Shown: positions 1 through 32,000 of the stretch, piece after piece | How positions within the stretch are numbered: the stretch's first letter is position 1 | Layout: every line of letters starts with the position of its first letter | From: Edaphobacter aggregans | GTDB lineage: Bacteria; Acidobacteriota; Terriglobia; Terriglobales; Acidobacteriaceae | Direction: 5' to 3' | NCBI RefSeq assembly: GCF_003945235.1 | Contig: NZ_RSDW01000001.1 | Location: 3,300,001 to 3,332,000 of the forward strand | Length of the DNA: 32,000 bases | Notes under the pieces: model-generated | Database searches by the model: none | Seen by the model: the letters and a program-made list of their open reading frames with translations, nothing else | What the model was told of the DNA's origin: nothing | Made by a program: the position numbers and the translations under genes

Positions 1-2
1 AC

Positions 3-3000
3 ATGAATAATTTGGGAAGACGTGCGGTTGCACTGCTATCTTTTTGTGTCTTGCTGGGCCTTTCCAGTGGATTTCTTCGTGCACAGCAGGGGGATACGGC
101 CCTGTACGGAGGGATGAAATGGCGCTCGATCGGGCCGTTTCGCGCGGGTCGCGTCTCTGCCGTGGCAGGGATTGCGGGCAATGCGGCTATCTACTATATG
201 GGCAGTCCGGGTGGGGGCGTGTGGAAGACGGTGGACGGCGGGGTGGTGTGGACGCCGATCTTCGACCAGATGCATGTGGCGTCGATCGGGGCGATTGTGG
301 TCGCGCCGTCGAAGCCAGACGTGGTCTATGTGGGCACCGGCGATGTGAGCCTGGTCGGGGCAGCCGTGAACATGGGCAACGGGATCTACAAGTCTGTCGA
401 CGCGGGACGCACGTGGACTCATGTGGGGCTCGAGAATACGGAGCATATCGGCGCTATGTGGGTGGATCCCACGAATCCGGATGTGGTGGTGGTGGCGGCG
501 CTGGGGCGGACGTTCTCGCCGAATGCGGAGCGGGGGGTCTTCAAGACGACCGATGGCGGCAAGAGCTGGCGTAAGGTGCTCTACAAGGACGACGAGACGG
601 GCGCGATCGACGTGGTGTTTGCCGCGGATGACTCGAAGATAGGCTATGCCGCCATGTGGCACCATCTGGTGAAACCGGGGCAGACGCAAGACCTGATCAA
701 CGGCTCGAAGGGCGGAGCGATCTATAAGACGACCGATGGCGGCGAGACGTGGACGCCGATTGTTGCACCGGGTCTGCCGGCCGAGGGGTTGAGCCGCATC
801 GGCGTGGCGACGTCGCTGGGTGGCAAGCGTGTCTATGCGATTGTGGCGGCTATGGGCGGAAACGCCGGCTTTTATCGGTCCGACGACGGCGGTGCGAACT
901 GGATCAAGAGCACGACTGATCCGCGGGTGACCGGCAGCGGGTATTTCAGCAGGGTTTTCATTGATCCGAAGAATCCGGACGTTATTTATGTGGCGCAGAC
1001 TTCGCTTTACCGGTCGGAGGATGGCGGGCACACGTTCATCTCGTACAAGGGAGCGCCGGGCGGGGACGACAATCACGCGCTGTGGATCGATCCTACGGAT
1101 TCGACGCGCATGATCATGGCGAGCGATCAGGGCGCGACGATCAGCATGGACACCGGGAAGAGCTGGAGCTCCTGGTATAACCAGCCGACGGCCCAGATCT
1201 ATCACATGTCAACGGACAACCGGTTCCCCTACTGGGTCTACGGGACGCAGCAGGATAGCGGCAGCGTGGCTACGCTGAGCCGGGGGGATTATGGTGCGAT
1301 CACCTTCCTCGACTGGGATCCGGTGGCGGCCTATGAGTTCGGGTACATCGTGCCTGATCCTTCGAACCCGAACATGGTCTATGCGGGCGGGCCGGGACGT
1401 GGTTTGGTGCTGTTGAACCGCGCCAACCGACAGGTGCAGACGATCTCTCCGAACCTGAGCCGCGACGGCGACTATCGCATGGCGCAGAATCCGCCGTTGG
1501 CGTTTTCTCCGCAGGATGCGCATGTGTTTTACGAGGGCACGCAGTTCCTGATGGAGACGAGCGACGCCGGGACGAACTGGAAGAAGATCAGCCCTGACCT
1601 GACGGTCCGAGCCGGCAGCGAAGAGACGAACCGGAAGGAGAAAGAAGAGGCTGCATCGCACGCACAGCAGGACAGAAAGCTGAGAACGAAGGAGGCGAAC
1701 GAGACGCTGGCACAGCCGAATCGGAGCGCCATCAACACATTTGCTCCTTCGCCCGTGGCAAAGGGACAGATATGGGCAGGCACGACCAACGGCCTGGTGC
1801 AACTGACCAAGGACGACGGGGCGAGCTGGCAGCAGGTGTCTCCGCAGGGACTTACTCAGTTCACGATGATCAGCATCATCGAGGCTTCGCACTTCGACGC
1901 GGCTACAGCTTATGTTGCGGTTGACCGGCACGAGGAGGACGACTTCAAGCCGCATATCTATCGCACGCGCGATGCGGGCAAGAGTTGGGAGCAAACGGTC
2001 GCAGGTATCGCTGATGGAGATTTTGTTCGCGTGGTTCGCGAGGATCCGGTTCGCAAGGGTCTGCTGTACGCGGGAACGGAGAATGCGACGTATGTCTCCT
2101 TCGACGACGGTGAACACTGGAGTACGCTTCAACTGAACATGCCGACGACCTCAGTGAGGGATTTGCAGGTTCGAGGCAGCGATCTGGTGGCCGCGACGTA
2201 TGGACGTTCCTTCTGGATTCTGGATGATATAAGCCCTCTGCGGCAGATCGATGCGAAGACGGCGCAGCAGCAGACGGTGTTCTACCGGCCCGAGCGGGCT
2301 CTTCGGGTGCAGTTGGATCTGAATGGGGATACTCCGTTGCCACCAGAGATACCGGCTGGGCAGAATCCGCCGAACGGTGCGCTGCTGGATTTCTACCTGA
2401 AGACGGAGCCGACGGAGGATATCGCGCTCGCGATCTACGATAGCAAGGGCCAACTTGTTCGGGAGTTTTCGACGAAGGCAGAGACGCACACTGCAGAGCC
2501 GCCCCCCAATGTTCCGGACTACTGGCTGGGGCATCCGGAGCCGCTGACAAAGGTGGCTGGGATGAACCGATTCTTGTGGGATCTGCGCTATGCTCCGCCG
2601 TTGGCGCTACGGCATCAGTATGCAATCTCGGCGATGTATGGCAATACACCTGCGGAGCCACAAGGGGCGCTGGTAACGCCGGGTTTGTACGAAGTGCGGC
2701 TTACGGTGGGCAGCAAGCAGTATAAGCAGCCGCTTGAGGTCGTGATCGATCCGAGGATTGCGGTGTCGAAGGATGCGCTGGCGCGCCAGTTTGAGCTGGA
2801 ACGCAAGACGACCGACATGGTGACGCTGACCTACAACTACTATCATCAGGCGATCGCGTTGCGGGAAGCTATCACCGGGGCAGAGAAAAAGCTACAGAAC
2901 CAGGACGCCGAGTCGGTTGCTGCTTTGAAGGAGTTCGACCAGAAGGTGTTGCGACTGCAGGGCGCTGAGGGTCGCGGAGGCGGACCTCCTGCCGCCGGCC

Positions 3001-3281
3001 GGACGAAGCCCACGTTTGCACTGCTGAACGGCGAGTTCGGCTCGCTGGCGACCACGGTCGATAGTGCGGACAGCGATCCGACGCCGGTAATGGATGCGAC
3101 CTTTGGCGACTACTGCCGCGATCTGCTGAATGTAACGACGAGCTGGAATCAGTTGGTCAAGCAAGAGCTTCCGACGCTGAACGACACGCTGGAAAAACAG
3201 AAGATGTCGGCGCTGCCGGCGGGAACGATTGGAGCGCCAACGCAGTGTCCGTTACCTACCGATAATCGCGCTGCGAAATGA
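3..3281 (+). CDS. Exported BNR/Asp-box repeat protein, sortilin/VPS10- or GH74-like double beta-propeller (paralogue A)
   Basis: 1092-aa ORF starting at ATG 3. N-terminal signal peptide (MNNLGRRAVALLSFCVLLGLSSGFLRAQQ). About 10 Asp-box motifs of type S/TxDxGxTW (SVDAGRTW, TTDGGKSW, TTDGGETW, SDDGGANW, SEDGGHTF, SMDTGKSW, TSDAGTNW, TKDDGASW, TRDAGKSW, SFDDGEHW). Collinear by eye with the ORF at 11657-14869 over the whole length. Confidence 0.8.
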   Translation: MNNLGRRAVALLSFCVLLGLSSGFLRAQQGDTALYGGMKWRSIGPFRAGRVSAVAGIAGNAAIYYMGSPGGGVWKTVDGGVVWTPIFDQMHVASIGAIVVAPSKPDVVYVGTGDVSLVGAAVNMGNGIYKSVDAGRTWTHVGLENTEHIGAMWVDPTNPDVVVVAALGRTFSPNAERGVFKTTDGGKSWRKVLYKDDETGAIDVVFAADDSKIGYAAMWHHLVKPGQTQDLINGSKGGAIYKTTDGGETWTPIVAPGLPAEGLSRIGVATSLGGKRVYAIVAAMGGNAGFYRSDDGGANWIKSTTDPRVTGSGYFSRVFIDPKNPDVIYVAQTSLYRSEDGGHTFISYKGAPGGDDNHALWIDPTDSTRMIMASDQGATISMDTGKSWSSWYNQPTAQIYHMSTDNRFPYWVYGTQQDSGSVATLSRGDYGAITFLDWDPVAAYEFGYIVPDPSNPNMVYAGGPGRGLVLLNRANRQVQTISPNLSRDGDYRMAQNPPLAFSPQDAHVFYEGTQFLMETSDAGTNWKKISPDLTVRAGSEETNRKEKEEAASHAQQDRKLRTKEANETLAQPNRSAINTFAPSPVAKGQIWAGTTNGLVQLTKDDGASWQQVSPQGLTQFTMISIIEASHFDAATAYVAVDRHEEDDFKPHIYRTRDAGKSWEQTVAGIADGDFVRVVREDPVRKGLLYAGTENATYVSFDDGEHWSTLQLNMPTTSVRDLQVRGSDLVAATYGRSFWILDDISPLRQIDAKTAQQQTVFYRPERALRVQLDLNGDTPLPPEIPAGQNPPNGALLDFYLKTEPTEDIALAIYDSKGQLVREFSTKAETHTAEPPPNVPDYWLGHPEPLTKVAGMNRFLWDLRYAPPLALRHQYAISAMYGNTPAEPQGALVTPGLYEVRLTVGSKQYKQPLEVVIDPRIAVSKDALARQFELERKTTDMVTLTYNYYHQAIALREAITGAEKKLQNQDAESVAALKEFDQKVLRLQGAEGRGGGPPAAGRTKPTFALLNGEFGSLATTVDSADSDPTPVMDATFGDYCRDLLNVTTSWNQLVKQELPTLNDTLEKQKMSALPAGTIGAPTQCPLPTDNRAAK

Positions 3282-3493
3282 TTTTGTTTCATCAGTAAAT
3301 TATTCCATTTGTTAATTTGCTTCTTTGTGTTATTCACTGAATATCCAAATTTTTCGTTTTCGCGTTGAGGTTCTCCAAGAGACCCAACGTCAACACCAAC
3401 TCAGCACGTCCACGACTGAGCGCTGAAAGTGTCAGTGAACTCTTATTCCCAGGCACGGCAGTACTTACTTGAAGCATCTGGAGGCTCTTCATC

Positions 3494-6400
3494 ATGAAAT
3501 GCAGTAATCTCCTTAAGATCGCAGGAGCGTTTTTCCTGTGTGTCTCCATGTCACTTGCACAAACGAGTACGACCGGTGCTGTGAACGGTACGATTGCGGA
3601 CGCGTCCGGCGCCATTGTTCCTGGGGCTACCGTTATCTTGTTTAATCCTGCGACGGGAACGACGCAGACGGTAAAGAGCAGTGCTTCCGGTACGTATCGG
3701 TTCGAGTTGATCCCTCCGGGCGACTACGTATTGCGGGTGGATCAGGCGGGATTTGCCAAGCTTGAGTCAAAAATTACAGTGAGCAATGCACAGGTGCTTG
3801 GAGCTGACCTGAAGCTGCAGGTGGGCAGCGAAACGACGACAATCGACGTTGAATCCGTGGCCACGACGTTGCAGACGGAAAACGGAAACGTGGCAACCAA
3901 TGTAAGCCGGAAGCAGATCGAAGAGGTTCCGAACTCCGGCAATAACATGACGTATGTGACGCGCATTACGCCGGGTATGGGCACAGGCTTCGGTGTTTCG
4001 GGAAGCACGACGCTTTATACGGTGGACGGCATGATGAATAACGATCCGTATAACAACTCGAATAACTCCGGCGCTTCGAACCTGATGCTTGGCATCAATG
4101 ACGTGGAAGAGGCGACGGTCACCGGTAACGGGTACTCGGGGCAATTTGGCGGCCTTGTGGGCGCGCAGGTTAGCTTTGTGACCAAGAGCGGCGGCAACCG
4201 GATGCATGGTGATGCCTCGTGGTTCTGGACCGGTCGCTCTCTGGTTGCGAACAACTGGTTTAACAACCACAACGGCACTCCCCGGCCATTTGAGAATGCA
4301 AACGAGTGGTCAGCCGCCATCAGCGGTCCGGCGATCAAGGACAGGCTGTTCTTTTATGTAGATACAGAAGGTCTGCGCGCCGTTCTGCCGTCAGCATCGA
4401 CCGGCATTTTGCTTCCGTCGCAGAATCTGCAGAACTACACTCTCTCGACTCTTGCCGCGAAGGGCCTGTCAAATTCGGTTCCTTATTACAAGAACATGTT
4501 TTCTATCTATAACGCGGCTGCCGCAGCACATAATGCTGTGCCGGGAAATCCAACAGCTGTAAACAATGCTGCAAATCCGACGGCGACAAGCACTGGTTGC
4601 CCGAGTGCTCCGAGTCTTACGGCAGGGGAGATCGCAGGGCTGGGTACAGCAGCAGGCGCCTGCACGGTCTTCTATCAGGGATCTGCGACTAACTTCGCTA
4701 ACGAGTGGTTGCTCATCGCGCGAGCCGACGCTGTTCTGGGGCCGCGTGACAGAGGCTTTATTCGCTACGAACATGACACCGGGAGCCAGCCAACTACGAC
4801 CGACCAGATCAACCCGCTGTTCAGCGCGATCAGCATTCAGCCCCAGCACTCTGGGCAGGTCAACGAGACCCATAACTTCGGGGCGCGTGCGGTGAACAAT
4901 CTGATCGTCACCGGCCTGTGGTATGGAGCGCTCTTTGGACCGTCGAATCTGCCGGCCACACTGGCGCTCTATCCGGCGCAGATGTCGTTCAGCGACAGCT
5001 CGCTTACCGGCCTGGGTGGTACGAACGCCTCGTTCCCTACCGGACGTAATATCACAACGATGCAGTTGCAGGATGACGTGGCAATCGATGCAGGCAGCCA
5101 TACGATCAAGTTTGGCGGTCGCGCATACCTGATCAAGGAGAACGACCACTACTTCACGGCAGGAACGGTGCCGTTGCAGACAGTGTCCACGCTCGGCGCC
5201 TTTATCAATGGAGGAAGCGACGGGTCGAATACCACGACGTTCGCTCAGTCGTTCGTTACCAAGCCAAACCACCCGATCATGTATGACCAGCTTGGCTTCT
5301 ATGTGGAAGATGACTGGAAGGCGCGCCGGGACTTCAACATGACCTTTGCCCTGCGGATCGAGCACCAGGGGAACGTCAAGTGTCTGGATAACTGCCTGAC
5401 CCTGCCGTTACAGCCGTTTCCAACGTTGACTCACTCCGCGGCCACCCCTTATAACCAAGCACTCGCCTTCAACCAGAAGGAAGTCCTTCCTGGATTGCAG
5501 GGGGTTGAATGGGAGCCACGTGTTGGGTTCTCCTATAACCCGCCAATTCTGCACGATACGCTTGTAGTTCGTGGCGGAGCCGGTATCTTCTTTGATGGAT
5601 TGCCTGGCAATATCGTGGAATCCATCGTCAAGAACTCCCCGGTGAAGAATACCTTCAAGCCTTCCGGAGATAACATCGCGTCGACGGAGACCTCTAACCT
5701 TTTCAACGATGCAGCTGCATTGAACACAGCGTTCAGCGGCAACATCGTGAACGGTGGAACGGTTGCATCCATCAAGGCCAGCTTGCCGACGGCGCTGCAG
5801 CCATTCTTCACGCCGCCGGGGTTGTATGGTCCTCAGAACAACTTCAAGATCTACCAGATATACAAGTGGAATCTTGAGGTGCAGAAGTCGTTCGGTAAAG
5901 GAACGACCGTTTCTATGAACTACCTGGGCAACCACGGCATCAACAAGCCGTATACCAACGCGGGCCTGAATGCTTACTCGACCACAATCGCCGGTCTACC
6001 GACATCGGCACCGGATACGCGGTTCGGGCAGGTGAACTACATTGTGTCCGGAGGCATGTCGAACTACAACGGTTTGATCGCGACCTTCACGCAGCGGTTC
6101 CGTGGCGGTAGCGTCTTCACAGCCGGCTACACCTATGGCAAGTCGATGGACACGACGACGACAGGCCTTAGCTCCACGACGACAGGCACGACGGATATCG
6201 CGTCGTCTGTCGACCCGTACAATCCCACCCGGTATGCTCCGGCTTCCTCGGACATCCGCAACTACCTGACGCTGAATTACGTATATAAAGTCCCGTTCAA
6301 GAACGCGTTTTATGGCGGATGGCAAGTCGCCGGAGCGGCCTTTATCTACTCGGGCCTTCCCTTCACCGTCGTTGACTCGGCAGCAACAGCCAAGATCAAC

Positions 6401-6844
6401 GGTTCGGCGAGCTCGGGCGGTTTCTATGGCGGTACGTTGATTGCAAACTATAACTACAGCGGAGAGGCTGCGTGCAGCCGTGCATATCAAGCTAACCCCT
6501 GCTTGACAGCTTCGCAGTTTCCCATCGGAACGAATGGTCTGCACACTTCAAGCGTCTCGTCCAACGGGCCACGTAACGCATTCCGCGGTCCCGACTATAT
6601 CAGCACCGACCTCAGCATCATGAAGGAGATTCCGTTGCACTTTGAAGGTGGTGTGTTCAGCTTTGGGGCGCAGGCCTACAATGTTCTGAACCATCCTAAC
6701 TTCTCACGTCCGACCACGAGTTCGTTCACCTCGACGAGCTTTGGCACCATCACTTCGATGGTGAATCCAGCGGGCGTCTTCAGCGGAGTGAGTGGTGACG
6801 ATTCGCCACGCATTGTGCAGATCAAGACCAAGCTCGTCTTCTAG
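3494..6844 (+). CDS. TonB-dependent outer-membrane receptor with N-terminal carboxypeptidase-regulatory-like domain (TBDR1)
   Basis: 1116-aa ORF. GGAGG lies 9 nt upstream of ATG 3494. Signal peptide ends ...SMSLAQ|T. It is followed by a CarboxypepD_reg-like segment (GAVNGTIADASGAIVPGATVILFN), a plug-like region (YTVDGMMNNDPYN) and a long Gly/Asn/Tyr/Thr-rich barrel. The C-terminus is ...KTKLVF, with the terminal Phe typical of OM beta-barrels. Confidence 0.85.
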   Translation: MKCSNLLKIAGAFFLCVSMSLAQTSTTGAVNGTIADASGAIVPGATVILFNPATGTTQTVKSSASGTYRFELIPPGDYVLRVDQAGFAKLESKITVSNAQVLGADLKLQVGSETTTIDVESVATTLQTENGNVATNVSRKQIEEVPNSGNNMTYVTRITPGMGTGFGVSGSTTLYTVDGMMNNDPYNNSNNSGASNLMLGINDVEEATVTGNGYSGQFGGLVGAQVSFVTKSGGNRMHGDASWFWTGRSLVANNWFNNHNGTPRPFENANEWSAAISGPAIKDRLFFYVDTEGLRAVLPSASTGILLPSQNLQNYTLSTLAAKGLSNSVPYYKNMFSIYNAAAAAHNAVPGNPTAVNNAANPTATSTGCPSAPSLTAGEIAGLGTAAGACTVFYQGSATNFANEWLLIARADAVLGPRDRGFIRYEHDTGSQPTTTDQINPLFSAISIQPQHSGQVNETHNFGARAVNNLIVTGLWYGALFGPSNLPATLALYPAQMSFSDSSLTGLGGTNASFPTGRNITTMQLQDDVAIDAGSHTIKFGGRAYLIKENDHYFTAGTVPLQTVSTLGAFINGGSDGSNTTTFAQSFVTKPNHPIMYDQLGFYVEDDWKARRDFNMTFALRIEHQGNVKCLDNCLTLPLQPFPTLTHSAATPYNQALAFNQKEVLPGLQGVEWEPRVGFSYNPPILHDTLVVRGGAGIFFDGLPGNIVESIVKNSPVKNTFKPSGDNIASTETSNLFNDAAALNTAFSGNIVNGGTVASIKASLPTALQPFFTPPGLYGPQNNFKIYQIYKWNLEVQKSFGKGTTVSMNYLGNHGINKPYTNAGLNAYSTTIAGLPTSAPDTRFGQVNYIVSGGMSNYNGLIATFTQRFRGGSVFTAGYTYGKSMDTTTTGLSSTTTGTTDIASSVDPYNPTRYAPASSDIRNYLTLNYVYKVPFKNAFYGGWQVAGAAFIYSGLPFTVVDSAATAKINGSASSGGFYGGTLIANYNYSGEAACSRAYQANPCLTASQFPIGTNGLHTSSVSSNGPRNAFRGPDYISTDLSIMKEIPLHFEGGVFSFGAQAYNVLNHPNFSRPTTSSFTSTSFGTITSMVNPAGVFSGVSGDDSPRIVQIKTKLVF

Positions 6845-6871
6845 AAGAAGAGTAGGGTTTGTTTCAATTGG

Positions 6872-6906
6872 AAACGGCAGTCCATTATGGGCTGCCGTTT
6901 TATTTG
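6872..6906. terminator. Bidirectional intrinsic terminator between convergent genes
   Basis: Perfect 9-bp stem AAACGGCAG / CTGCCGTTT with an 11-nt loop, followed by TATTTG on the + strand and flanked by an A/T run on the other side. It sits between the stop of the + strand TBDR (6844) and the stop of the - strand gene (6927). Confidence 0.7.
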
Positions 6907-6926
6907 CAGTATAGGAGGGACTTCGT

Positions 6927-7505
6927 TTAGTTGGAGGTGCTTGCCGGTGTAGCGCGGAATCCAGTGCTACGCAACCGGTAGCGGACTGCAGCGGCTGCGA
7001 AGGTTATGAGCGAGGAGACTTCGACAAAGACTTTGCCTCCGTCGAGCAGGTCTGGATGCCCATCCTTAAGGAGCGGGTCAGTAAGAATGCTGTGCAGGAA
7101 GAAGAGCGCGGCTGCGGGAAAGACGAGGTAGTGGAGATTTCGCCAGAGCGGGCGGCCGATCCGGGTGCGAAGGAGGGAGCTGAGGAGGACCAGCAAGAGT
7201 AAATAGAGAGCAGCGGCTCCTGCGAGATTGAGTTTCGGCTGGAGGGGCGAATGGATGGGCCAGAGGATGTCGATTACGCGAAAGTGCGGCTCATGCAGGA
7301 AGAGCAAGACCACGGGGTGCGTGAGGGTGAGCGCAACGGCGGCGTAGGCGGTCCATTGGTGGAGCGCGAAGATGTTCATGCGGCGATGAGGCCATTGGCG
7401 CAGCGGGCTGTATCGCAACGCGATCATCATGCCCAACAGCATATTGAGTGCCGCAGCACCGACAGCGCCGAGACCGAGGTAGGCGCATAGATCAAGAATG
7501 GTCAT
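6927..7505 (-). CDS. Stand-alone ferric-reductase-type (NOX/FRE-like) di-haem transmembrane protein, no flavin/NAD(P)H domain
   Basis: I trimmed the ORF-track start (7643) to ATG 7505, which is preceded by GGAG and lies downstream of the upstream gene's stop at 7565. The protein is about 192 aa with about 5 hydrophobic helices. Two helices carry His pairs with the bis-haem spacing: LHQWTAYAAVALTLTH (H-x13-H) and LHYLVFPAAALFFLH (H-x12-H). Confidence 0.6.
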   Translation of the reverse strand: MTILDLCAYLGLGAVGAAALNMLLGMMIALRYSPLRQWPHRRMNIFALHQWTAYAAVALTLTHPVVLLFLHEPHFRVIDILWPIHSPLQPKLNLAGAAALYLLLLVLLSSLLRTRIGRPLWRNLHYLVFPAAALFFLHSILTDPLLKDGHPDLLDGGKVFVEVSSLITFAAAAVRYRLRSTGFRATPASTSN

Positions 7506-7564
7506 AAAACTCCATGGCGGGGTGGGGATTGCTGCTTCCGGTTCAGTCGACGGTAATCCTCGTC

Positions 7565-8542
7565 TTATCCAAGATGCAGGAGACGTTCGGAAACGTTCCG
7601 CAGCCATGGCGACAGAGATGCGATGACGAGAGCGGCGCCGCATACCATGGCTGAAAGAGTCAGGATCGTCGAGAGGCGGCGTTGGGGGCTGGAAGTGGGG
7701 AACCTCTGAATGAGACGGTCGATGCGTACCGCAAACTCGGACTCTCCGCAGACGAGCCCGGTACAGATCATCGCGGGGTCAGGCGTGGTAGCCCGACGCG
7801 TCAAGGCGACCAAGGTTTCGGCGAGCAGGAAGGCGCGCGTACTATCACCCCGCACGGCATCGTCATCAGCGGCCCACTCCGCGGCATTTTGCCAGAGACG
7901 CATCCACGTGCTGCCAGCCGGCAATCTGAGGCTGAGTCTCGGAATGACATGGAGAGAGAAGAGCTTCCAGTTGTCGCGGTGTAACGCGTGGGAACGCTCG
8001 TGGTCGAGCACTACATCGAGGGCCAGAGCGCTCAGACTGCCATCTTCCATTAGATTCTGTGAGATACAGACGAAGGGGTTGTAGAGGCCAACCAAGGCGA
8101 CTCGATGCGCAGGCTCTTGAAGGGTGTAGATGGGGGTCTGATTGTGGGCGTGGGTTAAGCTCTGCCCGGAGCGCCTGCAGGCCTGGCTGAAGTGTATGGT
8201 TCTGGCCGCGATGCGGAGGCTGCGGAGGGCGGCGAATCCAAACCAGGCACAGACGATGGCCGCAAGAAGAAGGCAGAGCCAGCCGACCGTCTCCGGCGCA
8301 AGGTTTGTCTCGGTGTGAAGATACTGCGGGACACAAAAGAAGCCAGTTAGCAGCACTGCGACGAGGAAAGGCGCGACTTGCAGCAGGTAAAGGAGGCGCT
8401 CATGCTGTCTGACGGGCAGGGATGCCAGCAGGCGCTGAAGGAGGGGGGCGCCTGCCCAAAGGATGAGTTCGAGCGTGGTCTGCAGGATGCCTATGCTAAC
8501 CACAATAAGGCAGGCCAGACGGAGGGTATACGAGAGAACCAT
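7565..8542 (-). CDS. M56-family (BlaR1/MecR1-type) membrane zinc metalloprotease lacking an extracytoplasmic sensor domain
   Basis: HExxH motif in VLDHERSHALHRDNW, with EWAADDD downstream (the usual M56 'E..ACD' region). There are three TM helices before the protease loop and one after it (LSTILTLSAMVCGAALVIASL), and only about 13 residues follow that last helix. I chose ATG 8542 as the start, with GGAGG 9-13 nt upstream, 1 nt after the upstream gene's stop. The ORF-track TTG at 8578 would overlap that gene. Confidence 0.75.
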   Translation of the reverse strand: MVLSYTLRLACLIVVSIGILQTTLELILWAGAPLLQRLLASLPVRQHERLLYLLQVAPFLVAVLLTGFFCVPQYLHTETNLAPETVGWLCLLLAAIVCAWFGFAALRSLRIAARTIHFSQACRRSGQSLTHAHNQTPIYTLQEPAHRVALVGLYNPFVCISQNLMEDGSLSALALDVVLDHERSHALHRDNWKLFSLHVIPRLSLRLPAGSTWMRLWQNAAEWAADDDAVRGDSTRAFLLAETLVALTRRATTPDPAMICTGLVCGESEFAVRIDRLIQRFPTSSPQRRLSTILTLSAMVCGAALVIASLSPWLRNVSERLLHLG

Positions 8543-8543
8543 G

Positions 8544-9035
8544 TCAGGAGCCTCCGTCAGGTTCAGGGTCGGACCCAAGGTAGTTGGCGCGTGCGGATCG
8601 AATCTTGGACTCTAACTGGTCGAGCATGCCGGTGTCGTAATGATGGACAGCGTCGACCAGGCATGATAGCAACATATCGGGCCGCTCCCCTGAATCGGAG
8701 AAGTAGCGACGGATCAGGTCCGAGGCGCGCCGTTCCTCGATCTCCCTGGCAGTGAGGTGCGCGGAATAGATGAACGCGCGGTCCTTCTTTTCGCGGTGCA
8801 GGAGGCCTTTTTTGAAGAGACGATCGAGGGTCGTCATCACGGTGGTGTAGGCCAACGCCGTGCTTAGACGCTCCGCTACCTGCTGAACATTGGCATTACC
8901 CTGAGATCGGAGTACCGACAGGACTTCCCGTTCCCTCCGGCCTAATCCCCATGCGGGCTGCTTTGAGCCGGAACCTGGGGTGGAGGGTTCCCCCTGTTGC
9001 GGCTGGGTTTCGGGATTTTTACTCGAGTCAGCCAT
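8544..9035 (-). CDS. BlaI/MecI/CopY-family winged-helix transcriptional repressor with a Pro/Gln/Ser-rich N-terminal extension
   Basis: 163 aa. The core REREVLSVLRSQGNANVQQVAERLSTALAYTTVMTTLDRLFKKGLLHREKKDRAFIYSA matches the BlaI-family wHTH pattern. It lies directly upstream of, and is translationally coupled to, an M56 protease gene. About 30 low-complexity residues precede the domain. Confidence 0.8.
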   Translation of the reverse strand: MADSSKNPETQPQQGEPSTPGSGSKQPAWGLGRREREVLSVLRSQGNANVQQVAERLSTALAYTTVMTTLDRLFKKGLLHREKKDRAFIYSAHLTAREIEERRASDLIRRYFSDSGERPDMLLSCLVDAVHHYDTGMLDQLESKIRSARANYLGSDPEPDGGS

Positions 9036-9175
9036 TTCGATTGATCCAGTGAAGACGATGCCAAGGATGCCTCGGAGACGTTTCCGGACGGCTAAAAGTT
9101 TCGTGTCCCACTGGATTAGCCCGACACAAATTTAGACGGTTGAAGTCCTCAGCGCAGGCCAAAAGATGGGCTATA

Positions 9176-9189
9176 TTGAATTTGTTCAA
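9176..9189. promoter_or_regulatory. Palindrome TTGAA-N4-TTCAA (TTGA-N6-TCAA core) in the divergent blaI-like / M28 peptidase promoter region
   Basis: Perfect 5+5 inverted repeat about 45 nt upstream of the M28 peptidase start codon. Its core equals the TTGA-N6-TCAA core of Crp/Fnr-type boxes. It could alternatively be the BlaI-family operator. Confidence 0.25.
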
Positions 9190-9233
9190 GCTTAATCCAA
9201 CTCTATCAAGAGTGCTTTCTGTGTGGAGGAATT

Positions 9234-11489
9234 TTGCGTCGATTTGTGTCTGTACTCCTGCTCAACACTATGGCTGCCGGGCTGGTAGCCCAATCAGCGC
9301 CTTCGTCATCGAGCGCTCTGCTTGGTTATACAGACGCGAACGCAAAAGTCGAGCGTGACTGGGAAAACCGTTTTCGAGCCATTCCTGAGGCGAAGCGGGC
9401 GCATGAGAATATGCGTCTGTTGGCGGCGCATCCGCACCATGTAGGCTCTGAGGCTCAACGAAAGAACGCGGAATGGATGGTGGCGCGCTACAAGGAATGG
9501 GGTTGGGACGCGCACATCGAACAGTTTGACGTGTTGTATCCGATGCCAAAGACGATGCTGCTCGAGATGGTAGGGCCCAAGCCGTTCAAAGCGAAGCTGG
9601 ATGAACCGCCGCTTGCGGAAGATCCGTATACGCACGAGAAGGCGACCCAACTCCCTGGGTACAACATCTACTCCGCGGATGGGGATGTGACCGGACCCCT
9701 GGTTTACGCGAACTATGGGATGCTCGATGACTACGCTGAATTGGAGCGGAATGGCATCTCGGTCAAGGGAGCCATCGTCATCACGCGTTACGGCGGCGGC
9801 TGGCGCGGATTGAAGCCGAAGCTGGCTTATGAACATGGAGCTATCGGATGCATCATCTACTCCGATCCGGCGGATGACGGCTATGTGCAGAATGATGTGT
9901 TGCCGTCTGGCCCGATGCGCCCGAGTGGCGGCGTACAGCGCGGCAGCGTCGCAGACACCCCGCTCTATCCTGGCGATCCGCTGACGCCAGGTTATGGGTC
10001 TGTCCCGGGGGCGAAGCGGCTGGCGATCAAGGATGCTCAGGTACTGATGAAGATTCCGGTGCTGCCAATCAGCTACGGTGATGCGCAGCCACTGCTGGCC
10101 GCATTGAGCGGCAGCGTTGTTCCTCCGGCCTGGCGTGGCGGTTTGCCGATGACGTACCACTTCGGCCCCGGACCGGCCAAGGTGCATCTGAAGCTCGCCT
10201 TTGATTGGGGAACGAAGCCGGTGCTAGATGTTGTCGCTACCATGAAGGGTTCGGTCGAGCCGGATGTTTGGATCGTGCGTGGCAATCACTACGATGGCTG
10301 GGTCAATGGCGCAGACGACCCGATCTCGGGACAGTCTGGAATGCTGGAAGAGGCTCGCGCTCTGGGAGAACTTGCGAAGCAGGGCTGGCGTCCTAAACGA
10401 ACGCTGATTTACGCAGCCTGGGATGGTGAGGAGCCGGGTTTGCTGGGCTCGACCGAGTGGGCCGAGACTCATGCGGAGGAACTGTCTAAACATGCGGCGC
10501 TCTATGTCAACAGTGACGAGAGCAATCGCGGCTTTTTCAATGCGGGTGGGTCGCATGCGCTCGAGCGTCTTGTGAACGACGTGGCGCACGATGTGACGGA
10601 CCCGGAGACCAAGGCTTCCATCTGGAAGAGGCAGCAGGCGGCGATGCTCAGCCGGGGGGGGCGGCCAGGCGCACGCAGCGTGGATTCGGGCAGCGAGACC
10701 ATTCCGATTGGAGCGATTGGGAGTGGTTCAGATTTCGCTACGTTTATCGACCACCTTGGCATTGCTTCGCTGAACCTCGGTTTCGGGGGTGAGGATCGTG
10801 GCGGCACCTATCATTCGGCTTACGATACGCCGTGGTACATCGAGCACTTTGGGGATAAGGAGTCCCTTTACGGAGCTGCGCTGGCTCAGACGGCGGGCAC
10901 TCTGGTGATGCGAGTGGCCGACGCCGATGTGCTGCCCTATGATTTTTCGAATCTGGCGGAGACGATCGGGGGCTACTCGACCGAATTGAAGTCGCTGGTG
11001 AAGCAGCTACAGCGGGAATCTGCGGTGCGGCAGCGGAACATCGCGATGGGCGTATATACGCTCGCAGCTGACCCGCAGCATCCGACGACGCTTCCGGGGC
11101 CGCTTGCCAGCCCGCCCGACATGGACTTTTCGCAGCTTGATGGTGCCATTGCCGCTTTGAAGACGGCGGCAGACAAGTTCAACAAGGCGCGTGCGGCTGG
11201 CATTGCGGCCTCACCGTCGAAGCTGAGTGCGGTGAATGCAGAGTTGGCGACGGCTGAGCGCAAGTTTCTGAATGCGGATGGTCTGCCGCGCAGGCCGTGG
11301 ACCCAGAATATTCTCTATGCCCCGGGTTGGTATACGGGGTACGGCGTCAAGACGCTGCCTGGAGTTCGGGAGGCGATCGAGGACGGACGATATCCAGAGG
11401 CGGCGGCGCAGTTGACGATTGCCACACAAGCTATCGCCAATGAGGCAGCCTACATCGACAAGATTGCCGACGAACTGGCTGTTCCATAG
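9234..11489 (+). CDS. M28-family zinc peptidase of the glutamate carboxypeptidase II / NAALADase / transferrin-receptor-like type (PA + M28 + TfR-dimerisation architecture)
   Basis: 751 aa. TTG start at 9234 with GGAGG 6 nt upstream. Signal peptide MRRFVSVLLLNTMAAGLVAQ. Several blocks closely resemble my recollection of mammalian GCPII: RGNHYDGWVNGADDPISGQSGMLEEARALG, YAAWDGEEPGLLGSTEWAE, YVNSDES, GSGSDFATFIDHLGIAS and YHSAYDT. Confidence 0.85.
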   Translation: MRRFVSVLLLNTMAAGLVAQSAPSSSSALLGYTDANAKVERDWENRFRAIPEAKRAHENMRLLAAHPHHVGSEAQRKNAEWMVARYKEWGWDAHIEQFDVLYPMPKTMLLEMVGPKPFKAKLDEPPLAEDPYTHEKATQLPGYNIYSADGDVTGPLVYANYGMLDDYAELERNGISVKGAIVITRYGGGWRGLKPKLAYEHGAIGCIIYSDPADDGYVQNDVLPSGPMRPSGGVQRGSVADTPLYPGDPLTPGYGSVPGAKRLAIKDAQVLMKIPVLPISYGDAQPLLAALSGSVVPPAWRGGLPMTYHFGPGPAKVHLKLAFDWGTKPVLDVVATMKGSVEPDVWIVRGNHYDGWVNGADDPISGQSGMLEEARALGELAKQGWRPKRTLIYAAWDGEEPGLLGSTEWAETHAEELSKHAALYVNSDESNRGFFNAGGSHALERLVNDVAHDVTDPETKASIWKRQQAAMLSRGGRPGARSVDSGSETIPIGAIGSGSDFATFIDHLGIASLNLGFGGEDRGGTYHSAYDTPWYIEHFGDKESLYGAALAQTAGTLVMRVADADVLPYDFSNLAETIGGYSTELKSLVKQLQRESAVRQRNIAMGVYTLAADPQHPTTLPGPLASPPDMDFSQLDGAIAALKTAADKFNKARAAGIAASPSKLSAVNAELATAERKFLNADGLPRRPWTQNILYAPGWYTGYGVKTLPGVREAIEDGRYPEAAAQLTIATQAIANEAAYIDKIADELAVP

Positions 11490-11607
11490 AGGTGATTCTT
11501 TTGCTCAACCGTCGGCTTGCAGATACAGGCCAATATATTTGATGCGATTGCATCTTTCCGGAGGGAGGCTTCGTCTATGAAGCGTTCACCTTCTAATGTT
11601 TTTCCAT

Positions 11608-11634
11608 CCGTGGCGGCCTATACGGCCACCACGG
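11608..11634 (+). terminator. Weak hairpin downstream of the M28 peptidase gene
   Basis: CCGTGGCGGCC-TATAC-GGCCACCACGG forms an 11-bp stem with one mismatch. No T-run follows, so terminator function is uncertain. Confidence 0.3.
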
Positions 11635-11656
11635 TGTAATTCGACTCAGGAGTTTT

Positions 11657-14600
11657 ATGACGATGCGTGGCCGGTTCCTTTCCGCAGTAGCGATGGTTGG
11701 TATTGGGATGTTGGGTGTGGGCGCTTGCTTGGCGCAGACGGGGGGCGTTGACCCGAAGCTCTTTTCCGATATGCGCTGGAGAGAGATTGGACCGATGCGC
11801 GGCGGGCGCGTACGTGCTCTGGCCGGTGTCCCGAGCCAGCCGGCGACCTTTTATTTTGGCGCGGTGAACGGCGGCGTGTGGAAGACAACCGATGCCGGGC
11901 AGACGTGGCAGAGTCTATGGGATTCTCAGCCCACCGGCTCCATCGGTTCTATCGCAGTAGCGGAATCCGATCCCAATGTGGTGTACGTGGCTAGTGGCGA
12001 GGGGTTGGCTCGCCCAGATCTTTCCACCGGCGATGGCATCTACAAATCTACTGATGCCGGAAAGACGTGGACTCATCTCGGGCTGCGGGATGGTCAGTCG
12101 ATCGGGCAGTTGGCTATCGACCCGAAAGATCCGAATCGGGTCTTTGTTGCGGTGACCGGGCATCCTTACGGTCCGAATGAAGAGCGTGGGATCTATCGCA
12201 CGCTGGATGGCGGGAAGACGTTTAAGCAAGTGCTGTTCGTCAACAATCGGACGGGTGGGTCCGATGTGCAGATCGACCCGCAACATCCGAACATCGTCTT
12301 CGCAGGAATGTGGCAGCGGCAGGAAGGTCCATGGGAGAATGGATCGTGGGGTGGCAGTGAAGGTGGATTCTACCGTTCGGCCGATGGTGGCGATACGTGG
12401 ACAAAACTCACAGGCCACGGTCTGCCAGATGACATTCTGCAGGTGAACGTGGCGATTGCGCCCAGCGACTCCAAGCGCGTATATGCGGCAGTCGCGACGG
12501 TAAGAGGTGGAGTCGGCATCTATCGCTCGGACGACGAGGGCGTGAACTGGGTCCATGCTCCGGAGAATGATCCGCGTGCGGAGGCGAGGATCGGTGGTGG
12601 CGATGTGCCGGTACCGCGTGTCGACCCGAAGAATCCCGATACGATTTACGTTGCAAGTGTCGTTACATGGAGATCGACTGACGCGGGCAAGACCTGGACT
12701 GGTCTGCGCGGCGCACCGGGCGGCGACGACTATCAGAATGTTTTCATCAATCCGAATAACACGGACATCATTGCGCTGGCGAGCGATCAGGGAGTCATCA
12801 TCTCGCAGAACGCGGGCAAGACGTGGAGCCAGTGGTATAACCAGCCCACCGCGCAGATGTACCACGTGACGACGGACAATGCATTTCCTTACCGCGTCTG
12901 CGGCGGGCAGCAGGACAGCGGCAGTGCTTGCGTTTCGAGCCGCAGTAACGATGGCCGCATTACGTTCAACGACTGGCATCCGGTCGGTATTGAGGAGTAT
13001 GGGTACGCTGCGCCCGATCCGCTTGATCCAGACATCGTGTACGGCGGCAAGGTGACGCGCTACGACCGGCGCACGGGTCAGATCCAGAACGTCGAGCCGA
13101 AGCCGCTGCGCAGTTACCGGGTTCTGCGGACACAGCCGTTGATGTTCTCACCGCTCGATCCTCACAGCCTCTACTTTGCTACGAACACGTTGTGGCTCAC
13201 CAAGGACCAGGGCAAGAACTGGAAGGAGATCAGCCCAGACCTGAGCCGCGAGACCTATGAGTTGCCGTCAACCCTAGCAACTTACAAGGATTCCCCGACT
13301 GCCAAGACAACGCGGCGTGGTGTGATCTATGCGCTTGGATTGTCCCCGCTTGATGTCAATCGGCTGTGGGCGGGAACGGACGACGGCCTGATCTGGACGA
13401 CTGCGGACGGAGGAGCGAACTGGAACAACGTGACTCCACCGGAGCTGAAGCCGTTCTGGAAGGTCTTCAATATGGACGCTGGCCACTACGATGCTTTGAC
13501 GGCATTTGCGGCGATCAACACGCTCCGGTTGGATGACATGCGCCCCCACCTCTTCCGTACTCACGACGGAGGTAAGACGTGGAAGGAGATCAACAACGGA
13601 ATTCCCGATGGTGCGGCGACGAGCACGATTCGCGAAGATCCGAAGCGCAAAGGACTCCTCTATGCAGGCACGGAGACGCAGGTTTATGTCTCCTTTGACG
13701 ATGGAGATCACTGGCAGTCGCTACGCTTGAACATGCCTGCAAGCTCAGTGCGTGACCTGCAGGTCAAGGACGACGACCTGATCGCGGGCACACACGGGCG
13801 CGGGTTCCTGATTTTGGATAACGTGACGCCGTTGCGTCAGGCGGCAGCCAAGCTGGCAGCAGAGCCGATGCATCTCTACACACCACAGACAGCACTTCGG
13901 ATTCGCGGAAATATGAACCCGCCAACACCATGGCCGCCAGACATGGCAACGGGAGAAAATCCGCCGAACGGTGCGATGTTCGACTACGTCATCGGTCCGA
14001 AGTTTACGGGAGTTCTGACGCTGGAGATTGTGGACGGTAAAGGTGAAGTGGTTAGCCGATTCCGCAGCGACGATCCAGTGCCGCCGCTCGATCCGCGTTA
14101 TCCCGATCCGACGCTGTGGGCACGTGCGCCGCGAGTGCTCTCGGCAGCGGAAGGTCACCATCGTTTCCTTTGGGACCTGCGCTATCCGGCTGTTCCTGGT
14201 ATGTCGACCGGGCCTGATGCAGACCAAGCGGTTCCGTATGACACGCCTGCTGTTCCGTCTTCGCCGTGGGTGATGCCCGGCAAGTACACGGTGCGACTGA
14301 TTGCTGGTGGCACCACCTTGAGTCAGCCCTTCAACGTGGTGATGGACCCGCGCGTGAAGACGCCAATGCCGGAGATCGAGGACCAGTTCAAGGTATCGAA
14401 GGCGATCTATGCCGACACGATGCGCGCGACGGTAGCGATCCACGAGATCACCGTTTTGCGCGAGCAGTTGAAGGCTAAGTCAAATCAATCTCCCGTGGCC
14501 GCCGTGGGCGACTCGTTGGAGTCGAAGCTGAACAAGATCGCTGGTGGCGGGGAAGGTGGACGGGGCGGTGGTGGTCGTGCCGGTCCAGCAGGCCCTCCAA

Positions 14601-14869
14601 CGTTGAACGCGGTGCGCGTCCAGCTTGCGCGTATTGAGCATTCGATTCAGAGTGCCGATGTGGCTCCGACAACGGCGCAGGTAGAGGCTTATGCGACTCT
14701 CGCGAAGCCTCTGAATGATCTGCTTGATCAATGGAGCACATTGAAGGCCAGTGATCTGAAGGCGCTGAACAGCACGCTGCGGCTTCAGCATTTGCCGTTG
14801 TTAGAGCTCGATACGACTGTGATCGATCATAACGTTGAAGACCAGATCGAACTCGGCGACGAAGAGTAA
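11657..14869 (+). CDS. Exported BNR/Asp-box repeat protein, sortilin/VPS10- or GH74-like double beta-propeller (paralogue B)
   Basis: 1070 aa. AGGAG lies upstream of ATG 11657. Signal peptide ends ...GACLAQT. Repeated Asp-boxes (TTDAGQTW, STDAGKTW, TLDGGKTF, SADGGDTW, SDDEGVNW, STDAGKTW, SQNAGKTW, TKDQGKNW, TADGGANW, THDGGKTW, SFDDGDHW). About half the residues look identical to the ORF at 3-3281 by eye. Confidence 0.8.
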   Translation: MTMRGRFLSAVAMVGIGMLGVGACLAQTGGVDPKLFSDMRWREIGPMRGGRVRALAGVPSQPATFYFGAVNGGVWKTTDAGQTWQSLWDSQPTGSIGSIAVAESDPNVVYVASGEGLARPDLSTGDGIYKSTDAGKTWTHLGLRDGQSIGQLAIDPKDPNRVFVAVTGHPYGPNEERGIYRTLDGGKTFKQVLFVNNRTGGSDVQIDPQHPNIVFAGMWQRQEGPWENGSWGGSEGGFYRSADGGDTWTKLTGHGLPDDILQVNVAIAPSDSKRVYAAVATVRGGVGIYRSDDEGVNWVHAPENDPRAEARIGGGDVPVPRVDPKNPDTIYVASVVTWRSTDAGKTWTGLRGAPGGDDYQNVFINPNNTDIIALASDQGVIISQNAGKTWSQWYNQPTAQMYHVTTDNAFPYRVCGGQQDSGSACVSSRSNDGRITFNDWHPVGIEEYGYAAPDPLDPDIVYGGKVTRYDRRTGQIQNVEPKPLRSYRVLRTQPLMFSPLDPHSLYFATNTLWLTKDQGKNWKEISPDLSRETYELPSTLATYKDSPTAKTTRRGVIYALGLSPLDVNRLWAGTDDGLIWTTADGGANWNNVTPPELKPFWKVFNMDAGHYDALTAFAAINTLRLDDMRPHLFRTHDGGKTWKEINNGIPDGAATSTIREDPKRKGLLYAGTETQVYVSFDDGDHWQSLRLNMPASSVRDLQVKDDDLIAGTHGRGFLILDNVTPLRQAAAKLAAEPMHLYTPQTALRIRGNMNPPTPWPPDMATGENPPNGAMFDYVIGPKFTGVLTLEIVDGKGEVVSRFRSDDPVPPLDPRYPDPTLWARAPRVLSAAEGHHRFLWDLRYPAVPGMSTGPDADQAVPYDTPAVPSSPWVMPGKYTVRLIAGGTTLSQPFNVVMDPRVKTPMPEIEDQFKVSKAIYADTMRATVAIHEITVLREQLKAKSNQSPVAAVGDSLESKLNKIAGGGEGGRGGGGRAGPAGPPTLNAVRVQLARIEHSIQSADVAPTTAQVEAYATLAKPLNDLLDQWSTLKASDLKALNSTLRLQHLPLLELDTTVIDHNVEDQIELGDEE

Positions 14870-14882
14870 GAGAGAAGGTAAT

Positions 14883-14921
14883 TTTGGTGCGGCGTGTCCT
14901 CGCGATTCGCCGCACCAAATT
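14883..14921 (+). terminator. Intrinsic terminator 1 after BNR paralogue B
   Basis: 12-bp perfect stem TTTGGTGCGGCG / CGCCGCACCAAA with a 13-nt loop, 14 nt after the stop codon, followed by TTGTCT. Confidence 0.6.
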
Positions 14922-14929
14922 GTCTCCGG

Positions 14930-14975
14930 AGAGTTCTTGGATCCATGTGTCTGTGGGTTCGAGAACTCTTTTTTG
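14930..14975 (+). terminator. Intrinsic terminator 2 (in tandem with terminator 1)
   Basis: AGAGTTCT ... AGAACTCT forms an 8-bp outer stem with further imperfect inner pairing. A run of six T's (14969-14974) follows immediately. Confidence 0.6.
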
Positions 14976-15115
14976 GTTTGGAGTTGTGTTCATCCGATTG
15001 ATTGTCCGGACGCGTAGCTTCCTACTACTAGCTCTGGTAGTAGAGCGTATCTTCCCGTAGTTCTAGATATAGAAAATTCTCACATTCTTAACTGTCGGCT
15101 CATCTGGGGAGATCC

Positions 15116-18055
15116 ATGTTTAAACCTCGTCATTTCTTTTCAGCACTCCTGCTTCTTCCATTTGTTACAGCCTTTGCGCAGACCCCAGATACTGCCACGA
15201 TTACGGGCACTGTTACCGACCCGATGCATGCTGTTGTTGCCGGAGCGCAGATTCATGTCATCAATACTCTTACCGGGCTTGATCGCACTGCCACGTCAAA
15301 TCAGGAGGGCAAGTTTACGATTCCCGGTCTGCCTGTTGCTGGTGCTTATGGGGTCTCTGCTGCAAGCACAGGCTTCGTGGCCACACATCTGGAGCATGTG
15401 ACGCTGGCTGGTGGAAGCACTGCTACGGTCTCGCTGGAATTGAATGTGGCTGGCGCCGCGACAGAGGTGACGGTCATGGGTGCAGCGGACGGTCTAAGAA
15501 CCGATCAACCGCAGCTTGGCGAGCGTCTGGACTCGCCTCAGATTGAGGAGACCCCACTGGCGAACCACCGGATTACGTTTCTGCCGCTCCTGAATGCAGC
15601 AAACCGGCCTGCGATCAACCAGGGCGATATCTTCATGAACCAGAATCTGTTCACGACGAATGGCGCAGGGCGCCGCCAGACATGGTTCGAAGTAGATGGC
15701 AGCACCGGGAACGATAGCTGGGGCCGACAGACGATCTTCACAAACCTGCCGATCGCAGCTGTGCAGGAGATGACTGTGCTGACGAACGGTTTTTCCGCTG
15801 AGTATGGTGCTGGCACGGGTAGCGTAGTCAATATAGTGACCAAAAGCGGCGGCAAGAATCTGCACGGAGAACTCGGTGGTCTTTGGCGGCCATCAGGGCC
15901 AGAGGCGGCTTTGTCCGGCTTTACTACTTCCAACGCGGCGAGCGGGAACGACATCACGAATGACACTTTGTGGCAGGGATCCGGCGCGCTTTCGGGGCCG
16001 ATTGGACACAGTGGCGTAACTCAGTTCTTTGTGGCTGGCGAGCACAGTGACCAGGACCGCGCGTCTCCAGTGACATCCCCGCTGGCGCCGGGCAACTATA
16101 TCGGACACTATCGCGACTGGCTTGGTTTTCTGCGGCTTGACCATCAGTTCAATTCAAGGAACAACGCCTTCTTTCGCGGCAATGTCGATAGCTTCTATGA
16201 CACGAATCCAAATGGAACAGTGGGCGGTAGCACGTTGCCCAGCGTGGCTCGCGTCTTTCGGAGGCGCACTTACTCCGCAGAACTAGGTGAGACGTCAGTG
16301 CTGCGACCCAATCTGCTGAACAGTGCAAGACTTCAGTTTCAGCTCGCGTCGCCGGTCACGGAGTTTGATCCAGTTATCAATGGCACGCAGTTTGTTGTAC
16401 CGATTTCGTCCGGCGGTACTTTCACATCGGGGACTTCGCAGTCCGCGCTGCTGATGAATCGCCAGTATCAGATCAATAACACGCTCTCGGCCAACCTGGG
16501 GCGGCATCAGATCAATGTCGGTGGCAACGCCATCATTGCTCACAATGGCGGCAACAGTAAGGAGTTCGGCGGCCCTATCTATCTGGGCAAATTTACCTAT
16601 AACACTTGCACGCAGAGCGCTGCGATTTGCGAAAGTCCAGCGTTCCTCAACAATATTGCCAACGTCGCAAACTATCAGCAGAGTTACGGAAACGCCGCCT
16701 ACACGGTTGATGACACTCTTTGGTCGCTCTTCGTTCAGGATGACTTCCACATGAGTCGAACTCTGACGCTAAACATGGGACTACGTTACGAGCAGCAGAC
16801 GTTCACGGATGGAAAACTGAATTTTGCGCCGCGCGCGGGGTTCGTCTATGACGTCACAGGGAGAAGTGAGATTGTTGTGCGGGGTAGTTTCGGCATTTAT
16901 CACTCGCAAGTTGTCGATGACTCCCAAGCGAATTATTCGTTGACGGGGCCAACCGGAGTCTTCAACTACACAGCGACTCCCGGACAGGTGGGCTTTCCCA
17001 CGAGTATCGCGGCAGCTCCGTTGCCAAGTTTCCCGACAGGCGCGCAGGTACCTTTGCGGTCACTCTATATTCGCCCAGGCCGCAGCGCGTATTACGATCA
17101 GTTCTTTCCAACGTCGACGCTCGTTGGCTATCCTGACAAACTGCTCAACCCATATTCGGAACAGTGGACATTAGGTCTGGAGCATCAGTTCTCTCCCGCC
17201 TGGGTCCTCAGCGTCGACTACGTTGGTACTCATACGCTGCGTATCAATCGTCCCTTGGACGTCGACGGCCCGGCGCCATTCGTCCGTACGGTGCAGGGAC
17301 AGACTCGATCGGCTCAGGCTGCCAACTGCACCCGTCCTTACTGGGTCTACTGGTATGGCCAAAGCGGAAAGCCATGCAATGCTGCGGTCGCCTCCAATCC
17401 ACAGCCGGCTTATAGTGTGATTCAGTCTGATGTAAATGATGGATATCTGCATTACAACGCGTTGGATCTGAATGTGCGTCACAACTTTAGCCACGGGTTC
17501 TCAGTGCTGGCAAGCTATACGTGGTCACACACTCAGGACAATGTCGATCCCGACACCACGAGCCAGAATCCCAACGACACAAACTTTACCGGACGCCAGG
17601 AATATGGCAACGCGATCTACGATCAGCGGCATCGGTTGGTGCTGAGCGGTATTTATGTCGCGCCATTCGCAATCCACATCGGCGGCGTTGCAACGATGGC
17701 CGGCGGTCTTCCATACAACATCGTTACCGGAACGACCAACAGTGGTAACACTGGAGCTACAACGGACCGCCCGGTGATCAATGGAGCGGTTGTGGGTCGC
17801 AACACCGGCCGAGGCAACGCGATCTATGATGTGTCACCCTTCATCAGCCGTGCGTTTCCGATCATTCGTGAACGAGTCAATCTCGATCTACGTGCAGAGG
17901 CGTTCAATGTGTTGAACCATGCCAATTTCGTTGGCTACAGCGGAACTTATGGCAATGGTTCAAGTGCGGGAGTTGGCTTCGGCACACCGCTCGCGGGAAT
18001 TACGAACCAGCTACCTGCGCGGTCCCTGCAGTTCTCTGGCAAGCTTTCGTTCTAG
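15116..18055 (+). CDS. TonB-dependent outer-membrane receptor with carboxypeptidase-regulatory-like domain (TBDR2)
   Basis: 979 aa. GGGGAG lies 4 nt upstream of the ATG. Signal peptide ends ...VTAFAQ|T. CarboxypepD_reg-like start (TITGTVTDPMHAVVAGAQIHVIN), plug region and long barrel. C-terminus is ...SGKLSF. Confidence 0.85.
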   Translation: MFKPRHFFSALLLLPFVTAFAQTPDTATITGTVTDPMHAVVAGAQIHVINTLTGLDRTATSNQEGKFTIPGLPVAGAYGVSAASTGFVATHLEHVTLAGGSTATVSLELNVAGAATEVTVMGAADGLRTDQPQLGERLDSPQIEETPLANHRITFLPLLNAANRPAINQGDIFMNQNLFTTNGAGRRQTWFEVDGSTGNDSWGRQTIFTNLPIAAVQEMTVLTNGFSAEYGAGTGSVVNIVTKSGGKNLHGELGGLWRPSGPEAALSGFTTSNAASGNDITNDTLWQGSGALSGPIGHSGVTQFFVAGEHSDQDRASPVTSPLAPGNYIGHYRDWLGFLRLDHQFNSRNNAFFRGNVDSFYDTNPNGTVGGSTLPSVARVFRRRTYSAELGETSVLRPNLLNSARLQFQLASPVTEFDPVINGTQFVVPISSGGTFTSGTSQSALLMNRQYQINNTLSANLGRHQINVGGNAIIAHNGGNSKEFGGPIYLGKFTYNTCTQSAAICESPAFLNNIANVANYQQSYGNAAYTVDDTLWSLFVQDDFHMSRTLTLNMGLRYEQQTFTDGKLNFAPRAGFVYDVTGRSEIVVRGSFGIYHSQVVDDSQANYSLTGPTGVFNYTATPGQVGFPTSIAAAPLPSFPTGAQVPLRSLYIRPGRSAYYDQFFPTSTLVGYPDKLLNPYSEQWTLGLEHQFSPAWVLSVDYVGTHTLRINRPLDVDGPAPFVRTVQGQTRSAQAANCTRPYWVYWYGQSGKPCNAAVASNPQPAYSVIQSDVNDGYLHYNALDLNVRHNFSHGFSVLASYTWSHTQDNVDPDTTSQNPNDTNFTGRQEYGNAIYDQRHRLVLSGIYVAPFAIHIGGVATMAGGLPYNIVTGTTNSGNTGATTDRPVINGAVVGRNTGRGNAIYDVSPFISRAFPIIRERVNLDLRAEAFNVLNHANFVGYSGTYGNGSSAGVGFGTPLAGITNQLPARSLQFSGKLSF

Positions 18056-18074
18056 CAACTCATCAGGAGGAACG

Positions 18075-20963
18075 TTGATTCGGACTCTATGGCGGCGAAT
18101 GCCGCACGCGGCTGTTGCCGGCATGTTGTGCATGGGTACGTGCGTCGCCTGTTTGCAACTTCTGACTGTGAGCACAGGGCTTGCCCAGTCGAACACCGGA
18201 TCGATCGTTGGACAGGTCGTCGATCCGCAGGGACGACCAGTTGCCGGGGCTTCCGTTGTGATCCGCAATACCGACCTTGCGACCAAACGCGCGGCAGTGA
18301 GTGATGCGAATGGTTATTTCAGGGTCGGCAACCTGGTTCCGGGAGCGTTTACTGTAGAGGGTAAAGCCCAGGGCATGGCTTCGAAACGTCCGGTGCGTCT
18401 GACGCTCGGACTAGGCAGCACCGCGCAAGTGAACCTGGCGCTGAGTGTGGCTACTGTGTCACAGAAGACAACCGTGTCTGGTAGAGCAGCAACGAGTGAG
18501 GGCAACACGGTCGCGCCGGCAGTCAACAAAGATGAGGCATCCGTCAGCAGTTTCTTTGCGGGCATGACGGTTACCTACCTGCCCAATCGCGACCGCGACT
18601 TCACCCAGTTTGGCCAACTGGGCGCAGGCATTATCGAGAACGCGAATGGAAACGGCCTGATCGTTGCCGGGCAGCGCTCGTCCGCGATCGTGACGCAGGT
18701 AGACGGTGTCGACTTCAACGACCCGCTGCACGGAGGCGCACGAGGCGCGGGCGATGGAACGTTCTTTTTGCCCCAGACAGTGGTGCGCGAGTTTCAGATC
18801 GTTCGTTCGGGCGTGACCGCAGCAGTCGGCGGGACGAACGCTGGCCTTATCAATGTTGCGACGAAAGAGGGCTCGAACAAGCTACATGGCGAGGCTTTTT
18901 ACACCGTGCGCCCGGCGTGGGCGACATCCGCCGATGCCTTTGGGCATACTCTCGATAACCGGCAGAATACCTTTGGCATCTCCCTGGGCGGTCCGGTATT
19001 GCGCGATCGCGTTTTCTACTACGCTGGAATCGAACAGGATCTATTGCAGGTTCCCTACTTCGTGCAGTTCGAACCGCAAGGGGTGCTCATCCCCCCAGCG
19101 CTCGCTGGCATGCAAGGACAGGTTCCTCAAAAGAGTTCTCCGACTGCGGCCTTTGTTCGTGGCGATGCGACCCTGAGCCATTCAAACACGCTGAATGTGT
19201 CGGTAGCCGTCAATCGCATACGCTCTTCGAACGTTGGCGATGGGTCGACGCGTAGTGTTGCCACGCTCGACAACGCCGATTCACTAAGCGGACAAAGCAT
19301 TTGGAGCAAAGCTGGTTTGACGACTCTTGTGAACGAACGGAGCGTGAATCAACTACTCGTCTCCTGGTCGGGAGATCATCGTAACTCGACGCCGAACTCC
19401 ACTGCACCGGAGTATGCGATCAATGGATTCGGAATACTGGGTGGAAGCTCGCTCGGCTCGCACATCTATACCTCGAACCAACTCCAGTTCGGTGACACGC
19501 TCTCCTTCACCAGGGGCAGCGCTGTGCTTGATGTGGGCGGGAGATTCGCGTACAGCCCCGCTTACGAGCAGCAGGAAGAGAATCTCAACGGACGATTCGA
19601 CTACAACTCATTTGCAGATTACCTGGCGAACACGCCACGCCGTTATCAGCAGACGTTCGTGATTGGTAACACGCGTTATAGCGGATCGGTTCGTGGACTC
19701 GGTTTATTTGCAAACGGCAAGCTGCCTCTAGGCAAGGACGTAACCCTGACTGCGGGTCTGCGCTGGGATGCTCAGTGGAATCCACAACCCGAGCATCCTA
19801 ACGCCGCGATCACCCAGACCCAGAAGATTCCTGCAGATCTGGCACAGTGGCAGCCCCGGGTCGGAGTTGCGTGGACACCGATGCGAAAAACCGTCGTGCG
19901 GGCGTCGTCGGGGATCTACGATGCGCCGACCCCTGCCACCATCTTTCACCGTATCGCCGCCGAGAACGGTTTGCAGACCATTACTGCCGATAGTTATTTT
20001 GATCCGCAGATCCTGCCGCTAGTGAGCAATGGGATACATGCGCTTCCTTTTCCTCCGGCGGTGTTGACGACTCCATCTGCATTGATAGTTGGTATCGATC
20101 CCAGCTTCCGCAATCCACGTTCTCTTCAGGTTGCAGCTGGGGTCGAACAAGAAATTAAACCGCAGCTTACTCTTTCCGGTGGCTATCTTCACAACAGCTC
20201 ATGGCGTTTACAACGCCGTTTGGATAGCAACCTTAATCCTCCAGTTGCGACTGCGGGAGGGCTGCCGATCTTCCCGGCGGCGCGGCCGAACTCCGCGATA
20301 GGACGGTTGCTCGTGAACGAGTCGTCAGCACACTCCAACTATGACGGCTTGCTGTTGTCCGCCTTCTCGCAGATCTCACGCAGGTCGCAGTTGATGGTCA
20401 ACTACACTCTTTCTCAGACTCATGACGATGACTCGAATACCGGGCAATACGGTATCGATGCTGCGCTCAACCCATTCGATCTACAAGGCGAGCGGGCGTT
20501 TTCGTCGCAGGACGTTCGTCATGTGTTGAATGTGAGCGCAATTTTTAATTTGCCTCTGGGCTTCAAGTGCAACCCGATGTTTCTTGCCCGCTCTGGCCGT
20601 CCCTATACTCCCATTATCGGGTTTGACACGCAGCATGATGCAAACGACTGGAATGATCGTGCACTGATCAACGGAGTGACCGCAGGACGCAACGTCGCGC
20701 GGCAGCCTGCATTCTCGAATCTCGATCTCCGCGTGGTGAAGGACTTTAGCCTTCGAGGAGTAGGACACCATCTGGACCTATTTATGGATGTGTTCAATTT
20801 GGCGGGCTCGTCTAACCGGAATTTCGGGGTTGATGCTGTCAGTCTCTATGGCACGAATAGCTCGCCAATCGCGAGTGCAGGGCAAGCTCTCTTTGCTCCC
20901 GACCTGACGAGAGTTGGCGGACCCCGGGCGATACAATTCACTGCACGGCTGGTCGCTTTTTAG
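18075..20963 (+). CDS. TonB-dependent outer-membrane receptor with carboxypeptidase-regulatory-like domain (TBDR3)
   Basis: The ORF-track start at 17919 overlaps TBDR2. I moved it to the in-frame TTG at 18075, which has GGAGG 4 nt upstream and lies 19 nt after the TBDR2 stop. ATG 18099 is an alternative. Signal peptide ends ...STGLAQ|S, followed by GSIVGQVVDPQGRPVAGASVVIRN. C-terminus is ...ARLVAF. Confidence 0.8.
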   Translation: MIRTLWRRMPHAAVAGMLCMGTCVACLQLLTVSTGLAQSNTGSIVGQVVDPQGRPVAGASVVIRNTDLATKRAAVSDANGYFRVGNLVPGAFTVEGKAQGMASKRPVRLTLGLGSTAQVNLALSVATVSQKTTVSGRAATSEGNTVAPAVNKDEASVSSFFAGMTVTYLPNRDRDFTQFGQLGAGIIENANGNGLIVAGQRSSAIVTQVDGVDFNDPLHGGARGAGDGTFFLPQTVVREFQIVRSGVTAAVGGTNAGLINVATKEGSNKLHGEAFYTVRPAWATSADAFGHTLDNRQNTFGISLGGPVLRDRVFYYAGIEQDLLQVPYFVQFEPQGVLIPPALAGMQGQVPQKSSPTAAFVRGDATLSHSNTLNVSVAVNRIRSSNVGDGSTRSVATLDNADSLSGQSIWSKAGLTTLVNERSVNQLLVSWSGDHRNSTPNSTAPEYAINGFGILGGSSLGSHIYTSNQLQFGDTLSFTRGSAVLDVGGRFAYSPAYEQQEENLNGRFDYNSFADYLANTPRRYQQTFVIGNTRYSGSVRGLGLFANGKLPLGKDVTLTAGLRWDAQWNPQPEHPNAAITQTQKIPADLAQWQPRVGVAWTPMRKTVVRASSGIYDAPTPATIFHRIAAENGLQTITADSYFDPQILPLVSNGIHALPFPPAVLTTPSALIVGIDPSFRNPRSLQVAAGVEQEIKPQLTLSGGYLHNSSWRLQRRLDSNLNPPVATAGGLPIFPAARPNSAIGRLLVNESSAHSNYDGLLLSAFSQISRRSQLMVNYTLSQTHDDDSNTGQYGIDAALNPFDLQGERAFSSQDVRHVLNVSAIFNLPLGFKCNPMFLARSGRPYTPIIGFDTQHDANDWNDRALINGVTAGRNVARQPAFSNLDLRVVKDFSLRGVGHHLDLFMDVFNLAGSSNRNFGVDAVSLYGTNSSPIASAGQALFAPDLTRVGGPRAIQFTARLVAF

Positions 20964-21076
20964 TGGCAAGTGCGACGAACGAGACTTTCTTTGGAATGAG
21001 GCTCGTTTAAGTTGTCGACATAAAGATCAATGTGAAAGTTTGGTTGAGAAAGCCGTTCGCACAAATCCTTAAGCGC

Positions 21077-21094
21077 AGACTTTAGCCCAAGTAC
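21077..21094 (+). repeat. Partial, inverted third copy of the ACTTTAG...AAGTAC repeat core found upstream of gcdH
   Basis: AGACTTTAGCCCAAGTAC shares an exact 9-mer (AGACTTTAG) and a 6-mer (AAGTAC) with the reverse complement of 22614-22633 (AGACTTTAGAACAAAAGTAC). Confidence 0.4.
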
Positions 21095-21214
21095 TGCAAC
21101 ACAGCTGTCATCCTGTCAAAACTGACAGCGAATATATCTGCCTTTACGTCATCAAAAAGTCGATAAGTGGGATGAAAGATGAGGTCCCTACAACGCCGCG
21201 CATTATGTCGAGGC

Positions 21215-22408
21215 CTAAAACGCGGAGATGCCGGTTATGCTCTGTCCGAGGATGAGCGTGTGAATGTCGTGCGTGCCTTCGTAAGTCTTCACGGACTCCA
21301 GGTTCATCATGTGGCGCATGATGGGGTAGTCGTCGGCGATGCCGTTGGCTCCGAGAATATCGCGAGCCATGCGCGCGCATTCCAACGCCATCCACACGTT
21401 ATTTTTCTTCGCCATGGAGATGTGCTGGAAGGCCGCGTTGCCCTGATCTTTGAGCCGGCCCACCTGTAGCGATAGCAATTGCGCCTTTGTGATCTCGGTT
21501 ACCATCCAGGCCAGCTTTTCCTGCACCAGCTGGTGGCTGGCGATGGGTTGATTGCGGAACTGCTTGCGCTGCTTGGCGTACTGCAATGCGACGTCGTAGC
21601 AGGCCATCGCGGCTCCGATAGCTCCCCAGCTGATGCCGTACCGAGCCTGGCTCAGGCACATCAACGGAGACTTCAGCCCATCGGACTTCGGTAGCAGGTT
21701 CGCAGCAGGAATTCGCACTTCCTGCATGGAGAGTCCGGATGTGACCGATGCTCGGAGAGACCACTTGCCGTGGACATCCTGCGCGGAGAATCCGGGGCGA
21801 TCGGTTTCAACGAGGAAGCCACGAACGCGCCAAGCGTCTGGAGAGACGCTCGGTTCTTCTACCTTGGCCCAGATTACCGCGACATCGGCAAGGCTTCCCG
21901 ATGTGATCCACATCTTTTCGCCGTTCAGGATGTAGTTGTCGCCATCCTGGCGGGCGCGCGTACGCATGCCTGCTGGGTTCGAGCCGAAGTCAGGTTCCGT
22001 CAGGCCGAAGCAGCCTAACTTTTCTCCTGTGGTCATCTTCGGCAACCAGAAGGACTTCTGCTCGTCGGAGCCGAAGGTGTAGATGGGGTACATCACCAGC
22101 GCCGACTGCACGCTGACAAAGCTCCGAATGCCGGAGTCTCCGCGTTCGAGTTCCTGGGTGAGCAGGCCGTATTCGACGTTGTTCATGCCGGCGCAGCCGT
22201 AGCCGTCCAGCGTGGCTCCATAGAAGCCCAGTTCGCCCATGGGACGGACGAGTTCCTTGGGGAAGCGGCCGTCGCGGTTGCACTGCTCAATGATCGGGAT
22301 CAGCTTGTCTTCGATAAAGGCGCGTGTGTTGGCGCGGACAAGAAGCTCATCCTCGGAAAGCAGGGCATCGAAACCAATGAAATCTACACCTTGAAACTTG
22401 AATGCCAT
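21215..22408 (-). CDS. gcdH: Glutaryl-CoA dehydrogenase (acyl-CoA dehydrogenase family)
   Basis: 397 aa with acyl-CoA dehydrogenase architecture. Blocks typical of the glutaryl-CoA dehydrogenase subfamily are present: GCFGLTEPDFGSNPAGMRTRA, ILNGEKMWITSG, and the C-terminal YEGTHDIHTLILGQSITGISAF. Confidence 0.8.
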   Translation of the reverse strand: MAFKFQGVDFIGFDALLSEDELLVRANTRAFIEDKLIPIIEQCNRDGRFPKELVRPMGELGFYGATLDGYGCAGMNNVEYGLLTQELERGDSGIRSFVSVQSALVMYPIYTFGSDEQKSFWLPKMTTGEKLGCFGLTEPDFGSNPAGMRTRARQDGDNYILNGEKMWITSGSLADVAVIWAKVEEPSVSPDAWRVRGFLVETDRPGFSAQDVHGKWSLRASVTSGLSMQEVRIPAANLLPKSDGLKSPLMCLSQARYGISWGAIGAAMACYDVALQYAKQRKQFRNQPIASHQLVQEKLAWMVTEITKAQLLSLQVGRLKDQGNAAFQHISMAKKNNVWMALECARMARDILGANGIADDYPIMRHMMNLESVKTYEGTHDIHTLILGQSITGISAF

Positions 22409-22453
22409 CGCTTGGTCATTCTAGTTGATGGCGGCTGCGGAGCCTTCAGATCA

Positions 22454-22523
22454 GGTACTCCTCCCCGTACCTTTGGTCCTAAAGTATTCCATCCAGGTAC
22501 TTTAGGTCTGGACTTGGTCTTGA
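22454..22523 (+). repeat. About 70-nt direct repeat, copy 1 (contains inverted repeat CCTAAAGTA-N11-TACTTTAGG)
   Basis: Aligns by eye with 22598-22668 at roughly four-fifths identity, at a 144-nt period. It has an internal perfect 9-bp inverted repeat. Confidence 0.7.
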
Positions 22524-22554
22524 GTTCCAACGGCGGATTCGCGTGAAGGCTTAA

Positions 22555-22580
22555 CACCGATTTGCACCGATGACACCGAT
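22555..22580 (+). repeat. Three tandem CACCGAT heptamers at 9-10 bp spacing
   Basis: CACCGAT occurs at 22555, 22565 and 22574, within the context ACACCGATTTG CACCGATG ACACCGATTTG. The array lies between the two 70-nt repeats. Confidence 0.65.
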
Positions 22581-22597
22581 TTGTTGTGGGGAGTTGA

Positions 22598-22668
22598 GGT
22601 ATCCCCCTCTCCCGTACTTTTGTTCTAAAGTCTTCTATTTAGATACTTTAAGTCTGGACCTGGTCTGA
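22598..22668 (+). repeat. About 70-nt direct repeat, copy 2 (degenerate internal inverted repeat)
   Basis: See copy 1. Shared blocks are CCCGTAC, TCTAAAGT, TACTTTA and GTCTGGAC.TGGTCT. The internal stem is reduced to TAAAGT/ACTTTA. Confidence 0.7.
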
Positions 22669-22683
22669 TTTTGGTTAAGTGCG

Positions 22684-22714
22684 AAGAGCCCCGGCTTTGG
22701 CCGGGGCTCTTTTT
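22684..22714 (+). terminator. Strong orphan intrinsic terminator, + strand orientation
   Basis: AAGAGCCCCGGC-TTTG-GCCGGGGCTCTT forms a 12-bp stem (GC-rich core GAGCCCCGGC/GCCGGGGCTC) with a 4-nt loop. A run of five T's (22710-22714) begins inside the 3' arm and extends past it. In the - orientation the 3' flank is TTCGCAC, a poor U-tail. No + strand CDS lies upstream within 1.7 kb. Confidence 0.7.
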
Positions 22715-22852
22715 GTCTCTGTTTCTATTATAGCGGGGTGAGAGTAATTAGTTGCCAGACGGATGTTGTTGTGGGGTAATGGGTTAGGTGGGGTTGGGGC
22801 TTGACAGGTTTTTAGTTGGTGTTTTGCGGCGGTGGCGGTAAAACAGAAGGTG

Positions 22853-22910
22853 CCTTCGACACGCTCAGTGCAGGCTCTTTGGCTACGGCGGCAGCCTCGC
22901 TCCGGATGGC
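22853..22910 (+). repeat. Dispersed GC-rich REP/MITE-like element, diverged copy
   Basis: CCTTCGACACGCTCAG...CCTCGCTCCGGATGGC shares its start (CCTTCGAC.CGCT) and end (CGCTC.GGATG.C) with the copy at 22982-23024. Confidence 0.5.
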
Positions 22911-22981
22911 GGGCTTTGGGCCGTGGTTGAAAAGGTTGAGGACTGTGGGAGGATGTAGACCTTCGGGGTCCTTCGGCTGCC

Positions 22982-23024
22982 CCTTCGACTCGCTACGCTC
23001 GCTCAGGGGCCGCTCAGGATGACA
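22982..23024 (+). repeat. Dispersed GC-rich REP/MITE-like element ('GTCATCCTGAGCG...AGCGAGTCGAAGG' family on the - strand)
   Basis: The reverse complement reads TGTCATCCTGAGCGGCCCCTGAGCGAGCGTAGCGAGTCGAAGG. I recognise this as a short repeat family that yields spurious 'VILSE.../...SLRMT' hypothetical ORFs in soil-bacterial genomes. Here it generates the ORF-track entries at 22812-23027 on both strands. Confidence 0.55.
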
Positions 23025-23068
23025 CATTCTGGGGAGAGGGTGAGGCAGAGAAGCACCTGAGAAAGACT

Positions 23069-23102
23069 GAAGCCTCTCAGCAGTGAGGCGGCGAGAGGCT
23101 TC
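23069..23102 (-). terminator. Probable terminator of the korAB operon
   Basis: 10-bp perfect stem GAAGCCTCTC / GAGAGGCTTC with a 14-nt loop, 60 nt downstream of the korB stop. On the - strand it is followed by AGTCTTTCTC, which is moderately U-rich. Confidence 0.5.
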
Positions 23103-23162
23103 GGTCAGAGTGGTACTTCAAAAATAAGCGACGTATTGTGTGCCGCCCGATGCCGTTGCGGG

Positions 23163-24206
23163 TTAGCTGTGTGCCTCCATGATTTCGGCGAGGACTTCGC
23201 GGCTGGGGCGTGTGCGTTCCTGGGGTAGTGTAGCCAGAGGCTCATCCACCATGTTGAGGAGCGAGGTGAAGTCCGGCTTTTGCGTATCGATGTAAAAGAC
23301 GCCGGTGAGGACCTCTCCTTTTGCGTGGGTCTCCATCAGCATCTTCGTGGCATGTATTTTGTCGGTGGGATCGTAGTCTTCGTGCAGTTTGCGCAGGCGA
23401 AGGGAGGATCCATCGTGCAGTTGGACGTTGACGGTGGTGTTGGGATCGTATTCGACTTCGATCTCCTCAAAGTGAGGGACGAAGCCAATCTCGCCGACTG
23501 ATTCTTCGTGTTCCTGCATGTACTTGTAGCTCTTGGTCGAGCCCTCGTGGTCGTTGAAGGTGACACAGGGAGAGATCACGTCCAGCATGACGGTTCCCTG
23601 ATGAGCGATAGCAGCCTTCAGTATGGCTGAGAGCTGCTTTTTGTCGCCGGAGAAGGAGCGTCCGACGAACGTTGCGCCCATCTGGATTGCGAGCGCACAG
23701 GTGTCGATCGCAGGCAGATCGTTGACGACACCGGTTTTCAACTTCGATCCGATGTCGGCGGTTGCGGAGAACTGGCCCTTTGTCAGGCCGTACACACCAT
23801 TGTCCTCAATGATGTAAATCATGGGGACATTGCGGCGGAGCAGGTGGACGAACTGACCCATGCCAATGGATGCAGTGTCGCCATCGCCGCTGATGCCGAT
23901 GGACTTCATCGTCTTGTTGGCAAGCAGCGCGCCGGTTGCAACGGAGGGCATACGTCCGTGAACGGAGTTGAAGCTGAAGGAGCGGGACATGAAGTACGCG
24001 GGCGACTTGGAGGAGCAACCGATGCCGCTCATCTTCATGACGCGCTCGGGTTGAATCCCCATCTCGAAGAAGGCTTCGGTGATGCGTTCTGAGATGACGT
24101 TATGTCCGCAACCGGCGCAGAGTGTGGTTTTGCCGCCGCGGTAATCGAGAACCTGGAGTCCGATGCGATTTGTTTTGGGCCTGGGAGTAACTGGTGTGGT
24201 CGACAT
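23163..24206 (-). CDS. korB: 2-oxoglutarate/2-oxoacid:ferredoxin oxidoreductase, beta (TPP-binding) subunit
   Basis: 347 aa. An N-terminal Cys cluster region (TTLCAGCGHNVISE), a TPP-binding GDGD motif (GISGDGDTASIGMGQFVH) and IIEDNGVYGLTKGQ are present. Its start lies 2 nt after the korA stop. Confidence 0.8.
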   Translation of the reverse strand: MSTTPVTPRPKTNRIGLQVLDYRGGKTTLCAGCGHNVISERITEAFFEMGIQPERVMKMSGIGCSSKSPAYFMSRSFSFNSVHGRMPSVATGALLANKTMKSIGISGDGDTASIGMGQFVHLLRRNVPMIYIIEDNGVYGLTKGQFSATADIGSKLKTGVVNDLPAIDTCALAIQMGATFVGRSFSGDKKQLSAILKAAIAHQGTVMLDVISPCVTFNDHEGSTKSYKYMQEHEESVGEIGFVPHFEEIEVEYDPNTTVNVQLHDGSSLRLRKLHEDYDPTDKIHATKMLMETHAKGEVLTGVFYIDTQKPDFTSLLNMVDEPLATLPQERTRPSREVLAEIMEAHS

Positions 24207-24208
24207 GC

Positions 24209-26059
24209 TTACTCTGCTCCTTCTTGTGCGGCGATCGCGTCGGTGACTGTGCGTGCATCGATGGGAAGTCCGTTGAAGTGGCGGACCGAGTGCAGTTTGG
24301 TGACTTGCGTAGGATCGAGATCGATCTTCAGCAGATTGAACATCTGTGAGTCGCGGTTTTGCTCGACGACGTAGACGCGTTCGTGGGTGGCGACAAAGTC
24401 GTGTATCTCCGACGTAAACGGATAAGCGCGGATGCGAAGATAGTCAGTCGGAAGCTGGGACTCACGCTCCAACTGGTCGCGGCTCTCAAGGACTGCCCAG
24501 TGGCTGGTGCCGAATGCGATGATCCCCACCCGCTGCCGGCCGGTGCCTTCGAGGATTGGTTTAGGGACGAGCGTTCTTGCGGTCTCGAACTTTCGCGCCA
24601 GCCGCAGCATGTTGTTTTCGTAGTCATCGGGCCGCTCGGTATAGAGGGCTTTTTCATTGTGGCCGCTGCCGCGGGTGAAGTAGGAGGCGGCGGGATGGTC
24701 CGTTCCGGGCAAGGTGCGATAGGGGATCGCGTCGCCGTCCACGTCTTTGTAGCGAGCGAAGCCGCCGACCTCTTCGAGCTGTTGGGCGCTGAGAACTTTG
24801 CCGCGCGTGATCGGTTTTTCCGGGTAGTCAAAGGGCTCCGACATCCAGCTATTCATGCCGAGATCGAGATCGGAGAGGACGAAGATTGGGGTCTGCAACT
24901 GTTCCGCAAGATCAAAGGCCTCGATGCCGAACTCGAAGCATTCTTTGACCGTTCCGGGGATGAGCATGACGTGTTTTGTATCGCCGTGGGAGAGCCCGGC
25001 GATGAAGGTGAGGTCGGCTTGCGAGGTGCGGGTCGGCAGGCCGGTGGAGGGACCGGTGCGCTGGATGTCGAAGATAACGCCGGGGATTTCGGCGTAGTAA
25101 CCGTAGCCTGCGAACTCTGCCATGAGCGAGATTCCGGGCCCGGAGGTCGCTGTCATCGAGCGGGCGCCTGCCCATCCTGCACCGAGAACCATGCCGATTG
25201 CGGCGAGCTCGTCTTCGGCTTGCACGATGGCGAAGTTCGATTTGCCGTCCTGCTCGATGCGGTACTTTTTCATGAAATCGATGAGTTGCTCGACGACCGA
25301 AGAGGACGGGGTGATCGGATACCACGTCACGACGGTGACTCCCGCGAACATGGCTCCCATAGCGGCGGCGGCGTTGCCATCGATGATGACTTTGCCGTCG
25401 GTTGCGTTCATGTGCTCGATCACATACGGGTCCTGCTTGGTCAGGGTGCTGACGGCGTAATCGAACCCGGCGTGGACAGCGTTCAGGTTCAGCTCGGCTG
25501 CTTTGACCTTCTTTGCAAATTGTTTGCGAACTGTCTTTTCGACCCACTCCATGTCGATCGATAGAAGGTGCGCGGCGACACCTACGTAGACCATGTTCTT
25601 GACCAGCTTGCGAACCTTCGCGTCCGCGCCTGTGGCGGCGGCTAGCCGGTCGAAGGGCACAGGATAATACGTCAGATCAGAGCGGATCTCATTGAGTTTG
25701 AAGGGTTCGTCATAGATGACTGCCGCGCCGGGAGCGAGGGAAAGCACATCTTCGCGAGCCGTCTCAGGGTTCATGGCGATCAGGACATCGATATCCGCTT
25801 TGCGTGCGACCCATCCGTAGCGGCTGACGCGAATGGTGTACCAGGTGGGAAGTCCCGCGATGTTTGAAGGGAAGAGATTTTTGGAGGAGACGGGCACGCC
25901 CATGCGGAAGATACTGCGAAGAAGGACGTTGTTTGCGGATTGCGAACCGGAACCGTTGACCGTTGCGATCTGAATTGAGAAGTCGTTGACGATCTGCTTT
26001 ACACCACCATCAGGGTCCGATATTGGCTGACCCTGCACTACAAGGCCACTGCTGGTCAT
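24209..26059 (-). CDS. korA: 2-oxoglutarate/2-oxoacid:ferredoxin oxidoreductase, alpha subunit (fused gamma-alpha type)
   Basis: 616 aa. The N-terminal gamma-like domain (IATVNGSGSQSANNVLLRSIFRMGVPVSSKNLFPSNIAGLPTWY) is followed by an alpha/pyrimidine-binding domain (GNAAAAMGAMFAGVTVVTWYPITPSS...GARSMTATSGPGISLM). It is paired with a beta subunit, as in two-subunit KOR/OFOR enzymes. Substrate specificity cannot be read from the sequence alone. Confidence 0.8.
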   Translation of the reverse strand: MTSSGLVVQGQPISDPDGGVKQIVNDFSIQIATVNGSGSQSANNVLLRSIFRMGVPVSSKNLFPSNIAGLPTWYTIRVSRYGWVARKADIDVLIAMNPETAREDVLSLAPGAAVIYDEPFKLNEIRSDLTYYPVPFDRLAAATGADAKVRKLVKNMVYVGVAAHLLSIDMEWVEKTVRKQFAKKVKAAELNLNAVHAGFDYAVSTLTKQDPYVIEHMNATDGKVIIDGNAAAAMGAMFAGVTVVTWYPITPSSSVVEQLIDFMKKYRIEQDGKSNFAIVQAEDELAAIGMVLGAGWAGARSMTATSGPGISLMAEFAGYGYYAEIPGVIFDIQRTGPSTGLPTRTSQADLTFIAGLSHGDTKHVMLIPGTVKECFEFGIEAFDLAEQLQTPIFVLSDLDLGMNSWMSEPFDYPEKPITRGKVLSAQQLEEVGGFARYKDVDGDAIPYRTLPGTDHPAASYFTRGSGHNEKALYTERPDDYENNMLRLARKFETARTLVPKPILEGTGRQRVGIIAFGTSHWAVLESRDQLERESQLPTDYLRIRAYPFTSEIHDFVATHERVYVVEQNRDSQMFNLLKIDLDPTQVTKLHSVRHFNGLPIDARTVTDAIAAQEGAE

Positions 26060-26358
26060 TTAAGAATGTTTCCCTTCCATGTGTTGTAGATACGTCCAGA
26101 TCGTTTCAACCTCGCGTTTACGGCACAGTCGCAGGTTAGACTCAACCTTCCCCGGAATTGTAGTCCAGAGAGGGGTGTATCTGGCTTGCTGTGTTTTTTG
26201 CGTGTTACCCCGCATATTGGTCGTTAATGCGGGCGCATTGGATTTACAGGATTTATTGGGGTTTCGAGGAGGTGGGCTGGGGTCTCGCTCACCCCGGAGG
26301 CGAATGTTTCGTCCATCTGGGCAAGACACCCGGACAACATTTGCGACAGGGTGCCCGC

Positions 26359-26397
26359 CGCCCAGAACCGAAGCGATAACGGTTCGGGCGCATTTTT
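26359..26397 (+). terminator. Terminator-like / attenuator-like hairpin about 55 nt upstream of nuoA
   Basis: CGCCC(A)GAACCG-AAGCGATAA-CGGTTCGGGCG forms 11 bp with one bulged A. It is followed by C-A-TTTTT-G. Confidence 0.45.
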
Positions 26398-26453
26398 GAG
26401 TTAAATGGTTCGCACCCATCTCCGAATCTGGTACGGTGGGGTGGTCGAATGCT

Positions 26454-26825
26454 ATGACAAACGATTCCTATCTACCTGTCATTGTGCTCCTGCTCGCGGC
26501 CCTGGCTTTTACCGTGTTACCGCTGGCGTTGGCTTGGTTATGGGCGAAGAAGTTTTCTCCGGGCAAGCCTGGCCCAAGCAAGAATGCGATCTACGAGTGC
26601 GGGCTTGAATCGGCAGACGACGCCTGGATGCAATTCAAGCCCGGCTATTACCTGTATGCGATCATTTTCCTGATTTTTGATGTGGAGGCGGTCTTTCTTT
26701 TGCCGTTTGCAGTGGCATTTACTGGTTTCACAGCACCAGAATGCATCGCCATGATGGGCTTCCTGCTTTTGCTGGTAGAAGGACTGGTGTGGGCCTATCA
26801 GAAAGACGTGCTGGTTTGGACTTGA
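26454..26825 (+). CDS. nuoA: NADH-quinone oxidoreductase (complex I) subunit A
   Basis: Three-TM small protein with the conserved YECG...F...[21 protein letters not shown] block. I prefer ATG 26454 as the start. The ORF-track GTG at 26436 is the alternative. Confidence 0.85.
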
Positions 26826-26841
26826 TGTCGATATAGAAGCA

Positions 26842-27540
26842 ATGCTGTTGCAACAAAGCTGGGACCATTTGGATGTTGAAACGCCCAAGGGTTTTGGAAT
26901 GGATGAGCAGCTAAAAATCGAGTTGGGCAAGCAGGGTATTTTCGCTACGACCTTGCAGGACCTCTATAACTGGGGTCGCAAGAACTCTTTGTGGCCGTTG
27001 AACTTTGGTCTGGCCTGCTGCGCCATCGAGATGATTGCCACAACGATGGCGCGCTATGACATGGCTCGATTCGGGGCGGAGGTTTTCAGGGCGTCTCCGC
27101 GGCAGGCGGACTTGATGATTGTCGCCGGCACAATCACTAAGAAGATGGCTCCGCAGGTTGTGCGCCTCTATAACCAGATGCCGGAGCCGAAGTACGTTAT
27201 CTCCATGGGCGCCTGCGCGATCTCTGGCGGCCCGTTCAAGCAGGGCTACAACGTTCTGAAGGGGATTGATCGCTATATTCCTGTCGATATATACATTCCC
27301 GGCTGTCCGCCGCGGCCCGAGGCTCTGATCGACGGGCTCATGGCTTTGCAGAAGAAGATCGACGACCAGCAGTTAACAGGGGATCATAAGCCACGCCATC
27401 TAGATCCCGATGAACCGAGCGAGTTCATTGTGCCGCAATTTGGAGCGCATGACCTGGAGCCGCCACAGAATCCCGAGGTCTGGCGTCCTCCCTTGGTCAA
27501 CATTTCCTTAGCAGGTGGGGATGACTCTGGAACCGATTAA
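26842..27540 (+). CDS. nuoB: Complex I subunit B (N2 Fe-S cluster subunit) with extended acidic/Pro-rich C-terminus
   Basis: [27 protein letters not shown] and PGCPPRPE supply the four N2-cluster cysteines. An alternative start at ATG 26899 (MDEQL...) would fit homologue lengths better. About 55 residues follow the conserved LQKKI. Confidence 0.85.
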
Positions 27541-28153
27541 ATCCGAGATTGAAGCGAATGTTTCCGGTTGCCGGTTGGAGATTCTTCTCAACGGTAGCCC
27601 GTCGGGCCAGCTTTCTCTGCTGATCGATCCGGAGCATGCCTTGGCAGTGGCCAAGTTTTTACGTGACGCGGAGCATCTACGATTCGACTACTGTTCGAAC
27701 GTTACCGGCATCGATTGGCCGGGTAAAGAGATCTCTGTAACGGTGAAGACGAAAAAGATTGTGGATGGGGTGGAACAAGAGGTTGAAGAGATTCAAAAAA
27801 GCCAATCCGCGGGGTGTCTGGAAGCGGTATACCACCTTTACTCCATGGAGAAAAAGCATGGTCCGGTCATTCTCCGAATGCGAACCGAAAACCGCACCGA
27901 CCGAGTCAGCTTGCCCTCTCTTACGCCGATCTGGCGAGGTGCGGAGTTTCAAGAGCGGGAGATCTTCGATCTGTATGGAGTCGTCTTCGACGGGCACCCC
28001 GATTTAAGGCGCATTTTGATGTGGGATGGGTTTGAAGACCATCCGATGCGCAAAGACTACGTTGAACCGGATGACTACGAGTACGAACCGACGGCGCATG
28101 ATGAAGTGCTGCAAAAGGCGAAACGGCATTTAAATAGAGCGGGGTGGCCATGA
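27521..28153 (+). CDS. nuoC: Complex I subunit C (30-kDa subunit)
   Basis: [43 protein letters not shown] is the signature NuoC block. ATG 27521 is preceded by AGGTGGGG and overlaps the nuoB 3' end by 20 nt. Confidence 0.85.
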
Positions 28154-29310
28154 GTGCCGCTACACTTCCCGCCGTGCATTTGACGCCGAAACCATCTATC
28201 GATGGTAGCGAGGGCCAATTGCTGGAAGTTTCAATGGGGCCTCAGCATCCCTCGACGCACGGCGTCTTTCGCATGGATGTTGTACTAGATGGCGAGCAAG
28301 TTGTGAAACTGAAGCCGGTGTTTGGCTATCTGCATCGCAATCACGAAAAAATAGCGGAGCAGGAGACCTATCTCGGTTCGATGCCTTACACCGATCGGCT
28401 CGACTACTTTTGCTCCATCACGAATAACTGGGCTTATGCGCTCGCTGTCGAAAAGCTGGCTGGCATACAGGTACCGGAACGCGCCGAGTACATCCGCATC
28501 ATTACAGGCGAGCTGACCCGGCTACAGAACCATGCCTGCCTGATCGGATTCTTGATGCAGGATATGGGCGCAAGCGGGACGCCGCTGATGTACGCCTTTC
28601 GTGAGCGCGAGAAAATTCTCGACCTCCTCGAGGCACTCACCGGATCGCGCATGATGTGCAACTACATGCGATTCGGCGGCTGCCGTGTGGATTTTCCTAC
28701 CGGCTGGCTCCAGCAGGCACAAAAGGTCGTCGAGGCGTTTCCGCGTTTTCTGGATGAATATGAACGGCTGCTTGCGGAGAATGAAATTCTTATGGCGCGT
28801 ACGCAGGGCATTGGCGTGCTGCCCAAGGAACTGGCCGTGAATGCCGGCGTTACCGGGCCAATGCTGCGGGCTTGCGGCGTCAATTATGACATTCGCAAAG
28901 TGGACAAGTATGGCATCTACGATCGCTTTTCTTTTCGAGTCCCACTGGGCGAACACGGCGATGTTTATGACCGCTACATGATCCGCCTGCTTGAGATGCG
29001 TGAGTCGGTCAAGATTTTGCAGGAAGCCATCAGAGACATTCCGTCTGGCGCGATTATGGATGCGAAGACCAAGATCCGTGGATTCCGCCCGAAGGCAGGA
29101 GAAGCCTACGGTCGAATCGAAGCGCCGAAGGGAGAACTTGGCTTTTATCTGATCAGTGATGGGTCGCCGAATCCGTACCGCTATCGCGTGCGCCCACCCA
29201 GCCTGATCAACCTCACTGTGCTGGAGGACATGTGTCTCAGCCATAACGTGGCAGACGTCGTTGTGATTTTAGGAAGTGTGGATATTGTGCTGGGCGAGGT
29301 AGATCGATAA
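28150..29310 (+). CDS. nuoD: Complex I subunit D (49-kDa subunit)
   Basis: [25 protein letters not shown], the MCNYMRFGG region and C-terminal [12 protein letters not shown] are present. Its start overlaps the nuoC stop as ATGA. Confidence 0.9.
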
Positions 29311-29327
29311 ATAAGTAGGGGGCATCT

Positions 29328-29939
29328 GTGTTTGGTGAAGGTCTTCTGAAGGGTATGGCGGAAACGGCTCGAAATTTTCTGGGCAGTTACGTCAGTAAAG
29401 ATCGGCTGACTACCGTTCAGTTTCCAGAAGAGCGCGTGGCACCCATCGAGGCGTCGCGCAATTTTCCCTTCCTTGTTTATGACGGCAAGGACTGGCAACA
29501 GGGAATGCGCTGCGTCTCCTGCCTGATTTGCGAAAAGGAATGCCCGCCCAAGTGCATCTTCATTGAAAAGAGCACAGATAAAAAGCCGGATGCAACCGGT
29601 AAACCACAGTTTTATCCTGCTGTTTTCAATATTGATGTTTCGGTCTGCATGAGTTGTCAGATCTGCGTCGAGGTCTGTCCTTTCGACGCCATCAAAATGG
29701 ATGTCGCATTTGAATTGAGCACAGATAACCGCTTCGACGACCTGCTCTGGGACAAACAACGATTGGCCAAGTCGAACGAATACTATGGCAAAATTCACCC
29801 TACAGAGGCAGCTGCAGTGGATGCGCAATTGGCCGAGGGCAGAGCCAAGCTGGAGGCGAAGTCGAAAGTGACTACGGAAGCAAAGGCGGTCGGGGCCGCA
29901 GTACCTTCCGCACAAACAGTGAGCGGAGCCACAGAATAG
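29328..29939 (+). CDS. nuoI: Complex I subunit I (2x[4Fe-4S] ferredoxin-type subunit) with Lys/Ala-rich C-terminal extension
   Basis: Two CxxCxxCxxxCP motifs are present (CVSCLICEKECP, CMSCQICVEVCP) in a NuoI-like context (FPEERV..., NIDVSVC). GTG start with AGGGGG 5 nt upstream. About 55 residues extend beyond the conserved core. Confidence 0.8.
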   Translation: MFGEGLLKGMAETARNFLGSYVSKDRLTTVQFPEERVAPIEASRNFPFLVYDGKDWQQGMRCVSCLICEKECPPKCIFIEKSTDKKPDATGKPQFYPAVFNIDVSVCMSCQICVEVCPFDAIKMDVAFELSTDNRFDDLLWDKQRLAKSNEYYGKIHPTEAAAVDAQLAEGRAKLEAKSKVTTEAKAVGAAVPSAQTVSGATE

Positions 29940-30032
29940 AAATGACCTTGTCAACGACGGGTATCGAACTTACGATGGCTGCGTGTAGCACCGCAGCAAG
30001 CCAGGTGCGATCTTTTCTGAGTGCGGTGCGTG

Positions 30033-31208
30033 ATGCCTGAAACGATCGATCAGATATTTGTGATAGTGAAGCATTGGCTCTTGGGCTATGTACCAGTCGA
30101 AGTGCAGCCGTTGTTCTCTGCGTTGCTTTCGGTTGTGCCTATCCTCGTAGTGTTTCCACTACTGTTCGCGATTACGACTCTTCTTGAGCGCAAGGGCCTG
30201 GGACGAATCCAGAACCGCTACGGTCCAAACCGTACGGGTCCTTATGGCCTTCTTCAACCCATTGCCGATGCTGTGAAATCGCTGACCAAGGAAGATGTTG
30301 TTCCTAATACTGCGGATGAGGTGGTGCATTTCCTGGCGCCGTTGTTGCTCGTGTCGGCAGCGCTTCTGGCCTATGCGGTTTTGCCTGTTGGACGGAACAT
30401 GATCGTTGCCAATCTGAATGCGGGAGTGCTGTTTTTTTTCGCAGTTGGTTCTCTGGTGGAACTCGCGGTCTTCATGGCTGGTTGGTCCAGCCGAAATAAA
30501 TACTCCTTGCTTGGAGCAATGCGCGCTATTGCGCAGATGATCAGTTATGAAGTGCCTTTGGTGCTGGCGTCTATCGTTGTCATTATGGCTGCGGGCTCGC
30601 TTTCGACCGTGGCGATTGTAAAGGCGCAGGCTGGTTATGCGGGAATCTGGCCGCACTGGTTTGTCTTTACACCATGGGGATTCGCCGGGTTTGTTCTTTT
30701 CATGATTGCAGCGACTGCTGAATCCAATCGTTCGCCATTTGACCTGCCTGAAGGGGAATCTGAAATCATCGCGGGCTATTACATTGAATACTCAGGCTTC
30801 AAGTTCGCGCTCTTTTTCCTCGGCGAATACCTTGGCATGTTTGCGACCAGTGGAATGGCGATCACGCTGTTCCTTGGGGGGTGGGCTGCGCCGTTTTCTT
30901 TTCTAACCTGGGTTCCATCGTATTTTTGGTTTTTCTCGAAGCTATTGGTGTTGATCGCAGGATTCATCTGGGTCCGCGGCACTCTTCCGCGCTTGCGTAT
31001 GGATCAGCTGATGAACTTTGCATGGAGGTTCATGCTGCCAATGGCGTTGCTCAATATTTTCATCGCCGGGGTTTGGCATTTCATGCCTGCCGGACTTTCG
31101 CGATGGTTGGTATGCATCATTCTGGTTGCTGCTCCTTGCATCTTGTTGAGCCGCGGCCTGAAGAAGGAAAAGAAGCTTCAAGTTCGAACATATCGTTTTG
31201 CCGAATAA
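30033..31208 (+). CDS. nuoH: Complex I subunit H (ND1 homologue)
   Basis: LERKGLGRIQNRYGPNRTGPYGLLQPIADAVK, SRNKYSLLGAMRAIAQMISYEV, ESNRSPFDLPEGESEI and YSGFKFALFFLGEY are all NuoH signatures. The start is ATG 30033, or GTG 30021 as in the ORF track. Confidence 0.9.
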   Translation: MPETIDQIFVIVKHWLLGYVPVEVQPLFSALLSVVPILVVFPLLFAITTLLERKGLGRIQNRYGPNRTGPYGLLQPIADAVKSLTKEDVVPNTADEVVHFLAPLLLVSAALLAYAVLPVGRNMIVANLNAGVLFFFAVGSLVELAVFMAGWSSRNKYSLLGAMRAIAQMISYEVPLVLASIVVIMAAGSLSTVAIVKAQAGYAGIWPHWFVFTPWGFAGFVLFMIAATAESNRSPFDLPEGESEIIAGYYIEYSGFKFALFFLGEYLGMFATSGMAITLFLGGWAAPFSFLTWVPSYFWFFSKLLVLIAGFIWVRGTLPRLRMDQLMNFAWRFMLPMALLNIFIAGVWHFMPAGLSRWLVCIILVAAPCILLSRGLKKEKKLQVRTYRFAE

Positions 31209-31238
31209 AGAAATGTGTTGGAGTAGGTCGAGATCGAG

Positions 31239-31739
31239 ATGACAGTAGCCTTCCTCATCCTTGCCGCGCTGACGACCGCTGGAATGGCGGCGGCGATGGG
31301 TCTGCGCAACCTCGTTCATTGCGTACTGGCTTTGACGCTGGGTTTTGCTGGCTTGGCTGCACTGTATCTTCAGCTTGGCGCGCAGTTTGTCGGGTTTACG
31401 CAGATTCTTGTTTATGTTGGAGCGGTGGCAATCCTTGCCGTGTTTGCGATCATGATGACTCAGAGTGCGGGGTCGATGACGCGACCGGTTTTCTCCTCCG
31501 CTTGGTTAACAGGCAGTCTTGTTGCTGGTTCCGTCTTCGCCGTTCTTGCGTGGGCGATTTGTTCCGGCGCGGTGTCACGCAAAATGTTGCCTCCAGAACC
31601 TCAAGCTACCGTCCATCAAATCGGTGACGCACTCATGCATAGGTTTGTTTTGCCGTTGGAGATCATTGGGCTTCTGTTGACTGTTGCGTTGATCGGCGCA
31701 GTCGTCCTCGCGATGCACGGAAAACGGGAGACGCAATGA
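31239..31739 (+). CDS. nuoJ: Complex I subunit J (ND6 homologue)
   Basis: 166-aa polytopic protein with LGAQFVGFTQILVYVGAVAILAVFAIMM and C-terminal LPLEIIGLLLTVALIGAVVLA. It occupies the nuoJ position between nuoH and nuoK. Confidence 0.85.
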   Translation: MTVAFLILAALTTAGMAAAMGLRNLVHCVLALTLGFAGLAALYLQLGAQFVGFTQILVYVGAVAILAVFAIMMTQSAGSMTRPVFSSAWLTGSLVAGSVFAVLAWAICSGAVSRKMLPPEPQATVHQIGDALMHRFVLPLEIIGLLLTVALIGAVVLAMHGKRETQ

Positions 31740-32000
31740 GCTCGCTTACGAGTTATCTACTCTTGTCCGCCCTCTTGTTTTCTATCGGCTTGGCTGGCGC
31801 GTTAACGCGGCGCAGTGCAATTCTTGTTCTGATTGGAATTGAACTGATGCTCAACGCGGCAAATCTGAACCTCCTCGCATTCTGGCGTTATGGACCGAAT
31901 CCCGCGGCATTGACCGGGATTATGTTCACGATTTTTTCAATCAGTGTTGCGGCAGCAGAAGCGGCGGTTGGATTGGGCCTTATCCTCGCTGTTTACCGGC
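31736..32000 (+). CDS. nuoK: Complex I subunit K (ND4L homologue), 3'-truncated by the window edge
   Basis: This ORF is absent from the ORF track because no stop codon falls inside the window. ATG 31736 overlaps the nuoJ stop as ATGA. My translation is MSSLTSYLLLSALLFSIGLAGALTRRSAILVLIGIELMLNAANLNLLAFWRY...AAAEAAVGLGLILAVYR, which carries the NuoK signature GIELMLNAANLN. Confidence 0.85.
   Translation, partial: MSSLTSYLLLSALLFSIGLAGALTRRSAILVLIGIELMLNAANLNLLAFWRYGPNPAALTGIMFTIFSISVAAAEAAVGLGLILAVYR

Follow-up and report, generated by a model that had tools for sequence, protein, structure and literature searches.

A BlaI repressor, a short M56 protease and a stand-alone ferric-reductase-domain protein encoded near a putatively BlaI-controlled TonB-dependent receptor operon in Edaphobacter aggregans

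The 32,000-nucleotide stretch of DNA analyzed here (hereafter the window) contained a tightly packed trio of minus-strand genes at positions 6927–9035, a segment with a 100% match to EDE15_2816 of the soil acidobacterium Edaphobacter aggregans. The trio comprises a BlaI/MecI/CopY-family winged-helix repressor (8544–9035; 163 aa, with an N-terminal low-complexity extension of ~30 residues), a short BlaR1-like M56 membrane metalloprotease (7565–8542; 325 aa), and a stand-alone ferric-reductase-domain (FRD) protein (6927–7505; 192 aa). The BlaI stop codon TGA (8546–8544) is followed one base later by the M56 ATG at 8542, with a GGAGG 8 nt upstream of this ATG inside the 3′ end of BlaI. The M56 stop codon TAA (7567–7565) and the FRD ATG at 7505 are separated by a 59-nt gap (7564–7506), in which a GGAG (7513–7510) lies 4 nt before the ATG and in which the terminator scan identified no terminator-like site. 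These coordinates and ribosome-binding-site-like motifs bear out the operon-like packing reported in the first-pass annotation. The same BlaI-M56-FRD order with short gaps was found in 11 other distinct loci; in the nine related loci measured, the M56-FRD gap was 21–72 nt. FRD and the receptor-A gene converge on a hairpin (AAACGGCAG-11 nt-CTGCCGTTT; 6872–6900), read from the sequence, at which BlaI-M56-FRD transcription likely ends. With its 11-nt loop, the hairpin is larger than the terminator scan allows and is therefore absent from the scan output.

The genes surrounding the trio were assigned by Pfam. The convergent receptor-A gene (3494–6844, plus strand) encodes a receptor-like outer-membrane protein, TBDR_A. 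On the other side, BlaI is divergent from an M28 peptidase with PA and TFR_dimer domains, glutamate-carboxypeptidase-II-like (9234–11,489, plus strand), and the intergenic region between them (9036–9233) is 91% conserved with loci L006/L004. The next plus-strand gene (11,657–14,869) encodes a 1070-aa Sortilin/BNR double beta-propeller protein, Sort_B, which carries a signal peptide, a possible lipobox, and weak similarity to GH74 and BNR glycosidases. A terminator-like hairpin with a T-run, on the plus strand 3′ of Sort_B (14,928–14,971), separates this gene from the promoter region of receptor B and from the palindrome described below. Receptor B, TBDR_B (15,116–18,055, plus strand), is a TonB-dependent-receptor-like protein with CarboxypepD_reg and OMP_b-brl_4 domains, and a second receptor-like gene (17,919–20,963, plus strand) lies directly 3′ of it. 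In the listed ORF of this second gene, the CarboxypepD_reg domain starts at residue 95, so that the real start codon is probably located after 18,055. The second receptor gene probably belongs to the same operon as TBDR_B.

The repressor matched Penicillinase_R (PF03965) with 77.9 bits against a cut-off of 22.6 over residues 31–128, and its best PDB sequence matches were M. tuberculosis Rv1846c BlaI (2g9w), B. licheniformis BlaI, and MecI (a set including 1p6r and 1okr). For the M56 protein, the Peptidase_M56 (PF05569) score of 23.7 bits was below the cut-off of 31, and neither NCBIfam nor the PDB profile search returned a match. Despite this sub-threshold score, an AlphaFold2 model (pLDDT 82, pTM 0.79) placed the protein in the BlaR1 fold: the top PDB matches in Foldseek were S. 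aureus BlaR1 structures 8exp/8exq/8exs (prob 1.0, TMq 0.50; E = 8e-5 for 8exp), and the next family was BepA/Ste24. The predicted structure consists of four long membrane helices and a cytoplasmic gluzincin domain. Its catalytic motifs, HERSH (H181, E182, H185), D190, and E222-WAA-D226, match the BlaR1 motifs H201EXXH, D210, and E242XXXD (PMC9834060). In alignment A1 (30 sequences), H181, E182, H185, D190, D226, E78, E84, E319, and H323 were invariant; E222 was absent from the list of invariant columns and was E in every row of the printed alignment blocks. The HExxH site and EWAADDD block singled out in the first-pass annotation thus contain conserved catalytic residues, and all three of its domain assignments (BlaI, M56, and FRD) proved right in the profile searches and the fold match.

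The last helix of the M56 protein (286–309) is followed only by a conserved 16-residue C-terminal tail (310–325), with no sensor domain behind it, and the earlier reading that the penicillin-binding sensor domain is missing held up. The subfamily is Acidobacteriaceae-specific and ends in its own conserved C-terminal motif, PWLhxLxE(H/R)LLHLG. All 157 of 157 homologues were 315–359 aa long, which ruled out that the short gene is a truncated pseudogene of a longer homologue, a possibility raised at the outset. Since the protein ends 16 residues after its last helix and every homologue is equally short, M56 is, by its sequence, a BlaR-like protease and not a beta-lactam sensor. A 'sensor-less' M56 as such is not unusual, as the commonest M56 architecture in a 2026 survey has no identifiable C-terminal domain (PMC13492132).

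The FRD protein matched Ferric_reduct (PF01794) with 43.3 bits against a cut-off of 28, and Pfam identified no FAD or NAD(P)H domain in its 192 residues. Five helices were predicted. The two histidine pairs noticed earlier, H49/H63 (H-x13-H) and H125/H138 (H-x12-H), are located within predicted helices 45–67 and 118–141, and all four histidines are invariant in 51 orthologues. A nearly invariant acidic/His loop, TDPLLKDGHPDLLDGGK (residues 142–158), is predicted to face the periplasm. The AF2 model was of low to moderate confidence (pLDDT 66); its best Foldseek matches were SpNOX 8qta/8qt6 (TMq 0.56), STEAP2 (0.63), STEAP1, and NOX5. The model thus places the FRD protein in a NOX/STEAP-like fold with the bis-haem histidines in place, and haem binding is predicted. 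Unlike NOX/FRE flavocytochromes, it lacks the C-terminal FAD and NAD(P)H binding domains. It resembles MsrQ (YedZ, the haem subunit of MsrPQ) as a stand-alone PF01794 membrane haem protein of ~200 aa, and would likewise pass electrons to the periplasm. Identification as MsrQ itself was rejected, as the NCBIfam search returned no family at E ≤ 1 and no MsrP-type molybdoenzyme gene was present in the window or in the loci whose gene table or ORFs were inspected; unlike MsrQ, the FRD protein also retains all four NOX-type histidines.

A 19-bp near-palindrome with the consensus CTACTAsC-N3-GsTAGTAG was found upstream of receptor B. The copy in the window (15,025–15,043; CTACTAGC-TCT-GGTAGTAG) has arms complementary at 7/8 positions and lies 72 nt upstream of the receptor-B start codon. 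It was the only match in the window, where 0.11 would be expected by chance, and scored 29.9 bits with the position weight matrix (PWM) compared to 3.7 for the next independent site. When all sites of at least 18 bits were counted in about 0.8 Mb of related loci, the palindrome was present in 18 of the 30 loci with BlaI-M56 and in none of the 40 without (Fisher p = 4e-9). In all 16 BlaI-M56 loci where the start codon was covered, the site was 72–101 nt upstream of a receptor gene; the contigs of L053 and L055 stop short of the gene next to the palindrome. Receptor-B orthologues, 60–74% identical, were preceded by the palindrome only if BlaI-M56 was present in the locus, and seven relatives of receptor B whose loci have no BlaI-M56 (six of them 62–74% identical, that of L017 40%) were not preceded by it. 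The element lies in the divergent BlaI/receptor region in five loci and between M56 and the receptor in three, and tandem receptor pairs follow it in L068, L070, and L076. A position table indicated that the arms are conserved by sequence and not by covariation, over a divergence of M56 down to 32% identity. With TAC...GTA in its outer arms, the element is reminiscent of BlaI/MecI/CopY boxes, whose cores are TACA/TGTA (PMC7253601). Taken as a comparative-genomic prediction, 15,025–15,043 is likely the BlaI operator, with TBDR_B as the predicted regulated gene. No palindrome was found upstream of TBDR_A, which is not a predicted target, and none in the BlaI/M28 intergenic region, where the best PWM score was at background level (−10 bits). 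Of the regulon candidates originally put forward, a TonB-dependent receptor is retained, namely the one at 15,116–18,055, 6 kb away, while the flanking receptor (3494–6844) and the M28 peptidase are dropped.

The gene neighborhoods of FRD and M56 were compared across relatives. Wherever the contig of a related locus extends 5′ of M56, BlaI was located there. FRD orthologues are 64–89% identical, compared to 32–78% for M56. FRD was the single commonest gene directly 3′ of this M56 subfamily (12 of 26 informative loci overall, in several M56 clades); in the loci sampled through M56 without bias, it directly followed M56 in only 4 of 13, about a third. The loci without FRD at this position had receptor genes, Sortilin/BNR genes, a haem-type ABC importer, or a protease instead. 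Viewed from FRD, BlaI-M56 adjoined it in only 5 of 44 species-level genome loci, while a Sortilin/BNR or receptor gene did so in 32 of the 44, in several orientations and with different paralogues. A Sortilin/BNR gene was the commonest FRD neighbor in other genomes, and one MAG contained two FRD-Sortilin pairs (L011, L047). An amino-acid permease gene was located between Sortilin and FRD in L022/L046, and a DUF5117 protease gene was present in L077. The common context of FRD and M56 is an uptake module composed of a TonB-dependent-receptor-like outer-membrane protein and a Sortilin/BNR protein. In L001, L012, and L034, receptor B and Sort_B are divergent from FRD (receptor-B <- Sort_B <- / -> FRD) and BlaI-M56 is absent; in L035, L049, and L075, BlaI-M56 occupies exactly this divergent Sort_B/FRD gap and Sort_B abuts BlaI. 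The M28 peptidase between Sort_B and BlaI is confined to the present lineage (present in L006 and L074, absent in L035, L049, and L075). L057 and L072 have the arrangement receptor-B orthologue <- palindrome / BlaI-M56-PBP-FecCD-ATPase. The receptor-B orthologue of L057 is 62% identical, and the ATPase at this type of locus passed the NCBIfam equivalog cut-off for a haem ABC transporter (266 bits vs. 261). A haem-type ABC importer thereby occupies the position of FRD in one clade; the association is essentially restricted to a single M56 clade and is counted as one evolutionary event.

On balance, we lean towards a BlaI/M56 switch that controls a metal-chelate uptake operon, with FRD as a FrcB-like, periplasm-facing reductase accessory. 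BlaI, M56, and FRD would be transcribed in this order as one unit (9035–6927). BlaI would act as a dimeric repressor and M56 as a catalytically competent BlaR1-type membrane protease that lifts repression by cleaving BlaI, a step suggested by family knowledge and by the intact catalytic residues. BlaI would bind the palindrome at 15,025–15,043 and repress the receptor genes at 15,116–20,963, so that the target would be a TonB-dependent uptake operon and not a beta-lactamase. A metal chelate, for example haem or an iron complex, would be the most likely cargo, since in a sister clade the place of FRD beside the BlaI-M56/operator/receptor set is taken by a haem-type (type II) ABC importer. FRD would be an optional accessory of the uptake module, an inner-membrane di-haem electron conduit that passes electrons to a periplasmic site formed by the invariant Asp/His loop, where imported Fe(III) or its chelate would be reduced and the metal released in the periplasm instead of the whole chelate being imported. 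In the most speculative step, no sensor domain would be involved, and the signal would probably be read at the minimal periplasmic face of M56, made up of the short EL1-equivalent loop with the invariant E78/E84 and the C-terminal amphipathic helix with E319/H323. FRD itself may not be BlaI-regulated at all here, as the BlaI promoter region in the window has no copy of the palindrome. Against a metal chelate as the cargo, the M28 peptidase, the amino-acid permease, the DUF5117 protease, and the GH74-like Sortilin/BNR protein would fit peptide or glycan uptake, which would leave the role of FRD without explanation.

The first-pass annotation had instead proposed that the di-haem protein supplies the missing sensor function, in which case haem occupancy, redox state, or the Fe(II) produced by FRD would gate M56 through membrane or periplasmic contact and lead to inactivation of BlaI. 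This would account for an M56 without a sensor domain, for the rank of FRD as the commonest gene 3′ of M56 in several clades, and for the invariant acidic/His residues that both proteins are predicted to expose to the periplasm. FRD also always lies in the regulator transcription unit, upstream of the operator and never behind it, and the order BlaI-M56-FRD / palindrome / receptor in L053 and L070 has the look of a sensory partnership. However, the pairing is facultative in both directions, and the synteny expected of a dedicated sensor is largely missing from the FRD-centered and M56-centered counts given above. Where no FRD is adjacent, M56 still has P72, Y74, E78, and E84 at 100% and E319/H323 at 85%, and no FRD-specific periplasmic residues emerged when M56 proteins with and without an adjacent FRD were compared. 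In addition, FRD is far more conserved than M56, and its steady partner is the Sortilin/BNR gene. We therefore regard a sensory role as quite unlikely; it is weakened and not killed, as the counts concern locus neighbors and FRD may be encoded elsewhere in a genome.

FRD could also be unrelated in function to BlaI-M56, a general MsrQ-like conduit that supplies electrons to some redox partner, periplasmic or exported, and has no more in common with the pair than a conserved syntenic block into which the pair was inserted, between Sort_B and FRD. The two sets of loci that differ by BlaI-M56 in the same divergent gap are what such an insertion would produce, and some homologues were labelled 'methionine sulfoxide reductase heme-binding subunit' by JGI annotators. 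This explanation is unlikely in view of the missing MsrP-type gene and of the lack of an MsrQ or any other match in NCBIfam. Adjacency of FRD to Sortilin and receptor genes has moreover been kept through several rearrangements and with different paralogues, which argues for function and not inertia, and the inserted BlaI-M56 pair is co-oriented with FRD at very short gaps, which makes co-transcription hard to avoid. A separate doubt concerns the palindrome, which might serve a different regulator or fold as a hairpin in the leader RNA of the receptor gene, while BlaI-M56 controls something else, for example only itself. The BlaI promoter of the window indeed has no copy, in L035 and L049 the complementarity continues into flanks of different sequence, as expected of an RNA stem, and the arm spacing differs from that of TACANNTGTA boxes (PMC7253601). 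Yet the element occurs exclusively with BlaI-M56, receptor relatives without the pair lack it, its arms are maintained by sequence even between distant M56 relatives, and Rfam contained no family matching it, so that we consider a non-operator role improbable.

The BlaI/BlaR1 and MecI/MecR1 systems of Staphylococcus and Bacillus bring about the proteolytic derepression of beta-lactam resistance. The pair described here is similar in its winged-helix Penicillinase_R repressor, in the repressor gene directly 5′ of and coupled to the M56 gene, in the BlaR1-like fold, and in the HExxH + ExxxD gluzincin site with an Asp five residues after the second His (PMC9834060). Unlike BlaR1/MecR1, this M56 has the 16-residue tail in place of a penicillin-binding sensor domain, an EL1-equivalent loop of about 12 residues compared to about 40 in BlaR1, and a Pfam score below the gathering threshold; no beta-lactamase or PBP target is present, and the predicted target is the TonB-dependent receptor operon. 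A short or unidentifiable M56 C-terminus together with a BlaI-like repressor is shared with non-canonical BlaIR systems (C. difficile CenIR, M. tuberculosis Rv1846c/Rv1845c, and M56-TonB_C fusions), and Rv1846c is the best PDB sequence match of this BlaI. The second commonest M56 architecture carries TonB_C, which links M56 signaling to TonB-dependent transport in general (PMC13492132; PMC10350073). The present system differs from these in its Acidobacteriaceae-specific subfamily with its own C-terminal motif, its candidate operator, and its neighborhood of receptor, Sortilin/BNR, and FRD or haem-type ABC genes, and no FRD gene was found in the operon of studied BlaIR systems in the literature looked at.

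For FRD, the closest parallel is FrcB of Bradyrhizobium japonicum, whose gene reportedly lies beside a siderophore-receptor gene. FrcB is a stand-alone di-haem membrane ferric reductase, according to the accounts of Small & O'Brian 2011 given in PMC8891985 and PMC10760861. Both are small inner-membrane proteins with two predicted b-haems and no flavin/NAD(P)H domain, and the FRD gene likewise stands beside TonB-dependent receptor genes, a likeness drawn by description and not by sequence; unlike FrcB, FRD has a Sortilin/BNR beta-propeller protein as its steady neighbor. Reducing a chelate in the periplasm, in place of importing it intact through an ABC transporter, is an established route (PMC8891985, PMC10760861). 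The periplasm-facing siderophore reductases FoxB/FsrB/FpvG would be a functional parallel to FRD, although FoxB/FsrB belong to a different family (PepSY_TM/COG3182).

The preferred switch would also invite comparison with Fec-type signaling, as in both cases receptor-gene transcription would respond to an envelope signal by way of membrane-embedded proteolysis. In FecA/FecR/FecI, the substrate induces a TonB-dependent receptor by regulated proteolysis. That system uses an ECF sigma factor and an anti-sigma factor where a repressor and an M56 protease are found here, and no signaling domain was found on the receptor. A long shot is a proteolytic counterpart of Fec: the receptor would import a ferric or haem chelate, FRD would reduce it in the periplasm, and the released metal or the redox state would be read by a minimal Glu/His site on the periplasmic face of M56 made up of E78 and E84 in the mini-EL1 loop and E319 and H323 in the C-terminal helix. 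M56 would then cleave BlaI, and the receptor operon would be derepressed through the 19-bp operator. If this were true, FRD would be part of signal generation in the lineages that keep it in the regulator operon.

The gene packing and spacings that the first-pass annotation had described for the operon were borne out by direct reading of the sequence. All three genes are on the minus strand: a BlaI-like repressor gene (8544–9035), an M56-like membrane protease gene (7565–8542) and a gene for a ferric-reductase-domain (FRD) protein (6927–7505). The BlaI stop codon (TGA, 8546–8544) is followed one base on by the ATG of M56 (8542), with a GGAGG within the 3' end of BlaI, and M56 is separated by a spacer of 59 nt from FRD, which has a GGAG ahead of its ATG at 7505. 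The three-gene observation is confirmed. Of the domains proposed for it, Penicillinase_R (77.9 bits) and Ferric_reduct (43.3 bits) scored above their Pfam cut-offs, whereas Peptidase_M56 fell below (23.7 bits vs. 31). The best solved relatives of BlaI were M. tuberculosis Rv1846c, B. licheniformis BlaI and MecI. A Pro/Gln/Ser/Gly-rich N-terminal extension of ~30 residues (residues 1–30, window 8946–9035) precedes its winged helix and is variable or missing among homologues of 127–184 aa.

The M56 protein, which is 100% identical to EDE15_2816 of Edaphobacter aggregans, was modelled structurally because of its low Pfam score. Comparison of folds was needed, since neither a profile search against the PDB nor NCBIfam gave a match to its sequence. 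The model, built from an alignment of 30 homologues (pLDDT 82, pTM 0.79), best matched cryo-EM structures of S. aureus BlaR1 (probability 1.0, TMq 0.50). The catalytic set of BlaR1 (H201EXXH, D210 and E242XXXD; PMC9834060) corresponds to H181-E-R-S-H185, D190 and E222-W-A-A-D226, conserved across the family. BlaR1 has an N-out/C-out topology, in which EL1, the extracellular loop joining helices 2 and 3, relays the state of the sensor to the protease (PMC9834060). The equivalent loop in M56 has ~12 residues (76–87), with E78 and E84 invariant. The earlier claim that M56 has no sensor domain stands; its place is taken only by a short amphipathic helix (311–322) ending in a conserved E319-(H/R)-L-L-H323-L-G. 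All 157 homologues were 315–359 aa long and the C-terminal motif was conserved, so the short form is the family norm, and a truncated pseudogene was ruled out. By the family of the repressor, the coupling of the two genes, the catalytic motifs and the fold of the protease, M56 and its repressor are a BlaI/BlaR-type system, but M56 lacks the defining sensor domain and is thus no beta-lactam sensor. Such architecture is no longer unusual: in a 2026 survey of ~15,000 M56 proteins, "no identifiable C-terminal domain" was the commonest class, followed by TonB_C, with true transpeptidase sensors at only ~6% (PMC13492132). M56-TonB fusions have been noted in Bacteroides (PMC10350073). Sensing by the acidobacterial M56 must rest on very few conserved residues in the periplasm. 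These Glu/His residues (E78, E84, E319 and H323) are its sole conserved periplasmic features and for that reason the leading candidates for the point of signal reception; a metal ion, haem or contact with another envelope protein could act as the signal.

A palindrome search of BlaI upstream regions turned up a 19-bp element, CTACTAsC-N3-GsTAGTAG; generic palindrome discovery in these regions found nothing beyond this receptor-linked element. A weight matrix made from its sites was scanned across all non-redundant loci (~0.8 Mb) at a threshold of ≥18 bits. Sites were present in 18 of the 30 loci with BlaI-M56 and in 0 of the 40 without the pair (Fisher p = 4e-9). In the 12 BlaI-M56 loci that had no site, the start of a gene of the receptor-B type (the TonB-dependent-receptor-like gene 15116–18055 of the window) falls outside their sequence. 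In all 16 loci covering the start of the next gene (16/16), a receptor gene began 72–101 nt downstream of the palindrome, while the contigs of L053 and L055 run out before the adjacent gene. Seven relatives of receptor-B at loci without BlaI-M56 (six 62–74% identical, L017 40%) had plain short leaders and no palindrome. The element was found within the divergent receptor/BlaI region (L057:3492, L059:4009, L063:4448, L065:4429, L072:7350 and L077:7264), between M56 and receptor (L054:1997, L067:3514, L068:9043 and L076:11057) and after FRD (L053:1746 and L070:9632), with further sites at L035:2143, L049:1939, L055:1314 and 1391, L074:3035, and L075:5811 and 9377. Only L075 and, weakly, L051 had a site near BlaI that was not shared with a receptor gene.

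The window holds a single copy at 15025–15043 (29.9 bits; next independent site 3.7 bits; 0.11 matches expected by chance). It lies past the terminator-like hairpin ending the Sortilin/BNR gene Sort_B (11657–14869) and 72 nt before the ATG of receptor-B, directly downstream of which is a second receptor gene. The outer TAC...GTA of the palindrome is similar to the TACA/TGTA cores seen in BlaI/MecI/CopY boxes (PMC7253601). From these sequence patterns, we infer that 15025–15043 is a BlaI operator and that the regulated unit would be the receptor operon 15116–20963. At L035:2128–2176 and L049:1924–1972, the flanks of the palindrome prolong the complementarity by 9–10 bp though their sequences differ (GCAGAAGCTC/GAGCTTCTGC vs. 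AAATGCTCT/AGAGCATTT); in these two loci, the site between Sort_B and the receptor gene could thus coincide with an RNA hairpin or a terminator. The arms of the palindrome are conserved in sequence, without covariation. A riboswitch or other RNA was dropped from consideration, as neither the window nor four related loci had an Rfam match.

The proposal of TonB-dependent receptors as candidate regulon members is supported for the operon 15116–20963, but not for receptor-A (3494–6844), which had no palindrome site, nor for the BlaI/M28 intergenic region (9036–9233), where the best matrix score was −10 bits. Nothing therefore indicates BlaI control of these or of the FRD gene of the window, and the idea that the window operon regulates itself by way of the palindrome was rejected. 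Inverted 7-mers in 9036–9233 (ACAAATT/AATTTGT) are kept in L006, which, with two species only, is uninformative. The operon is flanked by two paralogous Sortilin/BNR and receptor pairs (3–3281/3494–6844 and 11657–14869/15116–18055). Their Sortilin proteins are ~40% identical and their receptors ~20–27%, and the palindrome is at the second pair only.

The first-pass annotation had also proposed that the di-haem FRD protein could be the missing sensor and gate inactivation of BlaI by M56. FRD neighbourhoods were surveyed with one genome per species, which gave 44 loci with orthologues 64–89% identical, all from Acidobacteriaceae, in which the window proteins were placed by tblastn. BlaI-M56 adjoined FRD in five (L006, L007 (inverted), L033, L035 and L049). 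A ~1070-aa Sortilin/BNR gene or a CarboxypepD_reg/beta-barrel (TonB-dependent-receptor-like) gene adjoined it in 32/44, a count including L035 and L049, where BlaI-M56 intervenes. Linkage of FRD to Sortilin/BNR double beta-propeller genes was far more faithful than to BlaI-M56. FRD was divergent from Sortilin, upstream of Sortilin and receptor in that order, or downstream of receptor, with different paralogues involved. In L001, L012 and L034, receptor-B follows Sort_B, which is divergent from FRD, and this divergent gap is filled exactly by BlaI-M56 in L035, L049 and L075. FRD and Sortilin/BNR are a conserved gene pair. One MAG carries two such pairs (L011 and L047). In L022 (2700–4271), L046 (5313–6926) and probably L040, an amino-acid permease gene separates FRD from the divergent Sortilin/BNR gene, in the slot that BlaI-M56 takes in other genomes.

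Sampling from the side of M56, by scanning metagenomes with its alignment and by single-homologue look-ups, added 24 loci. In the 13 scan loci where the downstream gene was visible, M56 was followed by FRD in four (L051, L053, L058 and L062), directly by Sortilin/BNR in four, by a receptor in two, by a periplasmic-binding-protein/FecCD/ATPase importer in one (L057) and by unrelated genes in two. The look-ups yielded BlaI-M56-FRD-receptor-receptor-Sortilin (L070), BlaI-M56-receptor-receptor (L068 and L076), a receptor divergent from BlaI-M56-PBP-FecCD-ATPase (L072), BlaI-M56-DUF5117 protease-Sortilin/FG-GAP (L077) and window-like arrangements (L074 and L075). FRD-linked proteins fell into several clades of a neighbour-joining M56 tree, interspersed with FRD-less ones. 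No residues specific to either group were found on the predicted periplasmic face: P72, Y74, E78 and E84 were 100% conserved in both, and E319/H323 were at 100% in FRD-adjacent proteins vs. 85% in the others. Chance adjacency would be negligible, so the association between FRD and BlaI-M56 is real; it is nevertheless facultative both ways and thus unlike an obligate sensor-transducer pair. Synteny does not support FRD as the missing sensor, with adjacency in 5/44 FRD loci and 4/13 scan loci, and M56 proteins share their invariant periplasmic residues with or without a neighbouring FRD. Such a role is unlikely but conceivable, because FRD always lies to the regulator's side of the operator and could work in trans. 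What survives of the original interpretation is the operon with its domain assignments, a protease that has no sensor domain, and a regulon of receptors. As an overall explanation, a BlaI/M56 switch over the receptor uptake operon, with FRD as an accessory, stands at slightly better than even in our estimation.

Stand-alone FRD proteins such as MsrQ and FrcB are already known. The FRD protein was claimed by no NCBIfam model, MsrQ included, and as it also has no MsrP neighbour, its identification as MsrQ was ruled out. Its haem-ligand histidines, H49/H63 (x13) and H125/H138 (x12), were invariant in 51 orthologues, and a model of moderate confidence best matched SpNOX, STEAP2, STEAP1 and NOX5. 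By analogy with NOX topology, we infer that its basic loops 31–44 and 113–122 are cytoplasmic and that a nearly invariant loop, T142-D-P-L-L-K-D-G-H-P-D-L-L-D-G-G-K158, faces the periplasm beside the outer haem, where a metal-binding reduction site would be expected. A longer FRD reading frame (6927–7643, minus strand, 238 aa) would start at ATG 7643, inside the 3' end of M56. Homologue lengths of 185–254 aa (most 187–206) and conservation from L4/D5 favour the start at ATG 7505.

A haem-type ABC importer (Peripla_BP_2, FecCD and ATPase) follows BlaI-M56 in one M56 clade (L057:5131–7862 and L072:9044–11784), in the position held by FRD elsewhere. The L072 importer belongs to the type II class, which serves haem, corrinoids and siderophores. 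Against the NCBIfam equivalog model for haem ABC transporter ATP-binding protein, its ATPase scored 266 bits, above the cut-off of 261, and its binding protein was nearest IsdE and BtuF, below threshold. L057, which has the same layout, carries this importer beside a receptor 62% identical to receptor-B with the same operator. A multicopper oxidase gene (2494–4173) lies beyond the receptor in L072. Given this importer in the FRD position and the FRD family itself, the most economical guess for the cargo is a metal chelate. FRD and the importer could then be alternative inner-membrane routes, periplasmic reduction and release vs. import of the intact chelate, both of which are documented in other bacteria (FrcB, FoxB and FsrB vs. 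Fhu/Hmu systems; PMC8891985, PMC10760861). Peptide or glycan harvesting would fit the M28 peptidase in the window, the amino-acid permease between Sortilin and FRD (L022 and L046), the proteases near L076 and L077 and the weak similarity of Sortilin proteins to GH74/BNR-glycosidase, although the role of FRD would then be unexplained. The M28 peptidase gene (9234–11489) encodes PA and TFR_dimer domains, glutamate-carboxypeptidase-II/transferrin-receptor-like. It sits between Sort_B and BlaI in the window, L006 and L074 lineages only, and no operator-like site was found for it.

Literature searches on BlaI/BlaR1 with TonB-dependent receptors and on Sortilin/BNR with TonB in Acidobacteria returned nothing relevant. 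No paper that we found describes the tie between an M56/BlaI subfamily of Acidobacteriaceae and loci for TonB-dependent uptake, its precisely defined candidate operator, the FRD gene that recurs in the regulator operon without being obligatory, or the conserved FRD-Sortilin/BNR pairing, and we consider these new. Most of the BlaI/BlaR family is now known to consist of pairs that lack a penicillin-binding domain, and a signal or regulon is known for almost none of these (PMC13492132). The acidobacterial subfamily offers a concrete case, with a predicted operator, a predicted TonB-dependent uptake-operon target and a plausible cargo class of metal chelates or haem. It would be the first handle on regulation of the numerous receptor/Sortilin-BNR uptake loci in abundant soil Acidobacteriaceae, and it draws attention to the FRD-Sortilin/BNR genes. 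Elsewhere in the window, an acyl-CoA dehydrogenase and a two-subunit 2-oxoacid:ferredoxin oxidoreductase (POR/TPP_enzyme_C) are encoded at 21215–26059 (minus strand) and are seemingly unrelated.

Follow-up and report, generated by a model that had tools for sequence, protein, structure and literature searches.

Genes for a complex I without nuoEFG lie back to back with korAB, genes for a putative 2-oxoacid:ferredoxin oxidoreductase, in the 32,000-nucleotide stretch of the Edaphobacter aggregans genome analysed here (the window), raising the question of what this complex oxidizes. A sequence-only reading had proposed that it takes up the ferredoxin reduced by KorAB. We examined this proposal through the gene content of the operon, a second complex I in the same genome, and the neighborhood of the cluster across relatives.

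Gene content and boundaries of the locus

Gene identities in the window were assigned by Pfam and NCBIfam profile searches (Table 1). These bore out the order that had been read from the letters alone, nuoA, B, C, D and then I, H, J, K with tight junctions. On re-reading the junctions, nuoB and nuoC overlap by 20 nt (given the ATG at 27521 as the nuoC start), while nuoC/nuoD and nuoJ/nuoK overlap as ATGA at 28150-28153 and 31736-31739, respectively. The profile search found zero NuoE, NuoF or NuoG domains from nuoD to nuoH, in line with the earlier reading. Inspection of the sequence downstream of nuoK, which that reading had called for, revealed nuoL, two nuoM and nuoN. The whole operon thus comprises 12 genes, nuoA-B-C-D-I-H-J-K-L-M-M'-N, the first eight of them inside the window, and it is bordered after nuoN by a convergent RND efflux operon, so that nuoEFG are absent downstream as well.

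Table 1. Features of the kor/nuo locus. Positions with the prefix L003 are counted along locus L003, on which the operon runs on past the window.
Feature	Position	Strand	Description
korB	23163..24206	-	347 aa, beta subunit, two-subunit 2-oxoacid:acceptor (ferredoxin) oxidoreductase-like; Pfam TPP_enzyme_C + PFO_beta_C
korA	24209..26059	-	616 aa, fused gamma-alpha type alpha subunit-like; Pfam POR + POR_N
divergent kor/nuo spacer	26060..26453		between korA and nuoA
nuoA	26454..26825	+	Pfam Oxidored_q4; alternative GTG start at 26436
nuoB	26842..27540	+	232 aa; NF011394 356.7 bits, above cut-off; C-terminal extension
nuoC	27521..28153	+	Pfam Complex1_30kDa
nuoD	28150..29310	+	Pfam Complex1_49kDa, 313.6 bits
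nuoI	29328..29939	+	203 aa, precedes nuoH; TIGR01971 70.6 bits, below cut-off
nuoH	30021..31208	+	Pfam NADHdh, 376 bits
nuoJ	31239..31739	+	Pfam Oxidored_q3
nuoK	31736..32000	+	truncated by window end; full gene at L003:736-1047
nuoL	L003:1163-3268		701 aa
first nuoM	about L003:3265-4821		TIGR01972 458 bits, above cut-off
second nuoM	L003:4850-6361		TIGR01972 431 bits, above cut-off
nuoN	L003:6352-7851		last gene of operon

The korA product scored 570 bits against the superfamily model TIGR03710, above its cut-off, and its best solved relative is 6n2n_A (E 1.3e-65). The korB product reached 212 bits against TIGR02177 (cut-off 261.9), and no equivalog cut-off was reached by either protein. The "kor" label is used here for a two-subunit 2-oxoacid:acceptor oxidoreductase without assignment of a substrate.

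The two transcription units diverge across a spacer of 376-394 bp, depending on the choice of nuoA start, close to the earlier estimate of about 380 bp. It contains just two long open reading frames, of 119 and 106 aa, whose predicted products are Arg-rich and of low complexity; on visual inspection both look non-coding. No consensus promoter or consensus terminator was found in the spacer, and an Rfam search gave no match there or elsewhere in the window. The spacer sequence is not conserved from locus to locus. Its left end is homologous to sequence upstream of korA in relatives, and its right half to the spacer between nuoA and the pyruvate:ferredoxin oxidoreductase (PFOR) gene in the relative L006, whose upstream sequence is too short to judge further. 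In the closest relatives of E. aggregans, a PFOR gene lies between korA and nuoA, accompanied in L005 and L038 by a DHO-dehydrogenase-like gene. Together with the spacer homologies, this suggests that the direct kor/nuo pairing in E. aggregans probably resulted from a deletion.

The operon encodes a 2M-type complex I

The operon almost certainly encodes a complex I of the "2M" type of Chadwick, Hemp, Fischer & Orphan (2018, ISME J 12:2668), as that type is relayed in PMC6606698, PMC9040806 and PMC11636273, with a full Q-module, four antiporter-like subunits, a longer NuoL clamp helix and no N-module of its own. In E. aggregans and likewise in relatives, two NuoM genes (profile match TIGR01972) sit between NuoL and NuoN. 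By sequence comparison, the lateral helix of this NuoL (NuoL1) contains 24 residues more than that of its paralog NuoL2, and an AlphaFold2 model gives a single 75-residue helix (595-669) ahead of the last transmembrane helix, with pLDDT of ~73-76 to residue 650 and lower values after it. The insertion amounts to about one subunit width in the amphipathic helix HL, as the 2M type requires; in the verrucomicrobial relative L072, which has a single NuoM, NuoL is ~25 residues shorter at the lateral helix. NuoE, NuoF and NuoG were sought within the operon here and at ~45 related loci, and none was found. The earlier likening to 11-subunit complex-I relatives thus gives way to a 12-gene 2M complex that has an additional NuoM and a longer helix in NuoL.

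As judged by motif reading, the Q-module ligands are intact. The four ligands of cluster N2 (NuoB Cys 59, 60, 125 and 155) are all present, NuoD retains the quinone-site motifs GPQHPSTHG and GYLH (His and Tyr), and NuoI carries both cluster motifs as two copies of CxxCxxCxxxCP. Among the pump subunits, both NuoM copies of the E. aggregans operon keep the Glu of TM5, the Lys of TM8 and the Glu of TM12. The TM7 Lys is retained in the first NuoM (47/47) and replaced by Leu in the second (45 of 45 orthologs). The canonical charged residues are therefore incomplete in at least one of the four pump subunits, although their status as family-defining is our assumption.

The 2M type, its gene order in A. 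capsulatum and the idea of ferredoxin as partner have all been published, and the cluster itself is ordinary for Acidobacteriaceae. As far as the type is relayed in the three papers above, it shares with our operon the second nuoM, a NuoL lateral helix longer by ~24-26 residues, the lack of nuoE and nuoF in the operon, and ferredoxin as the proposed partner. The "unusual complex I" of A. capsulatum 161 (ACP_2565-2576; PMC11636273, Table S3), likened here by gene order, belongs to the same family, with 12 genes in identical order, nuoI before nuoH, a nuoM-II and no E/F/G, and a canonical nuo operon is also present in that genome; by contrast, its korAB (ACP_0328/0329) lies far from the cluster (PMC11636273). 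The Nitrospira 2M complex ("clade 3") differs in having no nuoH and an enlarged nuoG (PMC6606698). Since the E. aggregans cluster has nuoH and no nuoG, it probably represents another branch of the 2M type.

Cyanobacterial and plastid NDH-1 also lacks NuoEFG, and ferredoxin is its established donor (ferredoxin:plastoquinone oxidoreductase). The best solved relative of NuoL1 is NdhF1 of this complex (430 bits versus 328 for Thermus Nqo12), whereas NuoD1 is slightly nearer to Thermus Nqo4 than to NdhH. NDH-1 has three pump subunits, compared with four in the E. aggregans cluster, and the ferredoxin-docking subunit NdhS (PF11623), the one oxygenic-specific subunit sought, was not found in the complete E. 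aggregans genome, while a control search was positive in Synechococcus.

A second, canonical complex I in the same genome

A genome-wide check, also suggested by the earlier reading, did find a second, 14-subunit nuo set. The locus L004, 2.7 Mb away, is ordered A-C-D-E-F-G-H-J-K-L-M-N and contains nuoEFG, including the sole NuoF of the genome; the set is completed by a lone nuoB (L085) and a lone nuoI (L086) elsewhere. Its Q- and P-module subunits are homologous to those of the 2M complex, at 32-45% identity between paralogs except for NuoB (60%). Unlike the 2M complex, the canonical one has NuoEFG, a single NuoM and a shorter NuoL helix.

Neighborhood of the cluster across relatives

The upstream neighborhood was compared among 31 close acidobacterial loci, those for which 4 kb or more of upstream sequence was available. 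A korAB and/or PFOR gene lies upstream of nuoA in 22 of them (korAB in 12, korAB with PFOR in 6, PFOR only in 4), and neither in the other 9. Three arrangements occur: divergent korAB, co-directional korAB, and an inserted PFOR gene, divergent and 88-270 bp from nuoA. No kor or PFOR neighbor was found at the 16 Verrucomicrobiota-labelled loci, the 4 loci with other labels, or several Granulicella loci. Among species-representative genomes that carry the cluster, kor or PFOR stands beside it in 5 of 14. In the tree, only one section of the acidobacterial clade shows the adjacency, and every instance fits a single ancestral juxtaposition in one sub-clade. Because such a single event suffices, kinship may account for much of the pattern.

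KorA orthologs are present in 116 of 120 genomes of the family, compared with 13 of 120 for the 2M cluster, so the ferredoxin reduced by KorAB is reoxidized otherwise in most relatives. KorAB is thus a core enzyme of Acidobacteriaceae and not a dedicated partner of the 2M complex, which looks like a patchy, horizontally acquired gene set. PFOR is not enriched with the cluster either (6/13 holders versus 59/107 others). The 2-oxoacid:ferredoxin enzymes beside the cluster in part of the family speak modestly, on comparative grounds, for ferredoxin as the redox partner of the complex.

Electron donor and direction of electron flow

Ferredoxin has already been proposed as the partner of 2M complexes, as a quinone/ferredoxin couple (PMC6606698, PMC9040806). 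In the mechanism that we favor, with a probability of roughly one half for the mechanism as a whole, ferredoxin, a low-potential one-electron carrier, would dock on the exposed NuoI/NuoD face, and electrons would pass via N6a, N6b and N2 to reduce quinone, the larger driving force paying for an additional pumped proton. Reduced ferredoxin could plausibly come from KorAB in E. aggregans and from PFOR in its close relatives, and NADH would be left to the separate canonical complex I. The original proposal survives in part: the lack of N-module genes in the operon, the intact Q-module ligands and the recurrent oxidoreductase neighbors speak for it, whereas a dedicated partnership with kor does not stand. 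Its suggested link to the neighboring gcdH and M28 peptidase genes is unsupported; the "gcdH" gene encodes an acyl-CoA dehydrogenase scoring below every curated specificity cut-off. Against the favored mechanism, the 2M operon contains no gene for a ferredoxin or a docking subunit.

It is quite possible that the kor/nuo and PFOR/nuo adjacencies are meaningless, arising from a chance ancestral juxtaposition that was inherited and then rearranged, with another carrier or module as the donor. Such an origin would agree with the confinement of the adjacency to part of the acidobacterial clade, its absence from Verrucomicrobiota and several Granulicella loci, the near-universal presence of Kor with or without the cluster, the unconserved spacer, and the probable deletion behind the pairing in E. 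aggregans. It accounts less well for a closeness to nuo that outlasted inversion of korAB, and for PFOR, a ferredoxin-reducing enzyme of unrelated architecture, being set exactly at the divergent promoter region. Because nuoEFG are encoded in the same genome, the 2M complex could also share the N-module in trans. Its Q- and P-modules would then borrow the single NuoEFG, yielding two NADH:quinone oxidoreductases of different pumping stoichiometry. We consider this unlikely, although there is just one nuoEFG set, NuoF-like matches occur in 5/5 verrucomicrobial genomes with the cluster that were tested, and the complex of A. capsulatum has been named an NADH dehydrogenase (PMC11636273). NuoEFG is embedded in the complete canonical set, and the interface subunits are far apart between the two sets (NuoD 45%, NuoI 38% identical). 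Orphan EFG genes occur in none of the genomes tested; in G151, G152 and G155 at least, the NuoF-like match adjoins the genome's own canonical NuoD. Menaquinone is the quinone usually reported for Acidobacteriaceae, and with this acceptor the driving force from NADH, estimated from standard potentials, would fall below the need of a fifth proton.

More doubtful still is operation in reverse, in which the proton-motive force would drive quinol electrons up to ferredoxin for KorAB or PFOR acting as synthases, or for other ferredoxin-dependent reactions. Reverse electron transport is a published hypothesis for the 2M-type complexes of Nitrospira and Manganitrophus (PMC6606698, PMC9040806), a fourth pump would render the uphill step feasible, and the oxidoreductase neighbors are compatible with both directions. 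However, the E. aggregans genome encodes a 2-oxoglutarate dehydrogenase E1, and E. aggregans belongs to the Acidobacteriaceae, known as aerobic heterotrophs. Expression of korAB in A. capsulatum was highest, at ~2000 TPM, in the most oxic condition tested, which fits oxidative use. Against the favored ferredoxin link, nuoA-C of the A. capsulatum cluster went up and korAB down at low O2; nuoD-N went down like other listed respiratory genes (PMC11636273).

Returning to ferredoxin oxidation, a fuller account can be offered tentatively: the acidobacterial 2M complex may be a fifth-proton-pumping ferredoxin:menaquinone oxidoreductase that came from Verrucomicrobiota and was later drawn beside KorAB and PFOR, its extra NuoM, with the lysine relocated from TM7 (now Leu) to TM5, forming a mechanistically distinct pump module. 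If so, it would provide an energy-conserving exit for reduced ferredoxin in aerobic soil heterotrophs otherwise without one, Rnf not having been found in the E. aggregans genome. No biochemical characterization of 2M complexes was found in the literature examined, and to our knowledge the electron donor of any 2M complex has never been demonstrated. The cluster occurs in culturable Acidobacteriaceae such as A. capsulatum and Granulicella, which are easier to grow than Nitrospira and thus offer a practical system for distinguishing ferredoxin from NADH, and four protons from five. The oxidoreductase neighborhood adds a little to the comparative case for ferredoxin and also hints at growth conditions worth trying. 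A minor feature of the complex is the Ala/Lys/Glu-rich C-terminal tail of NuoI, ~55 aa long and, with 5 K and 1 R against 6 E and 1 D in E. aggregans, not net basic, a point against the ferredoxin mechanism; its beginning, SNEYYxKIHPTEAAxVD...EKAKxEAKAK, is conserved in both Acidobacteriota and Verrucomicrobiota.

The nuo cluster encodes a 2M complex I

The window (3,300,001–3,332,000) belongs to a complete genome of 6.15 Mb, and its closest public relatives are Granulicella-like Acidobacteriaceae. Searches against Pfam and NCBIfam bore out every gene name of the sequence-only reading, with the kor pair, korB and korA, encoded on the minus strand and nuoA, B, C, D, I, H and J plus the beginning of nuoK on the plus strand, and the junctions were as it described them, a 20-nt overlap of nuoB and nuoC and ATGA overlaps at nuoC/nuoD and nuoJ/nuoK. 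The 15 kb past the window end (L003) supplied the remainder of nuoK, NuoL (701 aa), two NuoM-type genes scoring 458 and 431 bits against TIGR01972, and NuoN, followed by a convergent CzcCBA-type RND efflux operon. The full operon thus comprises 12 genes, A-B-C-D-I-H-J-K-L-M-M'-N, and the absence of nuoE, F and G noticed in the window extends to the whole of it, including the downstream part.

As described in PMC6606698 and PMC9040806, the 2M complex I of Chadwick et al. 2018 has two hallmarks, an additional NuoM and an elongated helix in NuoL. Compared with its canonical counterpart NuoL2, NuoL1 of this operon has 24 extra residues inside the C-terminal lateral helix, and AlphaFold2, run with an alignment of 35 sequences, predicted one unbroken helix at residues 595–669 before the last transmembrane helix, with moderate confidence up to about residue 650. 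A Verrucomicrobiales locus (L072) shares the order A-B-C-D-I-H-J-K-L but encodes only one NuoM, and the lateral helix of its 635-aa NuoL is shorter by about 25 residues; it is a natural control tying the length of this helix to how many pump subunits are encoded. The window cluster is a 2M complex I of 12 genes, in which the Q-module is intact and genes for an N-module are absent.

The 2M type had already been reported in Acidobacteriaceae before this analysis. In PMC11636273 (Table S3), A. capsulatum 161 is given an "Unusual Complex I" (ACP_2565-2576) whose genes run nuoA, B, C, D, I, H, J, K, L, M, M-II, N; the rows for E, F and G are empty, and a canonical nuo operon is tabulated beside it. 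A. capsulatum belongs to the same bacterial family as E. aggregans, and its complex has the 12-gene order of the window cluster and no E, F or G, but its korAB genes lie distant from the cluster, whereas those of E. aggregans adjoin nuo.

A second, canonical complex I in the same genome

A search for a second nuo cluster found one with nuoEFG (L004), in the order nuoA-C-D-E-F-G-H-J-(110-aa ORF)-K-L-M-N and without nuoB and nuoI. Exactly one NuoF in the genome scored above the family cut-off, 2.7 Mb from the window. A single nuoB and a single nuoI were located about 5.3 Mb from the canonical locus, among unrelated neighbor genes; together with the L004 genes they make up a complete set, so the genome codes for a full canonical NADH-dependent complex I besides the window cluster. 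Identities between the window complex (locus 1) and the canonical one (locus 2) were 45% for NuoD, 44% for NuoH, 40% for NuoL, 38% for NuoI and 60% for NuoB. In scoring against solved structures, NuoD2 reached 437 bits with Thermus Nqo4 and NuoD1 369 bits; such scores indicate only that locus 2 appears canonical and locus 1 divergent from everything solved.

Coordinates of features in the window and in related loci
Feature	Location	Strand	Remarks
Genes with no visible link to the nuo cluster	window 3-20963		three proteins combining CarboxypepD_reg and an outer-membrane beta-barrel; two proteins with BNR/sortilin repeats; M28 peptidase carrying PA and transferrin-receptor dimerisation domains; BlaI/MarR-type repressor; ferric-reductase-like membrane protein
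Acyl-CoA dehydrogenase gene region	window 21215-23162		
NuoI tail	window 29766-29939		
Second NuoM	L003:4850-6361		
Canonical nuo locus (L004)	genome 5,996,469-6,011,271		
110-aa ORF between nuoJ and nuoK	L004:6953-7285	-	no family match
Single nuoB	L085:1771-2388, genome ~0.71 Mb	-	scores as NuoB
Single nuoI	L086:1863-2906, genome ~0.58 Mb	-	scores as NuoI
PFOR of a related locus	L005:4559-8191	-	1210 aa, between korA and nuoA
DHO-dehydrogenase-like gene of the same locus	L005:3537-4676	-	379 aa, between korA and nuoA
Verrucomicrobiales locus with one NuoM	L072:9694-14915		

A possibly shifted lysine in the second NuoM

In the second NuoM, the conserved Lys of TM7 is replaced by Leu (Leu215; GFAI[L]AGLWPFHTW) in 45 of 45 orthologs, and a Lys (Lys140) stands six residues past the TM5 Glu (EIVIIPKYF) in all 31 aligned orthologs. 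Where this Lys stands, Ala is found in the first NuoM and Met in the canonical one, and both retain the TM7 Lys. In L072, too, the single NuoM shows Leu at the TM7 site. AlphaFold2 modeled the second NuoM confidently (pLDDT 92). This second NuoM may have relocated the charge, or may be a pump module that works differently.

Gene neighborhood of the operon

The spacer between korA and nuoA measured 376–394 bp, and its two long ORFs, whose translations were Arg-rich and of low complexity, looked non-coding by eye. An Rfam search of the spacer gave no match, a scan for consensus promoters and terminators found none, and an alignment of this spacer from seven loci in which kor and nuo diverge revealed no conserved element. 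Downstream of korB and on the same strand, beyond a 750-bp stretch without a convincing ORF, lies the gene taken for gcdH by the sequence-only reading; it does encode an acyl-CoA dehydrogenase, but reached no curated specificity cut-off. An ortholog adjoins kor in seven related loci.

We tabulated the neighbors for loci whose sequence extends 4 kb or more beyond nuoA on its upstream side. Among 31 loci labeled Acidobacteria, 12 had korAB only, 6 had korAB and PFOR, 4 had PFOR only and 9 had neither, and neither was present in any of the loci labeled Verrucomicrobiota (n = 16) or otherwise (n = 4). The PFOR is a 1210-aa pyruvate:ferredoxin oxidoreductase, divergent from nuoA at a distance of 88–270 bp. 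PFOR and the DHO-dehydrogenase-like gene lie between korA and nuoA in close relatives, in L005 and likewise in L009, L016, L018, L023, L026, L038 and L054. Three arrangements were distinguished: divergent korAB, korAB upstream in the same direction as nuo, and a divergent korAB-(DHO-dehydrogenase-like gene)-PFOR. When mapped on the tree, all of them fit a single ancestral juxtaposition with a later inversion, an insertion and losses. In the E. aggregans genome PFOR is absent, as is the DHO-dehydrogenase-like gene between korA and nuoA. Its spacer is composite: the left end matches what lies upstream of korA in relatives, whereas L006 has the counterpart of the right half between PFOR and nuoA. 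Its nearest tree neighbors, L005 and L006, carry PFOR, which makes the direct kor/nuo pairing a probable deletion scar.

Candidate electron donors

NuoB1 retains all four cysteines of N2, both CxxCxxCxxxCP motifs are present in NuoI1, and NuoD1 keeps the quinone-site motifs GPQHPSTHG and GYLH. With these intact, the locus-1 complex is predicted to be a quinone reductase that needs electron input at NuoI. Ferredoxin is the best candidate donor (probability about 0.5), because an input module is never part of the operon, the sole NuoEFG belong to the complete second set, OFOR genes cluster with the operon in part of the family, and the larger potential span from ferredoxin to menaquinone, estimated from standard potentials, would pay for a fifth proton; electrons would enter via NuoI and reduce the quinone. 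That the potential span pays for the extra proton is a published argument. The sequence-only reading, in which a nuo cluster without nuoEFG may oxidise the ferredoxin that KorAB reduces, is reasonable, yet the hypothesis was already published and the complex is of a known kind. At its start the NuoI tail has SNEYYxKIHPTEAAxVD...EKAKxEAKAK, common to Acidobacteriota and Verrucomicrobiota, and continues as a variable Ala/Pro/Lys-rich stretch; as a lysine-rich lure for ferredoxin it is a weak candidate, being conserved but not net basic in E. aggregans.

Sharing of NuoEFG in trans, as proposed for Syntrophobacter by Spero et al., would instead make NADH the donor of the 2M complex, and we consider it unlikely. 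Five verrucomicrobial cluster genomes were examined for a cluster without NuoF, and all five have NuoF-like genes, which in at least three (G151, G152 and G155) adjoin canonical NuoD. Operation in reverse, from quinol to ferredoxin, appears somewhat less likely still, and some other donor takes what probability remains.

Separately from the choice of donor, the OFOR neighborhood could be a historical accident, a serious possibility that we rate slightly short of even. The new comparative support for the ferredoxin hypothesis is modest and comes from one sub-clade only. Representative cluster genomes with kor or PFOR beside the cluster numbered 5 of 14 (E. aggregans, G083, G245, G169 and G201), and in at least 7 of the 14 these genes lie clearly elsewhere. 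A dedicated kor-2M module is argued against by the phyletic profiles of 120 family genomes, in which neither KorA nor PFOR depends on the 2M cluster: KorA orthologs (at least 60% identical) occur in 116 and PFOR in 65, without enrichment of PFOR in genomes with the cluster (6/13) versus those without (59/107). In the A. capsulatum expression data listed in PMC11636273, korAB expression is high at 10 µM O2, about 2000 TPM, and drops at 0.1 µM, where nuoA-C of the unusual complex go up and nuoD-N go down like the other respiratory genes listed; this pattern neither supports nor clearly refutes kor-nuo co-regulation. E. aggregans also has a 2-oxoglutarate dehydrogenase E1 and a second OFOR; Rnf was not found in its genome.

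Distribution and origin of the cluster

The cluster was scored as present where a genome had a second-NuoM ortholog of at least 68% identity; such orthologs occurred in 13 of 120 other family genomes, about one per genus, and, in a 150-genome sample of the phylum, in no family but Acidobacteriaceae. Five unpublished genomes enter these counts, two in the family sample (G157, G173) and three in the phylum sample (G023, G145, G048), and none of them has the 2M cluster; leaving out G157 and G173 gives 13/118 for the cluster and 114/118 for KorA. Relatives with 77–87% identical NuoD and the same gene order were found in Acidobacteriaceae and Verrucomicrobiota. In a tree of NuoD, NuoH and NuoM', nearly all acidobacterial sequences formed one clade nested in a verrucomicrobial grade, and L067, labeled Acidobacteriota, was placed among Verrucomicrobiota. 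This nesting and the sparse occurrence in the family suggest transfer from Verrucomicrobiota to Acidobacteriaceae, the direction being tentative because the tree came from a quick search and was rooted on a long-branched paralog. Six cluster contigs (L036, L048, L052, L061, L071 and L073) come from MAGs labeled Akkermansia muciniphila, Bifidobacteriaceae, Bifidobacterium or Klebsiella, labels that are probably taxonomy or binning errors; L036 and L048, the only two of the six in the tree, fell among Verrucomicrobiota.
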